Shown here: positions 1 to 64,000 of the stretch, one piece after another
How positions within the stretch are numbered: the first letter of the stretch is position 1
How the letters are laid out: each line of letters starts with the position of its first letter
From: Dehalococcoidia bacterium
GTDB taxonomy: Bacteria > Chloroflexota > Dehalococcoidia > Lucifugimonadales > UBA1123
Reading direction: 5' to 3'
NCBI GenBank assembly: GCA_965116415.1
Contig: OZ220693.1
Span: 2,220,753 to 2,284,752 of the forward strand
Length of the DNA stretch: 64,000 nucleotides
Position numbers and translations under genes: made by a program
The notes under the pieces: model-generated
What the model saw: only the letters and a program-made list of their open reading frames with translations
What the model was told of the DNA's origin: nothing
Database searches by the model: none

Positions 1-728
1 TCGACGTTCTCGGGAGGGACAGGCTCCTCGAACCAGAACGGATGGTACGGCTCAAGGAAGTCGGCCACCCTGATCGCGCTGTACGTCGTGAGCTGGCCGT
101 GAGTGCCGATGCCCACCTCGAAGTTGTTTCCGACGGCCTTGCGGATGCTCTCGAAAATCCTGGCGGCGTTCTCGATCTCCCAGAGGGGGATGTCTCGCGG
201 GAGCGGGAAGAGCGGCTGGAAGGGGTCGAGCTTGCAGGCAGTGTTGCCCTCTTCGAGGAGCTGCTGTGCGATCGCGCCGGCCTTGTCGGGGTCCTCCCGG
301 AAGCCTCCCTCCGGCATGTAAGCGTACGCGCGGAGCTTCTCGTGGTACTGTCCGCCGAGCAGGTTGTAGATGGGCTGGTTGGCGGCCTTGCCGACGATGT
401 CCCACAGCGCCATCTCGATAGCGCTGAGCACTGGCGTAAGCTGGAGGCTGGGGTGTCGGAAGTCGTGGCGAGCGCTGTACATGCGGTCCCAGATCAGCTC
501 GATGTTGAAGGGGTTCTCGCCGACCACGTACATGCTGGCCATCTCGTTGATGAGGCTGATCTGCGACTTGAGGTCGCCGACCCTGTCGGAGTAGGTGTTG
601 CCTGTGATCCTCTCGCCGAGGCCGGTGATGCCCTCGTCGGTCTCGACCTCCAGGAGCAGCAGGTACCTGCCTCCCCGGTACGGGGGCAGGTTCTCGATCA
701 CCATTGTTTTGACGTCTGTGACTTTCAA
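1..728 (-). CDS. Enolase-superfamily enzyme (mandelate racemase/muconate lactonizing enzyme family, dehydratase-like). N-terminal part only; the gene runs off the window start
   Basis: Not in the supplied ORF track. My translation of the third minus-strand frame from TTG at 728 gives MKVTDVKTMVIENLPPYRGGRYLLLLEVETDEGITGLGE...IEMALWDIVGKAANQPIYNLLGG...FEVGIGTHGQL. This is the typical MR/MLE N-terminal domain and barrel start. The listed ORFs 42..905(+) and 52..870(-) are off-frame shadows. Confidence 0.8.
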   Translation of the reverse strand, partial: MKVTDVKTMVIENLPPYRGGRYLLLLEVETDEGITGLGERITGNTYSDRVGDLKSQISLINEMASMYVVGENPFNIELIWDRMYSARHDFRHPSLQLTPVLSAIEMALWDIVGKAANQPIYNLLGGQYHEKLRAYAYMPEGGFREDPDKAGAIAQQLLEEGNTACKLDPFQPLFPLPRDIPLWEIENAARIFESIRKAVGNNFEVGIGTHGQLTTYSAIRVADFLEPYHPFWFEEPVPPENV

Positions 729-871
729 TTGTCCGTCCTGTATAGCTTGGGTTGCGGTCTGAGGTGCATTCTACACAGAACGAGGAGGTGGTGGGGGTGG
801 GAATGGAGGGAGGGCCTTGGAAGACAGGGGCCACATAGCTGGAGAGCAGGATACCCTTTGGGAGCCGCACT

Positions 872-900
872 GTGGATTCCCGCTTTCGCGGGAATGACGG
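872..900 (+). repeat. Family-B hairpin element
   Basis: gtggattcccgctttcgcgggaatgacgg. The hairpin is attcccgc/gcgggaat with loop tttc. Confidence 0.85.
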
Positions 901-937
901 ATTAACCTCGAGTCTGACGTCTGTATGCGGGTGAGGG

Positions 938-1831
938 CTACCCGCTGCGGAGGCGGGGGTCGAGGACGTCGCGGACGGCGTCTCCGAGGAGGTTGAAGCC
1001 GTAGACGGCGAGGCTGAGGGCGACGCCGGGGGCGATCGCCATCCAGGGGGCGAGCTCGGCGTACTGGCGGGCCGCTCCGAAGAGGTCCCGTCCCCATGAG
1101 GGCGTGGGCGGTGGGATGCCCATCCCGAGGAAGCTCAGGGATGCCTCGGTGGTGATTGCTCCGCCGAGGGTGATGCTGGCCACGATGATGTACGGGGCCA
1201 TGCAGTTGCGCGTTATGTGGTGGAGCATGATGCGCCAGTCGCCTGCGCCGATGGCGCGCGCGGCTGTGGTGTACTCCATCTCCTTGACCGCCAGCACCTG
1301 CGAGCGCACGACACGCGCCGCCGATGGGATCACGACAATGCTGATCGCGAAGATCACGTTGCGGGTGCTTGAGCCAATCACAAAAACAAGCACCATCGCG
1401 ACTATGAGCGATGGGAACGCCCACAGGATGTCCATGAAGCGCTGTGTGATGATGTCGACCTTGCCGCCCCAGTACGAGGTAGCCACCGCGATTACAGCCC
1501 CCGTGCCGGTGCCGAGCAGAGTGGCGGTGACGCCAACCAGCAGGGACACTCGTCCGCCCCAGACGACACGGGCGAATACGTCGCGTCCAGTCGTGTCCGT
1601 ACCGAGCCAGTGAGAGCCCGATGGGCCCTGCAGGATGTCCACCGTGAGAGTGTTGGGATCAACCGGCGCGATCCACGGGGCAAACACGGCGAGCACCGTA
1701 ACCAGTAGCAGGAGCAGCGCGCCCGCGAAACCCAGCGGCTTCTGGCGGATCAGCCGCCTAGACGTCCTGAGGGCCGAAGCGATTCGTCCCGTCTCGACGA
1801 GCTCACTGGTGGTGTCTGTCTGGTTACTCAA
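938..1831 (-). CDS. ABC transporter permease, DppC/OppC-like (peptide/nickel family)
   Basis: 297 aa, multi-TM. N-terminal ...RQKPLGFAGALLLLLVTVLAVFAPWIAPVDP and C-terminal ASLSFLGMGIPPPTPSWG...RDVLDPRLR are typical of the second permease of family-5 importers. Confidence 0.9.
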   Translation of the reverse strand: MSNQTDTTSELVETGRIASALRTSRRLIRQKPLGFAGALLLLLVTVLAVFAPWIAPVDPNTLTVDILQGPSGSHWLGTDTTGRDVFARVVWGGRVSLLVGVTATLLGTGTGAVIAVATSYWGGKVDIITQRFMDILWAFPSLIVAMVLVFVIGSSTRNVIFAISIVVIPSAARVVRSQVLAVKEMEYTTAARAIGAGDWRIMLHHITRNCMAPYIIVASITLGGAITTEASLSFLGMGIPPPTPSWGRDLFGAARQYAELAPWMAIAPGVALSLAVYGFNLLGDAVRDVLDPRLRSG

Positions 1832-1849
1832 CTCAGGCGTACCCCGCGT

Positions 1850-2809
1850 CTACTCGTACCGTATGCGTGGATTGAGCCAGGCGTAGAGAATGTCGACGAT
1901 CAGGTTGGCCATGGTGACGAAGATGGCGATGGCGAACAGGCTGGCCTGCACGACGTTGTAGTCGCGCCGTATCGTGGCATCGAGCAGGAACCGTCCCGCA
2001 CCGGGCAGGTTAAACGCCGCCTCGACGACCACCAGTCCTCCCAGCGCGAAGCCGAACTGGAGTCCCAGTATCGTGATCACGGGCAACATCGCGTTTCTGA
2101 GCGCGTGACGCTGGATGACCAGGCGTTCGATCAGTCCCTTGGCCCTTGCCACCTGTATGTAGTCTTCCCGCATGACCTCCAGGAAGGAGGACCGGGCCAT
2201 GCGGGCGGTCGAGCCTATGAATGCGAACGCGACGGCAAATGCCGGGAATATGCCCTGGATGAAAGCCCTCTGCGGGTCTTCCCAGAACGGTATGAATTCC
2301 AGCGGGGGCAGCCAGTGAAATACACGCAACAGGAAGATGATTATGAGGCCGGCGACCCAGAAGTTGGGCATCGACAGACCCGATATGGAGATGATGCGGG
2401 CCACGTAGTCGATTGCAGTGTCCTGTTTCACTGCTGACAGGATGCCCAGGGGGATCCCTATTACGACGGTCAGTATGCTGGCTATTATCACCATATTGAT
2501 GGAGATGGGCAGGCGCTGGACGTACTCATCGACCACGTCGCCCCCGCCCCATGAGGACTCCCCGAAGTCGAAGCGGAGTGAGTTGATCAGCCACGTCGAG
2601 TACTGGACGTGGAGAGGCCTGTTCAGGCCAAGCTCTTCTCTCTTCTTCTCCAGTATCTCCTGCGGGATGGCTTCGCCCCTGCCAGGCTCGGCAAGGGCTA
2701 TCAGCGCGGGGTCGCCAGGAATCAGGCGCATGAGTACGAACACGAGCGTAACTACGGCGTAGACGGTGACTACCGCCAGTAAGAGCCTCTTGATGATGTA
2801 GTTGCGCAT
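1850..2809 (-). CDS. ABC transporter permease, DppB/OppB-like
   Basis: The start is taken at the internal ATG (2809), giving MRNYIIKRLLLAVVTVYAVVTLVFVLMRLIPGDPA... and ending ...LNPRIRYE. The 36 extra codons of track ORF 1850..2917 read through a repeat element (GEGWGEGE). Confidence 0.9.
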   Translation of the reverse strand: MRNYIIKRLLLAVVTVYAVVTLVFVLMRLIPGDPALIALAEPGRGEAIPQEILEKKREELGLNRPLHVQYSTWLINSLRFDFGESSWGGGDVVDEYVQRLPISINMVIIASILTVVIGIPLGILSAVKQDTAIDYVARIISISGLSMPNFWVAGLIIIFLLRVFHWLPPLEFIPFWEDPQRAFIQGIFPAFAVAFAFIGSTARMARSSFLEVMREDYIQVARAKGLIERLVIQRHALRNAMLPVITILGLQFGFALGGLVVVEAAFNLPGAGRFLLDATIRRDYNVVQASLFAIAIFVTMANLIVDILYAWLNPRIRYE

Positions 2810-2887
2810 TTTTCCCAGGAGTGAGTGGAGAGGAGTGAGAAATGAGAGCCTCCCTGCCACCGTCAGAGGTGGCAACGGGAGTATGTA

Positions 2888-2937
2888 TTCACCCTCACCC
2901 CAGCCCTCTCCCGTCAAGGGAGAGGGGGCTATTGATG
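2888..2937 (+). repeat. Family-A interspersed hairpin element (short form)
   Basis: ttcaccctcaccccagccctctcccgtcaagggagagggggctattgat. The hairpin is ccctctccc/gggagaggg. It lies between the SBP stop and the permease start. Confidence 0.9.
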
Positions 2938-2954
2938 GGTATTGTACGAAGGGG

Positions 2955-4754
2955 CTAGCGTTCCTCCATCCAGACCTCTTCGAGGGTCACGTTGTTGTAG
3001 TAGGCGGGGTCTACGTCGTGGAAGTTCTTGACCCACGGCCACCATGCCATGCCCTCGGCCACCCACCTGATCTGAATGTGTGGCAGGTCGTTGAACAGCT
3101 TGCGCTCCATTGCCCAGACGAGCTTCAGGCGCTCTTCCTCGTCCTGTTCGGAGAGCTGTTTCTTGTACATTTCCTCAAAATCATCGTCACAGTAGCCGCT
3201 GAAGTTGTTGGATGCGTCGCACAAGTAGATGTTGCTGTAGAACAGGCTGGGGTTCAGGACTGGAGCCACGCCTCCGGCACTTCTTAGCTGGAAGTCGAGG
3301 CGGTCCTGCCTGTCCGTGTAGGCGGCGCGGTCGACGATGTCCTGGACGATCTCAACACCGATGAGCTTCAACTGGTCCTGCGCGAATGCGGGGGTCAGTC
3401 GGCTCTCCCTGGTGTTGAGCACCAGCCAGTTGAGCTTCAGCTCGCCCTCGCCGTAGCCGGCCTCTTCGAGGAGTTTCTTGGCCTGCTCTCGACGGTCCTC
3501 CATATCGGAGCCGTCCTTCTTGCCGATCTTTTCATCCAGCTCCTCGCGTGGCAGGCTCCACTTGCTCCACGGAGGCTGCCATCCGCCGGTATCGCCGGCG
3601 CCCTGGTTCAGAATCACTGTGGACTGACCGCGATCGAGGGCCAGATTGAACGCCTGGCGGACCTTCACGTCGCCCCACACCGGGTCTGACAACTGCCCAG
3701 ATACGCTATGCCACCACAGTCGCGGGATGATGGAGACGTTGATGGTGGGGTCCTGCTCCTTGAGTATCTTCCCCTCCTCCGGGTACAGATACTGCATGAG
3801 GGAGTTCATATCGAGCTGCTTCGCGCGGAAGGCAGCGAACGATGCGGTCTCTTCGGCGAAGACGATGTCCTCGATGCCGTCCATGTAGGGAAGACCGTCG
3901 CGCCAGTAGTCGGGGTTCTTGGTGAGCTCGGCCTTGCCGCCCTTCGTGTACCCCTGCCATACGAACGGCCCGGTGCCTATCACGGTGGTCTCAAGGTCTT
4001 CGTAGGGAAGCTCGCTTGGGAATATCGAAGCCCAGCCGGCGGCCAGCATCGAGATGAGTCCGGCATCTGGCTGGGTCAGCTTGATGACGATGTCCTGCGA
4101 GCCAGCTCCGCACTCGATACTCTCCACCGCGCCAAGGTCCTTGGCCCTGCGGCTCGTATCGACGTTGCGGTACTTGTCCAGACTGTGGACCGCGTCCTGA
4201 CAGTCGAGGTCGCTGCCGCTGCCGGGCACACCCTCTATGGTGTGGAACTTGATGCCGTCCTGGAGCGCGATGTTGTAAGTGAGGCCGTCGCCGGAAGCAT
4301 CCCAGTCCTCAGCAAGGTCAGGTAGGATCACACCCTTCTCATCGAAGGCGTACCGGAAGAGCCGGTTGTAGGCGGCCCCAACGCGCTGCTGGGTGCGGAC
4401 GGTGGTCTGGACCATGAAGTCGAAGTGGACCAGGTCGTCACCCGCGCTCTTGCGGAGGGTGCCCCCGTACTTTTCGTCACCGGTGGGGGCGGGCGCGGCG
4501 GGTACGGCGGTCGCGATGACCGGGGTCGCCTCCAGCGGGACCGGTGTCTCGGTGGGCGCCGGAGCGGGCGCCGCTGCCTGCGGTGCAGGCGCCTGTGCAG
4601 CAGGGGCCGCGGCTGGAGCCGCCTCCTCAGGCTCTTCCTCACTTGCGCAGGCAGTCGCCACGAGGGCCACTACGATAATCAGCGCAAGTACGCAATATAG
4701 ACCAACAGACGACTTTCTTCGGAATCTCATGAACATCAGCCTCCCTGTACGCAA
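2955..4754 (-). CDS. ABC transporter substrate-binding protein, family 5 (peptide/nickel/opine type); probable lipoprotein
   Basis: 599 aa. A signal/anchor sequence ends in ...LVATAC and is followed by an Ala/Pro-rich linker and an SBP_bac_5-like body (KFHTIEGVPG..., NPDYWRDGLPYMDGI). It lies directly upstream of two permease genes. The start could be one of the nearby Met codons. Confidence 0.88.
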   Translation of the reverse strand: MRTGRLMFMRFRRKSSVGLYCVLALIIVVALVATACASEEEPEEAAPAAAPAAQAPAPQAAAPAPAPTETPVPLEATPVIATAVPAAPAPTGDEKYGGTLRKSAGDDLVHFDFMVQTTVRTQQRVGAAYNRLFRYAFDEKGVILPDLAEDWDASGDGLTYNIALQDGIKFHTIEGVPGSGSDLDCQDAVHSLDKYRNVDTSRRAKDLGAVESIECGAGSQDIVIKLTQPDAGLISMLAAGWASIFPSELPYEDLETTVIGTGPFVWQGYTKGGKAELTKNPDYWRDGLPYMDGIEDIVFAEETASFAAFRAKQLDMNSLMQYLYPEEGKILKEQDPTINVSIIPRLWWHSVSGQLSDPVWGDVKVRQAFNLALDRGQSTVILNQGAGDTGGWQPPWSKWSLPREELDEKIGKKDGSDMEDRREQAKKLLEEAGYGEGELKLNWLVLNTRESRLTPAFAQDQLKLIGVEIVQDIVDRAAYTDRQDRLDFQLRSAGGVAPVLNPSLFYSNIYLCDASNNFSGYCDDDFEEMYKKQLSEQDEEERLKLVWAMERKLFNDLPHIQIRWVAEGMAWWPWVKNFHDVDPAYYNNVTLEEVWMEER

Positions 4755-5171
4755 CCTGAATCAGCTTCGTGCCCTACTGGTGACCGTATGCGCATCGGTG
4801 AGGTCATACGAGAAAAGTGGACACTGACATCGGTGTTTCACAGCGACGTATCAGTGTCGCCATGCCGGGTAGAGTCGAATGCCGCGACTAGGGGGGCGGG
4901 CGTAGAGGTCGTTCGATCGTGTCAGGGGCGATTAGAGACTCTGCCCGTAGCCTCTGCGCGATCTGCCGGCAACGATGGGGGAAGCCTCGGTCGAGTAGAT
5001 TCCAGCCTTCTCCATTTGGCCCGCCCACTCCCCATCTGCCGTTGGCCGCAGTATATGAACAGTTGCGTAGGGTGTCAATCAGGTCTCGCAGGCTGCTGTG
5101 TCGTGCAAGTACAATGGCTTTGGACTACGATTGGGCGGCGCGTAACCGCCCCTGCCGATAGGAGATGTGAC

Positions 5172-6263
5172 TTGAAACTCGGACTGTTCCTAATGCCGCT
5201 GCACTACCCGGACAGGCCTCACGCGGACACGTACCAGGAGGACCTGGAGCTGGTGGAGTACGCCGACGGTCTCGGATTTGTCGAGACGTGGGTAGGCGAG
5301 CACTTCCTGCTGCCGTGGGAGAACATGCCGTCGCCGGAGCTGTTCATCGCGAGGGCGCTTGGGGTGACCAAGAAGATGTCGTTCGGCACGGGGGTATCGC
5401 TCGCGCACTTCCACAATCCTGCACACCTGGCGCACCGAATCTCGCAGCTCGACCACATGGCACGGGGTCGGATCTATCTTGGCGTCGGCGCGGGTGGCTC
5501 GACGGTAGACTCAGAGCTATTCGACATCGACGAGGACAAGGGCACTCACCGCGAGCGTATGGCGGAGTGCATCGACCTGGTCCTCAAGATCTGGGAGGGC
5601 GAGCCGTTCGAGCACAACGGACAGTTCTACACAGTGAAACTGGCGGAGGCCCAGCCTGAGAACCGCATCGGCTTCCACATGAAGCCGTACCAGGAGCCGC
5701 ATCCGCAGATCGCCGTGGCGGGCAGCAGTCCGTACTCGAGCACGCTGGAGATGGTGGGCGAGAAGGGCTGGATCCCGCTCAGCAGCTCGTTCATGCACGA
5801 GACATACCTGCCCAGTCACCGCACCGTGTTCGAGCGTGGCGCGAAGCGCGGCGGCAAGCCCGTGCCGACAGACGAGTGGCGAATATCGCGCGAACTGTTC
5901 GTCGCGGACGACGGGCAGAAGGCCAGGGACGAGGCTCTGAACGGGCCTATAGGCAACTTCTTCGACGACTACTGGATCCCGCTGTTCGGAGGCGGAGGTC
6001 CGGGACTCGACCGGCTAAAGCTCGATTCTGAAATGCCGGACACGGAGCTGACCCGGGAGTACATGCTCGAGAACTTCTGGATCGTCGGCGACCCCGATGA
6101 GTGCGCGCACCGGATCAAGCGCATGTACGACGACGTGGGCGGGTTCGGGACGCTGCTGCTCCAGTGTCACGACTGGGTTGAGGACCGGCCGAAGTGGTTC
6201 CGGTGTCTTGAGCTGATGGCCAACGAGGTGCTGCCGAAGGTCAACAAGGCCATAGCGGCGTGA
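5172..6263 (+). CDS. Luciferase-like (LLM class) flavin-dependent monooxygenase/oxidoreductase
   Basis: In-frame TTG at 5172 lies 7 nt after AGGAG and gives MKLGLFLMPLHYPDRPHADTYQEDLELVEYADGLGFVETWVGEHF.... This is the canonical LLM N-terminus. The upstream 128 codons of track ORF 4788..6263 look non-coding. Confidence 0.85.
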   Translation: MKLGLFLMPLHYPDRPHADTYQEDLELVEYADGLGFVETWVGEHFLLPWENMPSPELFIARALGVTKKMSFGTGVSLAHFHNPAHLAHRISQLDHMARGRIYLGVGAGGSTVDSELFDIDEDKGTHRERMAECIDLVLKIWEGEPFEHNGQFYTVKLAEAQPENRIGFHMKPYQEPHPQIAVAGSSPYSSTLEMVGEKGWIPLSSSFMHETYLPSHRTVFERGAKRGGKPVPTDEWRISRELFVADDGQKARDEALNGPIGNFFDDYWIPLFGGGGPGLDRLKLDSEMPDTELTREYMLENFWIVGDPDECAHRIKRMYDDVGGFGTLLLQCHDWVEDRPKWFRCLELMANEVLPKVNKAIAA

Positions 6264-6289
6264 TTGTTCGGGTTTAGCGGTCAGTGGTA

Positions 6290-6497
6290 CACCCTCACCC
6301 CCGTATCAAGTATGGGGCAGGCTCTTAGTGAGTTCACAGAGGTAAGTATTCGAGCTTTTCACCCTCACCCCAACCCTCTCCCTGAGGGAGAGGGGGCCGT
6401 TGATTGGTATTCGCGCTGTCTGCACACCTTTACCTACCCCTGTGAGCCCCCGGATCAGGTCCGGGGCAGGCTCTGAGGGAGAGGGGAGATTGATTGC
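6290..6497 (+). repeat. Family-A compound array (A' variant plus long composite form)
   Basis: caccctcacccccgtatcaagtatggggcaggctc... is followed by ttcaccctcaccccaaccctctccctgagggagagggggccgttgattggtattcgcgctgtctgcacacctttacctacccctgtgagccc...ggggcaggctctgagggagagggg. Confidence 0.9.
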
Positions 6498-8797
6498 ATT
6501 TCAGGCTCAGTGACGGGAGGATGGGGCCAGCGTTTGCGCTGGTGGGTCTGGCAGGCCTGGTTGTCGCGGCGGTCGTGCTGAGTTATGCAGCGCCGGAGCC
6601 CGATCCGAGCTTGGAAGACGATGGGACGGCTGATCTCCGCGAGTACGCCGGACGGCTGTCGGAGTCGGGGGACCCGTACTTCGGCACTAGGCAGCTTGAC
6701 TACCTGCTCGGGCAGTTGGAGAGTCCCGTCTACGACACCGACACCTGGCGCCTGACGATACTCAGGCAGCTTGCGTTTCACCGGCTGAGACTCGGGCAGG
6801 TGGACGAGTCGATTTCGCTGCTCACAGAGGCCGTGGAGCTTGCTGAGCGTTCTATGCCGGACAGCCGTGACCGGCTCGACGCGCTGGAGGAGCTTGCGGT
6901 CGCGTACATGAAGCGCGGCGAGATCCAGAACTGCGTCAGCCCGGAGGGCAGGCTAGTGTGCGCGCTGCCGCTGGACCCTGAATACGCGCACGAGGACTCG
7001 GACAGCGTCTCGCGGGCGATAGAGATACTCGAAGACCTGCTCGTGCTCGACTTCGACAAGCTCAGCACAGGGGAAACTGACAACGTGAGACGGAGGTGGC
7101 TGCTCAACATCGCGCACATGGCTCGGGGGACGTATCCGGCTGGCGTGGACGAGGAATTCCGGGTGCCGCCTTCGGCGTTCGAGCCTGAGCACGAGCTTGG
7201 CGGACGGTTCAGAGAGGTGGCGGCGGACATCGGGATATACTCGGTCGACCTCGCGGGTGGAGCTATAGTCGAAGACTTCGACAACGATGGGTTACTGGAC
7301 ATCGTGACATCAAGCTGGGACCCGTCGCAGAGCCTCAGGCTGTACCTTAACGACGGCAGCGGGCGGTTCGTGGAGCGAACCAGCGTGGCGGGCCTGTCTG
7401 ACCAGACGGGTGGTCTGAACATCGTCCAGACCGACTACGACAACGACGGCTGGATGGACATTCTGGTCATGCGCGGCGGCTGGCTGATGTCTAACGGGCA
7501 GATGCGGATGTCGCTGCTCCGCAACGATGGGGACGGCACGTTCAGCGACGTTACGCACGAGTCGGGGCTGGCGACTCCCCCGGTCCCCAGCCAGAGCGCG
7601 GCGTGGGCGGACTACGACAACGACGGCGACCTCGACCTGTTCTCGTGCAACGAGTCGATGCCCGAGACCTCCGAGGACGGCGCGGCGATGATATTCCCCA
7701 GCCAGCTTTTCGAGAACGACGGCAGCGGCGTGTTTACAGACGTTGCCCGCCAGGCTGGCGTTGCCAACATGCGCTACTGCAAGGGGAGCGCGTGGGGTGA
7801 CTACGACAACGACGGCGACCTTGACCTGTACGTATCCAACTACGCCTACGAGAACCGGCTGTACCGGAACGACGGGAACGGCACGTTCACCGACGTGGCC
7901 CCGGAGCTCGGCGTGACCGAACCGGTCGAGAGCTTCCCGACGTGGTTCTGGGACTATGATAACGACGGCTGGCTCGACCTCTTCGTCGCGGGATACGCCA
8001 GGGACATCGACTCGGTGGCTGCGGACTACATGGGGCTGCCAAGCGACGGGGCGAGGCCAAGGCTGTACCGGAACACCGGCGCGGCCCTTCGACAGGCTCC
8101 CGCCGCAGCGGACTCTCAACAGGGTGCATGGTTCGATGACGTCACCGCACAGGTGGGCCTCGACGACGTCAACCAGGGCATGGGAGCCAACTTCGGGGAC
8201 TTCGACAACGACGGGTTCCTCGATATATATCTCGGCACCGGCTTTCCGGCATTCAATGCGCTTGCGCCGAACGTGGCCTATCGCAACGATGGTGGTACTT
8301 TGTTCTCAAACGTAACGTTCTCGGCAGGGCTCGGGCATATACAGAAGGGTCACGGGATAGCGTTCGGAGACCTCGACAGGGACGGCGACCAGGATATATT
8401 CATGCAGGTCGGGGGGTTCTATCCGAGCGACGGGTTCGTGAACTCGCTGTACGTGAATCCTGGGTCCGGCAACCGCTGGACATCGATACGTCTCATCGGA
8501 ACGCAGTCGAACCGGGCGGCTATCGGCGCGCGTATCAGGGTCGACGTGACTACGAGCGGGGGTACACGGGCTACCCACGCGGTAGTCGGCAGTGGTGGTA
8601 GCTTCGGAGCGTCCAGCCTGGAGCAGGAAATTGGGTTGGGGCGTGCTGAATCAATCGAGTCTGTCGAGATATGGTGGCCTGCGTCCGGGACGAGGCAGAG
8701 GTTTGAGGGCGTGCCGCTGGATACGGCCATCGAGATAGTCGAGGGAGAAGATGGGTACAGGGTGGTGGAGCGTCGGGGATTCAGGATTGTCCCGTGA
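6494..8797 (+). CDS. CRTAC1-family protein: N-terminal anchor plus TPR-like region, FG-GAP/VCBS repeats and a C-terminal ASPIC/UnbV domain
   Basis: 767 aa. Repeated DYDNDGxxD(I/L) calcium-binding FG-GAP motifs occur at least 7 times. The C-terminus N(R)WTSIRLIGTQSNRAAIGARIRV...GGSFGASS is typical of ASPIC/UnbV. Confidence 0.85.
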   Translation: MHFRLSDGRMGPAFALVGLAGLVVAAVVLSYAAPEPDPSLEDDGTADLREYAGRLSESGDPYFGTRQLDYLLGQLESPVYDTDTWRLTILRQLAFHRLRLGQVDESISLLTEAVELAERSMPDSRDRLDALEELAVAYMKRGEIQNCVSPEGRLVCALPLDPEYAHEDSDSVSRAIEILEDLLVLDFDKLSTGETDNVRRRWLLNIAHMARGTYPAGVDEEFRVPPSAFEPEHELGGRFREVAADIGIYSVDLAGGAIVEDFDNDGLLDIVTSSWDPSQSLRLYLNDGSGRFVERTSVAGLSDQTGGLNIVQTDYDNDGWMDILVMRGGWLMSNGQMRMSLLRNDGDGTFSDVTHESGLATPPVPSQSAAWADYDNDGDLDLFSCNESMPETSEDGAAMIFPSQLFENDGSGVFTDVARQAGVANMRYCKGSAWGDYDNDGDLDLYVSNYAYENRLYRNDGNGTFTDVAPELGVTEPVESFPTWFWDYDNDGWLDLFVAGYARDIDSVAADYMGLPSDGARPRLYRNTGAALRQAPAAADSQQGAWFDDVTAQVGLDDVNQGMGANFGDFDNDGFLDIYLGTGFPAFNALAPNVAYRNDGGTLFSNVTFSAGLGHIQKGHGIAFGDLDRDGDQDIFMQVGGFYPSDGFVNSLYVNPGSGNRWTSIRLIGTQSNRAAIGARIRVDVTTSGGTRATHAVVGSGGSFGASSLEQEIGLGRAESIESVEIWWPASGTRQRFEGVPLDTAIEIVEGEDGYRVVERRGFRIVP

Positions 8798-8830
8798 GTT
8801 GGTGCTAACAGGATGAGGGTATGCGTATCA

Positions 8831-8880
8831 TTCACCCTCGCCCCAACCCTCTCCCTTAGGGAGAGGGGGCCGTTGGTCGA
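8831..8880 (+). repeat. Family-A element (short form)
   Basis: ttcaccctcgccccaaccctctcccttagggagagggggccgttggtcga. Confidence 0.9.
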
Positions 8881-8936
8881 GGTCTAGGTTGGGAGCTGTA
8901 TCAACATACCGCTGCTACCTGAAAGGGACGTGAGCG

Positions 8937-10360
8937 ATGGTGGCTGAGTCGGGGCGGGCCTTGGAGAGGGCGTGGATGTGCCGGGTGTGCTCGCGTCCGA
9001 ACGTTGAGGACGCAACACGGTGCGCCAACTGCTGGGCGAACCGGCCTGAAGACGTCGAGCTGCTGGACATGCCGGACGCGGACGCGCTGGCAGCGCGGGT
9101 CCGGAGGTCGAGGGTCAGCCGGCGTGTGCTGCGGTGGGCTGTGGGAGTCGCAGTCGTGGCCCTCGCTGCCGCCTGGTTCATTCTGCCGCACTTTGGTGTG
9201 GCGCTCTTCCAGTCCGAACCCTCGCTGGACATAAGCTCGTCTCCGATTGGCGGCGACTGGCCGATGTACCAGCGTGACCTCTCCCACAGCGGGGCAGCGA
9301 CCGGCAATGAGTTGGCACTGAAAGGCCGCCTCAAGTGGGAGTACGATGCCGACGGTCCGATGTACTCATCTCCCGCCGTGGTCGATGGGAGGGTCTACCT
9401 GGCGACGGGGGCAGGGTCGATTGTCGCTCTGGACGCAGAGACGGGCGAGGAGGTCTGGAAACACACTACCGGAGGGCCGCTGAACTCGTCGCCCGCGATT
9501 GCGGGGGAATGCTGTTCATTGGGCGTTTCGACGGCGGAGTAGAAGCGCGCGACCTGGGAACCGGGGATGTCCTATGGGAGTTCATGACCGGGGCCAGGGT
9601 GATTTCGTCCCCAGCCGTGGACCGTGGCGTCGTGTACATCGGATCCGGTGACGGCAACCTGTACGCGCTCGACGCGGGCACAGGTCAGGAGCGTTGGACG
9701 TACAGGACACGGGGCTGGATCAGCAGCTCGCCGACCGTGTTCGATGACTATGTGGCCATCGCGTCGTTCGACGGCCTTCTGCACGTGGTACACAGGGACA
9801 CTGGGAAGAAGCGTCTGGACTTTCATCTCTCCGAGACGCCTCGAAGTTCGGCCGCGTACGGGGAACAGCACCTCATAGTCGCCGACGGTCGGGGCCGGCT
9901 CAAGGCCGTGGACTGGAGGGAGCGTACGCTGCCGCTGGAATGGCTGTGGCTGAAGGTCCGGGTACAGCTCTTGTACTGGGGCATGATCGATACGCTGTCG
10001 AATCAGAAGGGCTTCATCTGGGGGACCTCCACGGAAGACGCCTTCATGGGTACGCCTGTGGTCTCAAACGGGATCGTGTTCGCGGCGAACTTCGGGGGAA
10101 CGGTGATCGCGGCTGACGAGAGCACGGGGGAGGTCGTGTGGCGGACGCAGGTCGGCGCTCCGGTATCGGGGTCGATGTCGGCAGTCGCAGATGTCGTGCT
10201 GGTTGGAGACACGGACGGCATTCTGCACTCACTCGACGCAGAGACAGGCGAATCGCGATGGCAGTTCAGGACGGATGGGCGGATCAGCGCGACGCCGGTC
10301 GTGGTGGATGGGGTAGCTTACGTTGGCTCATGGGGCGGGGCTCTGTACGCGGTTGAGTAG
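8937..10360 (+). pseudogene. Zinc-ribbon / TM / PQQ-like beta-propeller repeat protein, interrupted by a -1 frameshift in a G5 run (9503..9507)
   Basis: ORF 8937..9542 (CRVCSRPNVEDATRCANCWA zinc ribbon, TM segment, PQQ-like repeats) and ORF 9335..10360 are collinear with the intact paralogue at 29396..30802. Frame 1 ends ...SSPAIAGE and frame 2 continues GGMLFIGRFDGG. The paralogue reads SSPAVAGDLLYIGLRDN at this point. Confidence 0.8.
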
Positions 10361-10430
10361 CGCCGTCAATCTGACGCGTCATCGGGCCTTATGGAACATA
10401 TCGCTGCTCACGAACGTCTTGAACACTTAG

Positions 10431-11780
10431 ATGCCCAGTCTGGAGCGTCCTGAACGTACTTCGCCCACAGCGCCGGGAGTAGAGGCAATGAACAGATTAG
10501 TGGCAGCAGTGCTCGTGCTCGCCTTCACGGTCGGACTGTTTCTAGTCGCCTGCGACGATTCGCCATCTACGCCTGATTCAATCGTGATGCCAGACAGGGC
10601 CAAGCCGTCGGCCGCCGAGTCTGAGATCGACGATCTGGTGCGGGGAAACAGCGCATTCGCGTTCGACCTCTACCAGACGCTGAACTCCGAAGACGGGAAC
10701 TTGTTCTACTCGCCCTACAGCATCTCGATTGCCCTGGGGATGACATACGCGGGAGCTAGGGGTGAGACCGAGAGTCAGATGGCGGACACACTTCACTTCA
10801 CTCTTCCCCAAGGCACTCTCCACCCAGCGTTCAACACGCTGTACCAAGACCTCGACTCTCGAAATGATGACGACCCATCCGCATTCCAACTGAGCATCGC
10901 GAATGCTATGTGGGGACAGCAGGACTACCAGTTCCTGGATGAGTTCACCACTGTAGTTGGTGAGAACTACGGCGCCGCTGTGAGACCGACGGACTTCGTG
11001 GGGCAGCCTGAGGAGTCACGACTCAGGATCAACGATTGGGTTGCTAACGAGACCGAGGACAGAGTCAAAGACATGATTCCTGAGGGGAAGTTTGAGGACG
11101 TGCCGCCCGTGCTGGTGCTCACAAACGCCATCTACTTCAACGCGGCCTGGGTAAGTAAGTTCAATGAGATGTCGACACTCACCAATTTTCACAGGCTTGA
11201 TGGGGAAACGGTGGCCGTACCGATGATGAACCGGGCAGAAAAAACGAGCTACGCCAGTGGGGACGGATACCAGGCGGTCGACCTGCGGTACAAGTTCGGC
11301 AATATATCCATGACGGTTCTGATCCCGGACTCCGGATCATTCCAGGCGTTTGAGAAATCCCTGGACGACGAGCTGGTGGCACGAATCATTGACGACCTCG
11401 AGACAAGGCAGGTCGTGCTGACTATGCCGAAGTTTGAGTTCGAGTCGACGCTTGACCTCGCCGACACGCTCAAGAGCATGGGAATGACCAACGCATTCGA
11501 AGAGAGAAGAGCAGACTTCTCCGGTATGGATGGCAAGTCATGCATGGCAGGAGATGTCCCATGTCTGCTTCTCTCGGACGTCATTCACAAGTCGTTCGTG
11601 GTGGTGGATGAAGAGGGAACCGAAGCTGCCGCAGCTACCGCGGTGGTAGTCATATTGGAGAGCGGAGCGCCAGACCCTCAGGTTGAGCTAGTCATCGACC
11701 GGCCGTTCATCTTCCTGATTCGAGATAACGGAACAGGCACAATCCTGTTCGTGGGGCGAGTGCTGGACCCCAGTGCTTAG
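10431..11780 (+). CDS. Serpin (serine protease inhibitor family), probable lipoprotein; copy 1
   Basis: 449 aa. NSAFAFDLY, NLFYSPYSISIALGMTYAGARGET, the hinge EEGTEAAAATAV and the C-terminal DRPFIFLIRD are all serpin hallmarks. The likely true start is ATG 10488, giving MNRLVAAVLVLAFTVGLFLVAC (lipobox). Confidence 0.92.
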   Translation: MPSLERPERTSPTAPGVEAMNRLVAAVLVLAFTVGLFLVACDDSPSTPDSIVMPDRAKPSAAESEIDDLVRGNSAFAFDLYQTLNSEDGNLFYSPYSISIALGMTYAGARGETESQMADTLHFTLPQGTLHPAFNTLYQDLDSRNDDDPSAFQLSIANAMWGQQDYQFLDEFTTVVGENYGAAVRPTDFVGQPEESRLRINDWVANETEDRVKDMIPEGKFEDVPPVLVLTNAIYFNAAWVSKFNEMSTLTNFHRLDGETVAVPMMNRAEKTSYASGDGYQAVDLRYKFGNISMTVLIPDSGSFQAFEKSLDDELVARIIDDLETRQVVLTMPKFEFESTLDLADTLKSMGMTNAFEERRADFSGMDGKSCMAGDVPCLLLSDVIHKSFVVVDEEGTEAAAATAVVVILESGAPDPQVELVIDRPFIFLIRDNGTGTILFVGRVLDPSA

Positions 11781-11799
11781 TGCGTCTGACAGCTTATCT

Positions 11800-11875
11800 C
11801 AGCGCGACGCCGGTCGTGGTGGATGGGGTAGCTTACGTGGGATCGTGGGATGGGGTGTTGTACGCGATTGAGTAG
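11800..11875 (+). pseudogene. Duplicated 3'-terminal remnant of the PQQ-propeller gene
   Basis: 11800..11875 is near-identical to 10284..10360. It encodes ...SATPVVVDGVAYVGSWDGVLYAIE* and has no upstream gene body. It marks the start of the second copy of the serpin cassette. Confidence 0.8.
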
Positions 11876-11948
11876 GACCGAGCCGATTTGCCGCATCCAC
11901 CAGCCGTCATGGAACAAATCGCTGCTCACGAACGTCTTGAACACTTAG

Positions 11949-13352
11949 ATGCCCAGTCTGGAGCGTCCCAAGGGTAAGACGCCGGGAGTAGAGATGATGA
12001 ACAGATTAGTGTCAGTGGCAGCAGTGTTCTTGCTCGCGATCATGGTCGGACTGTCGGTACTCGCGTGCGAGGATTCGCCGTCGACAACTGCTCAAGACGT
12101 GTCATCGGATAAGGCGGAGCCGTTAGTCACACCAGTTCCAGACGTAATGCCAGACAGGGCAGAGCCGTCGGCTTCCCAGTCTGAGGTGGACGAGTCGGTG
12201 CGTGGAAACAGCGCCTTCGCCCTCGACCTCTACTGGACGCTGAGCTCCGAAGATGGGAACCTGTTCTACTCGCCCTACAGCATCTCTATTGCACTGGGGA
12301 TGACGTACGCGGGCGCGAGGGGTGAGACGGAACAGCAGATGGCGGATACTCTGCACTTCACTCTTCCGCAAAGCACTCTCCATCCAGCCTTCAACACCCT
12401 GCATCTCGATCTCGACTCTCGTGGCGGTGACAAGGATGACAACGACCCGTCCGCCTTCCGGTTGAACGTCGCTAATGCGCTGTGGGGACAGGAGGGCTAC
12501 CAGTTCCTGGACGAGTTCACCGCTGTCGTCGGTGAGAACTACGGCACTGCAGTGAGACGGACGGACTTCGTGAGTCAGCCCGAGGAATCACGAGTCAGGA
12601 TCAACGACTGGGTCGCTAATGAGACCGAGGACCTGATCACGGAGATCATTCCACCACGGAAGTTTGAGGAGCAAGCGCCGGCACTGGTGCTCACAAATGC
12701 CATCTACTTCAATGGCGCCTGGACGCGCAAGTTTAAGGAAATGCCAAGGCCCACCGACTTCCACAAGTTGGGCGGGGAGACTGTTGCCGTGCCGATGATG
12801 AACAGTTCGGACAAGAGGAGGTACGCCAGTGGCGACGGGTACCAGGCGATCGAACTGTCCTACAAGTTCAGCAGCATGTCCATGACCATTCTGCTCCCGG
12901 ACTCAGGGACATTCCAGGAGTTCGAGGGCTCACTGGACGACAAGCTCGCGGCGCAAGTCACCGAAGGCCTTGAGTCCAGGATGGTCAACCTGACGATGCC
13001 GAGGTTCAAGTTCGAGTCTACCTTTGATGTGATCGACATGCTCAAGAGCATGGGAATGACCAACGCATTTGACATCAAGAAGGCCAACTTCTCCGGCATG
13101 GACGGCAAATCGTGCATTGCAGGAGATGCTGATTGCCTGTACCTGTCGAATGTCTTTCACAAGGCCTTTGTTGATGTAGATGAAGAGGGGACGGAGGCCG
13201 CGGCCGCTACCGCGGTAATCGCCGTGCCATCAAGCGCGCCACCAGGCCCACCTGTCGAGGTCATCGTGGACAGGCCTTTCATCTTCCTGATCAGCGATAG
13301 AGCGACAGGCACAATCCTGTTCGTGGGGCGAGTGCTGGACCCAAGCGAGTAG
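11949..13352 (+). CDS. Serpin, probable lipoprotein; copy 2 (tandem paralogue)
   Basis: 467 aa and collinear with copy 1. It has the same hinge GTEAAAATAV but a different distal reactive-centre loop (IAVPSSAPPGPP). The lipobox is LSVLAC. Confidence 0.92.
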   Translation: MPSLERPKGKTPGVEMMNRLVSVAAVFLLAIMVGLSVLACEDSPSTTAQDVSSDKAEPLVTPVPDVMPDRAEPSASQSEVDESVRGNSAFALDLYWTLSSEDGNLFYSPYSISIALGMTYAGARGETEQQMADTLHFTLPQSTLHPAFNTLHLDLDSRGGDKDDNDPSAFRLNVANALWGQEGYQFLDEFTAVVGENYGTAVRRTDFVSQPEESRVRINDWVANETEDLITEIIPPRKFEEQAPALVLTNAIYFNGAWTRKFKEMPRPTDFHKLGGETVAVPMMNSSDKRRYASGDGYQAIELSYKFSSMSMTILLPDSGTFQEFEGSLDDKLAAQVTEGLESRMVNLTMPRFKFESTFDVIDMLKSMGMTNAFDIKKANFSGMDGKSCIAGDADCLYLSNVFHKAFVDVDEEGTEAAAATAVIAVPSSAPPGPPVEVIVDRPFIFLISDRATGTILFVGRVLDPSE

Positions 13353-13384
13353 TGCGCCAGACGGCTCATCGCGAGCCGCGAGCG

Positions 13385-14281
13385 CTACATCCGGTGGGCG
13401 AGCTTGGGGTCGAGGATGTCACGGAGGCCGTCGCCGGCGAGGTTGATGGAGGTCACGGTGATCGCGAGGACGAGTCCGGGGAAGAAGATCACCCACATCG
13501 CCTTGTGGATGAAGCCGCGGCCCTCGGCCATGATGTTGCCCCAGCTTGGGTTGTCGATGGCGGGGATTCCGGCACCGAGGAAGCTCAGGTAGGCCTCGGT
13601 CAGCATCGCGCTTGCGGCGACGTAGGTGCCCATGACGATGATCGGCGCCATCAGATTGGGGATGACGTGGCGTATGAGAATGCGGCCGTTGCTCGCGCCG
13701 ATTGAGCGCGCGGCATCTACGAACGGCTGCTCTCTCAGGCTCAAGACCGACGCGCGGGCGATGCGGGTCATGCGCGGTGTGTCTACGATCACGATGGCTA
13801 CGATGACGTTCTGGAGGCTCGCGCCGAGCATCACCATCAGCGCTATCGCCAGCAGCACCGTGGGGATCGCCATCAGCCCGTCCATGACGCGCATGAGCAC
13901 GGCGTCCACCTTGCGGAAGTATCCGGCGAGTGAACCGAACGTGGCCCCAAAGATCATCGTCAGTATGGCGACGGCAGCGGCCACGAGGAGCGAGATGCGT
14001 CCCCCGCTCATGGTGCGGCTGAACACGTCGCGCCCGAAGGCGTCGGTGCCGAACCAGTAGCTCGCAGACGGGGCGTCGAGCCGGGCGTCCATGTTGATCT
14101 TCGTCGGCTCGTTGGCGATGACGAATGGCGCGAACACGCTGATGAGCACCAGTATCGCGAGGAGCGCGAGGCCTATGGTCATCGTCGGCTCTCGCACCGC
14201 GATGCGAAGGGACGACCTCCAGGCACGCGCAGCCAGAGAGGAGCTCTGTTCAACCAGTGACTGTCCGGTTGCCTGTGCCAT
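13385..14281 (-). CDS. ABC transporter permease, DppC/OppC-like
   Basis: 298 aa, multi-TM. ...EAYLSFLGAGIPAIDNPSWG...RDILDPKL. Its start overlaps the upstream permease stop. Confidence 0.9.
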   Translation of the reverse strand: MAQATGQSLVEQSSSLAARAWRSSLRIAVREPTMTIGLALLAILVLISVFAPFVIANEPTKINMDARLDAPSASYWFGTDAFGRDVFSRTMSGGRISLLVAAAVAILTMIFGATFGSLAGYFRKVDAVLMRVMDGLMAIPTVLLAIALMVMLGASLQNVIVAIVIVDTPRMTRIARASVLSLREQPFVDAARSIGASNGRILIRHVIPNLMAPIIVMGTYVAASAMLTEAYLSFLGAGIPAIDNPSWGNIMAEGRGFIHKAMWVIFFPGLVLAITVTSINLAGDGLRDILDPKLAHRM

Positions 14282-15237
14282 CAGTACCTGATCCTGGGGT
14301 CTAGGAAAGCATAGAGAATGTCGACAGCCAGGTTGATGAAGACGTAGAAGCTGCCGATGAGGATAATCATCGCCTGGATTATCGGATAGTCGCGGGTTGC
14401 TATTGCCTCGACAGCGAGCCGGCCCAGTCCCGGGATGGCGAACACGCTCTCGGTGACGACCGCTCCTGACAGAAGCCCCGCCAGGCCCAGCCCGATAACG
14501 GTCAGTATCGGCAGCGACGCGTTGCGGAGCGCGTGCCGGACCAGTACGGTCCTCTCAGTCACTCCCTTCGCCCGCGCTGTCCGCACGTAGTCCTCTTTCA
14601 GGACTTCCAGGACGCTCGCCCTGGTCATCCTGGCGATGAGTGCGATGACGACAAGGCCCAGGCTCAGAGCTGGAAGGATGAGATGACGCACGTACTCCCA
14701 GAGATCGTCTGTGAGCTTCACGTAACCCGCGACGGGCAGCAGGGGATTGTCCATTCCGAACGCCCACAGCCCGAACAGCCATATCAGGATGAAGCCCAGC
14801 CAGAATATGGGGACCGAGAACCCGACCGCGGCGAACACCATTATGGAGCGGTCAGTTATCGAATTAGCTTTCCACGCGGCAAGAACGCCCAGCGGTATCG
14901 CAACCAGTACGGCTATAAGCTCGGTTGCGACCGTCAGGGAGACCGACGGTCCCACACGACCCTTGATCAGCTCGAAGACCGGCCGTCCCGACCTGATGGA
15001 CGTTCCAAAGTCGCCCTGCATGATACGCCCGGCCCACTTGCCCAGCTGGACGTAAATGGGATCGTCGAGTCCGAGGCGTTCGCGGATCTTGACGTACTCT
15101 TCGTGGGTGGCCTCGTTACCGGCGATGACCGCGGCCGGATCGCCCGGCGTGAGACGCAACAGGAAGAACGTGAACAGCCCGACGACCACCAGAACAGGGA
15201 TCGTAGCCAGCAGTCTGCGGACGATATAGGCGAACAA
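14281..15237 (-). CDS. ABC transporter permease, DppB/OppB-like
   Basis: 318 aa. Starts MFAYIVRRLLATIPVLVVVGLFTFFLLRLTPGDPA and ends ...FLDPRIRY. Confidence 0.9.
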   Translation of the reverse strand: MFAYIVRRLLATIPVLVVVGLFTFFLLRLTPGDPAAVIAGNEATHEEYVKIRERLGLDDPIYVQLGKWAGRIMQGDFGTSIRSGRPVFELIKGRVGPSVSLTVATELIAVLVAIPLGVLAAWKANSITDRSIMVFAAVGFSVPIFWLGFILIWLFGLWAFGMDNPLLPVAGYVKLTDDLWEYVRHLILPALSLGLVVIALIARMTRASVLEVLKEDYVRTARAKGVTERTVLVRHALRNASLPILTVIGLGLAGLLSGAVVTESVFAIPGLGRLAVEAIATRDYPIIQAMIILIGSFYVFINLAVDILYAFLDPRIRY

Positions 15238-15336
15238 ATTCTTCCTTCACGCAGTTGGGCTAAAGTCTTCGTCCTCAGCTTCCGTTTAGCATCAGGGGAC
15301 TGCGAGGAAATGAATACTTCAACAGTAGATTGATGC

Positions 15337-15364
15337 GTAGGGGCGGTTCGCGAACCGCCCCTAC
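15337..15364. repeat. Family-C 28-nt perfect palindrome
   Basis: gtaggggcggttcgcgaaccgcccctac. It lies between the SBP stop (15384) and the permease start (15237). Confidence 0.9.
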
Positions 15365-15383
15365 AATTTACTGATCGGACGTT

Positions 15384-17240
15384 TTAGCGAGGATCGTCGG
15401 CCCTGCGGGACTCGTCGCCCCACCATACGTTCAGGAAGAGCGGGGAGCCCACGGGTGCGCCGCGAATGTCGACGTCGTTGAGGTCCTTGTCGTAGATGCG
15501 AAGCTGGAAGAACTGGCCGAAGGTGACCCTCCTGGGGTCGGCCCAGGCGGCGTCGGCCATCTTGCGGGTAACCGCGAACTGCTCATCAAGGGTCGGCGCG
15601 GCGGCGAACTCGGCCCTTAGCTGGGTCATCAGCATTCCGGTCTCGGAGTCCTCCGCATAGTTGGTCTCGCCGACCCTGTAGTGGGTCGCGACCAGCGGAT
15701 GGTAGAGGTTGCTGCTGTTCCAGTTGGTGAAGATGTGCCAGCCATCCACGCCTCGGAATGTCGCAATCTGTCCCGCCCAGTCAGTCGACTTGACCTGCGC
15801 GTTGATTCCGACCGCCGAGAGCTGTTCCTTGAGCACCGGAGCTATCGGGTGGATCGTCGGGAAGTCCGTCGGGTCCAGAATGATGATCGGCTCACCGGAG
15901 TAGCCCGACTCGGCAAGCAGCTCCCTGGCTCGCTCGGGGTTGTTCTGGTTGTACAGGTCTGCGTTGTCCGTGTGCTCGGCCCAGGGTGTGCCGCACATCT
16001 GGAGCGACGGGCAGAGCTGCCAGAGGCGCGAATCGCCGTAGCCCTTCATGATGTCTTCGGCATTGACCGCTGCCTGCATCGCCTGACGGAGCTTCTTGCC
16101 GCTCTCAGTGAAGCCCAGCAGCGGGTCGCGCGTGTTGAAGCCGATGTCAGGCTGCGCGCCGGGGATGCCGATGTGGATCGACACCTGGTCGGAGTTCTTC
16201 AGCGCCTCTTCGTAGAAGTCGGAGGAGACGACGTCGAGGAAGTCCACGGTGCCGGTCAGAACGGCGGCCACGCGGGTCTCCTGGTCGGGGATCTCCTTCA
16301 TGTGGAGGCGGTCGAAGTAGGCGAGCTTCGCGCCTGCACGGTAGCTGGGCTCCTCGCGCCTGGGCACGTACTCTTCGTACCTGTCGAGGATGATCTCGTT
16401 GCCGGGATCCCAGCTGATGTACTTGTAGGGGCCGGACGCGACGAAGTCCTGGATGAGCTCACCCGCCGGGTACTTCTCTGCGGTCTCCTTGGGCATGATG
16501 TTCGGCTGCGTGCCGCCTACATAGCCCAGGGCCGTCATCAACAGGGCGGACGGCTCGCTCAGAACTATCCTGAACGTCTTGTCGTCAACGGTCTCGAAAC
16601 CTTCCCAGATCTCGTTGAGGATCGGGCTGAAGGACGTGTCCTGCTCCCGGAACCTAGCGATCGACGCCTCTACGTCCTCGGGAAGGACCTGAGTGCCGTC
16701 GTGCCACATGAGATTGTCGCGGAGAGTGAAGGTGTACGTGCTGCCATCCACCTCCCAGTTGTCGGCCATGTCAGGGTTGATGAACCCCTGAGAGTCCCAC
16801 TGTGCGAGGGATTCCCAGAAGTGCCAGGATACGCCTCGGCCGATGGCCGAGCCGGATGTCATGGAGTCGAGGTTGCCCACGCTTCCCTGCGGGACCCAGA
16901 CCAGCGTACCGCCGAACCTGTCTTCGGAGAAGATGTTGGTGTCGGCGTCGGATGCCACCATCGGGCGCGAGGTGGTCCTCTGCGCCGCTATGATCGGCTC
17001 AGCAGCTTCCGGAGCGCCCGGAGGCGGCACGGCGGTCGCGGCCGGGGCGGCGGCGGCAGGCTGCATTGGAGCCATGGTCTGCGTGGTCTGTCCTGCCACG
17101 GCGGGTGCCGCCGGAGCGGCAGGCGCGGGCGCCTGCGGGGCCGCTGGCGCGCCGGGCTCTTCGGCCGAGCACGCCATCGCAAGCAGGCCCAGAGCCAGGG
17201 TCAGCACCATGACGGGAATTACAAATTTCAATCGTCTCAT
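15384..17240 (-). CDS. ABC transporter substrate-binding protein, family 5; probable lipoprotein
   Basis: 618 aa. Signal sequence ...LLAMAC, then an Ala/Pro-rich linker and an SBP_bac_5-like body. It is the first gene of an SBP-permease-permease operon. Confidence 0.88.
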   Translation of the reverse strand: MRRLKFVIPVMVLTLALGLLAMACSAEEPGAPAAPQAPAPAAPAAPAVAGQTTQTMAPMQPAAAAPAATAVPPPGAPEAAEPIIAAQRTTSRPMVASDADTNIFSEDRFGGTLVWVPQGSVGNLDSMTSGSAIGRGVSWHFWESLAQWDSQGFINPDMADNWEVDGSTYTFTLRDNLMWHDGTQVLPEDVEASIARFREQDTSFSPILNEIWEGFETVDDKTFRIVLSEPSALLMTALGYVGGTQPNIMPKETAEKYPAGELIQDFVASGPYKYISWDPGNEIILDRYEEYVPRREEPSYRAGAKLAYFDRLHMKEIPDQETRVAAVLTGTVDFLDVVSSDFYEEALKNSDQVSIHIGIPGAQPDIGFNTRDPLLGFTESGKKLRQAMQAAVNAEDIMKGYGDSRLWQLCPSLQMCGTPWAEHTDNADLYNQNNPERARELLAESGYSGEPIIILDPTDFPTIHPIAPVLKEQLSAVGINAQVKSTDWAGQIATFRGVDGWHIFTNWNSSNLYHPLVATHYRVGETNYAEDSETGMLMTQLRAEFAAAPTLDEQFAVTRKMADAAWADPRRVTFGQFFQLRIYDKDLNDVDIRGAPVGSPLFLNVWWGDESRRADDPR

Positions 17241-17331
17241 TCACTCCTCCCAGAGCGTTTCATGAATTCCGCAACAGAGTTGCGGGTGTTAAAGGGAGTT
17301 TAACCAGTGTTTGGGGCTGCGGTCAAAAGGT

Positions 17332-17357
17332 GTGGGCGGTTCGCGAACCGCTCCTAC
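17332..17357. repeat. Family-C palindrome (imperfect copy)
   Basis: gtgggcggttcgcgaaccgctcctac. It lies between the PTE stop and the SBP start. Confidence 0.85.
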
Positions 17358-18400
17358 GTTGGCGATACGAGGGTCAGGACGCGCCTGGGGTTTTCGACCA
17401 TGATCTGGTGCTGGAGTTCGTCGCTCACGCCGAGGGAGGCGAGGTATGGCAGGAAGGTCTCCTGGATGTAGGTGTAGCCTGAGCCGCCGTACATCCTGAG
17501 GTGTGACTTCCAGCAGACGTCCTGGGACAGGAGGATGCGGTCACCGTATCCGGCGTCGATCATCTGCGGGATGGCGACTGCCACGTTGTGATCGCGCGCG
17601 GGCTCCTCTGAGGTGCGTACCACGCCAAGCGTGTCGAACTGAATGTAGACGCCTCGGGAGAGCAACTCCAGCATGAAGGGCACGTCGTCGGCCATGGAGC
17701 AGGAGTGCCCCAGGATGGTGCGGGTGAGGTCGGCTCCCTCCTCCTCTACGATGTCGAGAACGTCCTGCTTCTCGGACTTGATAGGCGGAGAGTGGAATGA
17801 GATAGCCGCGCCCGTGATCAGACTTGCTCTTGCGGCGGCACGGATGCTGCGGGTCTCGTTGTCGGTGATGGGGTCGCCGTTGATGCCGATCTCTCCGATG
17901 ATGCCGGAGCGGATACCCGTGTCACCGACTCCGGCGGTCACGTCGTGGACGATCTCGTCGGTCAGAGTCTCGACGCTGCGGGAGTCCATGTCGTCGGGGT
18001 GGAAGACCTTCTGGTACCAGCCGGAGCCCATGACGATGTTGAGTCCGGTGGCGGTCGACGCCCTCCTGAGAGCGTCTGGGTCTCTTCCGAGTCCCCTGCT
18101 AGTGACGTCGACTATCGTCTGTCCGCCAAGAGCGCCGAAGTGGGACACCTCGGCTATGGCGCTGCCCTCGCTGTCGAGAAGGTAGTTGTCCTGCAGGGGC
18201 AGGACGCGACGGGCGAGGTGGAGGTTGGACAGGTCGACGTCCGCCTCCCACAGGGCGCGTTCGTCGGGCGTCAGGTCGGGGTCGGTCGGGTGGTTCCTGC
18301 GCAGGTCGAGATAGAGATGCTCGTGCATCAGGGTGAAGCCGAGGCGGTCCGGTTCGACCGCCCCGAGTACTGTCATTGCCTTGCCGACGGAGTATGTCAT
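17354..18400 (-). CDS. Phosphotriesterase-family (PTE/PHP-like) metal-dependent hydrolase
   Basis: Start taken at the internal ATG 18400 (MTYSVGKAMTVLGAVEPDRLGFTLMHEHLYLDL...). The HxH metal motif and overall amidohydrolase-superfamily PTE pattern are present. The upstream 33 codons of the track ORF lie in a repeat element. Confidence 0.8.
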   Translation of the reverse strand: MTYSVGKAMTVLGAVEPDRLGFTLMHEHLYLDLRRNHPTDPDLTPDERALWEADVDLSNLHLARRVLPLQDNYLLDSEGSAIAEVSHFGALGGQTIVDVTSRGLGRDPDALRRASTATGLNIVMGSGWYQKVFHPDDMDSRSVETLTDEIVHDVTAGVGDTGIRSGIIGEIGINGDPITDNETRSIRAAARASLITGAAISFHSPPIKSEKQDVLDIVEEEGADLTRTILGHSCSMADDVPFMLELLSRGVYIQFDTLGVVRTSEEPARDHNVAVAIPQMIDAGYGDRILLSQDVCWKSHLRMYGGSGYTYIQETFLPYLASLGVSDELQHQIMVENPRRVLTLVSPT

Positions 18401-18408
18401 TAGTGTGT

Positions 18409-18606
18409 CACCCTCACCCCCTGATCGAGTCCGGGGCAGGCTCCAACCTTCTCTCTTAGGGAGCTTAGAGGGGTAGGTATTCGAGGCTTTCACCCTCACC
18501 CCAGCCCTCTCCCTTAGGGAGAGGGGGTCTGTTGGTTGGTATTCAGGGTTGGCTGCACACCTTTGCCTACCCCTGTCAGCCCGTCAAGGGAGAGGGGGCT
18601 GTTGAG
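18409..18606 (+). repeat. Family-A compound array (A' variant plus long composite form)
   Basis: caccctcaccccctgatcgagtccggggcaggctc... is followed by ttcaccctcaccccagccctctcccttagggagagggggtctgttggttggtattcagggttggctgcacacctttgcctacccctgtcagcccgtcaagggagagggggctgttgag. It fills the whole PTE/aminotransferase spacer. Confidence 0.9.
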
Positions 18607-18613
18607 TACCCTG

Positions 18614-19534
18614 TCAGCCCTGGACGCCTCCGTAGTGGAGGGCCTGGCCGACTATGTCTACGTCGACCATCTCGCTGTGAGCGGCCAGGAGCTGCCGGGT
18701 TACCGGACCCGGGGTCTCGTCGCCCACGGGACGGAGGTCCACCATGCTCACGGGCACGATTCTCGGGCTGGTCCTGGAGAAGAAGACCTCGTCGGCGGTG
18801 TACAGGTCGTATGGCTGGAGATCTTCCTCGACGAGGTCGATTCCGAGCTGGCCGGCAACGTCGAAGATCACGCTGCGGGAGATTCCCTGCAGGATGCTCC
18901 TGTCGGTTGGGGTCTTGAGAACGCCGTCCTTCACCAGGAATACGTTGTAGCCGATGCCCTCGGTGAGGTTGCCGTCCTGGTCGAGCAGGATGGGGGACGC
19001 GCCGGGATCTACGTCGGACGCCTCGAGCTCTGCAAGCACGAAGTTGGCGCGGCTGTGGTGCTTGACCTTGGGGTCCATCGTGTCGCTGGAGTAGCTGCGG
19101 GTGCGGGCGATGACGCCGTGGGCGCCCTCGACGTAGAAGCGCGCGAACGACTCGAACGCGACCGGCTTGATCGCGATGCAAACGGTGGGAGACACGGGGT
19201 CGGCGACGCCGTGGCCCACGCCTCTGGTAATGAACGGGTGAATCTGGAAGTCGCCTGCCTCGTCGAGGCGGTCGAGGTTGCGATCGACGGCCTCTTCGCA
19301 GGCGGCGGTCATCTCGTCAGGCGTCAGGCCGGGGTCGATACGCATGTACTTCAGCGAGCGGTACAGGCGGTCGACGTGCCGGTCGAGAACGAACGGCTTG
19401 CCGCCAAAGGTACGTGCGATGTCGAAGACCACGTCGGCGACCACGAATCCGCGGTCCTCGGGCGAGATCCTGACGTCGCCGTATGGAATCCACTCTCCGT
19501 TGAAGTAAGCGGTGAAGGTGCTGCTGTCGGACAT
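18614..19534 (-). CDS. Class IV (fold type IV PLP) aminotransferase: branched-chain amino acid or D-amino acid aminotransferase family
   Basis: 306 aa. FNGEWIPYGDVRISPEDRGFVVADVVFD...LDRHVDRLYRSL...GITRSVIF-like motifs. Confidence 0.85.
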   Translation of the reverse strand: MSDSSTFTAYFNGEWIPYGDVRISPEDRGFVVADVVFDIARTFGGKPFVLDRHVDRLYRSLKYMRIDPGLTPDEMTAACEEAVDRNLDRLDEAGDFQIHPFITRGVGHGVADPVSPTVCIAIKPVAFESFARFYVEGAHGVIARTRSYSSDTMDPKVKHHSRANFVLAELEASDVDPGASPILLDQDGNLTEGIGYNVFLVKDGVLKTPTDRSILQGISRSVIFDVAGQLGIDLVEEDLQPYDLYTADEVFFSRTSPRIVPVSMVDLRPVGDETPGPVTRQLLAAHSEMVDVDIVGQALHYGGVQG

Positions 19535-19603
19535 TTTGGGATTTCTCTCCTAACTTGCTGCCAGTGACTTCCTAACTCGATTCTATCGAGAATACTAATG
19601 AAA

Positions 19604-19846
19604 TTAACCTACCAGGCCAAGTCGACGCAGGTCTTCATGCTGCCAACCCGCGTCCGTGATGATTCCCCTCAGAGTTCCGATAGGGAACGTATCGCTGAGG
19701 CGATGGTAGGAGACAACGATTCGACGACCGTCGGCATGCCTGTAGATGCGGTGGCTCCCTCTGGTCCTCTGTAGAAGAAACCCGTCATCGCGCAGCGCTC
19801 TGACAAGTCGGCGCGCATTGACCCCTCGGGGAGTGGGACCGGTCAC
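19604..19846 (-). CDS. hicA: HicA-family toxin (type II TA, mRNA interferase)
   Basis: 80 aa. ARRLVRALRDDGFLLQRTRGSHRIYRH..GRRIVVSYH is the YcfA/HicA signature. It overlaps the upstream HicB gene by 4 nt. Confidence 0.85.
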   Translation of the reverse strand: MTGPTPRGVNARRLVRALRDDGFLLQRTRGSHRIYRHADGRRIVVSYHRLSDTFPIGTLRGIITDAGWQHEDLRRLGLVG

Positions 19847-20127
19847 ACACTAACTACCAGTTCAGAATGCACTTGTGTTGCGCCCTCATCAGAAAAGTCG
19901 TCCTCGGGAATCTGCTCCCCATTTGCTACGACATCTTCGACGTAGAGCGCAACCGCCTCTTCTATGTTGGCAAGAGCTTGCTGGTAGGTGGTCCCCCAAG
20001 TATGACAGCCGGGAAGCGCGGGACAATTCGCATGGAACGCCTTGACGCCACCCTCGAATCTGTCCTCTTCAATTACAACACGAAACGTGTAAGACACCGT
20101 ACGACACTCCCGGATATGCGAGTACAT
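19843..20127 (-). CDS. hicB: HicB-family antitoxin (UPF0150-like)
   Basis: Start taken at ATG 20127, giving 94 aa: ...YTFRVVIEEDRFEGGVKAFHANCPALPGCHTWGTTYQQALANIEEAVALYVE. The rest of track ORF 19843..20415 overlaps the permease gene and is Arg/Pro-rich noise. Confidence 0.8.
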   Translation of the reverse strand: MYSHIRECRTVSYTFRVVIEEDRFEGGVKAFHANCPALPGCHTWGTTYQQALANIEEAVALYVEDVVANGEQIPEDDFSDEGATQVHSELVVSV

Positions 20128-20147
20128 TGTAGCACCCTGGCGCGCGA

Positions 20148-21041
20148 CTACGTACCTCGGAGGCGGGGGTCCAGTACGTCCCTGACGGCGTCTCCGAAGA
20201 GGTTGAAGCCGTACACGGCCAGCGACAGCGCGAGGCCGGGCCAGATGGCGAGATACGGGTAGATAGGGAACCAGTCGCGCACCGGGCCGGTCAGCATTCC
20301 GCCCCAGGATGGTTCGGGCTGCGGCACTCCCAGGCCGAGGAAGCTCAGGGATGCCTCGGTCAGGATGGCGATGCCGAGCGCGCCGGTGGCGATGATCAGC
20401 CACGGTGCGACGCACTGAGGGGTTATGTGCTGGGCCATGATGCGAACGTTGACAGCACCTATCGCGCGCGCGGCGTCCACGTACTGCGATTCCTTGACCG
20501 CCAGCACCTGAGATCTAACCACGCGATTGGCGCGCGGTATCTGGACGATTCCGATGGCCAGGATGATGTTCCACAGGCTGGTGCCGAGCGCAGCGGTAAC
20601 GGCGAGCGCGAGAATCAGCGTGGGAATCGACATGAGCGCATCCATGATGCGCTGGATGGTGTTGTCGACCTTGCCTCCATACCAGCCGCTAATGACTCCG
20701 ATGACGCCGCCCAGCCCAGAACCGAAGGCGACAGAGGCGAAGCCGACAAGAAGAGACACTCGCGCGCCGGTCATCATGCGAGCCCAAAGGTCCCGGCCCA
20801 GTTCGTCGGTGCCGAGCCAGTGGCTCGAGTTGGGCCCCTGGAGCTTATCCGGGAGGTTATGGGCCAGTGGGTCCCACTCGGTCATCCACGGCCCAACGAT
20901 CGCCATAAGCACCATGATGACGATAATCAACGCGCCCGCCGCGCCAAGCGGCTTGCGTGAGATGAAGTCCACAAAGGGCTTCAGGGGGTTTCTCCTGCGG
21001 GGCCGCCCTAGCGTTGGAATATCGCTCTGTTGGATTGCCAT
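20148..21041 (-). CDS. ABC transporter permease, DppC/OppC-like
   Basis: 297 aa and closely collinear with 938..1831 (ASLSFLGLGVPQPEPSWG...RDVLDPRLR). Confidence 0.9.
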   Translation of the reverse strand: MAIQQSDIPTLGRPRRRNPLKPFVDFISRKPLGAAGALIIVIMVLMAIVGPWMTEWDPLAHNLPDKLQGPNSSHWLGTDELGRDLWARMMTGARVSLLVGFASVAFGSGLGGVIGVISGWYGGKVDNTIQRIMDALMSIPTLILALAVTAALGTSLWNIILAIGIVQIPRANRVVRSQVLAVKESQYVDAARAIGAVNVRIMAQHITPQCVAPWLIIATGALGIAILTEASLSFLGLGVPQPEPSWGGMLTGPVRDWFPIYPYLAIWPGLALSLAVYGFNLFGDAVRDVLDPRLRGT

Positions 21042-21101
21042 TCGGTCCCTCTCTCCAGGGTTGCTGTCTTTCTAAGGTAGTGAGGCTACGACGGTAATCT
21101 C

Positions 21102-22067
21102 TTACTGGTACCGCACACGGGGGTCGAGCCATCCGTATGAGAGGTCCACGAGCAGGTTGACCACAATGACCGCCGCCGCGAAGAACAGCACCATCGACTG
21201 AACCACCGGGTAGTCTCGCTGTAGCATTCCGTCAACGATATAGCTACCAATTCCGGGGAGTACAAACACACGCTCCATGACCACCGATCCGCCCAGCGAA
21301 AGCGCGGTAGTGATTCCTATGACGGTGACCACCGGTATCATGGCGTTCTTGAGCGCGTGGCGGGCGGTAACCACAGCCTGCCTCAGCCCCTTGGCGTGTG
21401 CAGTGCGAATGTAGTCCTGCCGCAGCACTTCCAGCATGGTCGAGCGCATCATGCGTGCCTTTGTCGCTGCGCTGATGTAGCCGATCATCAAGGCCGGCCA
21501 GATGAACTGGCTCAGATTGCCCATCGGGTCATCGACAAACTCAATGTAGCCCAGCGGCGGATTCCAACGGAAGAAGTACGCGCCAGCCACCAGGAACAGG
21601 ATCGCGCTCCAGAACGACGGTATGGAAAGTCCTGCAAGCGACGCTATCCGGACCGTGTAGTCGGTCCGGGTGTCCTGTTTCAGTGCCATGAGAACGCCCG
21701 CGGGCAGGCCTATGGCGATGGCAATAATCTGTGAGATGATCACAAGCTCGACAGTGACCACCACCTTCTTCTTGAATTCGGTAAACACCGGTCGCTTGGT
21801 GAACAGGGAGTTGCCCCAGTCTCCGATTACGAATCCACCCATCCAGTCCGCATACTGGATGTAGAGAGGTCGGTTGAGCCCGAGCGCCTCACGTATCTGT
21901 TCCAGCTGCTCCTCACTGACGGTACCCTCTTCACCACCCGCCTGTTCAGCGGCGATGGACTGGGCTACGTCGCCGGGGGCGATTCGCATCAGGGCGAACA
22001 CGAGAAGTGACACAAGAACCGCCGTCAGCACCCCGTAGACGAGCCTTCGAGCCAGGTATTGTTGCAT
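21102..22067 (-). CDS. ABC transporter permease, DppB/OppB-like
   Basis: 321 aa. Starts MQQYLARRLVYGVLTAVLVSLLVFALMRIAPGD and ends ...LDPRVRYQ. Confidence 0.9.
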   Translation of the reverse strand: MQQYLARRLVYGVLTAVLVSLLVFALMRIAPGDVAQSIAAEQAGGEEGTVSEEQLEQIREALGLNRPLYIQYADWMGGFVIGDWGNSLFTKRPVFTEFKKKVVVTVELVIISQIIAIAIGLPAGVLMALKQDTRTDYTVRIASLAGLSIPSFWSAILFLVAGAYFFRWNPPLGYIEFVDDPMGNLSQFIWPALMIGYISAATKARMMRSTMLEVLRQDYIRTAHAKGLRQAVVTARHALKNAMIPVVTVIGITTALSLGGSVVMERVFVLPGIGSYIVDGMLQRDYPVVQSMVLFFAAAVIVVNLLVDLSYGWLDPRVRYQ

Positions 22068-22128
22068 TTTGGTTCACCCTTTTTAAGTACATACCTGCCC
22101 AACGACCTCATCGAATTCGTCGGGTTCA

Positions 22129-22177
22129 CCCTCACCCCAGTATCTAGGAAAGTCAGGCCTAGATACTGGGGTGAGGG
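22129..22177. repeat. Perfect 20-bp hairpin built on the family-A caccctcacccc module
   Basis: ccctcaccccagtatctagg (22129-48) and cctagatactggggtgaggg (22158-77) are exact reverse complements with a 9-nt loop. It lies between the SBP stop (22277) and the permease start (22067). Confidence 0.9.
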
Positions 22178-22276
22178 AATCTGCAGGCAATTCGTATGTT
22201 CTAAAGGCGCGCCCGCAATCGCTGGTGCGATGCGCGAGCGCGCCCATTATTCGCCTCAGTCAGGTAACTGCTCTGG

Positions 22277-24349
22277 CTACCTTGCAAGCCAGGCGCGTTC
22301 CCAGCCAGACCACTTGATCTGGGACGGGTGGTTGAACATGCGCCAGCCGCGCACGTCCGTGTGCCATGCCGGCCAGATGATCGACCAGGGCATCGGGACC
22401 ATGTACATGGTCTCGATGGACAGGCGCTCTATCTCGTGGACTATTTCGCGACGCTTCGCCGGGTCCAGCTCCACCGCCTGTGCAATGGAGAGATCAAGCA
22501 GCTTCTGGGCGTTTTCAGGGTCTGCCTGGAAGCGCCCGGTACCGCGGTGGTACCAGCTCTCGGTCTCTGGAACCAGGAAGATGTTGTAGAAGTCGGACGG
22601 GTCGGCTACGTCGGTCCTGGCCTTGGAGCCATAGTGCACGTCGTAGTCCGGCGGCTCGCCGTGGCCGGTCTGGCCACGCTGGCGCTGGACCGCGGTTTCA
22701 ACTACGTCCACATTCAACTCGATGTCGAGGTTCTTCTTGAGCTGGTCCTTGAAGTACAGGCAGCCGTCGATGAATATCTGCGCCGGTGTGGTCATGCAGC
22801 CAGCGGTGAAGCGTGGGCTGCCAGTGAGACCTGCCTCGTCGAGGAGACGGTTGGCCTCGTCGATGTCAGCCTGCTTCTCACCGGGGCCGTTGCGGAATCC
22901 GGGCAGAGCCCAGAGCTCGTCATCGGGCAGCGCCCAGACCGTTCCCGGAGGCATCCAGTTCGTAGGCCTGATTACGCCCACGACGTTTCTGCCGCCGCCC
23001 TCGATCCTGTTGATCTCAACCCAGTCCTCGCGGTCGATTCCGAGGTGGATGGCTCGCCTGACGCGAACGTCGTTGAACGGTTCGCGGTGCAGGTTGTACT
23101 GGAGGCCCTTGCCCCACAGGTGGAGCACAGGCTCCAGGTGAATGTCGTCTGAGTATCGCTCGAGCACCTGGCTGACCTGGCCTGGCAGCAGAGAGGCGCT
23201 GCCCTCGCCGTAGTAGTCAGTCTGGCCAGTGATCAGAGCGGTGAAGCGCGTGGTGGCGTCCTCAATCTCGAGGTGGTCCACGCCTTCGAGGAATGGCAGA
23301 CCCTCACGCCAGTAGTCAGGGTTGGCGCGGATCTTGGTGCCCACGTCCTGCACGCGGTCGACGGGGATGAAGGCCCCGGTGCCGGTGCCGTAGAGGTAGG
23401 TCTCGTCAGTGGTCTGGTCCCAGCAGTCCGGGCATTCGGCAGTCCACCACGCGATCAGATCTTTGTCCATGTTGTTCGGCATACCGGTGACGCCGGCGAA
23501 CTTGCCGATCGTGCCCGCGCGGGCCTCTTCGAACTCAGCTCTCAGCGTGTAGCCCATGGGGCCGTCCGGGCAGGTTGCTCCACCATCCTTGAGGTGGGAC
23601 AGACCCAGGCGAGGCCCTGCGTGGGTTACGCCGACGTCCTTGAGGGACTGCGGAGGATAGATAGCGAACTGCAGGCTGGCTGCAGCGTCCTCACAGGTGA
23701 AGTCGTCGCCAGCAACATTTGCCTTGACGTGGTCAGGCAGCGTGCTGTGCGGGTTGTCCTGGAACCGGATGCCCTCGCGAAGCTGGAACGTGACGACCGT
23801 TCCGTCCCCGGACATGTCCCATGTCGTGGCGAGGTCGGGCAGGATGGGGCCTCCGAGGCCCTGCCACGGGTCGAACTTGATCAGCGAGTTGTACGTGGGC
23901 AGGAACTGCGGGCCCTCATAGGTGTGGCCGTAGTTCGGGTCGTGCCCGTTCAGCTTGAGGTTCGCGCCGTAGCGGAGGATGCCGCCATAGACGGGCTCAC
24001 CCCACTCGGGCTTGTAACCCGCGCTGGAGATGTACTCGGCAACCCAGTCGCTGGTCTGCATCATGACCGGTGTGGGTACCGGAGTTGGCGGCGCCAGCTT
24101 CTGCACCTGCGGAGCGACCGGTACGGCCGTGATCGCCGGAGCAGCCTGCGCTGCCTGCTGAGGAGCCGCGGGCGCCTGCGGAGCGGACGGAGCGGTTTGC
24201 TGCGCAGCCTGGGCCGGTGCAGCCGGAGCTGCGGCGGCCGGCGCCTGCGGAGCGGACGGAGCGCTCGGCTCGTCTGCGGCACAGGCCATGGCTAAGACTG
24301 TCAGTAGCGACAGCGCGCAGACGATTCCTAGTAGTCTGACACTCTTCAT
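22277..24349 (-). CDS. ABC transporter substrate-binding protein, family 5; probable lipoprotein with a long Ala/Pro/Gln linker
   Basis: 690 aa. Signal sequence ...VLAMAC, then about 70 aa of A/P/Q low complexity and an SBP_bac_5-like body (NPDYWREGLPFLEGV). Confidence 0.88.
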   Translation of the reverse strand: MKSVRLLGIVCALSLLTVLAMACAADEPSAPSAPQAPAAAAPAAPAQAAQQTAPSAPQAPAAPQQAAQAAPAITAVPVAPQVQKLAPPTPVPTPVMMQTSDWVAEYISSAGYKPEWGEPVYGGILRYGANLKLNGHDPNYGHTYEGPQFLPTYNSLIKFDPWQGLGGPILPDLATTWDMSGDGTVVTFQLREGIRFQDNPHSTLPDHVKANVAGDDFTCEDAAASLQFAIYPPQSLKDVGVTHAGPRLGLSHLKDGGATCPDGPMGYTLRAEFEEARAGTIGKFAGVTGMPNNMDKDLIAWWTAECPDCWDQTTDETYLYGTGTGAFIPVDRVQDVGTKIRANPDYWREGLPFLEGVDHLEIEDATTRFTALITGQTDYYGEGSASLLPGQVSQVLERYSDDIHLEPVLHLWGKGLQYNLHREPFNDVRVRRAIHLGIDREDWVEINRIEGGGRNVVGVIRPTNWMPPGTVWALPDDELWALPGFRNGPGEKQADIDEANRLLDEAGLTGSPRFTAGCMTTPAQIFIDGCLYFKDQLKKNLDIELNVDVVETAVQRQRGQTGHGEPPDYDVHYGSKARTDVADPSDFYNIFLVPETESWYHRGTGRFQADPENAQKLLDLSIAQAVELDPAKRREIVHEIERLSIETMYMVPMPWSIIWPAWHTDVRGWRMFNHPSQIKWSGWERAWLAR

Positions 24350-24487
24350 ATATTATCCCCCCACATATATTCATAAAACCGATGTTGTGCATCGGCTCAC
24401 ACGATGAACGTTGCAGATAAATAACACAGAAATGCGCATCCGGTCAATATGCGACCGATTCAGGAATCGCGCCGCAGCTTGGGACTT

Positions 24488-26491
24488 CTACCAATCAGTT
24501 ACCCAGAGCAGCTCATATTCCCCACCCACCGGGAGCCCGGACCCGGCTGTTATATCTAATGATGACGTCCGCATCCGCGTGTAGAGATCGAAGTCCATGT
24601 AGAGCATGCCCCTTGTTGTCAGGATGAACGGTATGTGGCCCTCCTCGAGGAGGCGCTTGAAGTCGGCGTCGTCTATCAGCGCTTCCAGTTTGTACTCTGA
24701 GTAGAGCGGAAGGACGGGTTCTCCTGTAATCAGAGCGACCACCGCCCCAGTGTTGTAAGTGTCGGTTGCGAGGAGGTAGTGGGAGTCCCCGCGACGACTT
24801 CGAACGTACTCCAGGGCGGCCTCGAGCTGGTCCAGCTCGATCCTGACAATCGCCGTAATCAGCGCGCCCTGTCTCTGTTTGCGGCGCTCATCGCGGGTCA
24901 ACTCTGGTCCCCTGAAGCCGGGGATGTCGACCTGGTCGAAGCCGATTCTGCCGAGGGTGTCGTCGCGCGGGTTGGTGAGGTTTTTATAGGTGACGCTGGC
25001 CGTCAACGCTACTGCGCCGAGGCAGACCACCACCAGAGTCGCGGTGGATACGTCGAACCCGAATGGCCGCCACCCGAAGTACACGAACACAGCGGCGACG
25101 GCAATGGCCAGGCTGAACACTAACGCCAGGTTCGAGGCGGTACTGAAGTATGGAGCAACCTCGCGCACCTGTCCGTACACGGCCGCGCAGTAGAGCAGAC
25201 CGGCCAGCGCTCCGAGGAATACCAGCCATGCGGCCACACTACCCCTTCGCAGCAGCGCGGGAATAGACGCCACCCCGATGCCGGCAAGCGCGGCGATGGC
25301 TGGGGTCGTGACCGTCCAGTAGGTCGCAAGCCTGATTGATGCGCCACCGAATCCGACAAGGCCCACTCCGAACCAGACAAGCCACAAGACGCCGAGTCCC
25401 AGCCCGGGCAGAGCGTCAGATGGCGCGGGTCTGGTCGGACTCGGGGCGCGACCCGACACGAGCTCGACCAGCGAGCGGGCACGGTCGGCGAGCCGGGGAA
25501 AGCGTCGGCTGACTGAACTCCAGTATCTCGCTCCGGTCTCAGATGCGCGGTCCCGGACGCTGACCAGGACGGCGAAGACTCCGATCAGGGCTGCCGGAAC
25601 GAGCGAGGCGCCGAAGTACACGCTCATCGGGCCGGTGACGAACCACAGTATGTCTCGCCTGTGGCGAGCGCCGTACTCGAGCTCGCCGTATCGCTCGAAG
25701 AGGTTCCATCCGAAGATCATGTGCCAGACGCTGTCGGCGTGCATCACGGCGTCGTACGCGCCGGGAGTCAGCCAGACGATCACAGGCCACCAGAAGGCGG
25801 TAACCAGGAAGACCGCCGCGCACTTCAGGCCGACCTTCACCAAGTCGGACCACGGCTGCCATCTGTACGCCAGCGCGAGCAGCGCGAACGCGGGTGCTGG
25901 CAGCAGTCCCTGCCACAGCTTGACCATGAACGCCAGGCCCAGGATGAACGCGCCCGCGTAGTAGAAGCCCTCCCGCCTCTCCTGCACGGCCCTGACGACG
26001 AAGTATGCTGCGAACAGCATGGTCGCGGTCGTCACGGGCTCGATGAACGTCGCGCGGGAGTAGTTGACGTCGATGGGCATGATCGCGAGCGCGGCTGCGG
26101 CTATCAGCGCCGGAACCGTCCCGCTGCAGCGCCTGACGATCACGTAGAGCAGCACGACTGAACAGATCCCGGCAAGCGCGACGGGCAGCCTGAACGAGAT
26201 GTTCGAAGGTCCGAGCAGCGCGATGAACAGTCCCTGGTACCAGAAGAACAGCGGGGGCTTGTCGGCAAGTATCGAGCCGTCCGCGAACATGTTGGGGTAG
26301 AACCAGTTGTGGAACGACTTGTAGGCGTGCGACGAGATCGACGTGTAGATCGCAAGTCCCGGGTGCCCGTGACCGAGGTCGTACAGCCGCACGAATGCCG
26401 CGAGGGCCAGCACCGGCGCGAATGCGGCGAGGTGGAGGTGGCGCGACAGTCGGGATGCTCCGTCTCTCGTGCTGTCCTGTGTGGTCGACAA
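24488..26491 (-). CDS. Membrane glycosyltransferase, GT39/GT83-like (PMT/ArnT-type, polyprenyl-phosphate sugar dependent)
   Basis: 667 aa with more than 10 predicted TM segments. The N-terminal loop motif is ...ADKPPLFFWYQGLF. TTG start as given by the track. Confidence 0.75.
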   Translation of the reverse strand: MSTTQDSTRDGASRLSRHLHLAAFAPVLALAAFVRLYDLGHGHPGLAIYTSISSHAYKSFHNWFYPNMFADGSILADKPPLFFWYQGLFIALLGPSNISFRLPVALAGICSVVLLYVIVRRCSGTVPALIAAAALAIMPIDVNYSRATFIEPVTTATMLFAAYFVVRAVQERREGFYYAGAFILGLAFMVKLWQGLLPAPAFALLALAYRWQPWSDLVKVGLKCAAVFLVTAFWWPVIVWLTPGAYDAVMHADSVWHMIFGWNLFERYGELEYGARHRRDILWFVTGPMSVYFGASLVPAALIGVFAVLVSVRDRASETGARYWSSVSRRFPRLADRARSLVELVSGRAPSPTRPAPSDALPGLGLGVLWLVWFGVGLVGFGGASIRLATYWTVTTPAIAALAGIGVASIPALLRRGSVAAWLVFLGALAGLLYCAAVYGQVREVAPYFSTASNLALVFSLAIAVAAVFVYFGWRPFGFDVSTATLVVVCLGAVALTASVTYKNLTNPRDDTLGRIGFDQVDIPGFRGPELTRDERRKQRQGALITAIVRIELDQLEAALEYVRSRRGDSHYLLATDTYNTGAVVALITGEPVLPLYSEYKLEALIDDADFKRLLEEGHIPFILTTRGMLYMDFDLYTRMRTSSLDITAGSGLPVGGEYELLWVTDW

Positions 26492-26652
26492 GGTGATTTC
26501 GTACTCACTTAGCGACAGGTGGTCGCAGTCCCACGATGCTATTCGCCTTAGGCCGATAATGAAAAGACCCTATGGGTAACTGTCTCTATATTGACCCCAT
26601 CCCCACTGATGTGTAACCTGCATACACACTATATCCCAAGTGAGATGTCACA

Positions 26653-26928
26653 ATGGCCAGGGTCCAGCTAATAATCCCCGATGAGGATCGAGACCGCTTT
26701 GTTCACCAGGCGCGCAAGGAGGGCCTGACGTTCAGCGCGTGGCTGAGGGCCGCCGCTCACGACAGGGTGGAGGCGGCGCAGCGGGCGAAGCGCTTCAGGA
26801 CGCTTGAGGATCTAGAAGCCTTCTTCGAGGCTTGCGACTCCTTACCGGGCCCCGAGGTCGAGCCGGACTGGGAGGAGCACCTCCAGACAATGCACGAGTC
26901 GATAACCAGCGGCCTCCCAGACGTATGA
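26653..26928 (+). CDS. Ribbon-helix-helix-type antitoxin (VapB-like)
   Basis: 91 aa. MARVQLIIPDEDRDRFVHQARKEGLTFSAWLRAAA. Its stop overlaps the VapC start (ATGA). Confidence 0.7.
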   Translation: MARVQLIIPDEDRDRFVHQARKEGLTFSAWLRAAAHDRVEAAQRAKRFRTLEDLEAFFEACDSLPGPEVEPDWEEHLQTMHESITSGLPDV

Positions 26929-27320
26929 TCTTTGTAGATGCCAACGTCTTCATGTACGCGGTTGGGCGGTCTCACCCGCTTCAGCCTCGTGCCCGCGAGC
27001 TGTTCTATGAATCAATGCGCGACCGCAAGCAACTGGTCACTTCAGCTGAGGTTATCCAGGAGTTGATGCACGTCTATCTGCGGACGAGTAGGCCGCACAC
27101 CCTAGACTCGGCGTTATCCCTCATAGATGGATACGGGGTGGACGTATGGCCCCTGGAGCGCGAGGACGTCATCGCCGCCAGACAACTCCATCTCCAGTAT
27201 CCGCAGCTTAGCGCCAGAGACCTCTGTCACCTCGCAAGCTGTCGAAGGCGCAACGTGCGGGAGATCGTGACATTCGATCGTGCGCTCGCATCCGTGTTCG
27301 GTAGCCCGCCAATCCCGTAG
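26925..27320 (+). CDS. vapC: PIN-domain toxin VapC
   Basis: Start taken at ATG 26925 (MIFVDANVFMYAVG...). The acidic PIN residues are present (D5, E in ...SAEVIQEL, D in ...SARDLCHLA). Confidence 0.8.
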   Translation: MIFVDANVFMYAVGRSHPLQPRARELFYESMRDRKQLVTSAEVIQELMHVYLRTSRPHTLDSALSLIDGYGVDVWPLEREDVIAARQLHLQYPQLSARDLCHLASCRRRNVREIVTFDRALASVFGSPPIP

Positions 27321-27440
27321 CCGCCGGGCTCGAAAAACTCAGCTAGACCGTTAGACCGCTGGAGGAGATGCGGGCTAATGTACCGGGGTTGGATTGAGAC
27401 GGGGGAGCTACTGGAAGAGACTATGAGGAGTTAATTCACG

Positions 27441-28895
27441 ATGGTTGGAGAACCCATCACAGTGATCGAGTTACAGAAGTCCGTCCCACTTAAGCTCCGT
27501 GAGCCAACGGTCGATTCCACGGACCCCTGGGCGGACGATCTCCTCACTCGACGGGACATTGCGGTACGGCTGACAAACCTGATTGCAGTTCAGGAGCCTC
27601 CCCTGACCGTCAGCATCCACGGACAATGGGGAACAGGCAAGACCTTCATGCTCACACGATGGCAGAAGGAACTAGAGAATCTAAACTTCAGGGCAGTCTA
27701 CTTCAATGCGTGGGAGGATGACTTTTGTGATGACCCACTACTCGCGATACTTGGGCAGATGTCTGAGTACTTCAAGGAAGATGATCTCAAGGCTTTAGCT
27801 CACCGCGTTATTCAGACTGCGATCCCACTAATACAAAAAAATGTGCTGGGTGTCCTATCAAAGACTACAGGGCTAACATTAAAACTTGAGGAAAGTCGGG
27901 AGGCTGAGCGAGATCTCTTCAGCGAGTATCTTGACCAAAGAGCAACAAAGGATTCACTGAGAGAGAGCCTAGAGGCAATGTCGGCAGCAGTGTTTCAGGA
28001 GACCGAACACCCCCTGGTCTTCATAATCGACGAGCTTGACAGGTGCCGTCCCACATTTGCTATCGAGCTTCTCGAGAGGGTAAAGCACATATTTGACGTC
28101 CCACACATTGTTTTTGTGCTTGGCCTCAACCGAGATGAGCTTGCCAAGTCATTGTCGTCAGTTTATGGAGACATCAACGCAGACGTTTATCTCAGACGCT
28201 TCTTTGATTTTGAATTCAACCTTCCAGAGGCTGACTCAAGAGCATTTGCCGCCCACCAAATAGCAAGACTCAATCTTCAGAGCGTCTTCCTAGGACTTTC
28301 CGAAGCTGCCAACAACGCAGTCCATGTACACGACTACGACAACTACCACATAGTCATCCCCGGCCTCTGGAGCGCCTTGGGCCTCTCCCTTAGAGACATT
28401 GACTACGGCATACGTCTGCTTGCCCTCCTTGCTCGGAATGTAAAGGTGGGCACCTTCACTCACCCATTCCTACTTGCCATCCTCATTGCGATGAAGTTCA
28501 AGAATCCAGATATCTATCACTCGCTGGTGACAGGAAACTTCCGAACTAGAGAGGTCATGGGTTATATCGAAGAACAATTGAGACGAGACTTGATTGATAG
28601 GGACCTGTCTGCCCACTTGGACAGGAGTGAAGGCTTCCTCTATTGCGCCGACAGTGCCAATGCCGCATCCCAGATGGTCGGTGAGACCGCCCTTGCTGAA
28701 TTAGAGGGAGTATTGGAGAGGTCTCCTAGCATGGACTTTTTGGTGATTTCTCAAAGAGCGCAGGATGCTGATCGACATCAGTTAGACAGAATCAGACAAG
28801 CGATCCTCGACGGATCCAATTTGAGCATAAGTCGGAGGGTGCTAGGCAACCTAGCTACTCTTATCGACACATATCAGACACAATTGAGACGTTAG
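27441..28895 (+). CDS. KAP-family P-loop NTPase
   Basis: 484 aa. Walker A is HGQWGTGKTFM, and Walker B with the KAP-typical Arg/Cys is FIIDELDRCRP. The gene is visibly more A+T-rich than its flanks. Confidence 0.8.
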   Translation: MVGEPITVIELQKSVPLKLREPTVDSTDPWADDLLTRRDIAVRLTNLIAVQEPPLTVSIHGQWGTGKTFMLTRWQKELENLNFRAVYFNAWEDDFCDDPLLAILGQMSEYFKEDDLKALAHRVIQTAIPLIQKNVLGVLSKTTGLTLKLEESREAERDLFSEYLDQRATKDSLRESLEAMSAAVFQETEHPLVFIIDELDRCRPTFAIELLERVKHIFDVPHIVFVLGLNRDELAKSLSSVYGDINADVYLRRFFDFEFNLPEADSRAFAAHQIARLNLQSVFLGLSEAANNAVHVHDYDNYHIVIPGLWSALGLSLRDIDYGIRLLALLARNVKVGTFTHPFLLAILIAMKFKNPDIYHSLVTGNFRTREVMGYIEEQLRRDLIDRDLSAHLDRSEGFLYCADSANAASQMVGETALAELEGVLERSPSMDFLVISQRAQDADRHQLDRIRQAILDGSNLSISRRVLGNLATLIDTYQTQLRR

Positions 28896-28965
28896 CCAAC
28901 GCCTTGACGGCCGTGAACCGCACACATCACGCGAACCATCTGGCAACGCAACGCGAGGTGATGAC

Positions 28966-29208
28966 ATGACAGACTGGAACACGTGTCCGGAGGTGGAGAG
29001 TGTGCCAGACAAGGTCAGTGGCACCTGGGTGTTCACTGGCACTCGCTTGCCTGTGTATGCCCTCTTCGAAAACCTTGCAGAGGGTGCGTCGATACACGAC
29101 TTCGTTGATTGGTTCGACTCGGCAGACGAGGAGCAGGTGAGGGCGGTGCTGTTGCACGTGGCACAGGACCTTCGGTCCTCGGTCGCCCATGTGCATCCTC
29201 TTCGATAG
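28966..29208 (+). CDS. DUF433-family small protein (antitoxin-like)
   Basis: 80 aa. ...KVSGTWVFTGTRLPVYALFENLAEGASIHDFVDWF matches the DUF433 pattern from memory (G.P.i.GTRipv..il..l..G.s). Confidence 0.65.
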   Translation: MTDWNTCPEVESVPDKVSGTWVFTGTRLPVYALFENLAEGASIHDFVDWFDSADEEQVRAVLLHVAQDLRSSVAHVHPLR

Positions 29209-29286
29209 CGTCCTCCATCGGCCAGAGCCTGACACCGCCTGTAACGCACTTCCTCGGGTAGCCTAACGCGATACCCCACTCCCCTA

Positions 29287-29315
29287 GTGGATTCCCGGTT
29301 TCGCGGGAATGACGG
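29287..29315 (+). repeat. Family-B hairpin element
   Basis: gtggattcccggtttcgcgggaatgacgg. Confidence 0.85.
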
Positions 29316-29395
29316 CGAGCCCGGCGAGGTGCGCGAAGTCCCGATTTAGCTACGTCGGTGCATCGGGGCGGCGTGTTCTTGTATCATCAAGTGTT

Positions 29396-30802
29396 ATGGG
29401 AACCGTTGCCATATGCCCTGCATGCGGGCAGTCTAACGAACTCGACTCCTCGTACTGCCTCCACTGTCGGGTGGGACTCGCTCGCGCTGAGCACGTAAGT
29501 CCAGAGGAAGCCGAAAAGCGCGCTCGCCGGCGGAGGCTCAGGTTGCTGCTCCGGCGCGGGCTCCGGTGGGGCCTGATCGCAGCGGTCGCGCTGGCAGTCG
29601 GCTTCTGGGTGTTCTGGAGCCTGGGCCCCAGCCGCAACCCGCCGGCGCCGAGCTCTGACGTCACCTCTGCTCCAATGAGCGAGGCCGACTGGCCTATGAT
29701 CGGACGAGACCCGTCTCATACCGGGTTGAACTCGTGGCCGGGCGGTGTGCCCGAGGGCAGGATCGTCTGGCAGCTGGAGACCGACGGGCCATTCGAGTCG
29801 TCTCCGGCAGTAGTCGACGGAACGGTCTACGTGAGCACCGGGGACAAGCGGGTCGTGGCCCTGAACGCCGAGTCGGGCGAAGTGGTCTGGGAGACCGACG
29901 TGGGCGGCCCTGTCGCATCCTCTCCTGCCGTGGCGGGAGATCTACTTTACATCGGACTCCGAGACAACCGGGTCATCGCGCTGTCGACAGCAGACGGGGA
30001 GCTAGTGTGGGAGCATCTGACTCGCGGCTACATCGTGGCCTCGCCGACCGTGAGAGAGGGCATCGTCTATATTGGGTCCAGCGACGAGAGGCTGTACGCA
30101 CTCGACGCGCAGACGGGCGAGGAGTTCTGGAGCTTCAAGGCAGATGGCAGGCTCCAAGCCGGGCCTGCGGTCTCTGACGAGGTCATTGGCATCGTCTCCC
30201 AGGGCCGAGCTGTCCAGATACTGGACGCACTCACCGGGAGGCTGCGGCTCGACTTCAACATCGCGGGAGAGTCGATAGCTCCGCCTGCGCTCGACGATGA
30301 TCTGCTCTACGCTGCCGACAGTCGTGGGGCCATCGTAGGCGTCGACTGGAGGAAGGAGCAATTGCCCCTCGAGAAGCTGGCGCGCTGGGTCCGCACGCAG
30401 CTGTATGTATGGCAGTTCGTCGGCACGCTTCCCCCGCCGAAGGGATACGTGTGGAACTTCCGCGCGCGCCGCCTGAGATTCCAGTCCGCGCCAGCGCTTG
30501 GTCATGGACACCTCTTCGCAGTATCTGACACGGGATTTCTGTTTGCCCTGGACCGCTCCGACGGTACCCTCGCGTGGCGGTCTCAGCTGGACAGCGGGGT
30601 GATCGGCAGCCCATCGGTAGCGGGCGAGACCGTTTACGTGGGCGACAAGGGTGGGGTCCTGTACGGTTTCGACGCGCTCACGGGCGAGGAGCGCTGGCGG
30701 TTCACTGTGGACGCCGGGGACGAGATCGTATCGACACCCGTGATCGCAGGCGGCACGATCTTCGTGACCACCGAGGACGGGGTACTGTACGCGATCCGAT
30801 AG
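29396..30802 (+). CDS. Zinc-ribbon / TM / PQQ-like beta-propeller repeat protein (intact paralogue of 8937..10360)
   Basis: Start taken at ATG 29396 (MGTVAICPACGQSNELDSSYCLHCRV). It has an Arg-rich stretch, a TM segment and repeated ...SSPAV.DG.VYVG..D..(V/L)YAL(D/N)A.(T/S)GE..W motifs. Confidence 0.85.
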   Translation: MGTVAICPACGQSNELDSSYCLHCRVGLARAEHVSPEEAEKRARRRRLRLLLRRGLRWGLIAAVALAVGFWVFWSLGPSRNPPAPSSDVTSAPMSEADWPMIGRDPSHTGLNSWPGGVPEGRIVWQLETDGPFESSPAVVDGTVYVSTGDKRVVALNAESGEVVWETDVGGPVASSPAVAGDLLYIGLRDNRVIALSTADGELVWEHLTRGYIVASPTVREGIVYIGSSDERLYALDAQTGEEFWSFKADGRLQAGPAVSDEVIGIVSQGRAVQILDALTGRLRLDFNIAGESIAPPALDDDLLYAADSRGAIVGVDWRKEQLPLEKLARWVRTQLYVWQFVGTLPPPKGYVWNFRARRLRFQSAPALGHGHLFAVSDTGFLFALDRSDGTLAWRSQLDSGVIGSPSVAGETVYVGDKGGVLYGFDALTGEERWRFTVDAGDEIVSTPVIAGGTIFVTTEDGVLYAIR

Positions 30803-30805
30803 GGG

Positions 30806-32119
30806 TCAGTCGTCCAGATCCGGCGTGTCTCCGGTGATGCCCCGGCCGACCATGCCATCGACCTCATCGACCGACCGGCACAGGTATTCGCGGAGCACCT
30901 CGACGCTGTGCTGTCCGAGCTTCGGTGACGGCCCTTCCAGCCTGCCGGGAGTGCGCGACAGCTTCCAGGCAACGCCCGCGTACTTCTGCGTTCCGGTCTC
31001 CGGGTGGTCTAACGACTCTATGAAGCCGCGCTCGCGAAGCTGCGGGTTGTCGGCCAGCTCGTTCGCCTTGAGGACAGGCGCGCAGGGAATCCCCTCGGCC
31101 TGTAGAAGCTCCGTGACCTCGTAGGCGTCCCTGTCGCGAGTCCACCCGGAGATGATTGCGTCGAGCTCATCGACGTGTTCCAGCCTGGCGCTCAGGTCTC
31201 TGAAGCGGTCGTTTTGTGCGAGATCGGGAGCATCCATCACGGCGCACAGGCGCGCCCACTCGTCGTCGGACCGGACCGAGATTGCTACCCAGGAGTCGTC
31301 GCCTGCGCAGCGGTAGTTGTTGTGAGGGGCCATTCGGTCGCTGCGGTTGCCGCGTCGCTCCAAACTCTTTTGCGAAAAGCCGTTCATCGAGAACTCCATG
31401 ACGCGGTCGGCTATCAGTCCGATGGACGTCTCCTGCTGGGAGAGGTCTATCTCCTGCCCCTGTCCGGTGCGGGCGCGATGGTGGAGCGCGATCATGATGG
31501 CGGAGGTCGCCATCATACCGGCGAACGGGTCGGTGTGCATGACGCCGGAGTTGATGGGCGGGCCTCCGGGGTATCCCAGGAGCGAGGTGATGCCGGACAT
31601 CGGCTCTATCGAGCCTCCGTTGCCCATGTAGGTTGCGTAGGGGCCGTCACAGCCGTAGGCGGGCATACGCAGCAGCACGATGGAGGGGTTCACCTCCCGC
31701 AGGGCGTGGTACTCAAGTCCCAGGTTGGGAAGTACTCTTGCAGAGAAGTTCTCTGCGAAGACGTCCGAGATGCTGACGAGTTCCATCAGCGCGTCCCTTG
31801 CCTCGGGGTAGTTGAGGTCGAGGGTGATGCCCTTCTTGCCGGTGTTGACCGAGTTGTAAGCGGCGTTGCGGTCGTAGGGCCGGTCTCCCGGAACCCGGTC
31901 GGGGTAGGTGCCTGACAGCCGTGGCGGGTAGCCGCCGCGCCAGGGGTCTATCCTGTTCAGCGCCTCGATCTGGATGACCTCGGCGCCCATGTCGGCGAGC
32001 AGGCGCGTGGCGTACGCGCCGGCCCACGCCTGTGTGAGGACAGTGGCGCGCAGGTGTGCGAGCGGAAGTCGGGTTTTCTGTAAGATGTCAGCCGGTCTCT
32101 CGTCGACTAGGAGCGTCAC
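30806..32119 (-). CDS. Family III CoA-transferase (CaiB/BaiF family)
   Basis: 437 aa. ...LAHLRATVLTQAWAGAYATRLLADMGAEVIQIE... is the typical N-terminal CoA_transf_3 motif. Confidence 0.85.
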   Translation of the reverse strand: MTLLVDERPADILQKTRLPLAHLRATVLTQAWAGAYATRLLADMGAEVIQIEALNRIDPWRGGYPPRLSGTYPDRVPGDRPYDRNAAYNSVNTGKKGITLDLNYPEARDALMELVSISDVFAENFSARVLPNLGLEYHALREVNPSIVLLRMPAYGCDGPYATYMGNGGSIEPMSGITSLLGYPGGPPINSGVMHTDPFAGMMATSAIMIALHHRARTGQGQEIDLSQQETSIGLIADRVMEFSMNGFSQKSLERRGNRSDRMAPHNNYRCAGDDSWVAISVRSDDEWARLCAVMDAPDLAQNDRFRDLSARLEHVDELDAIISGWTRDRDAYEVTELLQAEGIPCAPVLKANELADNPQLRERGFIESLDHPETGTQKYAGVAWKLSRTPGRLEGPSPKLGQHSVEVLREYLCRSVDEVDGMVGRGITGDTPDLDD

Positions 32120-32321
32120 AATCGCCAGGGAGTAGTTCTCTCAGATGTCGATTATACCTCACCGCCTGCCAGCGCTAACTCGCGCTTGAACGTTGGAGCC
32201 TGTGTCAATTCAGTCGGTCAAATGTATGTAGGAGCTTGCCCCGGCGAGTGGTTGCCCGTGTTGGTCAGCGTGCCCAGGGCGCCCACAAGGGACGCCCCTA
32301 CGGACCGACCACGTGGTTCGC

Positions 32322-33074
32322 CTAGTGGCGCAGGTAGGTGAGGGCCTGTCGTGCGGCCTCGGTGCCGGCCTCGTCTGAGGTCCGGCCCTTGCCTGTACCG
32401 AGCACTCTGCCATTGACCTCAACCACCACCGTGCAGGTACAGGATCCATCCGACTTCTCCAGCCTGACCTTTCGGTACCTGGGTGTCGTGAAGAAATGAA
32501 TTAACGCGAATCCGTGCAGACGGCTTCTGGGGCGAAAGTCGATGCTGCCGATGCTGTCGGGGTCGTCGAAGGCATCGCCCATGACACGGACAACAAAGTC
32601 TCGACACGTACTGTTTCCTCGGTCCAGATACAGCGCACCGGCAAGGGACTTCACAGCATCCGACAGACGCTGGGGTTCCAGGCCCTCGCCCCTCTCACGC
32701 ACCTCCACCAGCCATCTGCTGAGCCCAAATGTCCGTGCGATCTCAGCCAGGTACTCCTCTTCCATCAGCAAGTTGCCAAAGGTCACAGCACGTTGTGTCG
32801 ACCAGAGTGGGAATCTGCTTGTGATCTCCTGTCTGACCTCGGACAGCAGTGCCCTGTTACCGATGGGTACGAGGGCATTGTCTCGAAATCGGAGCTTCAC
32901 ACGCCCGGAGCCCTTGCGGCCTGCGGTGGTACCAAGCGCCAGACCCAGCAGGGAGAGGTCATGGAATCTGAGGTCCAGACAGGACGCAATGTCCCTGAGC
33001 TCAGTCTGTGTGTAGTAATCCGTCCAAAGGCGATGAGTGTTCTGGCGATCGTCTTTCGACAAGTCGGCGCACAT
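32322..33074 (-). CDS. RNase III-like protein with a C-terminal dsRNA-binding domain; catalytic acidic residues mostly substituted
   Basis: 250 aa and collinear by eye with E. coli Rnc. [15 protein letters not shown] aligns with [41 protein letters not shown] aligns with [42 protein letters not shown] aligns with ADTVEALIGGVFLDSD. The dsRBD is ...[32 protein letters not shown]. Confidence 0.7.
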   Translation of the reverse strand: [250 protein letters not shown]

Positions 33075-33289
33075 TCAAATTGTGCCTAGCAATTCAACAG
33101 TGGTGCTGTACCGAGCAAGACAGAGATGATGGATGTCCCTTCGGCCATGAGTGACTGCAAGCTGACACAAACGTGTCATATGAGTTAAATGTAGGCCGCG
33201 CTAACCTACGTTCTGATTACGGGACGTTACATCAATAGTCCTCTGAAGTCTGTACGCAGACTGGAATCGGACATATCCCACTACGAGAT

Positions 33290-34660
33290 GTGCGTGAATT
33301 GACGAAGCCCGAACGCGATGTGCAACGACTGAGATCGGCCCAAGTGGGCTTCACGATGAGGGCATACCGCGAGTCCTTCGTGTCGGAAGATGGTCATAGG
33401 GGGCTGACGCAGGAGGGACTGCTCCAACGCATGGCGTCCGTTGACAGCGAATACGGGGAGCGGTTCAGCCATGCCACGGTCTCCCGGTGGGAGTCTGGTT
33501 CGACCCGTCCGAACCTGCAACGGTTGCAGACATTCGGAAAGGCGCTCGGTCTATCGCCCACCGAGGTGGCAGGCCTGGTCCTGCTGGCAGGCCTCGCTCC
33601 TGATTTCCAAACAGCCTCAGACCTGTCCGTCGGTAGCGAAGGGTTGCGACCCGATGAACCGTCTCCGACGGTTGCCGAGGATGTAGAAACCCAGGACCAC
33701 GAGCTCATCCCGAGCCTGCTCTCAGCCGTACTCAGGTTCGTGTTTCTCAGGTGTCTGCCGCTAGGTATATTTATCGTCGCCAGCGGCTATGCTCTGTCAC
33801 ACTTCAGTTGGGATGATTCCTGGATACCCGCCGTGTACGTATGTATTGTCATAGCTCTGGTCACGGGGCAGGGGATCTTCGCTCCCGACAGGGACGCGGG
33901 ATTGAGGGAGTTCTTCTGGGTCTCAATGTTTCTACTACTGAGCACGCCTCTCTTGCAGTTCGCGCCGATACACATGGACCACTACGGTCTCTACAGGATC
34001 GGAGACTTTGCTGGCACTCATATGCCCTACATGCTGGCCCTACTGTTGAACCTGGCGCTTGCCGCGTCCGCCGGACTGATGTTTCACCGGCTTTGGGTGC
34101 GGCATAGCTCGCAGAGTAGCGTCGATGGCAGGGCCCTTCAGCGGGCAGTGTCGGTGGTACTCCCCCCCGTTGGATTGGTTTATGCCGTAGTTATCCTGCT
34201 TTCCAACGTGTCGGTCTGGATACAGTTTGCAGTGCTGATGCCAACGCTCGGGGGCATATTCTCGGGTCTGTTGATCCTGCGTGATCCTTCGATCAACCCC
34301 AGTGATTCTGACCGGCAGTTTCTTCTTCGGACCATTTCCACGGTCGCAATCGTCGCGTCGACCATGGGCCTAGTGGTTGTCGTATTGATCTACGTTTCGC
34401 CGGACCTACCGACGGTACTTCCCGACCACAATCTGTTGCGCTCCTGGGACCTCGATTTCGATGAGCTCGGATACACCGAGGAGGAGGCACTGGAACGCCT
34501 GAACATGGGGTACATGTGGCACGCGATGCTGGTCTTTGCCTACATGGGATTTGGCGTGGGCGGAAGTTTGCTCGTGGGGTTATACCGGCTGGGGAGTGTT
34601 AAGGCCGGAAGGTCGGACGTGGGATATTCGGCTGCAGAATACTCAACGTCGAAGGGATGA
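33290..34660 (+). CDS. Membrane-anchored XRE-type helix-turn-helix protein (N-terminal HTH plus about 8 TM segments)
   Basis: 456 aa. ...GLTQEGLLQRMASV....FSHATVSRWESGSTRPNLQRLQTFGKALGL is an XRE-type HTH, followed by a long polytopic hydrophobic region. The start is uncertain (GTG 33290 or a downstream Met). Confidence 0.7.
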   Translation: MRELTKPERDVQRLRSAQVGFTMRAYRESFVSEDGHRGLTQEGLLQRMASVDSEYGERFSHATVSRWESGSTRPNLQRLQTFGKALGLSPTEVAGLVLLAGLAPDFQTASDLSVGSEGLRPDEPSPTVAEDVETQDHELIPSLLSAVLRFVFLRCLPLGIFIVASGYALSHFSWDDSWIPAVYVCIVIALVTGQGIFAPDRDAGLREFFWVSMFLLLSTPLLQFAPIHMDHYGLYRIGDFAGTHMPYMLALLLNLALAASAGLMFHRLWVRHSSQSSVDGRALQRAVSVVLPPVGLVYAVVILLSNVSVWIQFAVLMPTLGGIFSGLLILRDPSINPSDSDRQFLLRTISTVAIVASTMGLVVVVLIYVSPDLPTVLPDHNLLRSWDLDFDELGYTEEEALERLNMGYMWHAMLVFAYMGFGVGGSLLVGLYRLGSVKAGRSDVGYSAAEYSTSKG

Positions 34661-34695
34661 TAACCCACCGGGGCGGGACGGGACGGCTCTGAATG

Positions 34696-36501
34696 TTAGA
34701 CCTCTACCTCGACGGTAATGACATCGATGTCATGGAATTTCTGATGACGGACTGACGAGGCGTAGTGTCGAAGCAGTCTGAATGAGACCTCGTGCTCATC
34801 AAGAAGCTCGGGCTGCTCACTCAGGTAGACCATTCTGTCCTCGAGATTCTCAACGTCGTAGGCAGCTGACAGGAACTCCAGCTCAAGGATGGAATCGTCG
34901 GCCTGGAGGTTGATTATGAGTCTTCGCTCCTTGCCTGAGGGGTCTTCACTTTCGTACAGCGCCATGATTGCGAGGGTCTCCTCCCCCACAGCACGGATGC
35001 GGTTCGTCATCTGCTCGTCCCAGTTCCGACCCTCCGAATATCGTTGCATGAAACGATCAACTTCCGGAAAAGAGGCCACGTCCAAGTCGACCTCAAGCTT
35101 CTGCCGACGTGCTGAAGTCAGTTCGACGAATCCAATCATGAGGGCGGCAGCCAGGCCGCCTGAGGTTACGCTGTTGCTAAGAATCGCCTCCCATGTCCCC
35201 GACAGGAGTTCGGCGAAGATGGCCTGGTTCTGAAACCCCATGCCCACCCAGAAGGATACGGCGACAACCACGGCCTTCCGAGGGTTCATTCCATCCTGGG
35301 AAACAGTCTGGACACCCTCGATGAACACGAGCCCCATTACAACGAGGATGTAGGCAGCGGCAACCGGCGCGGGAATCGCGAGCAGGACTGCGGTGAATTT
35401 CGGCATGAACGCCAGTAGCACGAAGATAATTCCGGCACATACTCCGACACTTCGGGACGCCACTCCCGTGAGGCTGATTATCGCGACACTCGGTGAGGCT
35501 GTCATGGTGGGTATCGTCCCCGCGAGACCGGAAATCAGATTGCTCAGGCCATTTACGTTAAGGCCTCCCTGGACCAGCCTGAAGTCACTTGCGAGCGGCT
35601 GGCGGCGGGAGACACGCTGCACGGCCCCAACGTCGGCGACTGCCTTGAAGGAAGTGATAATCGTGATAACTACGAATGCCGGGAGAAGCGCCCAGAACTT
35701 GAGGCTAGGGGTGAAGTCCAGTCCCGGCCACGCATTTTCAGGCAAGCCCAACCAGGCCGAGTCCTGGACAATGCCGAACTCGTACAGTCCGAACGGCACT
35801 CCAACGGCGCATCCGAACACGATTCCAATCATCGGAGCCCATACCTGCAATGCCCTCCGCACTCTCAGCAGCATTAGCGCAACTACTGCCAGTGTCACGA
35901 TGGCCGCCAGAGGCGCAGCTATAGTCGAGGAGTCGTCCGGGACATCCGTCAGAGTCCTGAAGACGGCAAGAATCACAGTAGCCGCGATGAGCATGAGCAC
36001 CGTGCCTGAAACGACGGGAGTAATGATCCGCCGCAGCAGCGAAAGTCGAAACGCCACGGCAAACTTCACAATCGATGAAAGGACGATCAGGCTCGACATC
36101 ATCGCCGGCCCGCCTTCCATCAGGGCGGTGATGCAGATGGCAATCGCGGGTTCCGCCGTTCCGATGACCAGAACATGGCCAGTGCCCACCCTGCCCAATC
36201 GAAGTGACTGGAATATAGTGGCGGCTCCACAAATCACCAGAGATGCGAAAACCGCCCACGTGAGGTAGCTTTCCGGCTGGCCGGCGCTGCGCACTACGAT
36301 CACCACCGGCACAACCACCAGCGCGATCATGACGACGGCAAGCTGAAAGCCAGTTATCGAGGCTGTCAGAAGGGGACAGGACTCTTCGGGTTCAAAGTGG
36401 ATATTGCTGTTTATGCTGCCTGCTGCCAAGTGAATTCCTGCAAGTAGAGTGCATATTACCAGATGATGACACGCCAGACATTCCCTGGCTCCGCGATTCA
36501 C
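34696..36501 (-). CDS. NCS2/SLC23-like (nucleobase-cation symporter-2 type) permease with a cytoplasmic C-terminal extension of about 150 aa
   Basis: ...LTGVASRSVGVCAGIIFVLLAFMPKFTAVLLAIPAPVAAAYILVVMGLVF matches the NCS2 core from memory. The first ~24 codons of the track ORF lie in a non-coding tandem repeat, so in-frame TTG at 36429 is a more plausible start. Confidence 0.65.
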   Translation of the reverse strand: MNRGARECLACHHLVICTLLAGIHLAAGSINSNIHFEPEESCPLLTASITGFQLAVVMIALVVVPVVIVVRSAGQPESYLTWAVFASLVICGAATIFQSLRLGRVGTGHVLVIGTAEPAIAICITALMEGGPAMMSSLIVLSSIVKFAVAFRLSLLRRIITPVVSGTVLMLIAATVILAVFRTLTDVPDDSSTIAAPLAAIVTLAVVALMLLRVRRALQVWAPMIGIVFGCAVGVPFGLYEFGIVQDSAWLGLPENAWPGLDFTPSLKFWALLPAFVVITIITSFKAVADVGAVQRVSRRQPLASDFRLVQGGLNVNGLSNLISGLAGTIPTMTASPSVAIISLTGVASRSVGVCAGIIFVLLAFMPKFTAVLLAIPAPVAAAYILVVMGLVFIEGVQTVSQDGMNPRKAVVVAVSFWVGMGFQNQAIFAELLSGTWEAILSNSVTSGGLAAALMIGFVELTSARRQKLEVDLDVASFPEVDRFMQRYSEGRNWDEQMTNRIRAVGEETLAIMALYESEDPSGKERRLIINLQADDSILELEFLSAAYDVENLEDRMVYLSEQPELLDEHEVSFRLLRHYASSVRHQKFHDIDVITVEVEV

Positions 36502-36600
36502 AATTTAGGGGTCGCGCAAGTGAAGTGCATGTTACCAAGTGATGACACACCAGATATTCTCCGGTTCTGCCATTCCCATTTTGGGGTCGCGCAAGTAGTC
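36441..36600. repeat. Tandem direct repeat, two units of about 76 nt plus the first 7 nt of a third
   Basis: The caagt anchors lie at 36441, 36517 and 36592. Unit 1 is caagtagagtgcatattaccagatgatgacacgccagacattccctggctccgcgattcacaatttaggggtcgcg. Unit 2 is caagtgaagtgcatgttaccaagtgatgacacaccagatattctccggttctgccattcccattttggggtcgcg. Confidence 0.85.
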
Positions 36601-36740
36601 CTGGAGCGGTTGTCGGCGTCAAAGTCAGCCAGGAGTCCCTGTTGCATTCGGCAGCTAGCAACCCGGTTTGTACCTGGAGAACCTTTTGGGTATGCTCACC
36701 GTATACAGGATGGGATATATCAGCTTGCGAAGGTGAGGGC

Positions 36741-37352
36741 ATGACCACTAGAGTTTCAATTTTCCTCTTACTCGCACTTGGGATGACGGCGGCCCTTATT
36801 CTCGGCTGTGGATCAGCTTCAACCGAACAGGAAGCCGGCAGCGCGTCCGCGCCAAGCGCGCCACAGGCCGCCGCGGTCGTCGAGAGTCAGCCTCAAGCCG
36901 AGATAGTGGAAGTCGGTTACGAAGTGGGCCTTCGCGCTCCAGAGTTCGGCATGAGCCTGCTCGACGGCTCGAAGGTCACGTCCGCTGGGCTGGTCGAAGA
37001 GGGCAAGCCGGTATTCCTGTACTTCCACGCGACCTATTGACCGACCTGCCGCTCCGAGTTGCGGAGCCTGAACGACCAGGTCGGCACCGACTATGGTGAC
37101 AAGGTCGCTTTCTACATCGTTGGCACAAGCCCAAACGAGAGCGTCGAAGAACTCGACGCAGACCGGCAGAAGAAGGGTCTCCCCTGGCCCGTGGCCTACG
37201 CGGATGAGGGAATGCTGGCCTCGCTGAACATCAGGAGCCAGGCCTCGAAGATCGCCATCGGAAGCGACGGGACCATTCTCCACCGCGCCGGAGCGGGAAC
37301 GGCTGGCTTCGCCAGCTGGGCGGCACTGTTCGACGACATCGCCGCCAACTAG
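36741..37352 (+). CDS. TlpA/ResA-like thioredoxin-fold thiol:disulfide oxidoreductase lipoprotein; probable selenoprotein (Sec at codon 100, U-P-T-C active site)
   Basis: ORFs 36642..37040 and 37059..37352 share a frame and are separated only by TGA 37038..37040. Read-through gives GKPVFLYFHATY-U-PTCRSELRSLNDQ...GLPWPVAYADEG...IAIGSDGTILHRAGAG. The lipoprotein signal is MTTRVSIFLLLALGMTAALILGC. A stem-loop follows the TGA. Confidence 0.75.
37041..37084 (+). promoter_or_regulatory. SECIS-like stem-loop immediately 3' of the in-frame UGA
   Basis: Lower stem: ccgacctg (37041-48) pairs with caggtcgg (37077-84). Upper stem: gctccg (37051-56) pairs with cggagc (37062-67). The apical loop is aGUUg (37057-61) and begins 17 nt after the UGA. 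Confidence 0.65.
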
Positions 37353-37578
37353 GGGGCTGTAGGCTCAGACGGTCCTCGCATGACGTTCAAGGCCAACGTG
37401 CGCGCGAACCAGTGTTTCCCGAACCTGCTGCAGTAGAAGTTTGACTAACTGCACACTGGCATATACCCTGCAAACTAGTAGAGTCACTGGTGACTCCCCA
37501 CGGGAGTCAGTTCTGGCTCTCTTCTTTTGTCATGGGCGGTATGTACTATCCCCCCTAGTAGTGGTCTCGGGATAGTCG

Positions 37579-38361
37579 ATGTATGCCCAGCCTGTCGTCA
37601 CCTTCAGGCGTTGTCAGGTCCACGGTCTTCTGCTCGATTATTCTGTAGTTTGGATTCTGCAAAATCCATTGACGGTGTCGGCCGCCAACAGCGAGGACTT
37701 TCCCTCGGCAGCTACATTGACCGAATGGTACACTACGGTACGTCCAGCGCGGGGAAATTCCGGAATTGAGGAGGCTCCAAGAGCTTTGCCCCTGTTCATC
37801 CCTTGGAACTCTGAGGGCTTCATACCCCCAATTGGATCAAGTGGTTCTACTTCACACGACAGGTCGCCTTATGTCATCTCATTAAGTGACCTGGTCCAAG
37901 ACTTTGGACACACCTCAACTCGCCAACGTCTACTCTCCGGGTTTCTGAGTTATAGAGCCATGCTGCACCAAGTGGGAATTACGAGGGGATTCCAATGGAT
38001 TAACGGCAGTTTCCTCGAGAACGTTGAAGAACGTGATAGCCGCGATCCCGAAGACATAGACGTGGTGACATTCTTTAGCCTTCCAAGTGGGTATACTGAA
38101 GAAACCCTACTCGACGCGGACCAATCTGCTTTTGATCCGACCTACATTAGATCCAGATACGAGGTTGATGCTTACTATGTAGTATTGAATGCTGAGCACA
38201 TGGACTACATCATAGAAAGTTCCACATATTGGTACAGTCTCTGGTCTCACACCCGTGATGGGCAATGGAAGGGCTATCTGCAAGTTGATCTGGCCAATGT
38301 TGAAGACGAGACTGCCCGGACTGAAATTGGTAAGGGCGTGGAGGAAGGGGGACAGCCGTGA
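37579..38361 (+). CDS. Minimal nucleotidyltransferase-fold protein (Pol-beta superfamily; tentatively DUF6932-like)
   Basis: The motif QWINGSFLENVEERDSRDPEDIDVVTF fits hG[GS]-x(9-14)-D-h-D. The N-terminal (M)PLFIPWNSEGFIPPIG...PYVISLSDLVQDFGHTSTRQRLLSGF resembles that family from memory. The probable real start is TTG 37786, preceded by GAGGAGG (192 aa). Confidence 0.6.
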   Translation: MYAQPVVTFRRCQVHGLLLDYSVVWILQNPLTVSAANSEDFPSAATLTEWYTTVRPARGNSGIEEAPRALPLFIPWNSEGFIPPIGSSGSTSHDRSPYVISLSDLVQDFGHTSTRQRLLSGFLSYRAMLHQVGITRGFQWINGSFLENVEERDSRDPEDIDVVTFFSLPSGYTEETLLDADQSAFDPTYIRSRYEVDAYYVVLNAEHMDYIIESSTYWYSLWSHTRDGQWKGYLQVDLANVEDETARTEIGKGVEEGGQP

Positions 38362-39245
38362 ACGCACACGAATTTCGCCTCCTGCTTTCGGAACGTGCAG
38401 CGTTAAGAGATCTTATTGATCGCGCTCCGCCCGGCAACGTAATTACAAAGATGAGCTTTGAGAACCGCCTACGACGGGTTGAGGAGCAACTCGAATCCTA
38501 TGAAGGCTACTCCCCTCATGTTGTCAACGCGCGTCTTACGTTCAGAGGGAAACCAGTTTTGGGCAGCCGTGCGGTCGACGCAGGATTTGGTCTGGACGCA
38601 GCGAAGGCATTCGTGGAGGCGGTTGCTAACGTCGGGCGTGCTTGGGGCGGTGGCGATTCGGATTTTAGGTTGCTAATTACCGGAACTACGCGGGGCTCTT
38701 TCGGATTCGAAGTTGAGGATGCCACTCAGACACCAGCTCTTGAGGGTGAATCAACACCAGTGGAGCGGGCGCTGGAACACGTCAGGGACATTCTGAAAGC
38801 CACCACCGGGACCGACGACCAGTTGGCTGATGCGATAGAAGACACCGACGATAGCACTCTCAGGGCGATACACCTGTTCCTCAAGACGGTTGCAGACGGC
38901 GATGCGATGTGCGCGCTGGAAATACAAGATGACAAGTTCAGTTTTCAGAGTGCTGACCAGGTCGAGCGAAGCGCAGGACGGCTGGACCAGAGAAACATCA
39001 GCATTGAAAACGTTGAACTGAGTGGACATCTCCAGGGAATCATGCCCAAGGGGCGAAGAGCGGAGTTTGTCGTGAAAGAGACGGGGGACGTGATTACCGC
39101 TAGGGTTCAGGCACCGGTGGCGGAATCGGTTCTCACCGCCGAGATGATTAACCAGCCTGCGAGAATCAGGGCTCGGACCCGGCGAGTGGGCAACAGCAGG
39201 CCAACTTACATTATTACCGATTTCGATTCGGATTCTACCTCGTAG
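38358..39245 (+). CDS. Hypothetical protein (295 aa), translationally coupled to the upstream nucleotidyltransferase gene
   Basis: The GTG start overlaps the upstream stop (GTGA). Composition is coding-like and I recognise no family. It shares the lower-G+C islet with the upstream gene. Confidence 0.55.
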   Translation: MNAHEFRLLLSERAALRDLIDRAPPGNVITKMSFENRLRRVEEQLESYEGYSPHVVNARLTFRGKPVLGSRAVDAGFGLDAAKAFVEAVANVGRAWGGGDSDFRLLITGTTRGSFGFEVEDATQTPALEGESTPVERALEHVRDILKATTGTDDQLADAIEDTDDSTLRAIHLFLKTVADGDAMCALEIQDDKFSFQSADQVERSAGRLDQRNISIENVELSGHLQGIMPKGRRAEFVVKETGDVITARVQAPVAESVLTAEMINQPARIRARTRRVGNSRPTYIITDFDSDSTS

Positions 39246-39347
39246 TAAACCCACCTCACCTGCGTTCTACTGAATTGTAGCGCACCGCACACCTCCAAGC
39301 GTTCGCTGGGTTAGGTGCGCCTCACTCAGTCTCTACTTCATACTGGC

Positions 39348-39566
39348 CTATAGGCTCATCCCCGGCCTTTCGACAGCATCTCTCATCATATCCACCACAT
39401 CTTCCCTTTGCCTGTCGGCCTGCGCAGTTGCATCTGCGCCAGGACGACTGTTCGACAAGACAGTTTCAGAGCGACCACGCCTACGCCGCACGATTATGAA
39501 TATCAACCCGCCCCAGATAAGCGCAAACACGCAGATCATGAGCGACAGTTCCAGAAGCATTCTCAC
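39348..39566 (-). CDS. Small single-pass membrane protein (hypothetical)
   Basis: 72 aa. The hydrophobic segment LSLMICVFALIWGGLIFIIV is followed by RRRRGR. No homology was recognised. Confidence 0.3.
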   Translation of the reverse strand: MRMLLELSLMICVFALIWGGLIFIIVRRRRGRSETVLSNSRPGADATAQADRQREDVVDMMRDAVERPGMSL

Positions 39567-39684
39567 GCCGTCCTATCTTGCTTCCACGGAAGAGTCTGCT
39601 GGTAGGCTAGCATGAATCCCCGTTTTCTTCACTGGCCGTCAGGACTCAGAATCGAAGTCTACACAGGCGACTGGTGGGAACTCA

Positions 39685-40215
39685 ATGCTTGCTCTATGCT
39701 CTGAGCAGTTCGGTAGATTGGAGGCGAGAGTGCCTATAGGCAGGTTTATTGCGATGGTGGGGTTCCTGGTGTGGCGCAGGAGCGACGGGAGGTACCTACT
39801 GCTCAGGAGGTCGCCTGACAAGGACTTCGCGGCGGGTGAGTGGGAGACCGGCTCGGGCAGACTCGACCAGGGTGAGGGGTTTGCGGACGCGGTGTTCAGG
39901 GAGTCGATGGAGGAGCTGGGCACTGAGGTGCGGATCGAGTGCATCCTCGGGACCACCCACTTCTACCGGGGTGAAACGACCCCGGACAATGACATGGTGG
40001 GCGTCAGCTTCGGATGCTCCATCCCTGACGAGTCCGGGCTGTCCCTAAGCGGCGAGCACTCCGAACACAGGTGGATGACTGCCGCAGAGGCGGCGGAGTT
40101 CCTGGCGGATGGACACTGGCTCAGCAGGCTTGTCCAGCGGGCAGATGTGTTCCGCGAGCACATGCCACGTGACGTCCGCAAGCTTCACTGGAGCGGCAAC
40201 TTCGAGACGCAGTAG
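39685..40215 (+). CDS. NUDIX hydrolase
   Basis: The Nudix box is GEWETGSGRLDQGEGFADAVFRESMEELG (Gx5Ex7REUxEExGU). The start may be the internal Met at 39754. Confidence 0.85.
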   Translation: MLALCSEQFGRLEARVPIGRFIAMVGFLVWRRSDGRYLLLRRSPDKDFAAGEWETGSGRLDQGEGFADAVFRESMEELGTEVRIECILGTTHFYRGETTPDNDMVGVSFGCSIPDESGLSLSGEHSEHRWMTAAEAAEFLADGHWLSRLVQRADVFREHMPRDVRKLHWSGNFETQ

Positions 40216-40219
40216 GTCG

Positions 40220-41356
40220 CTACTGAGCGGCCACTCCCAGAACACGGGCGGCGGTGCCTCCCATTATGAGGGCGAGGTCGTCGTCGCTCAGACCGGTCGA
40301 TGGCGCGAAGTGGCGTTCGAGCCAGTGCCGGGACTGCCGGTAGGTGCAGAAGCGATTCTGGAAGGGCATGTCGGTACCGTACATTAGCTGTCCAGGCCCG
40401 ATCCGTTCGACCATCGCTTCCATCGTCGGCCACACCTCGCGATAGGGGTAGTCGAAGATGTCGCCGATGCGGACTGGAAAGCACACCTCCAGGCTCAGAT
40501 TCGGGTTCTCGAACGGCTTCCATATCTCGTCGGGCACGGATATGCGGTCGCCGTCCAGGTACACACGCCATGGAAAGCCGTGGGTGAGGCTGCACACCAT
40601 GTGGGGGTAGCGCTCCATGAGACGCATGAGGATGCGTTGCTCGGACAGGTAGCCTCGCTGCCCTTCCGGATCGGGACCTGCCTCCCTCGCGCGGGCCGGG
40701 CCGGTGACCAGCGTGAGGAATACAGGGACACCCAAAGTCGATACGACCTCCCAGAACGGCGCGTATGGTCCGCTGTCCCACGGCTCGTCGCTGACGATGT
40801 ACCCACCTGCGCTGAACTTGATCGCATGCAGGCCGAGTTCCCTGATAGCCGAGGTGACGCTGGCGATCACCGAGTCGACGTCGGTGTGAATCATCTTTTC
40901 ATCGACCGCGGCCATCGAGAGCAGGCGGTCGGGAAATCGCCGTACACACTCGGCCTGGTACTCGTTGCTCCGGCCCAGCATGGCGTTCGTGTGCAGCAGC
41001 GTCATGTCGATGCCAGCGTAGTCCATCTCTCCAATCAGGCTGTCGGGGGTGAACTCGAGATTGCGGAGGTTCGGCGGATAGTAGTGCTTCGTGTATGTCT
41101 CGCCCTGGTAGTCCCACAGGACGCGGCCGGCAGCGTGGTCGACGCGGAAGTTGACGTCCGGTAGGGCATCCAAGTTTCCGTCGGCCCTCGGGTCGAGCAC
41201 GCCGGATGGGCCTTCAACGCGGTCTCGGATACGAAACGCCGGCTGGTGATGCCTGGCGTACGACATCTGCACCTCTAGCAGGTGCTCCCGAGAGTCGGCG
41301 TAGCCGCGAGGACTGTCGGCAGGCTCGAAACAGTATGCGTGTGAGTCGATTATCAT
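40220..41356 (-). CDS. Amidohydrolase-2 family (TIM-barrel metal-dependent hydrolase/decarboxylase, ACMSD-like)
   Basis: Start taken at MIIDSHAYCFEP (ATG 41356; the track ORF begins 10 codons earlier). ...IDMTLLHTNAMLG..., ...HGFPW... and ...LMYGTDMPF... are typical of PF04909-type proteins. Confidence 0.75.
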   Translation of the reverse strand: MIIDSHAYCFEPADSPRGYADSREHLLEVQMSYARHHQPAFRIRDRVEGPSGVLDPRADGNLDALPDVNFRVDHAAGRVLWDYQGETYTKHYYPPNLRNLEFTPDSLIGEMDYAGIDMTLLHTNAMLGRSNEYQAECVRRFPDRLLSMAAVDEKMIHTDVDSVIASVTSAIRELGLHAIKFSAGGYIVSDEPWDSGPYAPFWEVVSTLGVPVFLTLVTGPARAREAGPDPEGQRGYLSEQRILMRLMERYPHMVCSLTHGFPWRVYLDGDRISVPDEIWKPFENPNLSLEVCFPVRIGDIFDYPYREVWPTMEAMVERIGPGQLMYGTDMPFQNRFCTYRQSRHWLERHFAPSTGLSDDDLALIMGGTAARVLGVAAQ

Positions 41357-41431
41357 GGGCACGGAATCAGATCCTTTCGAGACCATCGTATCACTCGCAC
41401 CTTCGTCGCGACATCGAGGAGTTTCAACTCA

Positions 41432-42586
41432 ATGTCAGCCCAAACCCAGACCCCCGATTCCGGCCCCGTCCGCGAGTCGGCTCGCATAACCAGCCTCGAC
41501 CTGATTCGTGGAGTCGCTGTGCTCGGCATCCTGCTGATGAACGCCGTCTCCTTCAAGTTCGGCCCCGGACCCTACTTCAACCTGAGCGCGGGCGGCTCTG
41601 AGACGTGGCTCGACTGGACAGTGGGCATCTTCGGCGAGGTCTTCGTAGACCAGAAGTTCATGGGTCTTTTCTCGCTGCTGTTCGGAGCGGGGATGATACT
41701 CTTCATCGACCGCGCGGCCGGCAGGGGAAGGCGGGCGGTCAGGCTGAACCTGTGGCGGAACGTGCTGCTACTGATCATCGGCATCCTGCACACCATATTA
41801 TGGTACGGCGACATCCTGATGGCCTACGCGATAGCCTCGTTCTTCCTGGTTGCAATGAGAAGGCTGCCGAACCGGGCGCTGATCTCAGTGGGAGCTATCG
41901 TATTCGCACTGTCCATCGGATGCTCACTACTCGCGCAGAACATGGCCAACACGACCGACGTGTCGCTGTCAGGTATCTGGACACCGGGCGATTTCCCCGC
42001 GCAGGAGCTGATCGGACTTCCCTTAGTGCTGGGCTACTTCCTGCGTGCGCTGGGGCTGATCCTCATCGGAGCGGGCCTGTATCGCACTGGCTTCGTGAAC
42101 GGCGGGATGCCGGCGAAGACGTATCACCTGACCGCAATCGTCGGACTCGCCATCGGCCTGCCGCTTGCCGCTGCCGGTGTGGTCATAACGGCATTGAACG
42201 ACTACTCGAGCGAGATCGCCTTCATCGGCCAGGTCCCCAACACGCTGGGCACGATTCCGGCATCGCTGGGATACATGAGCCTCATCATACTCTGGAACAA
42301 CCGCGCGGATAGCTGGCTCAAGGGACGACTGCGCGCAGCCGGAAGGATGGCGCTGACCAACTACCTGACGCAGACGGTGCTGGGTGTGCTCGTTTTGACC
42401 GTACTGCTGCGCGACGTCGAATTCGTGAACCGAGCTGCCGTGCTGCTATTCGTATTCGCGGTGTGGGCGCTACAGATGTGGTGGTCGCAGGCGTGGCTGA
42501 GTCGCTTCCTGTTCGGACCCGCGGAGTGGATCTGGCGAGTCGCCACGTATCGAACTGGACAGCCGCTGCGGCGCGTTGGGAGTTAG
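41432..42586 (+). CDS. DUF418/YeiB-like polytopic membrane protein
   Basis: 384 aa. RITSLDLIRGVAVLGILLMN at the N-terminus and ...ALTNYLTQTVLG...FGPAEWIWRVATYR at the C-terminus match the DUF418 family pattern. Confidence 0.75.
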   Translation: MSAQTQTPDSGPVRESARITSLDLIRGVAVLGILLMNAVSFKFGPGPYFNLSAGGSETWLDWTVGIFGEVFVDQKFMGLFSLLFGAGMILFIDRAAGRGRRAVRLNLWRNVLLLIIGILHTILWYGDILMAYAIASFFLVAMRRLPNRALISVGAIVFALSIGCSLLAQNMANTTDVSLSGIWTPGDFPAQELIGLPLVLGYFLRALGLILIGAGLYRTGFVNGGMPAKTYHLTAIVGLAIGLPLAAAGVVITALNDYSSEIAFIGQVPNTLGTIPASLGYMSLIILWNNRADSWLKGRLRAAGRMALTNYLTQTVLGVLVLTVLLRDVEFVNRAAVLLFVFAVWALQMWWSQAWLSRFLFGPAEWIWRVATYRTGQPLRRVGS

Positions 42587-42591
42587 CAGCA

Positions 42592-43743
42592 CTAAATCTC
42601 CTCGTCGTGCTGACCCAACTCCGGGGCCTCCGACCTCAGCGTCCATGGTGTCGCGCTCATCTTGAACGGTGCTCCTGGCATCGTACCACTTGCATGTCCA
42701 GCTTTAAGCTGGTCGGAGCGGACGAAGAAGTCGCGCTCGTCCAGGTGGGGATCGACCAGCAGGCGATCGACGGTGAGGGTCATGCCGATCAGCAGACGCA
42801 GCGGAGCCAGTCCGTGGAACAGCTCCTCCATCGTGTGGCGCTCCAAATGTGGCCGAAGCATCTTCTCGATCTCAGCCGCGTGCTCCCGACGGGCGGCCGC
42901 AGTGGCGTACTTCGGGTTGTAGGCTATATCGGGATCATCGAAGAAGAGCCACATGTACTCCCACGTGGCGTCGTGGCGGACATTGAGCGACACATAGCCG
43001 TCCTTGCACGGCAGCAGGGGCGTCGACCCTCTCGTTTCCGGGCCTCCCCGGTGCATCGCGCCGAGAAGCTGGGGGCTGAATGCCGAGACGCCTGCTTCCT
43101 GCATCGACACGTCTACGTGCTGGCCCTCGCCGGTCAGATCTCTGTGCGCGAGCGCGGTCATCGCGCCGAGAAACGCGCACGCCCCGGCCTGGAAGACAGA
43201 CTCGTCGCCCGGCTCCTTCAGCGGCTCACGATCAGACGAGCCGTTGACGTAGGACTGTCCCGACGCGCCGTACATCACAAGGTCCGTCGCCTGGTAGTCG
43301 CGCCACGGGCCGGTCTGTCCGAACGGAGAGACGGATACGAGGACGATTCCGGGATTGGCCTTTGCCAAGTCGTCGTAGGCCAGGCCCAGCGAGCGTATGT
43401 GGCCCGGGCGGAATGTTTCGACCACTACGTCGGCAGTTGAGCAGAGTTCGCGTAGGCGCGCCAGTCCGTCTGGCGAGTCCAGGTCGATGGCGGCACCGCG
43501 CTTGTTGGTGTTCAGGAATCTGAACATGCCGCCGGTGTCGGAGCCTGGATCGTCGTTCGGGAACGGGCCCAGCTTGCGGGACGGGTCGCCATCGGGCGGC
43601 TCTACCTTGATGACGTCCGCGCCGAAGTCGGCGAACATCTTGGCGCAGAACGCGCCTGCCAGCCCCTCGAACACTCCGACAGACAGATCGACAACCCGCA
43701 GGGCCTGACCCCGGCCTGAACGGGCGTCGGAGAGTGCCATCAC
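42592..43743 (-). CDS. Family III CoA-transferase (CaiB/BaiF family)
   Basis: 383 aa. ALRVVDLSVGVFEGLAGAFCAKMFADFGADVIKVEPP. It overlaps the upstream crotonase gene by 4 nt. Confidence 0.85.
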   Translation of the reverse strand: MMALSDARSGRGQALRVVDLSVGVFEGLAGAFCAKMFADFGADVIKVEPPDGDPSRKLGPFPNDDPGSDTGGMFRFLNTNKRGAAIDLDSPDGLARLRELCSTADVVVETFRPGHIRSLGLAYDDLAKANPGIVLVSVSPFGQTGPWRDYQATDLVMYGASGQSYVNGSSDREPLKEPGDESVFQAGACAFLGAMTALAHRDLTGEGQHVDVSMQEAGVSAFSPQLLGAMHRGGPETRGSTPLLPCKDGYVSLNVRHDATWEYMWLFFDDPDIAYNPKYATAAARREHAAEIEKMLRPHLERHTMEELFHGLAPLRLLIGMTLTVDRLLVDPHLDERDFFVRSDQLKAGHASGTMPGAPFKMSATPWTLRSEAPELGQHDEEI

Positions 43744-44585
43744 CGCCGGTCCCCGAAGTCGCCGAACCTCTTGTCGCGCTCACGGGCGCGATTGATGCCG
43801 ATGGCTCTCTCCTCGCCCAGAGCATCGTCGCGCTCGCGACGGTACGCGACCGACAGCGCATGAGTCTGAAATGCGCTCTTGACGCCGGACCTGAAGCCCA
43901 TCTCGTCCTGCATCTGGTTGACCGAGTACTTGGAGATGCGCACGGCGAACGGGTCCTGGAGCGCGATGCGCTGCGCGAGCGCCATCGTCTCCTCTCCCAG
44001 CCTGTCAGCGGGAACCACGCGGTTGACCAAGCCGAGGCGCTCTGCCTCGTGCGCGTCGATCCAGTCGCCGGTGAAGAGGTACTCCTTGGCCTTTCTGAAG
44101 CCGATCTCCCACGGCAGGCTGGCGAACTGCACGTGCGGGCCTCCCCAGCGGACGGTGCGGTCGGAGAAGCGGGCATCGTCTGCGGCGACAATCAGGTCGC
44201 ACGCAGTCGCGAGGATCAGCCCGCCCATGATGCAGTAGCCCTGCACCTGCGCGATGGTCGGCTTGGGGAAGTCGCGCCACCGGAGCGTGTTCGCCATGTT
44301 CAGGTCCCAGCTTCGTGCGTACGCCCCGGGTATGCCGGGCGCGTAGGGGCGCTTCTCCCTGTCGGCAAGCTCCTGCGGACTGCCGAGGTCGTGCCCCGAC
44401 GAGAAGTGCTCGCCCGTGCCGGCGACGATGACGACACGGATTGAGTCGTCGTCAGCCACGCTCATGAGCGCGTCGTCGAACTCCTCCAGCATCATGCGGC
44501 TCTGCGCGTTGCGGACCTCAGGCCGGTTTACCGTGATGGTCAGGACCGAGTCGGTACGGTCAAGCAGGATGTTTTCGTAGGTCAT
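43740..44585 (-). CDS. Enoyl-CoA hydratase/isomerase (crotonase superfamily)
   Basis: 281 aa. ...VLTITVNRPEVRNAQS...VVIVAGTGEHFSSGHDLG...PTIAQVQGYCIMGGLILATACDLIVAADDARF. Confidence 0.88.
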   Translation of the reverse strand: MTYENILLDRTDSVLTITVNRPEVRNAQSRMMLEEFDDALMSVADDDSIRVVIVAGTGEHFSSGHDLGSPQELADREKRPYAPGIPGAYARSWDLNMANTLRWRDFPKPTIAQVQGYCIMGGLILATACDLIVAADDARFSDRTVRWGGPHVQFASLPWEIGFRKAKEYLFTGDWIDAHEAERLGLVNRVVPADRLGEETMALAQRIALQDPFAVRISKYSVNQMQDEMGFRSGVKSAFQTHALSVAYRRERDDALGEERAIGINRARERDKRFGDFGDRR

Positions 44586-44595
44586 TGGTCTGTCC

Positions 44596-45798
44596 CTATT
44601 CGGCGGTGACTTTCTCGCCTTCCAGCCCTTCGGTCTCCACCACCTGGGCGGCGCGCTCGTGCTGGTTGATGTTGCTCATCCTGGCGTCGTTGGCGCGCAG
44701 CCACGTCTCGCGGCTCTCGTTGACCCACTTGTACGAGTCGAGGTAGTCGTCGAGCAGGCCGTTGACCTGCGGGACGACGTACCGGGCGACGAGGTCCCAG
44801 CTACGGCGGGTGTTCTCGCGGTTCGCCCAGTCGTGGACGAAGCCGATGACGCAGCCGAAGCCGCCGGTCAGCTCCATCATGTCGTGGATCTTCGCGACGA
44901 GGTCGTCAGGCGTGCCGATGACCGCGGTGCTCTCATCGGAGAACGCGACGTCGTCGACAGCCTCGTCCGGTGTCTTGTAGATCGTCCCCTTGCCCGCGGC
45001 GAGAGTGCCGACGGTGTACTCGTTGTTGTGCCGCATCAGCCCGTCGCGCGCCTGCTCACGTGCCTCCTGGCGGGTCTCGGCGATGTGCCAGTTCATCACG
45101 ATGCGCCAGTCCTTGCGGTCGACCTTATTGCCGTGCTCGGCGGCCGACTCCTCGGCGAAGCTCCACTGGGTCGGGAGTGAGCGCATTCCGGCCTTGGTCA
45201 TGGAGCCGATTGAGAGGACTCCTGCCTCGTGCTTGCCGGCGAGGGTCATGCCTGACGGGGTCAGGATCGAGGCGACGGCGAACTCCATCTTCTCCTGGAA
45301 CGGCTTTAGCTGGAGCCTGGCATCGCGCAGGGTGAACCACTCGGACTCGTAGGTGAACCGGTCGTCGGTCTCGAACAGGCGGCGGATGACACCCATCGCC
45401 TCGTCCTGCCTGTCGCGCAGCACCATCGGGTCCATGCCCAGCGTGTGAGCATCTGACGGCAGCGCGCCGGGGCCGGACCCGAAGATCACGCGGCCCCTGG
45501 ACTGGTGGTCGAGCTGGACGAGTCGCTGAGCCACCATAAACGGGTGGTGATAAGGCAGCGACACGACGCCTGTGCCGAGCATGATCCTGTGAGTGCGCTC
45601 CGCAGCGGCCGCAAGGAAGACCTCCGGAGAGGCGATGATCTCCCACCCCGTTGAGTGGTGCTCACCGCACCAGAACTCGTCGTACCCGAGGTAGTCCATA
45701 AGCTGGACGAGCTCCAGGTTGCTCTGAAACTGAAGTGTGGGGTTTTCGCCTATGGGATGATGCGGCGCAAGAAACGCGCCAAAGCGCAGGGCAGGCAT
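44596..45798 (-). CDS. Luciferase-like (LLM class) flavin-dependent monooxygenase/oxidoreductase
   Basis: Start taken at MPALRFGAFLAPHHP (ATG 45798; the track ORF starts 11 codons upstream). ...LGYDEFWCGEHHS...RIMLGTGVVSLPYHHP.... Confidence 0.85.
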   Translation of the reverse strand: MPALRFGAFLAPHHPIGENPTLQFQSNLELVQLMDYLGYDEFWCGEHHSTGWEIIASPEVFLAAAAERTHRIMLGTGVVSLPYHHPFMVAQRLVQLDHQSRGRVIFGSGPGALPSDAHTLGMDPMVLRDRQDEAMGVIRRLFETDDRFTYESEWFTLRDARLQLKPFQEKMEFAVASILTPSGMTLAGKHEAGVLSIGSMTKAGMRSLPTQWSFAEESAAEHGNKVDRKDWRIVMNWHIAETRQEAREQARDGLMRHNNEYTVGTLAAGKGTIYKTPDEAVDDVAFSDESTAVIGTPDDLVAKIHDMMELTGGFGCVIGFVHDWANRENTRRSWDLVARYVVPQVNGLLDDYLDSYKWVNESRETWLRANDARMSNINQHERAAQVVETEGLEGEKVTAE

Positions 45799-45978
45799 GG
45801 TCTTCCTCTCAACCAGCTTAAAGCTGGACATATAGAACGTGGCTAGCAGTAGGACTCGACGAAGGTTATTGTAGCCGACGGTGGGGTGGCAAGTGGGGAG
45901 GCCTTCCGTCGTTCCGGCGAAGGCCGGAAACCAGAGGGGAGGTGAGCATCCCGTACAAGCTCAGGTGCCGACCAGCAG

Positions 45979-46044
45979 GCCCCCCTCTCCCTTGACGGGT
46001 CGGAGATGCGCTTTGGCGTAAGAGGGCTTGGGGTGAGGGTGAAG
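45979..46044 (-). repeat. Family-A element, inverted orientation, with an internal insertion
   Basis: The reverse complement reads ttcaccctcaccccaagccctcttacgccaaagcgcatctccgacccgtcaagggagaggggggc. Confidence 0.75.
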
Positions 46045-46147
46045 ACCTCGAACGCAAACCTCCCGAGTCCCGCATGGTACAATCATCGCGAACTAGTCTT
46101 TTGTCTAGTCAGTTCCTTTGATGACGAAACCAGTACTGGAGGAACGC

Positions 46148-46408
46148 ATGAGCAGGGTTTGGCAAGTTCAAGAAGCCAAGGCGCGATTTAGTGAGATGCT
46201 TGAGACGAGCCTCACGGAAGGGCCTCAGATTGTAACCAAGCGAGGTGTCGAGGCCGCCGTGTTAGTACCAATCGAGCAGTGGCGCCAAATGGAGAGGATG
46301 GCGAAGCCGAGTTTGAAGGACCTGTTACTTGCGCCGGAGGCTCGCACTGAGTCACTGACACCCCCTCGCAGAGAGCTTCCCAGGCGCGCTGTACCGCGCT
46401 TCGAGTAG
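46148..46408 (+). CDS. Phd/YefM-family antitoxin
   Basis: MSRVWQVQEAKARFSEMLETSLTEGPQIVTKRGVEAAVLVPIEQW. It is followed 5 nt later by a PIN toxin gene. Confidence 0.8.
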   Translation: MSRVWQVQEAKARFSEMLETSLTEGPQIVTKRGVEAAVLVPIEQWRQMERMAKPSLKDLLLAPEARTESLTPPRRELPRRAVPRFE

Positions 46409-46413
46409 GACTC

Positions 46414-46833
46414 GTGTACCTTCTCGACACCAACGTCGTTTCGGAGCTACGCCGCTCCAATCCACATCCATCGGTTCTTGATTGGATTCAACACACTCCC
46501 ACCGAGCATCTCTACCTATCAGCTGTCACCATAGGCGAGATTCAAGCAGGGATCGAAATCACACGGGAACAGGACGCAGCCAAGGCCGGAGAATTGGAAG
46601 CCTGGTTGGACCGGGTACTCAACAGCTACAGCATACTAGCCGTGGATTCAATAGCGTTTAGAGAGTGGGCCAAGCTGATGCACCATCAATCTCCCACCCT
46701 TACACAGGACGCTATGATCGCTGCAGTTGCCACAGTCCACAGGCTGATCGTGGTTACCAGGAACGTGCGTGACTTCGACAGGCTCGGCGTGCAGGTACTC
46801 AATCCGTTCGCCGGTCAAAATAGGAGTTCGTGA
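46414..46833 (+). CDS. vapC: PIN-domain toxin VapC (FitB-like)
   Basis: 139 aa with a GTG start. (V)YLLDTNVVSELRR...LSAVTIGEIQAGI...DAMIAAVATVHRLIVVTRNVRDF. Confidence 0.85.
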   Translation: MYLLDTNVVSELRRSNPHPSVLDWIQHTPTEHLYLSAVTIGEIQAGIEITREQDAAKAGELEAWLDRVLNSYSILAVDSIAFREWAKLMHHQSPTLTQDAMIAAVATVHRLIVVTRNVRDFDRLGVQVLNPFAGQNRSS

Positions 46834-46880
46834 CAATTCAGAAACACTCTAAGTGCACTTCTCCTATCCCCACCTGCTGA

Positions 46881-47162
46881 ATGGCCAAACACAATGTTGA
46901 TATGAGCCGACCAGATTCAATACCTACTGATTTACCTTCCCGCGGTCAAGCCATCTACGAGGAACAGATTCGACATCTGGTAGACCTTCAGCAGAAGGGT
47001 AAATTCGTCGTCATCGACATCTACAGCGGTGATTACGAGGTCCACGAGCGTGACGCAGATGCGGCGCGGACACTACTCAAGCGCCGACCGGATGCGGTGA
47101 CATGGGCAGTACGCGTGGGCTACCCAACACCGTACGTCTGGCTTGCTGCTCAGCCTAGTTAA
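46881..47162 (+). CDS. Small hypothetical protein (GKFVVIDIYSGDYEV-type; possibly DUF5678-like)
   Basis: 93 aa with coding-like composition. The motif resembles small proteins common in TA-rich islands. The family assignment is from memory and tentative. Confidence 0.45.
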   Translation: MAKHNVDMSRPDSIPTDLPSRGQAIYEEQIRHLVDLQQKGKFVVIDIYSGDYEVHERDADAARTLLKRRPDAVTWAVRVGYPTPYVWLAAQPS

Positions 47163-47593
47163 GCAGGCTCCGCCACGAATACAGGGATCTTCCGGCTTGT
47201 GCGCTCCTGGTACTCGGCGTAGGGCGGGAAGGCCTCGACTGCGATGTCCCACAGTCGGGCGCGCTCGCCGTCGTCCTCGACCTCCCGGACGGTCATCGAG
47301 TACACGTCGGTCTCATCTCGGATCTCGACACTGGCGTCGGCTCGGAGGTTGTACACCCACACCGGATGCGTCGGCGCTCCGCCTCTCGAGGCCACCAGCA
47401 CGTAGTTGTCTCCGTCCTTGACGCGCATCAGCGGCGTCTTGCGGATCGCGCCGGTCTTGTTTCCCCGGTTCGTGACGATGATGACGGGCAGTCCAGTCTC
47501 CCGGAGAGTCGTGCCCTCGGTGCCTCCGCTGCCCTCGTACTGCTCGACCTGATCGCGTACCCACTCAGTGGGTGAGGGTATGTATTCAGCCAT
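47159..47593 (-). CDS. Deazaflavin (F420)-dependent nitroreductase family protein (DDN/PNPOx-like split barrel)
   Basis: 144 aa. ...LPVIIVTNRGNKTGAIRKTPLMRVKDGDNYVLVASRGGAPTHPVWVYNL...VREVEDDGERARLW.... Confidence 0.8.
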   Translation of the reverse strand: MAEYIPSPTEWVRDQVEQYEGSGGTEGTTLRETGLPVIIVTNRGNKTGAIRKTPLMRVKDGDNYVLVASRGGAPTHPVWVYNLRADASVEIRDETDVYSMTVREVEDDGERARLWDIAVEAFPPYAEYQERTSRKIPVFVAEPA

Positions 47594-47818
47594 GGTTGTG
47601 TGTGCCTCCTGAGTTGGTGGTGGTTGGGGGTCATGATAGCTGGAATTGGGGCTGCGCTCTACTATCTTTGTTGATCACCGTAGGTTCACGAGAGTCGAGA
47701 AAGACCCCAGCGAACGCATTCTCGCTGTTCGCCTGTTCTCCCCCGTCCGAGTGCCGGAAGGACACATGGCTCAAGTCCTGACGCTGTTATAATCACATAC
47801 GAGACCGGGAGGGCGAAC

Positions 47819-48361
47819 ATGGTCACGACACCAAAGCTGACCTACCAGGACTATGCCAACCTCGAGGGTGACGAACGTTATGAACTCCTCGACGGAGAGT
47901 TGATTTTGGTTGCAGCGCCCAACGAGGACCATCAGACCGTCAGCCTGCGGATGATAGTGCGGATGAACAGTTTCGTGGAGGAGCGCCACTTGGGCCGCAT
48001 CTTTCACGCCCCATACGATGTTCTGTTCAGCGACACCGAGGTCGTGCAGCCTGATCTGCTGTTCGTCTCGACGGAGAGGGACCATATAAGGACACCAGCC
48101 AACATCCAGGGAGCGCCCGACCTGATCGTCGAGATTCTGTCGCCTTCGTCGTCACGGCGTGACTGGCGTGATAAGCGTGAGCTGTATGCAAGGCATGGCG
48201 TGCTGGAGTACTGGATAATCGACCCGACGAACAGGTTAGTGTCGGTCATGCAACTTCAGGACGGTGTCCTGGAGATCGAACAGACCTGCGCAGAGGGCGA
48301 CGTGGCAACGTCCACGGTCTTGGATGGCTTTGGGGTCAGCCTGGACGAGATCTTTTCGTAG
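47819..48361 (+). CDS. Uma2-family (DUF820) restriction-endonuclease-fold protein
   Basis: 180 aa. ...YELLDGELILVAAPNEDHQ...VVQPDLLFVS...APDLIVEILSPSS...DKRELYARHGVLEYWIIDP. Confidence 0.85.
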   Translation: MVTTPKLTYQDYANLEGDERYELLDGELILVAAPNEDHQTVSLRMIVRMNSFVEERHLGRIFHAPYDVLFSDTEVVQPDLLFVSTERDHIRTPANIQGAPDLIVEILSPSSSRRDWRDKRELYARHGVLEYWIIDPTNRLVSVMQLQDGVLEIEQTCAEGDVATSTVLDGFGVSLDEIFS

Positions 48362-48374
48362 GTGCGACTGCCGG

Positions 48375-48612
48375 AGTCGGCCGAGGACGACCGACTGGAG
48401 ATCGACTTCCCACAGGCGGGCTCACCGTCGTTCCCGACCTCCTGCGGGGTCATTGAGTACACGTCGGTCTCGTCGCGAATCTCGACGCAACCAGCACGTA
48501 GTTATCTCCGTTCTTGACGCACATCAGCGGCGTCTTGCGGATGGTGCCGGCCTTGTTCCCCGGTGTATCACGATGACAGACAGGCCAGCCTCCCGAAGCG
48601 TTGTGCTCTCCG
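48375..48612 (-). pseudogene. Degraded paralogue of the DDN-family gene (internal deletion plus frameshifts)
   Basis: The DNA is collinear with 47230..47530. The remnant encodes GNKAGTIRKTPLMCVKNGDNYVLVAS, then jumps (RGGAPTHPVWVYNLRADAS is missing) to EIRDETDVYSMTPQEVGNDGEP in another frame. Confidence 0.75.
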
Positions 48613-48756
48613 CGTTCTTAATCGCATTGCAACAAATGTGCTGTGCCACTAAATCTAGTATGCCAATCTTCGCATTCTCACCACCTACCACCTAAATTCC
48701 CTCTGGAACTGACTTTGAAGGAAGGCAGTAAGAGGTAACACGGGAGTCTTCACCCG

Positions 48757-49830
48757 ATGAATAAGTTTCAAGAGATGTTTGAGTCCGCACTAGAAGAGAG
48801 TCTCAATGCTGCTGACTACGATGTCAGCGAAGTTGATCTAGGACTAGCGCTGGCCGACGAAATACCGGAACTTGTCGAATCAACTGCCGAGACAGTTTTG
48901 GCAGTTATCAAGAGGGATGCACTTTCCGGACAGAAAGCCAAGTGGCAATATCAGCAGCAGTTTGAAGAGAGACTTAGGAAACACTGGCAGAAGCCATTGG
49001 ATCTCCTTGACCTGTTTATCTCTATAGCGACTGAAGCGGGCGATATGTTCAATAGCGAGTTCCGCAGGAATGCCGTGGAAGATGGTGACGCCACATTCGA
49101 AGCCCTCGTTAGACTGCACGCCAGAGCGTGCCAAGTCTCAGCAGCGACCCTTGTACTTTTGCGCGCTGGCTATGCAGACGACGCTCATGCGAGGTGGAGG
49201 TCCCTTCATGAGATTTCAGTCGTCAGTTACATCATCAGCCAGTGTGGACAGGAACTGGCTGAGAGGTACCTGCTCCACGAGACCATACAGCAGTACAAAT
49301 TGGCACAGAACCATCAGATGTACGCCGAGCGGATCAATGAAAGACCAATCTCACAGGACGAGTTTGACTTGCTCAAGGAAGAACGGGATCTACTCATCGA
49401 ACGATTCGGCACCTCATTCAAGGAAGAATATGGTTGGGCATCAACAGCGATCGGGAAAAACCGCCCAACCATTAGGGATATTGAGGAGCACGTTGGCCTA
49501 GACCACATGAGGCCATACTATAGGATGGCCAGCGACAATGTTCACGCAAACTCGCATGCTGCATACTTCCGGATGGGGCTAGACCCTGATGATGAACAGG
49601 TGCTCCTTGCTGGTGCGAGCAATATGGGCCTCGCGGACCCTGGTCACTCAACCGCTATTTCATTGTGTCAGATAACCACTAATCTGCTCATAGGCAGATC
49701 GAATCTTGACGGATTAATTGTATCTAGAGTTCTCTCGATGTTGATGGAGGAGATTGGACAAGCGTTCAGCGAAGCACACCACGACCTAGAGTTGTCCGCC
49801 CAAGCTGACGCCTCCAGCGACAATCTTTAA
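48757..49830 (+). CDS. Hypothetical protein, tentatively DUF5677-like
   Basis: 357 aa in a lower-G+C islet. The central ...LVRLHARACQVSAATLVLLRAGYADDAHARWRSLHEISVVSYII... resembles the DUF5677 core as I remember it. Confidence 0.5.
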   Translation: MNKFQEMFESALEESLNAADYDVSEVDLGLALADEIPELVESTAETVLAVIKRDALSGQKAKWQYQQQFEERLRKHWQKPLDLLDLFISIATEAGDMFNSEFRRNAVEDGDATFEALVRLHARACQVSAATLVLLRAGYADDAHARWRSLHEISVVSYIISQCGQELAERYLLHETIQQYKLAQNHQMYAERINERPISQDEFDLLKEERDLLIERFGTSFKEEYGWASTAIGKNRPTIRDIEEHVGLDHMRPYYRMASDNVHANSHAAYFRMGLDPDDEQVLLAGASNMGLADPGHSTAISLCQITTNLLIGRSNLDGLIVSRVLSMLMEEIGQAFSEAHHDLELSAQADASSDNL

Positions 49831-49909
49831 CTCAACCAGATTGGGACCTCGCAGGTTGGAATAGGACGCCCGGCCTAGTGCGATCTGTAAACTACTCGGG
49901 GAGTTCGAC

Positions 49910-50809
49910 ATGAATGGATTAAACTTCAACGCGATAGATGTTGAGACGGCCAATGCTGACCGTTCGTCAATCTGCCAGATCGGGATAGTGCATGTCCGGG
50001 ACGGACAGATACGCGACAAGTGGGTGTCCCTAGTCGACCCGGAAGCTTGGTTCGACGCTTGGAACGTAGGTATCCACAGGATAACAGAGGAGTTGGTCAA
50101 TGATGCACCAACCCTGCCAGCATTGGAGAGCGACCTCCGCTCCCGACTCGGCGAGTCAGTTGTCGTCAGTCACACCTCCTTTGACCGCGTGGCTATCGAA
50201 CGCGCCATGGGAAAATACGGGTTGATGCAGCCTAAGATTACGTGGCTCGACAGTGCCAAGGTCGTTCGTCGCGCATGGCCAGACCGCTACTACCACAGGG
50301 GCTATGGGCTGGCCTCGGTCGCCAGGGACTTGGGGATAACTTTTCAGCATCATGATGCCCTTGAGGATGCCACCGTAGCGGCAGAGATTGTGCTTCGAGC
50401 CTCAAGTGAAACTGGCCTAGATACAGCCGGGTGGCTCGAACGTACCGAAGGGCGCATCCTACCAGGGGGAGAAAGCGTACCAGACGCGGGGCGGGGCAAG
50501 CGCATCCAGATTGGCGATCCGAGCCCGGACGGAGACCTCTTTGGAGAGACAGTGGTATTCACCGGAAGCCTGAGTGTATCTCGCCAACAGGCCGTTGACC
50601 TAGCGACTCTGGCGGGATGTAAGGTCCGGGGCTCAGTGACGAATCGCACCACGATACTAGTAGTGGGGGTGCAGGACAAAGAAAGGTTAAATGGATACAC
50701 CAAGAGCTCGAAGCACAGAAAGGCTGAGAGTCTTGTCAGCAAAGGTGCTGGTATACAGATTCTATCCGAAGCAGACTTTCATGCGATGCTCAGTGGCAGA
50801 AACAGTTAA
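49910..50809 (+). CDS. DEDD-family 3'-5' exonuclease (DnaQ/epsilon-like) fused to a C-terminal BRCT domain
   Basis: ExoI is AIDVETAN, ExoII is VVSHTSFDRVAI and ExoIII is HHDALEDATVAAEIVL. The BRCT-like region is GETVVFTGSLSVSRQQAVDLATLAGCKVRGSVTNRTTILVVG. Confidence 0.8.
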   Translation: MNGLNFNAIDVETANADRSSICQIGIVHVRDGQIRDKWVSLVDPEAWFDAWNVGIHRITEELVNDAPTLPALESDLRSRLGESVVVSHTSFDRVAIERAMGKYGLMQPKITWLDSAKVVRRAWPDRYYHRGYGLASVARDLGITFQHHDALEDATVAAEIVLRASSETGLDTAGWLERTEGRILPGGESVPDAGRGKRIQIGDPSPDGDLFGETVVFTGSLSVSRQQAVDLATLAGCKVRGSVTNRTTILVVGVQDKERLNGYTKSSKHRKAESLVSKGAGIQILSEADFHAMLSGRNS

Positions 50810-50937
50810 CCATCGAAGGTCACATTAAGATGATAGCCCCAACATTTGTCTAGGCCCAATTCTTGAGCGACTGAACGACGCCCTGATATGGTACTTACAA
50901 TCCTTGGCAGCGCATTCCAGGAGCGCAAAGGAGTGGG

Positions 50938-51141
50938 GTGATGACGACCGTATCGGAATTGCAGGACGCCATACTGGGCCTGTCCGAGGCCGACTACTCT
51001 GAGCTGCGCCGCTGGCTGCTTGATCAGGACTGGGACAGATGGGAGCGGGAGTTTGATGAGGACGTGAGGGCTGGCAAGCTAGATGCCCTGGCGGCCGAGG
51101 CATTGGAAGCCAAGGCAAGAGGCGAGTTGACGGACCTATAG
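50938..51141 (+). CDS. Small antitoxin-like protein (addiction-module component type)
   Basis: 67 aa and acidic. ...VSELQDAILGLSEADYSELRRWLLD.... It is followed immediately by a RelE/ParE-like gene. Confidence 0.55.
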   Translation: MMTTVSELQDAILGLSEADYSELRRWLLDQDWDRWEREFDEDVRAGKLDALAAEALEAKARGELTDL

Positions 51142-51396
51142 TTGCACAGAACAAACCCTCACTTCTGGCGGCGATTCGAGGAACTGCCTCCCGCAGTGCA
51201 ACGGACTGCCCACCGGAACTTCGAGCTGTTGAAGTCGAACCCCAGACATCCGTCCTTGAGATTCAGGAATGTCGGACGCTTCTGGTCCGCGCGGATCGGC
51301 GCTGCCCATAGGGCGGTGGCACTTAAAGACGGCGACGACTTCATTTGGTTCTGGGTCGGCGACCACGACGAGTACATACGGATCATTCGTGGGTAG
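51142..51396 (+). CDS. RelE/ParE-superfamily toxin-like protein
   Basis: 84 aa with a TTG start abutting the upstream stop. ...FWRRFEELPPAVQRTAHRNFELLKSNPRHPSLRFRNVGRFWSARIGAAHRAVALKDGDDFIWFWVGDHDEY is a recurrent toxin-family pattern. Confidence 0.6.
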   Translation: MHRTNPHFWRRFEELPPAVQRTAHRNFELLKSNPRHPSLRFRNVGRFWSARIGAAHRAVALKDGDDFIWFWVGDHDEYIRIIRG

Positions 51397-51495
51397 CCAA
51401 ATCCCGGCCATCACGACAAACCGACGAATCATAGTTCAGACATCTGTGCCCCCTCGCGTGCTTCGTGGATGACCCGAACACCCCCACGCCCCTCT

Positions 51496-51522
51496 AGATT
51501 CCCGCTTTCGCGGGAATGACGG
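51496..51522 (+). repeat. Family-B hairpin element
   Basis: agattcccgctttcgcgggaatgacgg. Confidence 0.85.
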
Positions 51523-51579
51523 TGGCGCCGTCTGTAGTCACTTCCCAGTCTTGGACATCGAGTCTGCTCCAAAATCGAG

Positions 51580-51609
51580 TTGACTGTCGTTTAGTCTCGT
51601 TACTAGAAT
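51580..51609 (+). promoter_or_regulatory. Putative sigma-70-type promoter of the rplU operon
   Basis: TTGACT (51580-85), an 18-nt spacer, then TAGAAT (51604-09). It lies ~27 nt upstream of the rplU GTG, and an AGAGG Shine-Dalgarno sequence lies in between. Confidence 0.4.
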
Positions 51610-51636
51610 AGTGCTGTTGTCCAAGAGGTTTTTACA

Positions 51637-52020
51637 GTGGCTAACTACGCTATCGTCCACACAGGCGGGAAACAGTACAGGGTAACCACCGGAGACACCA
51701 TCCGCGTGGAGTCGATACCCGGCGACTTAGGTGACACGGTCGAGCTGACCGATGTCCGTATGCTGTCGCAGGATGGGCAGGTCACGCTCGGCGCCCCCAC
51801 CGTGGACGGCGCTCGCGTCGTCACCGAGATCACTGACAGCGGCAAGGGAAAGAAGATCGTCGTCTTCAAGTACAAGTCCAAGGTCCGGTACCGCAGGAAG
51901 AAGGGACACCGTCAGCTGTTCACTGACCTGACTGTGACCGACATTCTGATGGACGATGACGACTTGGTGGATGATGACGCCGAAGTAGAAGTCGAAGAGG
52001 ATCCGGGCGAGGACTCCTAA
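51637..52020 (+). CDS. rplU: 50S ribosomal protein L21, with an acidic C-terminal tail
   Basis: (M)[24 protein letters not shown]...[21 protein letters not shown], followed by ...[25 protein letters not shown] start. Confidence 0.95.
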
Positions 52021-52040
52021 GCTACCAACGGAGGTCTAGC

Positions 52041-52301
52041 ATGGCACACAAGAAGGGCGGCGGAAGCACCCGAAACGGCCGAGACAGCAATTCCAAGCGT
52101 CTCGGCGTCAAGCGTTACGACAACGAGATGGTGAGCGCGGGCACTATCATCGTCCGCCAGCGCGGCACTCGCATCCACCCCGGCAACAACGTCGGCGTCG
52201 GCAAGGACCACACGCTGTTCTCGCTAGTAGACGGCTCGGTCAAGTTCGAGTTCGCCCGGCAGGGCCGCAAGGTCGCCAGCGTCTACCCGGTGGGAGGCTA
52301 G
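52041..52301 (+). CDS. rpmA: 50S ribosomal protein L27
   Basis: [52 protein letters not shown]. Confidence 0.97.
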
Positions 52302-52306
52302 TTGAA

Positions 52307-52519
52307 TTGAAGACTGGAATCCACCCTGAGTACTATGCCGAGGCGACGGTTATCTGCAGCTGCGGTCACAGCTACGTGACCGGGGCGACCAAGCCTGAGC
52401 TGCGGGTCGAGATCTGCTCGCAATGCCACCCGTTCTTCACCGGCGAGCAGCGCATCGTCGACACCGAGGGGCGCGTTGAGCGGCTGATGCGCAGGTTCAA
52501 CCTCCAGCAGCAGCAGTAG
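52307..52519 (+). CDS. rpmE: 50S ribosomal protein L31 (Zn-ribbon type: CxxH...CxxC)
   Basis: (M)[66 protein letters not shown] start 9 nt after GGGAGG. Confidence 0.93.
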
Positions 52520-52548
52520 TCCCCCAAGACAACCCGAAAGAGGACGAA

Positions 52549-52582
52549 GGGGTGGGACCAGATGTCTCACCCCTTTTCTTTT
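52549..52582 (+). terminator. Rho-independent terminator after rpmE
   Basis: ggggtgggac (52549-58) pairs with gtctcacccc (52564-73) to form a 10-bp stem (one G-U pair) with loop cagat. It is followed by ttttctttt. Confidence 0.7.
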
Positions 52583-52590
52583 GTGAATAG

Positions 52591-53511
52591 ATGACAACGC
52601 AGAACAGACCGACATACGGCGGACAGGCGGTGCTCGAGGGGGTGATGATCCGCGGTCAGACGCACATGGCTGTCGCCGTGCGGCGTCCGAACGGCGCGAT
52701 CGCGACCCACCTCAGGCCGCTCAGCACGCTCTATACAGGCACGCTCAGGCGTCTCCCGCTGGTCAGGGGTGTCATAACCCTCGTCGAGACGCTGAGCCTG
52801 GGTATGAGGGCGTTGAGCTATTCGTCCAGTGTCAGCCTGGAAGACCCGGAGGCCGACCCGGACTCTGAGGTCGAGTCGGAAGAGCTCAGCAAGGGCGCGC
52901 TGGCCAGCATGCTGCTGATCTCGTTCGGGTTCGCGATACTGCTGTTCTTCCTGCTGCCGCTGTTCGCGAGCCGCCCGCTGGAGGGCGCGTTCGGCAACGA
53001 CATACTTTCGAACATCGCAGAGGGCGCGATCAGGCTGGTCGTGTTCGTCGCCTACATCTGGGTGATCGGACGGATGCCCGAGATCAGGCGCGTGTTCATG
53101 TACCACGGCGCGGAGCACATGACGGTGCACGCCCAGGAGCGCGGCGATCCGCTGGAGACCGAAGCGATCAGGAAGTACTCGCCGGCGCACCCAAGATGCG
53201 GCACGGCGTTCCTGCTGACGGTCATGGTGGTCGCGATACTAGTGTTCGTGTTCGTGCCGAGAGAGCCGCTGTGGTGGCTGATAGCGTCGCGGATCGTGTT
53301 CATCCCGCTGATCGCGGCCGTCGCCTACGAGGTGATCAGGTTGAGCGGCAGGTACGAGGACAACCCGCTGGTCAGCCTCATCAGCACACCCAACCTGCTG
53401 CTCCAGAAGCTCACAACCCGCTGGCCCGACGACGACCAGATTGAGGTAGCCGTCGCCGCCATGAATACCGCGCTGGAGGCGGACAGGGAGATTGCTTCAC
53501 AGTCCTCCTGA
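52591..53511 (+). CDS. DUF1385-domain membrane protein
   Basis: 306 aa. ...YGGQAVLEGVMIRG...GAEHMTVHA...HPRCGTAFLL... is the hallmark of DUF1385. Confidence 0.85.
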   Translation: MTTQNRPTYGGQAVLEGVMIRGQTHMAVAVRRPNGAIATHLRPLSTLYTGTLRRLPLVRGVITLVETLSLGMRALSYSSSVSLEDPEADPDSEVESEELSKGALASMLLISFGFAILLFFLLPLFASRPLEGAFGNDILSNIAEGAIRLVVFVAYIWVIGRMPEIRRVFMYHGAEHMTVHAQERGDPLETEAIRKYSPAHPRCGTAFLLTVMVVAILVFVFVPREPLWWLIASRIVFIPLIAAVAYEVIRLSGRYEDNPLVSLISTPNLLLQKLTTRWPDDDQIEVAVAAMNTALEADREIASQSS

Positions 53512-53527
53512 TTGGTTGGAGACTGAG

Positions 53528-53686
53528 TTTCACCCCCAGATCAGGTCCGGGGCAGGCTCTCACCCCAACCCTCTCCCCCGTGTCCAGCACGGGGCAGGCT
53601 CTGAGGGCGAGGGGGCCGTTGATTGACATTCGCACCTGTCCGCACACCTCTACATACCCCTGTGAGCCCGTCAAGGAAGAGGGGGC
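53528..53686 (+). repeat. Family-A compound array (A' variants plus long composite form)
   Basis: tttcacccccagatcaggtccggggcaggctctcaccccaaccctctcccccgtgtccagcacggggcaggctctgagggcgagggggccgttgattgacattcgcacctgtccgcacacctctacatacccctgtgagcccgtcaaggaagagggggc. Confidence 0.9.
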
Positions 53687-53706
53687 GAATGACCGCCAGT
53701 TACGAT

Positions 53707-53733
53707 GTAGGGGCGGTTCGCGAACCGCCCGCC
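53707..53733. repeat. Family-C palindrome (imperfect copy), just 3' of hisIE
   Basis: gtaggggcggttcgcgaaccgcccgcc. Confidence 0.85.
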
Positions 53734-53736
53734 TGA

Positions 53737-54357
53737 CTACCCCCGACGCTCTCTGAGCTCTGTCCACACCTGTTCGGGGCGGACCCCTGATGCGGACATC
53801 ATTACGAGGCAGTGGTAGAGAAGGTCGGCCATCTCGGACGCCACGCCGTCGCCGTCTTCCTTGGCTCCGGCGAGCGCAGCCTCTCCGGCCTCTTCGATCA
53901 CCTTCTGGGCGATGCGGTCGGAGCCGCCCTGGAACAGGCTGGTCGTGTAGCTGCCCTCGGGCATCTCCTCCCTGCGGTCCTGGATCACCGAGTACAGCTC
54001 TTCCAGGATGCCGGGGCCCTTCTCAGGCGCTTCGAAATCGGGCATGTCGTCGAACGGCGTGAAGAAGCAGGTCGGTTCGCCGGTGTGGCAGATCGGGCCG
54101 TCCGGGATCACCTTGAGCAGGATAACGTCGCCATCGCAGTCGACCGACGCCGATCTGATTCTCATGTAGTTGCCTGAGACCTCGCCCTTGTGCCACATGT
54201 CGGCGCGGCTGCGGGAGTAGAACCAGACCTCGCCGCCTTCGAGGGTGCGCTTCAGCGCGCCGGGGTTGATGTAGCCCAGCATGATGACCTCACCGGTCTC
54301 GGCGTGCTGGCAGATAGCTGGGGCAAGGCCCTTATCGTCGAGCAGGACTGTCGGCAT
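53737..54357 (-). CDS. hisIE: Bifunctional phosphoribosyl-AMP cyclohydrolase / phosphoribosyl-ATP pyrophosphatase
   Basis: Start taken at ATG 54357 (MPTVLLDDKGLAPAICQHAETGEVIMLGYINPGAL...WHKGEVSGNYM...DCDGDVILLKV...CHTGEPTCFF). The C-terminal HisE part is ...SYTTSLFQGGSDRIAQKVIEEAGE. Confidence 0.93.
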   Translation of the reverse strand: MPTVLLDDKGLAPAICQHAETGEVIMLGYINPGALKRTLEGGEVWFYSRSRADMWHKGEVSGNYMRIRSASVDCDGDVILLKVIPDGPICHTGEPTCFFTPFDDMPDFEAPEKGPGILEELYSVIQDRREEMPEGSYTTSLFQGGSDRIAQKVIEEAGEAALAGAKEDGDGVASEMADLLYHCLVMMSASGVRPEQVWTELRERRG

Positions 54358-54400
54358 TTTTCTTTCCTCCGATGGATCTAGGTTGAGGGTGCTCAAGGCT

Positions 54401-54450
54401 TTCACCCTCACCCCAACCCTCTCCCTGAGGGAGAGGGGGACTATTGATTG
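54401..54450 (+). repeat. Family-A element (short form) between hisF and hisIE
   Basis: ttcaccctcaccccaaccctctccctgagggagagggggactattgattg. It abuts the hisF stop codon (54451-53). Confidence 0.9.
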
Positions 54451-55266
54451 TCACTCTACTGGGCGAATGGGTACTTCTTGGTCATGTAGGTACTGCTTGA
54501 TGTCTTTGACCCTGTAGGCGCCGAAGTGGAAGACGCTGGCGGCGAGCACGGCGTCGGCCTTGCCGTAGTCCAGGGCGTCCAGGAAGTGGTCTGGCGTTCC
54601 CGCGCCGCCGCTGGCGATGACGGGGACCGTGACCGACGACGAGATGGCGCGGAGCATGTCGAGGTCGTAGCCGGTCTGGTGGCCGTCGGTGTCCATGCTG
54701 GTGAGCAGCAGCTCGCCTGCACCGAGTTCGTTGACCCTAACCGCCCATTTGAGCGCGTCGATGCCGGTGGGTGTCCTGCCGCCGCGGACGTAGACTTCCC
54801 AGCGAGAGTCATCGTCAATGGCGAGGGTGGGGTCTTCGCAGATGACCCTCTCGTCGCCTGGCTTTATCGCGGTGGCGTCTATGGCGACGACGATGCACTG
54901 GGAGCCGAAGTGGTCCGACGCCTCAGCAACCAGCTCCGGTTCGCTGACTGCCGCCGTGTTGAGTGAGACCTTGTCGGCCCCCGCCTCTAGCATCCGGCGC
55001 ACGTCGGCGACGCTCCTCATGCCGCCGCCTACGGTGAACGGGATGAACAGTCGCTCTGCGACTTCCCGCACCACGTTCAGCATGATGTCGCGGGAGTCTG
55101 AGCTTGCGGTGATGTCCAGCAGAACAAGCTCGTCCGCGCCCTCGGCGTCGTAGTACGTGGCGAGCTGCACCGGGTCGCCGGCGTCGCGTATCTCGATGAA
55201 GCTGATGCCCTTGACGACGCGACCGTCGTCGACGTCGAGGCATGGAATGATTCGCTTGGTCAGCAT
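54451..55266 (-). CDS. hisF: Imidazole glycerol phosphate synthase, cyclase subunit
   Basis: Start taken at ATG 55266 ([33 protein letters not shown]...). The 79 upstream codons of the track ORF are Arg/His-rich and overlap hisA. Confidence 0.95.
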
Positions 55267-55997
55267 ATGTGCCCTGTGGTTCCGCCGATGACGTTGACGG
55301 CCTCGGCGAGGTCTATGTCGCCGGTGTACAGCGCGCGTCCGATGACCACGCCTCCGACTCCGATGTAGCTGAGGTTTCTGATGTGGTCCACAGAGGCGAT
55401 GCCGCCAGCGGCGATGACACCGTCTCCAGCGATTGCCACGAGGCTGCGCATGAGATCGTAGTTGGGCCCTGTGAGCGTGCCGTCTCGTGATATGTCGGTA
55501 CACAGGAACGTGCTGACGCCCGCGTCCATCATCAGGCGGAGCAGGTCGGTGGCAGTGGTCTCGCTCCCGGCTGTCCAGCCTGAGACCTCGACGTTGCCGT
55601 CACGAGAGTCTACCGCCACCAGGACGGCCTCGGAGCCGAAGCGCTCACAGGCTGTCGTGACCACCTCGGGGTCTCGAACAGCCACGGTGCCCAGCATGAC
55701 GCGGTCGACGCCGGAGTCCAGCACCTCTTGTACAGAGTCCAGGGTGCGGACGCCACCTCCCATCTGCACGGGAAGGCTCACGGCATCGGCTATGCGGCGT
55801 ATGACGTCGAGGTTCTGGGGAGTGCCTGCTTTGGCTCCGTCCAGGTCGATAACGTGGATGCGTCCTGCGCCAAGTCGCTCCCAGCGAAGGGCGACCTCGA
55901 CGGGGTCGTCAGAGTAGACGGTCTCCTGGGAGTAGTCGCCCTGGTAGAGGCGCACGCAGCGGCCGTCGATAAGGTCGATGGCTGGTATGACCTCCAT
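55260..55997 (-). CDS. hisA: 1-(5-phosphoribosyl)-5-[(5-phosphoribosylamino)methylideneamino]imidazole-4-carboxamide isomerase
   Basis: [58 protein letters not shown]. It overlaps hisF by 7 nt. Confidence 0.93.
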
Positions 55998-56042
55998 CAC
56001 CCTCACCCCAGCCCTCTCCCGTCAAGGGAGAGGGGGCAATTG
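55998..56042 (+). repeat. Family-A element (short form) between hisH and hisA
   Basis: caccctcaccccagccctctcccgtcaagggagagggggcaattg. It begins directly next to the hisA ATG (55997). Confidence 0.9.
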
Positions 56043-56068
56043 GAATACTCCATCTGCACCGCTCCCCG

Positions 56069-56698
56069 TCAGGACTCGCGTACGAACCGCACGAAGTTGT
56101 CGTAGATCTTCAGCCCGATGCTGCCGCTCTTCTCAGGATGGAACTGGACGGCGGCTACCGAGTCCCACGCCACCGCGCTGCAGAACTCGACGCCGTAGTC
56201 GGTGGTGCCAGCGACGATGTCGGAGTCCTCAGGGTCGGCGAAGTAGCTGTGGACGAAGTAGAAGTGAGAGCCGTCGGGCACGCCTTCGAAGAAGGGGTGG
56301 TCCCTGTGCCACGTCACCTCGTTCCAGCCCATGTGCGGGATCTTCTGACCTCCGGGAAGTCGCCGACACCTGCCTCCGACGACACCGAGACAGGGCTCGT
56401 CGCCCTCGTCTGATGCGTCGAGCAGGAGCTGGAGTCCAAGGCACACGCCGAGGAACGGCTTACCGCTGGAGATGTAGTCACGTATCGGGTCGATCAGTCC
56501 TCGCTGGCGCATGTGGCGCATGGAGGAGTCGCAGGCTCCCTGGCCGGGGACGACGATGGCGTCCGCTGACGTAATGCTGTCGATGGACGACGTGATCTCG
56601 GCGTTGGCGTCGAAGCGCTCCAGCGCCTTCTGGACGCTGCGGAGGTTGCCAGCGTCGTAGTCAACTATGGCTATGGTGGGGGCCACGGTGTCAGTCAT
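56069..56698 (-). CDS. hisH: Imidazole glycerol phosphate synthase, glutamine amidotransferase subunit
   Basis: IAIVDYDAGNLRSVQKALE...PFLGVCLGLQLL...VHSYF...AVQFHPEKSG. Confidence 0.93.
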   Translation of the reverse strand: MTDTVAPTIAIVDYDAGNLRSVQKALERFDANAEITSSIDSITSADAIVVPGQGACDSSMRHMRQRGLIDPIRDYISSGKPFLGVCLGLQLLLDASDEGDEPCLGVVGGRCRRLPGGQKIPHMGWNEVTWHRDHPFFEGVPDGSHFYFVHSYFADPEDSDIVAGTTDYGVEFCSAVAWDSVAAVQFHPEKSGSIGLKIYDNFVRFVRES

Positions 56699-56707
56699 CC
56701 TTATCTA

Positions 56708-56757
56708 CAATCAACTAACCCCCTCTCCCTGAGGGAGAGGGCTGGGGTGAGGGTGAA
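56708..56757 (-). repeat. Family-A element (short form), inverted orientation
   Basis: caatcaactaaccccctctccctgagggagagggctggggtgagggtgaa. Confidence 0.9.
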
Positions 56758-56792
56758 AAGCACGAATACCCACCCCTTCTCACTCCTCACTC

Positions 56793-57368
56793 CTATTCTC
56801 TCTCTCCTCCTTCAGGTCGCTGGCCGGTGACGATCTCGAACGGCAGATGCCGGTCTTCGTAGCGGGCAAGCATGAAGAGCAGGTCGGAGAGCCGGTTCAG
56901 GTAGACCAGCAGGTGGATGTTCGGTAGGAGTCCGGCGGTCTTCAGGTCGACGACGCGACGCTCGGCGGTGCGCACCTGGGTCCTTGCCAAGTCGAGCGCC
57001 GATGACGCTATAGACGCGCCGGGGATTATGAAGTTTGGAGGAAGCTCGACCTCCTCACCGATCTCGTCGATGAGCTTTTCGAGCCGGGTGACGTGAGACT
57101 CGTCGACGATCTGGAAGTGTTCAAGCAGAAGATGCCTGTTGGATGGGTCGGTGGCAAGCTCGGCTCCGATCATGAACATCTCGCGCTGGACTTCGAGCAG
57201 GATGTCCTTGACCCTGTCCTCGGTGGCCAGGGCGCGGGAGAGTCCGATAGCGGATACCGCGTGGTCTGTCGAGCCGTACGCCTCGGTGCGAACGTCGGAC
57301 TTGGATACGCGCCCGCCGAACAGCAGGCCGGTATCTCCCTCGTCGCCTGAGCGGGTGTATATCTGCAA
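56793..57368 (-). CDS. PduO-type ATP:cob(I)alamin adenosyltransferase
   Basis: MQIYTRSGDEGDTGLLFGGRVSKSDVRTEAYGSTD... is the canonical PduO/MMAB-type N-terminus. Confidence 0.88.
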   Translation of the reverse strand: MQIYTRSGDEGDTGLLFGGRVSKSDVRTEAYGSTDHAVSAIGLSRALATEDRVKDILLEVQREMFMIGAELATDPSNRHLLLEHFQIVDESHVTRLEKLIDEIGEEVELPPNFIIPGASIASSALDLARTQVRTAERRVVDLKTAGLLPNIHLLVYLNRLSDLLFMLARYEDRHLPFEIVTGQRPEGGERE

Positions 57369-57466
57369 GTGGCTCGTACCTCCGGGCGGTATTATAGCAA
57401 CGGGTGTGGGTGGATGGCATGGGGAGATAGTCTGCAGAGGGTGACACCATGGTCGTAATCGACGTT

Positions 57467-57508
57467 TTCACCCTCACCCCAGCCCTCTCCCTGAGGGAGA
57501 GGGGGCCG
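57467..57508 (+). repeat. Family-A element (short form)
   Basis: ttcaccctcaccccagccctctccctgagggagagggggccg. Confidence 0.9.
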
Positions 57509-57732
57509 CTAGAGGGAAAATGAAGAGAGGGCGGCATCCATGCGTCGCATTTCGGCGAATGGGTCGAATCTCTGCATCGTCATATCTGTCTTACCTCCGT
57601 GTATGCTGGTTATCGATGAGATTGTGGCCCTGTTGCCACTCGGTTGATACATGGATTGTAGGTAACATATCAATTCTTGTCAATATATATGATATGGTTC
57701 GTATCAATATAGAGATAACGCTATGTGGCATA

Positions 57733-57741
57733 TGTTATAAT
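57733..57741 (+). promoter_or_regulatory. Putative extended -10 promoter element (TGtTATAAT) for the J-protein gene
   Basis: tgttataat lies at 57733-41 within a ~200-nt strongly A+T-rich spacer. It is ~35 nt upstream of GTG 57776. Confidence 0.3.
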
Positions 57742-57775
57742 TCGCATATCCCATAGTATTGGTTGGCGGACCCAA

Positions 57776-58663
57776 GTGGCAGATTACTACAGCGTTCTTG
57801 GCGTAGAGCGGGGAGCGGAACAGAATGACATCCGGCGAGCATTCCGGAGGCTTGCTCGGAAGTACCATCCTGACCTAAACAAGGACGACTCAGACGCCGA
57901 GGCCAAGTTCAAGGAGGTCAACGAGGCGTACGAGGTGCTGTCCGACGCTGACAGCCGTAAGAAGTACGACGCCTACGGAGACCAGTGGAAGCACGCTGAC
58001 GAGATCGAGGCGCAGCGAAGGGCCGCGAGCAGCACCTATGACTTCATGGGTGGGGCATACCGGGGCAGACCGACTTCGGAGAGCGACCTCTTCTCCGGCC
58101 TCGAGGACATTCTTGGCGACGTGGGTCGCTTCCGGGGCAACCGCCACGGCGCCGGCACGATCCGTTCTGAGACGTCGGTGACCGTGTCGCTGGAGGAGGC
58201 GTACAGGGGCACGACGGTCAACGCCAACTACACCGTGCGCGGCAGGAACCGGCGGTTCGAGGTCGACATCCCCCCAGGCGTGGACAACGGCAGCACGGTG
58301 CGGGTGACTCCTGAGCCGGGCACCGAGATGCTGTTCAGGGTGTCCGTATCGCCCAACGGGCGCTTCAGGCGTGAGGGCGCAGCCCTGTACACAGACGTCG
58401 ACATCCCGTTCGAGCAGTGCATACTCGGCGGCGAGACGCAGCTGCGGACGCTGGACGGCCGGACGATCTGGGTGAAGATCCCGGCCAACAGCCAGAACGG
58501 ACAGAACATCCGGCTGCGAGGCCAGGGGATGCCAAGGCTGGGGTCGCCGGACACCAGGGGCGACCTGTACGTCACAGTGAGGCCGCAGATGCCGAGGTCG
58601 CTCACCGACGAGCAGCGCGAGCTGGTCGAGAAGCTTCAGGAGCTGCGGTCGGGGGCTGAGTAG
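57776..58663 (+). CDS. DnaJ-class co-chaperone lacking the zinc-finger domain (CbpA-like)
   Basis: GTG 57776 gives (M)[36 protein letters not shown]...[21 protein letters not shown]-terminal DnaJ_C beta domains are present and there are no CxxCxGxG repeats. Confidence 0.88.
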
Positions 58664-58781
58664 GGCCCGCAGGACTTTCCAGGCTCAAACGCATTCCTCC
58701 ATATAGACAGGCTACGTGACGCATTACGTGCACTCCTAACATTCCTATGGTAGAATACGTCGTGATTGGACAGAAACCTTC

Positions 58782-59030
58782 ATGGCCTCAGCAGAACATC
58801 CAATAACTCGTTCAGAGCTCCGAGAGGAGCTGCGCCACTACGCGACCAAGGATGACCTGACCAGCCTAGAACTCAGATTGACTAGGGAGATAGGCGATCT
58901 CAGGGCTGAAGTAAAGGGAGAGATTACTACCCTCATCAAGTGGATGGTGGGTGTCCAGGTTGGTGGGGTCGCGGCGATTGCGGCAATCGCGTCCGCTGCC
59001 ATTGCCATTGCGAAGCTTGTAGGTGTATGA
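58782..59030 (+). CDS. Small coiled-coil protein with a C-terminal membrane anchor (DUF1640-like, hypothetical)
   Basis: 82 aa. ...ELRHYATKDDLTSLELRLTREIGDLRAEVKGEI... is followed by the hydrophobic tail VGGVAAIAAIASAAIAIAKLV. Confidence 0.5.
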   Translation: MASAEHPITRSELREELRHYATKDDLTSLELRLTREIGDLRAEVKGEITTLIKWMVGVQVGGVAAIAAIASAAIAIAKLVGV

Positions 59031-59035
59031 CGGCT

Positions 59036-60097
59036 TCACTCACGGGTCAGCTTGAGGATTGTGCCATTTTCGCCGACTGCCCAGGCGGTGTTGGGGTCTG
59101 AGAAGGTGATGGCCCTGAGCGTGGAGTCGGTCACTGAGGGTTCCTGGGACCATGTCAGGCCTCCGTCGATGGTGTGCATGGTCTGACCGGATGAACCGAC
59201 GGCCCAGCCCTCCTGGGCGTCCACGAAGGCGACGTCCCACAGGAACTTGCCGGTGTCGGCGTCGACGCGAGTCCAGGTCTGTCCACCGTCCGTTGTGTGG
59301 GCGACCATTCCGTCGGTGAGATACTTGACGAACTGGACGCCTGACGAGAGCCCACGTTCTTTGCCGCGCCATCCGGCGATCCAACCTCTGCGCTCGTCGA
59401 GGAAGTAGATGCCGGACGCTCCTATTTCGACTTGGTTCACACCTCCAAGCAACTGCCAGGACTCACCGGAGTCAGTGGTGGCTACAACACCACCGGACGT
59501 GAGTACGACCCACGAGTGACTGTCGTTCAGGACGAAGGCGTTCGATCTGGCCTGAGCAGTATCGAAGAACTGGCGCGTCCAGGTCGCGCCGCCGTCGGCG
59601 GTCCTTAGGGTGAAGCCGCCCCGCTCGGTGACGATCCAGCCGGAATCGGGGTTGGTGAAGCTGACGAGAATCAGGTCCAGCCCGAGCGCGGCCTCGTGCG
59701 CCGCCTGCACCCATGTCTCCCCTCCGTCAGTGGTGTGAAGAATCAGCCCGAGGTGTCCGACTGCCCAGCCGGTTTGGGCATCCACGAAGTCTACGCTGCG
59801 GATGGTCAGCTCGAAGCCGGAGTCCTGAGCTTGCCAGGTCTCGCCGCCGTCGGAGGTGGCGATGATGGCGCCGTCCCGCCCAACTGCCCAGCCGTGGGCC
59901 GGGTCGACGAAGTCCACGGCGAAGAGGGTTGAAGTTACGCCGGAGTGGATGGGCTGCCAGCGGTTGCCGGAGGAAGGTGCAGCGGAGTCGTCTATGTCCC
60001 TGGTGAAGTAGATGGTGGAGACGATCAGGGCAACGGCGAAGAGCAGCGCTACAGCGACTGTAATGGAGGTGGGGTTTCTGAGGCATCGGAATGTCAT
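59036..60097 (-). CDS. BNR/Asp-box repeat beta-propeller protein (Ycf48/photosystem II assembly factor-like fold), N-terminally anchored
   Basis: Six S/T-x-D-G-G-x-T-W motifs: SDGGETW, TDGGETW, ADGGATW, TDSGESW, TDGGQTW and IDGGLTW. There is an N-terminal TM segment. Confidence 0.8.
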   Translation of the reverse strand: MTFRCLRNPTSITVAVALLFAVALIVSTIYFTRDIDDSAAPSSGNRWQPIHSGVTSTLFAVDFVDPAHGWAVGRDGAIIATSDGGETWQAQDSGFELTIRSVDFVDAQTGWAVGHLGLILHTTDGGETWVQAAHEAALGLDLILVSFTNPDSGWIVTERGGFTLRTADGGATWTRQFFDTAQARSNAFVLNDSHSWVVLTSGGVVATTDSGESWQLLGGVNQVEIGASGIYFLDERRGWIAGWRGKERGLSSGVQFVKYLTDGMVAHTTDGGQTWTRVDADTGKFLWDVAFVDAQEGWAVGSSGQTMHTIDGGLTWSQEPSVTDSTLRAITFSDPNTAWAVGENGTILKLTRE

Positions 60098-60170
60098 TCC
60101 GGGGAGGTCAATGTAGCCAGATAGATCACCCTCTCCCGGAAGGGACTAACACTGGCAGGCACTCGGGACT

Positions 60171-60279
60171 TTCACCCTCACCCCAGCCCTCTCCCTGAGG
60201 GAGAGGGGGCCGTTGATTGGTGTTCACGCCTGTCTGCACACGTTTACATACCCCTGTGAGCCCGTCAAGGGAGAGGGGA
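60171..60279 (+). repeat. Family-A element, long composite form (archetype)
   Basis: ttcaccctcaccccagccctctccctgagggagagggggccgttgattggtgttcacgcctgtctgcacacgtttacatacccctgtgagcccgtcaagggagagggga. Confidence 0.9.
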
Positions 60280-60291
60280 CTTGGTGGACGG

Positions 60292-61191
60292 TCAGCTGGT
60301 CACGCCGGGGCCGTACTCTCGGACGTCGTTGATGTCGCGGATGGCGTCTCCGACGAAGTTGACGGCGAGGACGATCAGCATAATGACAAGGCCCGGGAAG
60401 GTCGCGAGCCACCAGGCGCGGGTGAAGAACGGACGCGCGTCGTTGAGTATCGAAGCCCAGGTGGGAGTTAACGGAGATACGCCGAGTCCGAGGAACGTGA
60501 GTCCGGCCTCAGCGAGAATCGCGGCGGCGACGAACACGCTGGCCTGGACGATCACGGGCGGCATGGCGTTGGGGAAGATGTGCTTGAACATGAGCCTGCT
60601 GTCCGAAGAGCCCATCGCGCGACCGGCGATCACGAAGTCTTCTTCCTTGAGCATGAGCACCATGCCTCGAATGACGCGGGCGAAGTCGTCGACGTAGGCG
60701 AGCGCGATGGCGACTATCACGTTGGACAGTCCGAGGCCGAAGATTGCGACGAGCATGACGGCGAGGATGAAGTTCGGGAATGCCCACAGGATGTCTATGA
60801 GCCTCATTACCAGCATGTCCATCCAGCCGCCGTAGTAACCGGCGGCGACGCCGAGGACTATGCCGACCGCTGCCGCCAGGATGACCGTGCTGAGGCCGAC
60901 GACCATCGATATTCGAGCGCCCACGATGATCCTGCTGAGCACGTCTCGTCCCACGTTGTCCGTTCCCAAGGGGTGTCCGATAGTGGGAGCAGCTAGCAGC
61001 TCGTAGTCCTGGGCGTCAGGGTCGTATGGCGCCGCGAACCTGCCCAGGAGAGCGCACAGCACGAAGATGATGATGATTACGAGGCCAACCATCGCGCGCT
61101 TGTCGCGCCTGAACCTGCGGGCGAAGTAACGGAAGCTGCGCCTGTTTTCGCGCTGGCCTTCCAGTTCTGCCTGTATGGTGTCCTGCGCCAT
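60292..61191 (-). CDS. ABC transporter permease, DppC/OppC-like
   Basis: 299 aa. ...EAGLTFLGLGVSPLTPTWA...IRDINDV. It abuts the upstream permease gene. Confidence 0.9.
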   Translation of the reverse strand: MAQDTIQAELEGQRENRRSFRYFARRFRRDKRAMVGLVIIIIFVLCALLGRFAAPYDPDAQDYELLAAPTIGHPLGTDNVGRDVLSRIIVGARISMVVGLSTVILAAAVGIVLGVAAGYYGGWMDMLVMRLIDILWAFPNFILAVMLVAIFGLGLSNVIVAIALAYVDDFARVIRGMVLMLKEEDFVIAGRAMGSSDSRLMFKHIFPNAMPPVIVQASVFVAAAILAEAGLTFLGLGVSPLTPTWASILNDARPFFTRAWWLATFPGLVIMLIVLAVNFVGDAIRDINDVREYGPGVTS

Positions 61192-62139
61192 CTAGTCGGT
61201 GTACCGGATGCGCGGGTTGATGATTGCGTAGAGTATGTCCACGAAGAAGTTCATGAAGATGAATATGAAAGCGACGAGCAGGATAACGCCCTGGACGACC
61301 GGATAGTCGCGACCCAGTATGGAGTCGATAAAGAGCCTTCCCAACCCTCTTATGGCAAACACGTTCTCGGTGATCACGGCGCCATTGAGAAGGATCGCGA
61401 GAGCAATGCCCATGACCGTAACCACGGGAATCAGACCGTTCCTGAGCGCGTGTCTGAAGATGACCACGCGCTCACGCATACCCTTGGCGTAGGCAGTACG
61501 TATGTAGTCCTGCGAGAGGACCTCAAGCATGGCCGAGCGGGTCTGACGGGCGAGAATCGCGCCGAACCCGGTGCCCGTCGCGAGCGCGGGCAGGATCAGC
61601 TTGCTTAACCAGTCCCATAGCCCGTCAGAGATCGGCGAGTACCCGAACACGGGCAGCCAGTCGAGCTGCACGCCGAACACGATTATCAGCAGAATCCCCA
61701 GCCAGAAGCCAGGCATGGCGAGCCCAAGGAACGCTATGAGCGTCGCTGCATGGTCCCAGATCGAGTACCGCCTGATGGCTGAGATTATGCCCGCCGGTAT
61801 GCCGATGAACACACCTGCGGCGAACGATACCAGGGACAGCGATAGGGTCCGAGGCAGCGCCTCCATGATCTGTCCGGTCACGGGGAGGCGGCGGTAGATG
61901 CTATCGCCAAGGTCCAGGGTGGCCATGTTCCTGATGTACAGGAAGTACTGCACCCAGACCGGCTGGTCCAAGCCCAGACGCTCCTTTATCGCCTCGATCT
62001 GTGACGGGTCTCCCTCCTGCCCGACCATCGTGGTGATGGGATCGCCAGGGAGGAGACGCATGAAGATGAACGTCACCGTTATGGTCGCCCAGATGGCGAA
62101 AATCGAGAATATGAACCTGCGTATCAGATAGCGTTGCAT
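61192..62139 (-). CDS. ABC transporter permease, DppB/OppB-like
   Basis: 315 aa. Starts MQRYLIRRFIFSIFAIWATITVTFIFMRLLPGDP and ends ...INPRIRYTD. Confidence 0.9.
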   Translation of the reverse strand: MQRYLIRRFIFSIFAIWATITVTFIFMRLLPGDPITTMVGQEGDPSQIEAIKERLGLDQPVWVQYFLYIRNMATLDLGDSIYRRLPVTGQIMEALPRTLSLSLVSFAAGVFIGIPAGIISAIRRYSIWDHAATLIAFLGLAMPGFWLGILLIIVFGVQLDWLPVFGYSPISDGLWDWLSKLILPALATGTGFGAILARQTRSAMLEVLSQDYIRTAYAKGMRERVVIFRHALRNGLIPVVTVMGIALAILLNGAVITENVFAIRGLGRLFIDSILGRDYPVVQGVILLVAFIFIFMNFFVDILYAIINPRIRYTD

Positions 62140-62157
62140 ATCGTAGTGGGCCGATCA

Positions 62158-62186
62158 GTAGGGGCAGGTTTGAAACCTGCCCCTAC
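62158..62186. repeat. Family-C-like palindrome (variant loop)
   Basis: gtaggggcaggtttgaaacctgcccctac. It lies between the SBP stop (62205) and the permease start (62139). Confidence 0.85.
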
Positions 62187-62204
62187 GATTAGCGGGTTAC
62201 TAAG

Positions 62205-64000
62205 CTATCTGTCCAGCCAGACTGCGCTGAGCTGTCTGAGGGCGTGAATCCACACATAGCCGTTGACGTCGCTTCTGTAAGCGGTCGTCTGCAGCGGATG
62301 GTGTGTGAAGACGCCGTGGAAGGTCTCGTCCACCTGGTCGCTCAGGTTGAGAATGTGCAGCAGCCGGTCTTCAAGGTTGACCGAAGCCTTCTGCTTCAGG
62401 TTGAGTCGAGTGACCTCAGGATCGTCGTAACCAAACAGGTTGAACTTCGAGCCCGCAGCGAACCAGTCGTCAATGGCGTCGTCCGGATCTGGGTCGCCGC
62501 CGCTGCCGGACATGTAGGCCTGGAACTCGCCCGCTGAGATTCGCGGCTGGGCCACGGATGCCTCCTGAATGTCAGGAACCAGCGTTACGTTGATCTCTTC
62601 CTTCAGCAGGGCGCCGAGCACTTCAAGAGGCACTTTGTTCCCGCTACCGATGAGGAGGACCTGTATCTCAAACCCATCCTCGTATCCGGCAGCTTTCATC
62701 AGTTCTCTTGCGCTGTCGGGATTGTAGGTCCTGCGGCTGGTACCGCTGAGGTCCCTGAAGTAGTACTTCTGTCCCGGAGGTATCGGGCCATACGACGGAA
62801 TGGCGCGACCCTGGAAGGCACGCTCAATGTACTTGTCACGATCCAGTGCACGACCTATGGCATACACGACGTTTATGTCGTCCCAGGGAGTGGACTGGAA
62901 TTCATCACCGAGCTTCTCGGCGCGGTCACCCCTGACGTTGAGGGCCAGCATCTGGAAACCGACGTCCGGAGTGGTGTCGATGACGACGTCCGGGGACTCA
63001 TCAAGCTGGTCATAGAACTGGGTGGGGAAACCGTAGATCATGTCAACGTCCCCGGTTATCAACGACGCGATTAGCGTGTTGTCCTCAGGGATATTGAACA
63101 TCGTTACATTATCGACACACGGCACGGCGGGGTCGTAGTAAGTCATGCGTGCGGCTTCAAGCTCGAGCTTCTCACCGAAGGAGTGCTCAGTAATCTTGAA
63201 TGGCCCGACGCCTACCGGCATGCGGTTGAATCCGCCCTCGCCAACATTGGCTATGGTCTCTTGATCAACGATGGTCATGACGCGGCCGCTGGCGCGCTCA
63301 ACCACCTTTGTCAGGAATGAAGCTCTCTGGAATTCGGTCGTGATGCTGACGGTGTGATCGTCAATCTTCTCAGGACGTCTCACGCCCTCCAGTCCCTTAA
63401 CGTGAATGGACTGGGTGTCCGGGTCGAGCTGGTGGTCGTATGTGTAAACGACATCGTCAGCGGTGAACTGCCTGCCAGTGTGGAACATGGCATCTTCACG
63501 CAACTTGAAGGTGTACGTGAGCAGGTCGTCTGACACTTCCCAGCTTTCGGCGAGATCCGGGGATGGTCTCAACTCAGGGTCCAACTGCACCAGTCCGGAG
63601 AGGACCTCAGCCGTAATCGAGAACTGGATGACTTGGTTGATGGTCGCCGGGTTCAGGTTGGTGAACTCGGACACACGGTTACCGAGTTTGAGGTGTCCAC
63701 CCGTACTCTCGCAGGATGCCGCGAGTTCGCTCCAGAAGGTGAGGCCTGACTCTTCCATCATTGAATCGCCTGAGTCCATCGCTGGAGCCGGAGCGGCGGG
63801 CACGGCCTTGGCGACTGCAGACTCGACGGCAGCGGCAATGTCCTCCTGGGTTACACCAGGTTGCTGGGCCATCATCGCCTTGGAGATGGCTTCTGCAACT
63901 TCTTCCTGGGTAACTCCCTGCTGACCTGCCATCGCCTGTGCGATCGTGTCCGCAACCTCTGCCTGCGTTACGCCAGGCTGGGCCGCAAGGGCCTTGGCGA
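62205..64000 (-). CDS. ABC transporter substrate-binding protein, family 5. The N-terminus lies beyond the window; the N-terminal region carries a 21-aa tandem peptide repeat
   Basis: The SBP_bac_5-like body includes FHTGRQFTADDVVYTY and NPDSARELMKAAGY. The frame stays open upstream of the track Met (63932) to the window edge: AKALAAQPGVTQAEVADTIAQAMAGQQGVTQEEVAEAISKAMMAQQPGVTQEDIAAAVESAV. Confidence 0.85.
   Translation of the reverse strand, partial: AKALAAQPGVTQAEVADTIAQAMAGQQGVTQEEVAEAISKAMMAQQPGVTQEDIAAAVESAVAKAVPAAPAPAMDSGDSMMEESGLTFWSELAASCESTGGHLKLGNRVSEFTNLNPATINQVIQFSITAEVLSGLVQLDPELRPSPDLAESWEVSDDLLTYTFKLREDAMFHTGRQFTADDVVYTYDHQLDPDTQSIHVKGLEGVRRPEKIDDHTVSITTEFQRASFLTKVVERASGRVMTIVDQETIANVGEGGFNRMPVGVGPFKITEHSFGEKLELEAARMTYYDPAVPCVDNVTMFNIPEDNTLIASLITGDVDMIYGFPTQFYDQLDESPDVVIDTTPDVGFQMLALNVRGDRAEKLGDEFQSTPWDDINVVYAIGRALDRDKYIERAFQGRAIPSYGPIPPGQKYYFRDLSGTSRRTYNPDSARELMKAAGYEDGFEIQVLLIGSGNKVPLEVLGALLKEEINVTLVPDIQEASVAQPRISAGEFQAYMSGSGGDPDPDDAIDDWFAAGSKFNLFGYDDPEVTRLNLKQKASVNLEDRLLHILNLSDQVDETFHGVFTHHPLQTTAYRSDVNGYVWIHALRQLSAVWLDR

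What the first reader, a model, noticed from the sequence alone, without database searches (positions are those of the whole stretch)
10284..13370. Tandem duplication of a serpin cassette (with a fossil of the upstream gene tail) and divergence concentrated in the reactive-centre loop
The ~1.5-kb unit contains the last 76 nt of the PQQ-propeller gene, the spacer and the serpin gene. It occurs twice in tandem, starting at 10284 and 11800. The second copy keeps a functionless gene tail (11800..11875, ...VVVDGVAYVGSWDGVLYAIE*). This proves a duplication rather than independent acquisition.

Both serpins keep an inhibitory-type hinge (EEGTEAAAATA). Counting from the hinge, the predicted P4-P2' residues differ: V-I-L-E/S-G in copy 1 and A-V-P-S/S-A in copy 2. 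The linker after the lipobox also differs; copy 2 has an extra ~20 aa.

This pattern suggests neofunctionalisation toward different target proteases. Both serpins are predicted lipoproteins. They sit next to two secreted or anchored propeller proteins (CRTAC1-like and PQQ-like).
Basis: partly seen in the sequence, partly recalled or inferred. Interest (0 to 1): 0.6.

Follow-up and report, generated by a model that had tools for sequence, protein, structure and literature searches.

The report
Tandem membrane-anchored serpin genes, diverged loops
A soil or water Dehalococcoidia bacterium carries two adjacent, intact copies of a surface-anchored protease-inhibitor (serpin) gene that differ most in the bait loop that chooses the target protease; this is a real, old, still-recombining gene array, but of a kind already familiar from animal serpin clusters.

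Summary
A 1.5-kb unit occurs twice head to tail, at 10284-11798 and 11799-13370. Each unit holds the last 77 nt of the PQQ-propeller gene, a spacer and a serpin gene.

It is not an assembly artefact. The copies differ by about 20% in DNA, and the same architecture, fossil included, occurs in independent Dehalococcoidia genome assemblies.

Both serpins are intact, with a canonical inhibitory hinge and a lipoprotein-type signal peptide. The reactive-centre loop is the most diverged stretch of the mature protein: predicted P4-P1' is VILE|S in copy 1 and AVPS|S in copy 2. Each loop type is conserved in orthologues, which supports different protease targets.

The history is more complex than one duplication:
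- The locus holds three loop types across relatives, with gains, losses and replacement by foreign genes.
- The 5' module, including the well-preserved fossil, has undergone recent gene conversion.
- VILE|S recurs in several separate body lineages, apparently by convergence.

Each unit also carries a conserved ECF-sigma-type promoter (GGAAC-N17-CGTCT). This motif lies upstream of 43 of 96 related serpin genes.

The kind is known; the regulation and the predicted P1-Glu class are new details. Targets remain untested.

The parts
8937..10360 (+). Upstream gene: Zn-ribbon, TM helix and PQQ beta-propeller protein. It is split here into two ORFs by a 1-nt deletion in a G-run near 9503. Its last 77 nt (10284-10360) form the left end of unit 1.
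   Evidence: Pfam PQQ_2 and related matches on both ORFs. The gene is an intact 472-479 aa ORF in L003, L080, L081 and L002. The alignment shows the single-base gap.
10284..11798 (+). Repeat unit 1: PQQ gene tail, spacer with promoter, serpin 1, and 18 nt after the stop.
10393..10419 (+). ECF-sigma-type promoter of serpin 1 (GGAAC-N17-CGTCT).
   Evidence: It is conserved in all nine serpin copies at this locus while the spacer sequence varies. The motif lies upstream of 43 of 96 related serpin genes, against 0.022 expected per 510 nt (p = 1e-44). The spacer is 17 nt in 42 of 43 cases, and flanking positions that the search did not constrain are also conserved.
10488..11780 (+). Serpin 1 (430 aa, loop type I). 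SD GGGAG at 10475-10479. Lipobox LVAC with Cys22 at 10551-10553. Hinge P17 at 11610. P1 Glu at 11658-11660 and P1' Ser at 11661-11663.
   Evidence: Pfam Serpin E = 3e-109. Identical to database protein P0001. Coordinates. Gapless alignment to chloropin.
11799..11875 (+). Fossil copy of the PQQ gene tail, with its stop codon. It is the left end of unit 2.
   Evidence: 68 of 77 positions match 10284-10360. The first 40 nt are identical and include synonymous states found only in this genome. The equivalent fossils in L001 and L002 are decayed.
11799..13370 (+). Repeat unit 2: fossil tail, spacer with promoter, serpin 2, and 18 nt after the stop.
11911..11937 (+). ECF-sigma-type promoter of serpin 2 (GGAAC-N17-CGTCT).
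11994..13352 (+). Serpin 2 (452 aa, loop type II). SD GGGAG at 11984-11988. Lipobox VLAC with Cys25 at 12066-12068. Linker 15 aa longer than in serpin 1. Hinge P17 at 13182. P1 Ser at 13230-13232.
   Evidence: Pfam Serpin E = 1e-107. A 452-aa protein, P0015, 69% identical to serpin 1, lies on the same 3,755,442-bp contig as P0001. I equate it with serpin 2 by length and identity but did not compare the sequences. Coordinates.

Best explanation
This is a genuine, old tandem array of two paralogous inhibitory serpins in a Dehalococcoidia chromosome.

Origin (shown). A 1.5-kb unit was duplicated by unequal recombination. The unit ran from 77 nt inside the upstream PQQ-propeller gene to 18 nt past the serpin stop, so every downstream copy carries a dead gene tail. 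Each copy also carries its own promoter and ribosome-binding site.

Proteins (sequence features shown, function inferred). Each protein has a lipoprotein signal peptide. It is therefore most likely tethered by a lipidated Cys and a flexible linker to the outer face of the cell membrane. There it would act as a suicide-substrate inhibitor of extracellular serine proteases.

Divergence (shown). The paralogues have kept an identical hinge. They have diverged most in P6-P3' of the reactive-centre loop and in linker length.

Targets (inferred). Copy 1 (VILE|S) would trap a Glu-specific protease, or a Leu-preferring one if the cleavage site is shifted by one residue. Copy 2 (AVPS|S) would trap a protease that prefers small residues, of the elastase or subtilisin type. 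Relatives of the AIPV|S type resemble alpha-1-antitrypsin (AIPM|S).

Regulation (inferred). Transcription of each copy is probably driven by an extracytoplasmic-function (ECF) sigma factor. That would tie expression to envelope stress.

Dynamics (shown). The array keeps evolving by unequal crossover, gene conversion and exchange between related lineages.
For: Duplication, boundaries and fossil.

Independent assemblies. Syntenic loci with FG-GAP, PQQ, serpin(s) and permease occur in six other Dehalococcoidia assemblies. Five carry a fossil tail after the first serpin; in L081 a longer fossil lies upstream of its single serpin.

Intactness and constraint. The body has pN 0.14 and pS 0.49, a dN/dS of about 0.2. 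The hinge P17-P8 is 100% identical. In 60 homologues the serpin core residues are invariant (FSPxS, N213, H367, GTEA, PF).

The loop is the divergence peak.

Loop types are conserved in orthologues:
- Type I (VVVILES): win_s1, L001_b, L002_a.
- Type II (A[VA]PSS): win_s2, L002_b, L003_a.
- Type III (IPVS): L001_a, L081_a and the outgroups.

Lipobox. It is present in all 12 locus copies and outgroups. The Cys is at least 90% conserved in 60 homologues. A solute-binding protein in the window has the same kind of signal, LAMAC|S.

ECF promoter. In L014 an ECF sigma gene and a DUF4349 gene sit directly upstream of the motif and the serpin. In five other Chloroflexota loci the order is ECF sigma, a TM protein, a Beta_propel protein, then a serpin.

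Recombination:
- Window unit 1 matches L001 unit a up to the promoter block and L001 unit b from there on.
- The 5' module has pS 0.14-0.34 against 0.5-0.8 further 3'.
- The promoter spacer and the first 40 nt of the fossil share states found only in this genome.
Against: No biochemical data exist for any member of this clade. P1 is assigned by counting and by alignment only, and the real scissile bond could be shifted by one residue.

The AlphaFold model was too poor to help. Mean pLDDT was 62.8, and the loop scored below 50.

Synonymous sites in the hinge and loop are saturated (pS 0.72-0.93). Accelerated evolution cannot therefore be separated from greater age of that segment.

No ECF sigma gene, protease gene, or lgt/lspA gene lies in the 64-kb window. 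The motif was not found upstream of the ECF sigma genes that are linked to serpins elsewhere.

Within this window the motif count equals chance, with 3 found and 3.05 expected. The case for a promoter therefore rests on conservation across loci.
Confidence: 0.68

Rival explanations
1. Ancient paralogues with homogenised bodies. On this view the loop classes are much older than the local array. Gene conversion keeps making the bodies of neighbouring copies alike, while selection protects the loops. The apparent concentration of divergence in the loop would then be a by-product of conversion elsewhere, not of faster change after duplication.
For: Synonymous divergence along the gene is a mosaic. 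It is 0.25-0.34 in the first 75 codons and 0.62-0.82 at codons 212-240 and 332-390. The hinge plus loop has pS 0.73 against 0.49 in the body (p = 0.055). Conversion tracts at the 5' end are clear. VILE|S occurs in at least five separate clades of a tree built from the body only. P1 Glu is the commonest predicted P1 among the 120 closest homologues, at 35, ahead of Val at 31.
Against: The local VILE|S copies share features with their local type II and III neighbours, and not with distant VILE|S serpins. These are P7 Ala, the P' flank GAPGPP, and an AGY codon for P1' Ser. Distant VILE|S serpins have P7 Gly, the flank ARPTP and a TCG codon. That points to local origin of the loop by a few point changes. 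All three local types form one clade in the NJ trees, which were not bootstrapped.
Confidence: 0.25
2. Redundant copies with neutral loop drift. The two serpins would inhibit the same targets, or one would be on its way to loss. The loop differs only because it is an unconstrained surface loop.
For: Serpin loops are variable in general. The linker is also highly variable. Copies are readily lost at this locus, since L003, L080 and L081 keep one each.
Against: P4-P1' is identical within each type across species whose bodies are only 75-76% identical. The same VILE|S motif recurs in separate lineages. Both genes are intact with dN/dS of about 0.2. In the window, L001 and L002, which keep two copies, the two are of different types, never two of the same type.
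Confidence: 0.06
3. Assembly artefact: a single serpin gene falsely expanded into two.
For: None beyond the fact that the source is a metagenome-assembled genome. It carries one suspicious homopolymer frameshift nearby.
Against: The copies differ at about 20% of DNA positions, carry several indels and are 31% different in protein. Two-copy arrays with the same boundaries occur in the independent assemblies L001 and L002.
Confidence: 0.01

Closest known systems
Chloropin, the serpin of Chlorobium limicola (PDB 8GXV; PMC10090351)
   Same: It is the best solved-structure relative, at E = 3.7e-69. It is a bacterial inhibitory serpin with the same hinge, and its alignment through hinge and loop is gapless. 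It inhibits proteases by the standard suicide mechanism.
   Different: The same P17 count makes chloropin's P1 an Arg (my reading of the alignment); the paper reports that it best inhibits thrombin-like proteases. It lacks the invariant C-x6-C loop that this family has before strand s5A. The paper does not describe a tandem array or promoter; I did not examine its genomic context.
Miropin of Tannerella forsythia (PDB 5NCS)
   Same: It is a bacterial serpin. From my own knowledge (Ksiazek et al. 2015; Goulas et al. 2017), it is a surface lipoprotein that protects the cell from proteases, and it can use more than one reactive site in its loop. Spence et al. note that membrane-anchored serpins occur only in prokaryotes.
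   Different: It comes from a host-associated Bacteroidota species with two membranes, as a single gene with a basic P1. It is a more distant sequence relative, at E = 1.4e-48.
Tandem serpin clusters of animals with hypervariable reactive centres (rodent Serpina1/Serpina3 clusters, Hill and Hastie 1987; insect and tick serpin arrays)
   Same: Both show tandem duplication followed by divergence focused on the reactive-centre loop while the hinge and body stay conserved. This comparison rests on my own knowledge. A tick example of tandemly duplicated serpins appeared in the search.
   Different: Those are eukaryotic secreted or intracellular proteins. They have no lipoprotein anchor and no ECF-type promoter. 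The fossil of a neighbouring gene and the exchange between lineages are features of the bacterial locus.
Human SERPINB9 (PI-9, P1 Glu) and SERPINB1 (adjacent dual reactive sites)
   Same: PI-9 has a VVAE|C reactive centre, one of the few characterised serpins with an acidic P1. SERPINB1 uses neighbouring residues (Phe, Cys) as alternative P1 sites. In the alignment these fall opposite Leu-Glu of serpin 1. The biochemical facts are from my own knowledge.
   Different: Both are intracellular clade B serpins of mammals, and no homology beyond the superfamily is implied. The resemblance only suggests possible specificities.

Membership tests
Inhibitory serpin (Pfam PF00079, MEROPS I4) | Full-length serpin domain | tested here: met
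   Profile positions 2-370 of 370 are matched in both copies, with E = 3e-109 and 1e-107.
Inhibitory serpin (Pfam PF00079, MEROPS I4) | Hinge consensus P17-P9 ExGTEAAAA with small residues, as required for loop insertion | tested here: met
   EEGTEAAAAT is present in both copies and is 100% identical between them. The consensus is as cited by Spence et al..
Inhibitory serpin (Pfam PF00079, MEROPS I4) | Canonical loop length (17 residues from P17 to P1) and conserved core residues | tested here: met
   The alignment to chloropin is gapless from hinge to the PF motif. S75, P76, S78, N213, H367, G377-A380, P406 and F407 are invariant in 60 homologues.
Inhibitory serpin (Pfam PF00079, MEROPS I4) | Formation of a covalent, SDS-stable complex with a target protease | not testable with these tools
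   This needs recombinant protein and protease assays.
Bacterial lipoprotein (signal peptidase II substrate) | Positively charged n-region, hydrophobic h-region and a lipobox [LVI][ASTVI][GAS]C with Cys at position 15-35 | tested here: met
   MNR...LFLVAC (Cys22) in copy 1 and MMNR...LSVLAC (Cys25) in copy 2. The same pattern is in all locus copies. The Cys is at least 90% conserved in 60 homologues.
Bacterial lipoprotein (signal peptidase II substrate) | Lgt and LspA encoded by the genome; lipid modification shown | not testable with these tools
   Neither gene lies in the 64-kb window, and the rest of the genome was not available.
ECF-sigma-dependent promoter | A -35 GGAAC and a -10 CGTC(T) separated by 16-17 nt | tested here: met
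   Found at 10393-10419 and 11911-11937.
ECF-sigma-dependent promoter | Both blocks and the spacing conserved across orthologues and paralogues while the spacer sequence varies | tested here: met
   Present at 43 of 96 serpin genes against 2% background. The spacer is 17 nt in 42 of 43. TTT after GGAACn and T after CGTC are conserved although the search did not require them.
ECF-sigma-dependent promoter | Cognate ECF sigma and anti-sigma identified; the same motif upstream of the sigma gene (autoregulation) | tested here: inconclusive
   There is no ECF sigma in the window. ECF sigma genes lie 2-5 kb upstream of serpins in six other loci. The motif was not found in front of those sigma genes.
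ECF-sigma-dependent promoter | Mapped transcription start and sigma dependence | not testable with these tools
   This needs 5'-RACE or transcriptomes, or in vitro transcription.
Accelerated (positively selected) reactive-centre evolution | dN/dS above 1 in the loop | tested here: inconclusive
   The loop has pN 0.36-0.46 but pS 0.72-0.93, which is saturated. Only the excess of amino-acid change over the body is shown.

The most novel reading that the evidence does not exclude
Serpin arrays of Dehalococcoidia may form an envelope-stress-controlled, membrane-tethered anti-protease shield. On this reading an ECF sigma factor drives expression. The bait loop switches repeatedly and convergently between two states, hydrophobic-Pro-Val|Ser and Val-Ile-Leu-Glu|Ser. 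Cassettes are swapped between co-existing lineages. This would be an arms-race locus, and it would point to a widespread, so far unrecognised Glu-specific (or otherwise VILE-recognising) extracellular protease in these communities. The neighbouring transmembrane beta-propeller proteins could be the sensors or the protected clients.
Probability: 0.2. Interest if true: 0.65.

Novelty: new member of a known kind. Interest (0 to 1): 0.42.

Why it matters
Prokaryotic serpins are few in the literature, and their natural targets and regulation are mostly unknown. Full-text searches found nothing on serpins of Dehalococcoidia or on a link between serpins and ECF sigma factors.

This locus offers a clean natural experiment. 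It has paralogues with the same scaffold but different bait loops, each conserved across species, plus a testable promoter.

If the predicted P1-Glu class is real, it would define a bacterial serpin specificity with almost no characterised precedent. It would also give a handle on which proteases matter to peptide-scavenging Chloroflexota. This window alone encodes four Opp/Dpp-type peptide transporters.

In itself, however, tandem serpin duplication with loop divergence is a textbook pattern.

Tried and rejected
- Structure model to fix P1. An AlphaFold2 run with a 60-sequence alignment gave mean pLDDT 62.8, with the loop (residues 364-395) and the C-x6-C loop below 50. It was not usable, so no fold search was run.
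- Rfam scan of 8500-14500. Only sub-threshold chance hits were found, so the conserved spacer block is not a known RNA.
- Sigma-70 promoter and intrinsic terminator scans of 10200-13500. No promoter was found and one chance-level terminator, so nothing marks the fossil as a terminator.
- dN/dS in the loop. Synonymous sites are saturated, so no claim of positive selection is made.
- Search for the cognate ECF sigma, a protease target, or lgt/lspA in the window. None was found among 48 ORFs.
- Motif upstream of serpin-linked ECF sigma genes. Not found.
- Source record of serpin 1 through exact-protein look-up. It is not on record.
- Loop cassette transfer from a distant VILE|S serpin. Considered and thought unlikely, because the P7 residue, the P' flank and the P1' Ser codon are of the local type.
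- PQQ frameshift as a sign of gene decay. Considered and rejected. The repaired protein has only 7 private substitutions, against 13-21 in three of the intact orthologues and 1-2 in L080 and L002.

Full report
**What is in the sequence**

The region 6494-17240 encodes, in this order:
- an FG-GAP/ASPIC (CRTAC1-like) protein;
- a PQQ-type beta-propeller protein;
- two serpins;
- on the opposite strand, two permeases and a family-5 solute-binding protein of a peptide ABC transporter.

The repeat finder and a pairwise alignment show two colinear units, 10284-11798 and 11799-13370. The left edge of each unit is the last 77 nt of the PQQ gene, stop codon included. The right edge is an 18-nt stretch after the serpin stop, at 11781-11798 and 13353-13370.

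The second tail (11799-11875) matches the real one at 68 of 77 positions. It still reads SATPVVVDGVAYVGSWDGVLYAIE*. It lies in a different frame from serpin 1, and no ORF of at least 80 aa covers it.

**It is not an artefact, and it is not private to this genome**

The two units differ at about one DNA position in five and by several indels. The proteins are 69% identical. A falsely expanded assembly would give near-identical copies.

Database proteins matching serpin 1 (P0001, identical) and, by length and identity, serpin 2 (P0015, 452 aa) both sit on one 3,755,442-bp contig. The closest loci are all Dehalococcoidia metagenome-assembled genomes, many of them single-contig chromosomes.

Six other assemblies share the same neighbourhood of FG-GAP gene, PQQ gene, serpin(s) and permease:
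- L001 and L002 have two serpins with a fossil tail between them.
- L003 and L080 have one serpin, followed by a fossil remnant and an unrelated gene.
- L081 has a TPR gene, a longer 148-nt fossil and one serpin.

The duplication therefore predates the split of these species. Their flanking FG-GAP proteins are 83-88% identical to the window's.

**The proteins**

Both are full-length serpins. Their best solved relative is chloropin of Chlorobium limicola (8GXV, E = 3.7e-69), a demonstrated inhibitor.

The true starts are MNRLV (10488) and MMNRLV (11994), each preceded by GGGAG. The ATG further upstream that opens the listed ORFs is ACG in L001, and gene callers chose the shorter forms.

Each protein begins with a basic n-region, a hydrophobic stretch and a lipobox: LVAC with Cys22 in serpin 1, VLAC with Cys25 in serpin 2. 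This Cys is present in every copy at the locus and in at least 90% of 60 homologues. A solute-binding protein in the window has the same kind of signal.

I infer membrane-tethered lipoproteins. The modification enzymes are not in the window and could not be checked.

The hinge EEGTEAAAAT is identical in both, and the serpin core residues are invariant across the family. An extra loop with two invariant cysteines (C-x6-C) precedes strand s5A. Chloropin lacks it.

**Where the paralogues differ**

| Region | Amino-acid identity | pN | pS |
|---|---|---|---|
| Body | 73% | 0.143 | 0.49 |
| Hinge P17-P8 | 100% | 0 | 0.75 |
| Loop P6-P3' | 22% | 0.46 | 0.93 |

The loop excess over the body is significant (Fisher p = 0.001). 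The four most diverged 13-residue windows of 369 all lie in the loop. The linker after the lipobox is the other variable part, with 59% identity and a 15-residue indel.

Counting 17 residues from P17 gives P4-P1' of VILE|S for serpin 1 and AVPS|S for serpin 2. The gapless alignment places these P1 residues opposite the Arg that the same count makes chloropin's P1.

Synonymous sites in the loop are saturated, so I make no claim of dN/dS above 1.

**Evidence that the loop difference is functional**

At this locus the copies fall into three groups by body tree and by loop:

| Type | Loop | Members |
|---|---|---|
| I | VVVILES | win_s1, L001_b, L002_a; L080_a has a variant |
| II | A[VA]PSS | win_s2, L002_b, L003_a |
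| III | IA[IM]PVS | L001_a, L081_a, and the outgroups L004 and L005 |

Within a type, P4-P1' is identical although the bodies are only about 75% identical. In the window, L001 and L002, which keep two copies, the two are of different types.

Other Dehalococcoidia arrays (L011, L012, L082) also mix loop classes. This supports different protease targets. It does not identify them.

**A wider and less expected pattern**

Among the 120 closest homologues, the commonest predicted P1 residues are Glu (35), Val (31) and Ser (16).

In a tree built from the body alone, VILE|S appears in at least five separate clades, interleaved with hydrophobic-Pro-Val|Ser types.

The local VILE|S copies share three features with their local neighbours: P7 Ala, the P' flank GAPGPP, and an AGY codon for the P1' Ser. 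Distant VILE|S serpins have P7 Gly, the flank ARPTP and a TCG codon.

The simplest reading is repeated, independent change of four or five residues to the same motif, which implies a common selective target. The alternative, that bodies are homogenised while old loops persist, is not excluded. I keep it as the main rival.

**The array is still recombining**

1. Window unit 1 is a chimera relative to L001. Its tail and spacer match L001's first unit (82-96%). From the conserved spacer block onward it matches L001's second unit (96-100%).
2. The type I genes of the window and L001 are 95% identical in protein (pS 0.14). Yet the flanks say the window is closer to L002, whose type I gene is only 76% identical.
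3. The gene that replaces the downstream serpin is 99% identical between L003 and L080. Their flanks are 84-91% identical.
4. Inside the window, the first 75 codons of the two serpins have pS of about 0.25-0.34, against 0.6-0.8 further 3'. The promoter spacer (GCTGCTCAC) is shared only by the two window copies, and so are the first 40 nt of the fossil.

The fossils of L001 and L002 are visibly decayed, with 66-77% identity and deletions. So the fossil proves duplication, but its freshness here reflects recent gene conversion, not a recent origin.

The data fit an ancestral order of PQQ, III, I, II, permease, followed by differential loss. No three-copy genome was found.

**Regulation**

The spacer block conserved in all nine copies contains GGAAC-N17-CGTCT. 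From my knowledge of ECF sigma promoters, this is their classic form: an AAC-containing -35 element and a CGT-containing -10 element.

Across all fetched loci, the strict motif lies within about 450 nt upstream of 43 of 96 serpin genes. The background is 0.022 per 510 nt (p = 1e-44). The spacer is 17 nt in 42 of 43 cases. Positions that the search did not constrain are also conserved, namely TTT after GGAACn and T after CGTC, while the spacer sequence varies.

In L014 an ECF sigma gene and a DUF4349 gene sit just upstream of the motif and the serpin. In five more distant loci the order is ECF sigma, a TM protein, a Beta_propel protein, then a serpin.

Against this:
- there is no ECF sigma in the window;
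- the motif is not found before those sigma genes;
- the motif count within this window alone equals chance.

I rate ECF control as probable, not shown. Full-text searches found no prior report.

**Comparison and verdict**

The proteins meet every sequence-testable criterion of inhibitory serpins and of lipoprotein precursors. Tandem duplication with loop-focused divergence is the classic pattern of animal serpin clusters. A lipoprotein serpin is known in miropin. So this is a new member of a known kind.

The new details are:
- a duplication unit that carries its own promoter and a fossil of the neighbouring gene;
- a likely ECF promoter shared by many Chloroflexota serpins;
- a large predicted P1-Glu class with apparently convergent VILE|S loops;
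- exchange between lineages at the locus.

None of the proposed targets has been tested.

Noticed in passing
window 9495-9510 (PQQ gene 8937-10360): A 1-nt deletion in a G-run (TTGC-GGGGGAATG against TTGCCGGGGAGATG in relatives) splits the PQQ-propeller gene into two overlapping ORFs. The repaired protein has few private substitutions (7, against 13-21 in three of the intact orthologues and 1-2 in L080 and L002). A homopolymer sequencing error or a very recent frameshift is therefore more likely than an old pseudogene.
   Followed up: yes
window 10393-10419 and 11911-11937; also 41 serpin genes in loci L001-L082: A conserved ECF-sigma-type promoter (GGAACnTTT-N13-CGTCT) precedes many Chloroflexota serpin genes.
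   Followed up: yes
L017 3221-7293, L067 3026-7134, L051 2468-7296, L044 313-6517, L022 640-7311: A recurrent gene order in more distant Chloroflexota: an ECF sigma, then an unannotated TM protein that is sometimes fused to the next gene, then a secreted Beta_propel (PF09826) protein, then a serpin. In the window, too, the serpins follow transmembrane or secreted beta-propeller proteins (PQQ, FG-GAP). The propeller-serpin pairing may be functional.
   Followed up: partly
L003 7568-8374 (-) and L080 7501-8280 (-): A gene with no Pfam match occupies the place of the downstream serpin, just after a fossil remnant. It is 99% identical in protein and 96-100% in DNA between two genomes whose flanks are only 84-91% identical. 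This suggests recent lateral spread into the same site.
   Followed up: partly
L081 3544-5841: This relative has a 570-aa TPR protein, fragments of the permease gene (5360-5663) and a longer 148-nt PQQ fossil (called as a 65-aa ORF) between the PQQ gene and its single serpin. It is a different and larger rearrangement at the same site.
   Followed up: no
L082 5318-11457: A different locus in another Dehalococcoidia genome holds four serpin genes in a row. One is a 690-aa product with two hinge and loop motifs, either a fusion or a frameshift-joined pair. The loops are VDRP|V, VILE|S (twice) and TEKV|V.
   Followed up: no
serpin 1 residues 352-359 (window about 11541-11564) and the same site in serpin 2: An extra loop with two invariant cysteines (S-C-x-A-G-x-x-x-C) lies before strand s5A. 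It is conserved in all 60 aligned homologues and absent from chloropin and other solved serpins. It may form a disulfide at the pole where the trapped protease ends up.
   Followed up: no
window 938-4754, 13385-17240, 20148-24349, 60292-63932: The 64 kb hold four separate Opp/Dpp-type peptide ABC transporter gene sets (family-5 binding protein plus two permeases). This suggests a peptide-scavenging lifestyle in which extracellular proteases matter.
   Followed up: no
window 29309-30802 (+): There is a second PQQ-type beta-propeller gene (497 aa) 16 kb downstream. It is not adjacent to any serpin.
   Followed up: no
window 10431 and 11949: The ATG that opens the long ORFs (MPSLERP...) is ACG in the L001 copies. 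Both window copies share the T. It sits in the 5' untranslated region downstream of the promoter and is one of the shared derived states that reveal gene conversion. Annotating the long ORFs would be an error.
   Followed up: yes

What the first reader, a model, noticed from the sequence alone, without database searches (positions are those of the whole stretch)
27441..29266. KAP-family P-loop NTPase islet flanked by VapBC and a DUF433 gene with a possible truncated partner
An A+T-richer gene encodes a 484-aa KAP NTPase, with Walker A GQWGTGKTF and Walker B IIDELDRCRP. It sits immediately after a VapB(RHH)-VapC pair and before a DUF433 gene.

The 3' end of the DUF433 gene overlaps a short ORF at 29189..29266 (MCILFDSVLHRPEPDTACNALPRVA*). 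The first residues of this ORF resemble the start of the PIN-like DUF5615 proteins that normally partner DUF433 (M.ILfDe.L...). It stops after 25 codons, just before a family-B repeat (29287). This suggests a decayed toxin.

KAP NTPases are poorly characterised and recur in conflict-system neighbourhoods. This one is a stand-alone gene with no recognisable effector domain that I can see.
Basis: partly seen in the sequence, partly recalled or inferred. Interest (0 to 1): 0.55.

Follow-up and report, generated by a model that had tools for sequence, protein, structure and literature searches.

The report
KAP NTPase surviving a decayed restriction operon
The gene cluster is the eroded remnant of a type I restriction-modification operon: the restriction genes are gone, but the passenger genes they carried survive, namely a soluble KAP-family ATPase of an untested candidate phage-defence family, a VapBC toxin-antitoxin pair and a DUF433 antitoxin whose toxin partner has been destroyed.

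Summary
The 484-aa ORF at 27441-28895 is a KAP P-loop NTPase (Pfam 1.9e-35). It follows a VapB/VapC(PIN) pair and precedes a DUF433 gene. The 25-codon ORF is the 5' stub of a DUF5615-type gene. That gene is intact in a syntenic relative (L001) and carries a different deletion in a third syntenic contig (L086).

The new result is the origin of the cluster. The KAP matches PADLOC candidate family PDC-S20 (6.7e-96). In 39 of 83 loci this family lies between hsdM and hsdS of type I R-M operons, with order hsdM-[Fic/VapBC/TIR]-KAP-hsdS-[DUF433-DUF5615/Macro/M78]-hsdR. The window keeps that order without the hsd genes, and a frameshifted hsdM 3' relic sits directly before the KAP start. L001 and L086 keep other hsdM and hsdS relics.

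The KAP has no TM helix and intact NTPase motifs. Its ATPase core resembles ORC/Cdc6, RdrA and BrxC. Its C-terminal all-helical domain has no PDB match. It evolves under purifying selection (dN/dS 0.21), with dS in the range of flanking core genes. Only the KAP gene is A+T-rich, which is a family-wide trait.

Verdict: a new member of a known but untested candidate family. The mechanism is inferred only.

The parts
26606..26629 (+). Conserved sequence upstream of vapB, likely the cassette's promoter/operator region
   Evidence: 96% identical over 24 nt to the equivalent position upstream of vapB in L005 (E 3e-4)
26653..26928 (+). VapB-like antitoxin, 91 aa, weakly RHH-like
   Evidence: Weak NikA-like RHH hit (0.005) and NCBIfam VapB hit (0.015). 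ATGA overlap with the PIN gene. Homologous vapBC cassettes at 65-74% nt identity in 8 other KAP loci.
26925..27320 (+). VapC PIN-domain toxin, 131 aa from ATG 26925
   Evidence: Pfam PIN 5.6e-19, NCBIfam VapC 8e-07. Found upstream of the KAP gene in 9 of 83 loci, directly upstream in most of them.
27350..27434 (+). Relic of the 3' end of hsdM (type I methyltransferase), frameshifted by a 2-nt deletion, ending a few nt before the KAP start
   Evidence: blastn of window 27356-27428 against the hsdM 3' end of L018: 73% over 75 nt, E 1.8e-5. tblastn VRPLEEMRANVPGLD matches HsdM residues 623-639. Multiple alignment with intact hsdM ends of L007/L018 and relics in L001/L002/L004/L005.
27441..28895 (+). 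Soluble KAP-family P-loop NTPase of the PDC-S20 candidate family, 484 aa. NTPase core is about residues 38-270; family-specific all-helical C-terminal domain is about residues 265-484.
   Evidence: Pfam KAP_NTPase 1.9e-35; PADLOC PDC-S20 6.7e-96. More than 2000 homologues. AF2 pLDDT 84 for the whole protein and 92 for the C-terminal domain. No TM helix. dN/dS 0.21.
28966..29208 (+). DUF433 protein, 80 aa, predicted antitoxin and now an orphan
   Evidence: Pfam DUF433 2.3e-11. 69-83% nt identity to DUF433 genes that lie between hsdS and hsdR in L005, L007, L008 and L018, and to L001. dN/dS 0.22 against L001.
29189..29218 (+). 5' stub of the DUF5615-type (PIN-like) partner gene; the ORF reads on to 29266 in non-homologous sequence
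   Evidence: Aligned with the start of the intact gene L001:10121-10438, with the same 20-nt overlap with DUF433
29289..29313 (.). REP-like palindromic hairpin (8-bp stem ATTCCCGN/NCGGGAAT) inside the destroyed DUF5615 gene
   Evidence: 3 copies in the window, 0 expected by chance. 36 copies across the related loci, with stem variants that keep the pairing and non-conserved flanks.
29317..29349 (+). 3' stub of the DUF5615-type gene (EPGEVREVPI*), out of frame with the 5' stub
   Evidence: Aligned with the last codons of L001, L007, L008 and L018 DUF5615 genes

Best explanation
**Origin (shown).** The locus is a fossil type I restriction-modification operon that once doubled as a small defence island. 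The ancestral order was hsdM-(vapBC)-KAP-hsdS-DUF433-DUF5615-(hsdR), inserted between the PMT_2 glycosyltransferase gene and the PQQ beta-propeller gene.

**Decay (shown).** In this genome hsdM is reduced to about 85 frameshifted nt directly upstream of the KAP start. hsdS and hsdR are gone. The DUF5615 PIN-like toxin gene has been gutted by an internal deletion and now holds a REP-like hairpin. Intact survivors are VapBC, the KAP NTPase and the DUF433 antitoxin.

**The KAP protein (shown).** It belongs to the PDC-S20 candidate family and is a soluble KAP P-loop NTPase. All nucleotide-hydrolysis motifs are intact. A helical hairpin sits at the position where classical KAPs carry TM helices. 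The C-terminal all-helical domain is specific to this family.

**Mechanism (inferred).** The protein acts as an NTP-driven oligomeric switch, like the ORC/Cdc6-, RdrA- and BrxC-type ATPases it resembles structurally. The C-terminal domain would bind a partner or an infection cue. In the native operon the gene is tightly packed between hsdM and hsdS, with gaps or overlaps of a few nt that suggest translational coupling. There it probably serves as a second-line, abortive-type defence backing up restriction, following the PrrC/EcoprrI logic. Its persistence under purifying selection without cis hsd genes indicates that it can act without them.
For: **Family and native context**
- PADLOC PDC-S20 hit at 6.7e-96.
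- Among 83 loci, hsdS is present in 39, hsdM in 36 and hsdR in 30. hsdS lies a median of 6 nt downstream of KAP on the same strand, and hsdM abuts or overlaps the KAP start.
- The closest relatives L002, L084 and L085 (72-76% identity) are embedded in R-M operons.
- In a neighbour-joining tree, window and L001 nest among R-M-embedded copies.

**Relics**
- Window hsdM 3' relic.
- L001 hsdM N-terminal relic (E 5e-5) and C-terminal relic (E 8e-5), plus an hsdS C-terminal relic (E 0.02).
- L086 hsdM 3' relic and hsdS N-terminal relic (E 1e-6).

**Synteny**
- Window, L001 and L086 share the PQQ junction. Window and L001 also share the PMT_2 side.
- The gene order equals that of L005 minus the hsd genes.

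**Selection and inheritance**
- KAP dN/dS is 0.21 with dS 0.475; flanking core genes have dS 0.43-0.80.

**Structure**
- Foldseek matches to ORC/Cdc6 (2.5e-5), RdrA (TMq 0.46) and BrxC.
- The C-terminal domain is confidently modelled (pLDDT 91.7) but has no PDB match.
- That domain occurs only in this ~460-500-aa architecture or in shorter fragments, among 1.84 billion representative proteins.
- No TM helix (Kyte-Doolittle 19-residue maximum 1.36).

**Source of the candidate family**
- PADLOC's PDC candidates, the set PDC-S20 is named from, were derived by 'guilt by embedding' in BREX, DISARM and type I R-M systems (10.1101/2024.01.29.577857).
Against: - No member of PDC-S20 has been tested, as far as the searchable literature shows. 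'Defence' is therefore guilt by association.
- No effector domain or catalytic motif beyond the NTPase was found, so the killing or blocking step is unknown.
- A type I R-M system elsewhere in the genome, acting in trans, cannot be excluded from a 64-kb window.
- Some family members are pseudogenes: L012, L029 and L067 are split, and L006 appears N-terminally truncated. The gene is therefore dispensable in some hosts.
- That hsdR was ever present at this exact locus is inferred from other operons, not seen.
Confidence: 0.75

Rival explanations
1. The KAP is an accessory or regulatory subunit of the type I R-M enzyme, for example controlling assembly, HsdR loading or restriction alleviation, rather than a defence protein in its own right. 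In this genome it either serves a type I system encoded elsewhere or is a leftover drifting towards loss.
For: The gene sits between hsdM and hsdS with gaps or overlaps of only a few nt in dozens of operons. It has no effector domain. Some copies are pseudogenes.
Against: The ORF is intact with dN/dS 0.21 over dS of about 0.5, although hsdR is missing at the same junction in all three syntenic genomes. About half of the 83 loci have no hsd gene within 8 kb, yet most keep a full-length KAP. Most type I operons function without such a gene (general knowledge).
Confidence: 0.15
2. VapBC and KAP form one functional module. The KAP NTPase senses infection and releases or activates the adjacent VapC RNase; in other loci the equivalent effector would be a Fic or TIR protein.
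For: A toxin-type gene lies between hsdM and the KAP in several loci. VapBC is found upstream of the KAP in 9 of 83 loci, Fic upstream of it in several, and ThsB-like TIR in L085 and L086. VapBC cassettes of 8 other loci are homologous to the window's at 65-74% nt identity.
Against: Most operons have hsdM abutting KAP with nothing in between. The closest relative, L001, has the KAP without VapBC. VapBC is a self-sufficient type II TA module (established knowledge).
Confidence: 0.07
3. This is the first reader's model: an independently acquired A+T-rich islet made of a stand-alone KAP gene that happened to land between unrelated TA modules.
For: The KAP gene is about 10 G+C points below its surroundings. 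No hsd gene is present in the 64-kb window.
Against: hsdM and hsdS relics flank the KAP in the window, L001 and L086. The window keeps the same gene order as intact operons. Low G+C is a property of the KAP gene even inside intact operons. KAP dS equals that of flanking core genes, which argues against recent acquisition.
Confidence: 0.03

Closest known systems
PDC-S20, a PADLOC single-gene 'phage defence candidate' (Payne et al. 2024, bioRxiv 10.1101/2024.01.29.577857)
   Same: HMM PDLC04959 matches residues 17-406 at 6.7e-96. Relatives are embedded in type I R-M operons, which is the criterion by which PADLOC's PDC candidates were defined.
   Different: This copy is no longer embedded, because its host operon has decayed. 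The family itself has no experimental validation or known mechanism.
PifA of the F plasmid (KAP NTPase; abortive exclusion of phage T7)
   Same: KAP NTPase core (PADLOC PifA 2.7e-19 over residues 33-266). Single-protein architecture. No TM helices, as reported for PifA (PMC13001434).
   Different: PifA is 720 aa with a different C-terminal region, and similarity is limited to the NTPase core. There is no evidence here for membrane association or for T7-type triggers.
PrrC/EcoprrI, an anticodon nuclease embedded in a type I R-M operon
   Same: The gene is embedded in an hsdMSR operon and the protein has an NTPase N-terminal part. The logic of a second-line defence kept in check by, or coupled to, the R-M enzyme (PMC3710099) is the working analogy.
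   Different: PrrC has an ABC-type ATPase and a C-terminal HEPN nuclease. This protein has a KAP ATPase and a helical domain with no nuclease motif or fold match.
RdrA (RADAR), QatA (QatABCD) and BrxC (BREX) ATPases
   Same: Foldseek similarity of the ATPase core (RdrA TMq 0.46, BrxC 0.42). QatA HMM hits at 1e-14 to 1e-16 over two short stretches.
   Different: Those proteins act with dedicated partners (RdrB deaminase, QatBCD, BREX proteins). No such partners are nearby, and all scores are far below family cut-offs (NCBIfam QatA 58 bits against a cut-off of 600).
DUF433 / DUF5615 (PIN-like) predicted type II toxin-antitoxin pair
   Same: The DUF433 gene overlaps the start of a PIN-like DUF5615 gene. 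The intact pair is present in L001, L007, L008 and L018.
   Different: In the window the toxin is reduced to 5' and 3' stubs, so only the antitoxin remains.

Membership tests
KAP family P-loop NTPase (Pfam PF07693) | Profile match above the curated cut-off | tested here: met
   1.9e-35, 123 bits against a cut-off of 20, residues 38-270
KAP family P-loop NTPase (Pfam PF07693) | Intact Walker A and Walker B (hhhhDELDR) motifs and conserved downstream Asn/Arg residues | tested here: met
   G61, G64, G66, K67, T68, D197, E198, L199, D200, R201, N230, R252 and R253 are invariant in 38 homologues and present in the window protein
KAP family P-loop NTPase (Pfam PF07693) | Transmembrane helices associated with the NTPase domain (classical KAPs; absent in PifA) | tested here: not met
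   Maximum Kyte-Doolittle 19-residue mean is 1.36. AF2 shows a soluble helical hairpin, residues 115-188, with a disordered tip. This feature is not universal in prokaryotic KAPs (PMC13001434), so membership stands.
PDC-S20 (PADLOC candidate) | Match to a PDC-S20 HMM over most of its length | tested here: met
   PDLC04959 6.7e-96, profile positions 3-399 of 464. Three further PDC-S20 models hit at 1e-34 to 2e-46.
PDC-S20 (PADLOC candidate) | Anti-phage activity | not testable with these tools
   No experimental report found. PDCs are candidates by definition.
Type I restriction-modification system | Intact hsdM, hsdS and hsdR genes | tested here: not met
   Only an approximately 85-nt frameshifted hsdM 3' relic remains. 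No HsdM, HsdS or HsdR hit with E<1e-3 anywhere in the 64-kb window.
VapBC type II toxin-antitoxin | PIN-domain toxin preceded by a small overlapping antitoxin gene | tested here: met
   PIN 5.6e-19; ATGA overlap; 91-aa upstream gene with weak RHH/VapB hits. The antitoxin fold assignment is weak.
DUF433-DUF5615 toxin-antitoxin pair | DUF433 gene present | tested here: met
   2.3e-11
DUF433-DUF5615 toxin-antitoxin pair | Intact DUF5615/PIN-like partner | tested here: not met
   The 25-aa ORF has no HMM hit. Only the first ~10 codons of the stub and the last 10 codons are homologous to the intact L001 gene, which scores DUF5615 4e-05, 23.9 bits against a cut-off of 23.8.
QatABCD / PifA | Full-length match and, for Qat, partner genes | tested here: not met
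   QatA 58 bits against an NCBIfam cut-off of 600. The PifA hit covers the NTPase core only. No QatBCD-like neighbours.

The most novel reading that the evidence does not exclude
The PDC-S20 KAP NTPase could be an autonomous immune or conflict protein without a recognisable effector domain. Its family-specific C-terminal helical domain, which has no match among solved structures, would be a new kind of sensor or effector. Type I R-M operons would then be its vehicle rather than its partner. This would explain why the KAP gene survives, under purifying selection, the independent decay of hsdM and hsdS (and the absence of hsdR) in three syntenic genomes.
Probability: 0.25. Interest if true: 0.6.

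Novelty: new member of a known kind. Interest (0 to 1): 0.4.

Why it matters
The case shows how a compact defence island ages. The restriction enzyme genes are lost first. A toxin is lost while its antitoxin stays. One embedded passenger, the KAP NTPase, is kept.

For the untested PDC-S20 family this is useful comparative evidence. The gene is mostly found inside type I R-M operons, between hsdM and hsdS, but it remains under selection without them. That makes it a good candidate for stand-alone functional tests. It also sets up a direct comparison between the 'R-M accessory' and 'independent second-line defence' hypotheses.

The family is especially common in MAGs of Dehalococcoidia, Caldilineaceae, Nitrospirales and related groups. 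Some of these carry sponge-associated names (for example Poriferihabitaceae).

Tried and rejected
- **TM helices in the KAP:** none found.
- **tRNA or Rfam elements as island borders:** none in the window.
- **Sequence search of the PDB with the family profile:** no hit.
- **Foldseek of the isolated C-terminal domain:** nothing significant; best E 0.3, TM below 0.3.
- **Other architectures containing the C-terminal domain:** none. All 114 hits are the same ~460-500-aa architecture or shorter fragments.
- **Promoter and terminator scan:** no more sites than expected by chance.
- **Plasmid and phage collections:** only distant homologues at 27-31% identity, not in R-M context. These are uninformative for this subfamily.
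- **Literature:** no paper names PDC-S20 or describes a KAP gene inside hsd operons. The original KAP paper (PMC416466) is not held.
- **The 59 nt between the DUF5615 5' stub and the hairpin as part of a larger repeat element:** rejected, because the flanks of the hairpin copies are not conserved.
- **DUF433 as a specific partner of KAP:** rejected. They become neighbours only after hsdS is deleted; in intact operons hsdS separates them.
Full report
**1. What is in the sequence**

The region contains four genes on the + strand.
- A 91-aa gene at 26653-26928.
- A PIN gene whose real start is most likely ATG 26925 (ATGA overlap with the preceding stop), ending at 27320.
- A 484-aa ORF at 27441-28895.
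- An 80-aa ORF at 28966-29208.

A 25-codon ORF at 29189-29266 overlaps the last 20 nt of the 80-aa gene.

HMM searches support most of the assignments.
- KAP_NTPase: 1.9e-35 (123 bits, cut-off 20, residues 38-270).
- PIN: 5.6e-19.
- DUF433: 2.3e-11.
- The first gene is only weakly RHH/VapB-like (0.005 and 0.015).
- The 25-aa peptide gives no hit.

The flanking genes are a PMT_2 glycosyltransferase (24488-26491, minus strand) and a PQQ-type beta-propeller protein (to 30802; start at 29309 or, by alignment with the L001 gene, more likely ATG 29396). The window contains no tRNA gene and no Rfam match.

**2. Composition**

The KAP gene has G+C 0.50 and GC3 0.55. The whole window is 0.605, and the flanking genes have GC3 of 0.78-0.81. 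VapBC (0.609) and DUF433 (0.584) are not atypical. The compositional anomaly therefore belongs to one gene, not to an islet.

It is also a family trait. In 83 loci the KAP gene has median G+C 0.493 against 0.599 for its surroundings. It is lower by more than 3 points in 77 of the 83 loci, including copies inside intact operons.

**3. The KAP family and its usual home**

The protein matches PADLOC's PDC-S20 model PDLC04959 at 6.7e-96. Hits to PifA (2.7e-19) and QatA (1.6e-14) are confined to the NTPase core.

PADLOC's PDC entries are 'phage defence candidates'. They were predicted because they are embedded in BREX, DISARM or type I R-M systems, and they are untested (10.1101/2024.01.29.577857). 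No paper in the library names PDC-S20.

The family is large. More than 2000 homologues were found, and the best 120 are mostly about 477-495 aa and mostly alignable over 97-100% of the query at 55-82% identity; a few are shorter fragments.

A scan of species-representative genomes returned 80 loci. They come mainly from MAGs of Dehalococcoidia/SAR202, Caldilineaceae, Tepidiformaceae, Nitrospirales, Poriferihabitaceae, Gammaproteobacteria, Hydrogenedentes and Victivallales.

I clustered all ORFs within 4 kb of the KAP gene and named the clusters with Pfam.
- A Methylase_S protein (HsdS) follows the KAP on the same strand in 39 of 83 loci, at a median distance of 6 nt.
- An N6_Mtase (HsdM) precedes it in 36 loci, often abutting or overlapping the KAP start.
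- A ~1000-aa HSDR_N/ResIII protein (HsdR) follows in 30 loci.

The canonical order is hsdM-[Fic | VapB-VapC | 146-aa protein + ThsB-like TIR]-KAP-hsdS-[DUF433-DUF5615 | Macro | M78 peptidase-DUF4411 | BrnT]-hsdR.

Homologues of the window's own vapBC lie upstream of the KAP in 8 other loci, directly upstream in most (65-74% nt identity). Homologues of its DUF433 lie between hsdS and hsdR in L005, L007, L008 and L018 (69-78% nt identity). Locus L005 reads hsdM-vapB-vapC-KAP-hsdS-DUF433-Macro-hsdR. The window reads vapB-vapC-KAP-DUF433-(DUF5615 stub), which is the same order without the hsd genes.

**4. Relics prove the origin**

*Window.* The 85 nt immediately upstream of the KAP start (about 27350-27434) are homologous to the 3' end of hsdM.
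- blastn against the intact hsdM end of L018 gives 73% over 75 nt, E 1.8e-5.
- The translated sequence VRPLEEMRANVPGLD matches HsdM residues 623-639.
- In the multiple alignment a 2-nt deletion frameshifts the remainder (IETGELLEETMRS*), which otherwise matches ...TEGLLEEIVGG*.

*L001.* This locus comes from a 4.18-Mb contig, and its KAP is 82% identical to the window's. It is syntenic with the window on both sides: SBP_bac_5, PMT_2 | KAP, DUF433 | PQQ, CoA_transf_3. It keeps three relics.
- HsdM residues 6-33, with a stop codon (61% identity, E 5e-5).
- HsdM residues 611-650 (E about 1e-4), directly upstream of the KAP.
- A stop-riddled relic of HsdS residues ~351-442 between the KAP and DUF433 (E 0.02).

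*L086.* This third contig has a KAP 73% identical to the window's and shares the right-hand junction with PQQ. It keeps an hsdM 3' relic and the first 26 codons of hsdS (65% identity, E 1e-6).

L001 retains the 3' part of hsdS and L086 the 5' part, so the hsdS deletions were independent. hsdR is absent at the same DUF5615/PQQ junction in all three.

hsdM 3' relics also sit directly before the KAP in other R-M-less loci (L004, L012). They occur as second copies in operons where cargo has been inserted between hsdM and the KAP (L002, L005, L048, L049, L067).

In a neighbour-joining tree, window and L001 are sisters nested among R-M-embedded copies (L002, L084, L085) and relic copies (L086, L004). 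Stand-alone copies are scattered through the tree.

**5. The DUF5615 stub**

In L001 an uncalled 105-aa ORF (10121-10438, TTG start) overlaps the DUF433 stop by 20 nt, exactly as the window's short ORF does. It reaches Pfam DUF5615 at 4e-05 (23.9 bits, cut-off 23.8), with a weaker PIN_10 hit. Its homologues in L007, L008 and L018 are 55-77% identical to it.

The DNA alignment shows what the window keeps.
- The first ~30 nt of the gene (ATGTGCATCCTCTTCGATAGCG against TTGCGCATACTGTTCGATAACG).
- The last 33 nt (EPGEVREVPI* against KPGEVLEVPI*), in a different frame.
- About 100 nt in place of ~250 nt between them, including the hairpin GGATTCCCGGTTTCGCGGGAATGAC at 29289-29313.

L086 has a different deletion: about 17 codons are followed directly by the PQQ upstream region. 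An orphan antitoxin is the expected outcome, because loss of a toxin is harmless while loss of an antitoxin is not (established TA biology). DUF433 remains under purifying selection (dN/dS 0.22).

**6. Is the KAP still functional?**

The ORF is intact, and a GAGGAG Shine-Dalgarno-like sequence lies upstream of the ATG. All residues that are invariant in 38 homologues are present: K67, T68, D197, E198, D200, R201, N230, R252 and R253, plus the C-terminal motifs LSLRDIDYGIRLL, MKFK, LDRSEGFLYCAD, VISQRAQ and LIDTYQ.

Against L001, dN/dS is 0.21 (0.15 for the N-terminal half, 0.30 for the C-terminal half) with dS 0.475. Flanking core genes have dS of 0.43-0.80 and dN/dS of 0.05-0.16.

The cluster therefore co-diverged with the chromosome, and the KAP has been maintained by selection. 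Since hsdR is missing at the same junction in all three syntenic genomes, that selection acted without a cis-encoded restriction subunit.

**7. Structure and likely mechanism**

AlphaFold2 gives a confident model: pLDDT 84.3 and pTM 0.75, with low confidence only at residues 1-6 and 139-156.

The best PDB matches are ORC/Cdc6 (E 2.5e-5), RdrA of RADAR (TMq up to 0.46), BrxC of BREX, McrB and FtsH. These are ring- or oligomer-forming AAA+/STAND-like ATPases.

Between the second strand and Walker B there is a long helical hairpin (residues 115-188). I take this to be the position where classical KAPs carry TM helices, which rests on my recollection of the KAP literature. Here the hairpin is not hydrophobic: the Kyte-Doolittle 19-residue maximum anywhere in the protein is 1.36.

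The C-terminal 220 residues fold as a 12-helix domain (pLDDT 91.7). This domain has no significant structural neighbour in the PDB (best E 0.3). It has no sequence relative with a solved structure. It occurs in no other architecture among 1.84 billion representative proteins. No nuclease, HEPN, TIR or other effector signature was found.

Shown:
- The protein is a soluble KAP NTPase with intact catalytic motifs.
- It carries a private helical domain.
- In its native context it lies between hsdM and hsdS with gaps or overlaps of a few nt.

Inferred:
- It is an NTP-driven oligomeric switch whose helical domain binds a partner or an infection cue.
- In the operon it acts as a second line of defence, in the manner of PrrC with EcoprrI (PMC3710099) or as an abortive-infection NTPase like PifA (PMC13001434).
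- It can act without the R-M genes.

How it would harm a phage or the cell is unknown.

**8. Comparison with known systems and novelty**

The gene is a member of the KAP family and of the PDC-S20 candidate family, and both profile tests are met. It is not a PifA or QatA orthologue. The cluster is not a type I R-M system any more.

Genes embedded in type I operons, orphan antitoxins and decaying R-M systems are all known phenomena. The contribution here has two parts. The first is the reinterpretation of the 'islet' as a fossil operon. The second is comparative evidence that this embedded KAP outlives its host operon under selection. I rate it a new member of a known kind, of moderate interest. 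The untested family and its structurally orphan C-terminal domain are the part worth experimental follow-up.

Noticed in passing
window 874-898, 29289-29313, 51496-51520; also L071 (9 copies), L075, L010, L041 and others: A short REP-like palindrome, (T)GGATTCC[C/G/T]GC-NNNN-GC[G/C/A]GGAATGAC, recurs in MAGs assigned to different groups. Stem variants keep the pairing (CCCGC/GCGGG, CCGGC/GCCGG, CCTGC/GCAGG) and the flanks are not conserved. In L071 and L075 some copies are spaced about 90 nt apart in arrays next to tRNA-like sequence.
   Followed up: partly
L002 7892-7987, L005 7123-7263 and 7929-7991, L048 5246-7950, L049 7784-7927, L067 7677-7844, L040: Where cargo genes (Fic, VapBC, Y1 transposase) sit between hsdM and the KAP, extra copies of the hsdM 3' end are found, usually directly upstream of the KAP. 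This suggests that cargo is inserted or exchanged by recombination at the conserved hsdM 3' end. L086 shows the 146-aa/TIR cassette without such a duplication, so it is not universal.
   Followed up: partly
L085 6861-7894, L086 1244-2278, L002 6510-6950: A recurrent 146-aa protein with no Pfam family follows hsdM. In L085 and L086 it is followed by a 192-aa ThsB-like TIR protein immediately upstream of the KAP. This may be another embedded defence cassette.
   Followed up: no
L085 16117-17217: A second, shorter KAP_NTPase gene (366 aa) lies just downstream of hsdR in the same island as the PDC-S20-type KAP.
   Followed up: no
L001 9456-9897 versus window 28896-28965: The KAP-DUF433 spacer is 442 nt in L001, where it holds the hsdS 3' relic, but only 70 nt in the window. 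This shows further trimming of the relic in the window lineage.
   Followed up: yes
L012, L029, L067, L006: In these loci the KAP gene is split into two ORFs, or in L006 appears N-terminally truncated. The gene is evidently being lost in some hosts.
   Followed up: partly
L087 (Cupriavidus plasmid p352-2), L088 (Burkholderia glumae plasmid pR52p): Distant KAP homologues (about 30% identity) on conjugative plasmids of cultured bacteria sit next to an HNH endonuclease gene or next to a second, 1000-aa KAP NTPase. Neither is in an R-M operon.
   Followed up: partly

Follow-up and report, generated by a model that had tools for sequence, protein, structure and literature searches.

rncL encodes an RNase III-like protein that, in our reading, has been retained by selection as a binder that does not cleave, with a basic dsRBD-like domain as its functional core and structured RNA as its most likely ligand. 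We put the probability of this reading at about one half. Binding without cutting is the most likely activity because the catalytic carboxylates have been lost and because selection acts on the basic dsRBD-like domain. The features concerned are listed in Table 1, with their positions in the window, the whole 64-kb stretch of DNA that was analysed, and the 250-aa ORF described in the initial annotation is present as claimed. As proposed here, rncL would be a lineage-restricted pseudo-enzyme that arose from an accessory subfamily of RNase III and keeps the class-1 architecture. Two-metal-ion cleavage would no longer be possible, with the invariant carboxylates E41, D45 and E117 now V, N and K/R, and selection would have shifted mainly to the C-terminal dsRBD-like domain, which has lost the canonical contacts and gained strong basicity. 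The faster-evolving, presumably dead nuclease domain would most likely serve as a scaffold or dimerisation module. Structured RNA, the most probable ligand, would be bound through a non-canonical, charge-driven surface, and the target would be occupied, shielded or regulated by rncL rather than processed, possibly within a circuit shared with the divergently transcribed XRE-HTH membrane protein.

Table 1. Features of the rncL locus, with positions numbered from the first nucleotide of the window
Feature	Position	Strand	Description or basis
rncL, RNase III-like protein, 250 aa	32322..33074	minus	apparently dead nuclease domain plus remodelled dsRBD-like domain
Degenerate nuclease domain of the RNase III type, residues about 26-170	32565..32999	minus	Pfam scores below cut-off; dN/dS
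Remnant of the RNase III signature, NALVPIGN for ERLEFLGD (E38N, E41V, F42P, D45N)	32856..32879	minus	alignments
DAVK for DxxE (D114 kept; E117K, the rnc70 change)	32649..32660	minus	alignments and literature
dsRBD-like domain, residues 176-250, net charge about +6	32325..32549	minus	dsrm score, secondary structure, dN/dS
Divergent intergenic region with three short conserved inverted repeats	33075..33289		three-genome comparison
XRE-type HTH membrane gene, divergent neighbour of rncL	33290..34660	plus	HTH_3 score, topology

Descent from RNase III, as the initial annotation had proposed, is supported by both sequence and structure comparisons. A phmmer search of PDB sequences matched rncL to the T. 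maritima RNase III (1o0w) at 1.9e-13, and hhalign aligned it with a canonical RNase III profile with a probability of 99.9% (E 3.5e-32). An AlphaFold2 model of rncL (pLDDT 77) has the RNase III structures of E. coli, T. maritima and Aquifex as its top Foldseek matches, with 7r97, 1o0w and 2nug leading the list at a probability of 1.00; Drosha, a Dicer RIIIb-dsRBD structure and the mitoribosomal protein mL44 are also matched. The nuclease domain falls just under the Pfam cut-offs, with 32.3 bits for PF14622 (Ribonucleas_3_3; cut-off 35) and 25.9 bits for PF00636 (Ribonuclease_3; cut-off 27). The curated thresholds for the Rnc family are not reached (NCBIfam TIGR02191, 56.7 with a cut-off of 166.25). 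As judged from sequence and predicted fold, rncL is a true homologue of class-1 RNase III, a weak scorer with matches far beyond chance.

The catalytic residues were compared with a canonical reference set of 129 representatives that an exhaustive HMMER search had supplied. Sequences of the E. coli and Aquifex enzymes served for numbering only; in the E. coli sequence used, six of the six catalytic positions numbered in the literature land on acidic residues. Four MAFFT alignments, each with a different set of sequences, and a profile-profile alignment with hhalign reproduce the register of the initial annotation, in which ERLEFLGD is paired with NALVPIGN and DTVE with DAVK, and so bear out the replacements that it had listed relative to E. 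coli (E38N, E41V, D45N, E65T and E117K) and the retention of D114. A shifted register, obtained by phmmer against the C. jejuni RNase III with a gap in the signature, is overruled by these alignments, and in that register, too, the catalytic columns are without acidic residues. E41, D45 and E117 are each invariant in the canonical set (129/129), and the same columns hold V, N and K/R, respectively, in all six members of the degenerate clade to which rncL belongs. The E38 column, E or Q in 124 of the 129, is occupied by N or D in the clade, with an Asp at this position in the member P0003, and the E65 column, E in 120 of the 129, by T or P. D114, singled out earlier as the only catalytic residue retained, is indeed present but carries little weight, because the column varies among canonical enzymes, with D in only 88 of the 129. 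The canonical 'LGxGE' loop has been removed from the nuclease domain by a 4-residue deletion. The position of the 'ball' residue, F42 in E. coli, is F, Y, L or W in 129/129 canonical sequences and P, L, S, F, I and L across the clade.

The consequences of several of these changes are documented for the E. coli enzyme. E117 bridges both catalytic Mg ions (PMC3867540), and the E117K substitution (rnc70) eliminates cleavage in vivo and in vitro with dsRNA binding kept; D45N leaves weak cleavage, E38V has no activity in vivo and F42G, F42D and F42R abolish activity in vivo (PMC8708148 Table 1). With D45N and E117K combined with E41V, E65T and the replacement of E38, a loss of catalysis by rncL is strongly supported and about as safe as sequence-based inference allows, and the description of the protein as non-catalytic in the initial annotation is upheld. 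E. coli rnc70 and the crystallographic Aquifex mutants D44N and E110K resemble rncL in having a nuclease domain followed by a dsRBD, with identical substitutions at two key positions (D45N, E117K), and in these mutants the substitutions separate binding from cleavage. They are, however, point mutants made in the laboratory, and their dsRBD is canonical throughout, whereas rncL is natural, its dsRBD contacts are replaced, and E38, E41, E65 and the 'LGxGE' loop are also missing. rncL, a natural gene that is intact in several complete genomes, carries the D45N and E117K changes that geneticists and crystallographers engineered so as to part binding from cleavage.

The C-terminal domain was initially annotated as an intact dsRBD. 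This holds for the fold but not for the contact surface. PF00035 (dsrm) matches residues 182-248 with 33.4 bits, above the cut-off of 23, and the secondary structure of the AlphaFold2 model retains the alpha-beta-beta-beta-alpha order. [quoted passage not shown] All three regions are replaced in the degenerate clade, at seven positions that are 80-96% conserved among the 129 canonical sequences. In E. coli numbering, these are Q161 (Q in 116/129, H in the clade), E162 (E in 105/129, now G) and Q165 (Q in 104/129, now L); G181 (G in 120/129, now K) and H184 (H in 110/129, now G); and K208 (K/R in 124/129, now S or F) and K209 (K/R in 105/129, now D, S or K). By the three-region definition, the domain does not class with the type A, RNA-binding dsRBDs. 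The last 72 aa have a net charge of +5 to +7 in the clade and of -2 to 0 in the canonical enzymes P0159, P0167, P0004 and E. coli; residues R181, R183, R185, R199, R201, K202 and R204 of rncL make up a putative basic patch. With a dN/dS of 0.10-0.18 (bootstrap upper bounds 0.22-0.43), this domain is also the most constrained part of rncL. The dsRBD has been remodelled, not abandoned, since it is under the tightest constraint in the protein and is strongly basic, and some binding function is likely given the net charge and the low dN/dS. The argument that rncL binds dsRNA because its dsRBD is intact fails, as the canonical contact triad is missing, but the spirit of that claim may still hold for a C-terminal domain that is both the most constrained and strongly basic.

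The closest parallels to such a domain are the type B dsRBDs, including Loqs dsRBD3, TRBP dsRBD3 and Staufen RBD5, in which the fold is kept and the alpha-1 Glu, GPxH and KKxAK elements are lost. These differ from the rncL domain in that they lose positive charge, with region 3 of Loqs reading AADAQ and having a negative potential, whereas the rncL domain has a net charge of +6 and an L2 loop that is not shortened. dsRBDs without the contact residues, such as Loqs dsRBD3, Staufen RBD5 and the Dicer C-terminal dsRBD, typically bind protein rather than RNA (PMC4748816), and by analogy this would count against RNA as the ligand in the preferred reading.

RNase III-like proteins without a working active site are known from other systems. 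The trypanosome editosome proteins KREPB4/5 (and KREPB6-8) are, as rncL appears to be, natural RNase III pseudoenzymes with dead sites, kept by selection. They differ in being eukaryotic and mitochondrial, in having a Zn-finger and a PUF domain instead of a dsRBD, and in having known active partners, KREN1-3. In mL44 and the maize chloroplast protein RNC1, an RNase III-like domain without a working site is likewise combined with a dsRBD and put to structural use; the RNase III domains of RNC1 are inactive. Both are, however, eukaryotic organellar proteins that are built into ribosomes or splicing complexes. The mL44 chains 3j7y_c and 6vlz_c are among the Foldseek matches of the rncL model, and the score of rncL against PF22935 (E 0.03, 14.8 bits with a cut-off of 27) does not place it in that family at the sequence level. 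Three features of RNase III pseudoenzymes, namely the fold, a non-functional site and retention under selection, are found in rncL. By analogy, rncL may be regarded as a bacterial case of a theme already represented by rnc70, KREPB4/5, mL44 and RNC1-like proteins. The limited literature searched contained only eukaryotic and organellar cases, with no description of a dead class-1 RNase III from a bacterium. rncL would provide a compact system in which to ask what the RNase III scaffold does without cutting, and how a dsRBD is rebuilt with its canonical contacts lost, charge gained and constraint kept. The practical weight of this is limited by a narrow distribution, in one uncultured genus, and by a ligand that is only putative.

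A six-frame HMM scan of the window and the syntenic loci brought up no further RNase III homologue, and no canonical Rnc was found on the contigs of 3,755,442, 3,569,597, 3,394,821 and 3,607,147 bp among the matches listed and the cluster members examined. The P0010-seeded search was word-indexed and returned the best 120 matches, so that a more divergent canonical Rnc could escape it. P0159/P0167-type enzymes are encoded in related Dehalococcoidia genomes that the same project produced (contigs of 3.35, 3.99 and 4.07 Mb). As RNase III is widely conserved across bacteria (PMC8708148), a canonical rnc copy is probably present elsewhere in the genome. That rncL is the only RNase III-domain gene on these complete chromosomes, and that a free-living bacterial genus has thereby dispensed with dsRNA cleavage of the RNase III type, is unlikely. 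If this were so, the last homologue would have turned non-catalytic, with a basic dsRBD, and other enzymes would process rRNA and dsRNA; such a genus would challenge the near-universality of RNase III cleavage in bacteria.

A canonical RNase III encoded elsewhere could also be the partner of rncL in a heterodimer, giving either a nickase with a single active site or an enzyme that is inhibited, an arrangement that has been proposed for KREPB4/5 with KREN1-3. That an RNase III can have a degenerate partner is well established, dsRNA is nicked by E. coli heterodimers made artificially (PMC3867540) and rnc70 is dominant over the wild type (PMC8708148). The nuclease domain of rncL has, moreover, kept its fold and has a dN/dS below 1 (0.33-0.44). 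Of the two halves of the protein, however, it is the one under less constraint, the ball-and-socket contact has a hypervariable 'ball' residue at a position where the E. coli substitutions noted above abolish activity in vivo, and the matches listed for the chromosomes of this genus contain no canonical Rnc with which to pair. We therefore regard a heterodimer as quite unlikely. Under the preferred reading, in which rncL acts as a non-cleaving binder, dimerisation through the nuclease domain is itself uncertain, given the relaxed constraint on this domain and the variable residue at the F42 position.

The second possible partner is encoded next door. The initial annotation noted that era, lepB and fatty-acid genes are lacking nearby, as is the case in the window, and that rncL is divergent from a gene for a membrane-anchored XRE-type HTH protein. 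The product of that gene has the features of a Cro/C1-type HTH protein, with 25.6 bits for PF01381 (HTH_3; cut-off 23) and 26.8 bits for PF13560 (cut-off 27). At its N terminus is an XRE-type HTH of high conservation, which is followed by an acidic linker (10 D/E, 1 K/R) and about 8 TM helices. In an AlphaFold2 model (pLDDT 79), the HTH superposes on the DNA-binding domains of BldD, CI, C.AhdI and ClgR (probability 0.99-1.00); PDB matches come from the HTH domain only, and no solved counterpart was found for the membrane domain. PADLOC gave only insignificant RmrA matches for this protein. In the window and in OZ220685.1, the Xan_ur permease gene is followed by the divergent HTH-membrane gene and then by rncL, CoA-transferase III and PQQ propeller. 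In OZ247432.1, both outer flanks are changed, to an MFS transporter at one end and methyltransferases at the other, and the HTH-membrane/rncL pair is intact. rncL is thus adjacent to the HTH-membrane gene in all three genomes compared, in two distinct contexts. The pairing is conserved within the genus but not for the HTH family at large, for which there are 446 matches, with 55-62% identity; these come from many Chloroflexota genomes, some of which have two copies. In five independent contexts beyond the genus, one of them that of the closest homologue (73% identity), there is no RNase III-like neighbour; the HTH gene is there found near genes for a secreted protein, an aspartic protease and a recombinase, and CARDB, cadherin-like and DUF4148-like proteins. 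The pairing therefore appears specific to this genus and, as read from gene order, suggests a functional link; with so widespread an HTH family lacking an RNase III neighbour elsewhere, the association may also be incidental.

If the link is functional, rncL could be a protein-binding adaptor, with a type B dsRBD that docks, possibly on the acidic linker or loops of the HTH-membrane protein, and modulates this regulator. The loss of all three RNA-contact regions, as in the protein-binding Loqs dsRBD3, Staufen RBD5 and Dicer C-terminal dsRBD (PMC4748816), would fit such a role, as would the opposite charges of the linker and the dsRBD-like domain and the survival of the gene pair through a change of context. 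Against this, the HTH-membrane family, with its 446 matches, occurs without such a partner in other genomes, and the pairing is known from a single genus and no more than three of its genomes. An adaptor role is, on this balance, of low probability.

Only one genus of Dehalococcoidia MAGs contains the degenerate clade, which is what a check of its phylogenetic distribution, suggested with the initial annotation, brought out. The protein database has two close clusters besides the query, with 75-76% identity, and a scan of GTDB genomes placed these in the complete-chromosome Dehalococcoidia bacterium MAGs OZ247432.1 and OZ220685.1; contigs of 3.61 Mb and 0.47 Mb with further members came from cluster look-ups. 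When 1.84 billion representatives were searched exhaustively with a profile, the clade formed a single 50%-identity cluster, followed by P0010 (8e-42), P0011 (8e-28) and then the canonical background near 1e-19. JGI metagenome and IMG/VR scans for a wider family or a phage origin returned nothing above 34% identity, the level of the canonical background, and the sole PHROG family matched has no known function. All catalytic residues are kept in P0010, P0011, P0014 and P0169. In a neighbour-joining tree, P0010 and P0169 join the degenerate clade, whose branch is very long, in 97% of 200 bootstraps, and this assemblage is sister to a tight P0159 group.

P0010 and P0169 are the closest relatives of rncL (41% and 32% identity) and share with it an N-terminal 'HY[ST]', a C-terminal 'RSWGH' and a basic dsRBD (+10 and +5, respectively). 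They differ from rncL in having kept all of the catalytic carboxylates, in lacking an HTH-membrane neighbour and in being located in IS- and defence-rich regions; the surrounding genes include IS elements or transposases, a SIR2-kinase gene and type ISP restriction genes. The dsRBD of P0169, in a protein with all catalytic residues kept, is not detected by Pfam. This subfamily looks accessory and evolutionarily labile, given its mobile and defence-gene surroundings and the loss of the P0169 dsRBD to Pfam. Membership of a known defence system was considered and set aside, as no PADLOC model matches rncL, P0010 or P0169. A status for rncL as positional orthologue of canonical rnc was similarly rejected, with the closest canonical relatives, P0010, P0162 and P0169, found in unrelated contexts. 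The loci of the rncL genus and those of genomes with a P0159-type Rnc have no comparable genes in common.

A single genus and a very long branch are also what would be expected of a functionless duplicate in slow decay that has, so far, acquired no stop codon or frameshift. rncL evolves faster than the neighbouring genes (74-75% amino acid identity, compared with 80-94%) and its former functional positions vary. However, the whole-gene dN/dS is 0.28-0.34, with a bootstrap 95% upper bound of at most 0.48 and thus well under 1, and that of the C-terminal domain is lower still; the neighbouring genes have values of 0.13-0.27. The ORF is unbroken in all six known sequence variants, on contigs of 3.76, 3.61, 3.57, 3.39 and 0.47 Mb, despite a dS between species of about 0.45-0.5, ample time for disruption. 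rncL is clearly constrained though fast-evolving, and is under purifying selection; decay is improbable. With the clade restricted to a single genus, long-term retention is nevertheless uncertain. A nuclease still active through other residues or another chemistry is the least probable reading and very improbable indeed, since the retained D114, the Asp at position 38 in P0003 and other acidic residues close by (e.g. E124, E127, E130) have to be set against the loss of three carboxylates that no canonical representative lacks, the effect of E117K, which by itself is enough to abolish cleavage both in vivo and in vitro (PMC8708148), and a lysine at the metal-bridging site, which is incompatible with the two-metal mechanism (PMC3867540).

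The 215-bp region between the divergent genes gave no match in Rfam and no promoter-consensus or terminator-consensus hit. Across the three genomes its sequence identity is 79-85%. Its inverted repeats, AGTCTG-N4-CAGACT, GTAGG-N9-CCTAC and GACAC-N4-GTGTC, include two covarying pairs in the three sequences, with a compensatory double change in one repeat. rncL and the HTH gene on its other side have an equal, intermediate GC3 of 0.69-0.70.

The position equivalent to D114 of E. coli RNase III is usually counted among the conserved ligands of the metal. In an alignment of 129 representatives, Asp is replaced by A, N, G, C or E at this column in 41 otherwise canonical RNase IIIs, with examples provided by P0172, P0174, P0179, P0187 and P0016-P0018, and SAR202-type RNase IIIs are among the enzymes without Asp at this position.

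The closest canonical relatives of RncL, the RNase III-like protein with replaced catalytic residues, are P0169 and P0010, encoded at loci L010 and L008, respectively. The surroundings of both genes are rich in mobile-element and defence genes, including those for a type ISP restriction enzyme, a DUF4145 protein, IS66, IS21 and DDE transposases and a SIR2_2-protein kinase. P0169 has kept its catalytic residues and its dsRBD is no longer recognised by Pfam. P0169 may document a second, independent route of degeneration within the subfamily it shares with RncL. In P0009, a bacterial protein of 391 aa encoded on a 2,368 bp Logan contig, the RNase III domain occurs twice in tandem, each copy with its QRLEFLGD signature intact, ahead of a single dsRBD. 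Such an intramolecular-dimer arrangement, as in Drosha or Dicer, is unusual among bacteria.

Locations of the features described
Feature	Location
P0169 gene	L010 113..811
P0010 gene	L008 7643..8347
Divergent intergenic region, rncL to HTH-membrane gene	window 33075..33289
Inverted repeat AGTCTG-N4-CAGACT	in window 33075..33289
Inverted repeat GTAGG-N9-CCTAC	in window 33075..33289
Inverted repeat GACAC-N4-GTGTC, spacer variable	in window 33075..33289
HTH-membrane gene	window 33290..34660
Variable cargo slot, PIN/antitoxin pair to DUF433 gene	window 27441..28895; counterpart L001 14243..15862
DUF6932 gene and adjacent 295-aa gene	window 37787..39245

The DNA separating rncL from the divergently transcribed HTH-membrane gene is conserved to about the same extent as coding DNA (79-85% in the three genomes compared) and has no match in Rfam. 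Three short inverted repeats within this region are candidate HTH operators or 5′-UTR hairpins. The GTAGG repeat reads GCAGG..CCTGC in the sister-genome locus L001, a compensatory double change.

The HTH-membrane gene product, with an XRE-type HTH and roughly 8 TM helices, is a member of a large family in Chloroflexota that is still uncharacterised (446 matches with 55-62% identity, including P0337-P0456), at times with two copies per contig (e.g. P0432/P0433, P0422/P0430). Its membrane domain has neither a Pfam model nor a structural match in the PDB, and TA, Abi or recombinase genes often adjoin family members.

The cargo slot appears to be a small site at which defence or TA genes are exchanged. 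It is occupied in the window by a KAP-family NTPase gene with a GC3 of 0.55, versus ~0.8 in core genes, and at the same position in the sister genome by an AAA_15/AAA_21/SMC_N-type ATPase gene. The DUF6932 gene and its 295-aa neighbour, which has no Pfam match, probably constitute a foreign two-gene module; they overlap by 4 bp and have a low GC3 (0.55-0.58).
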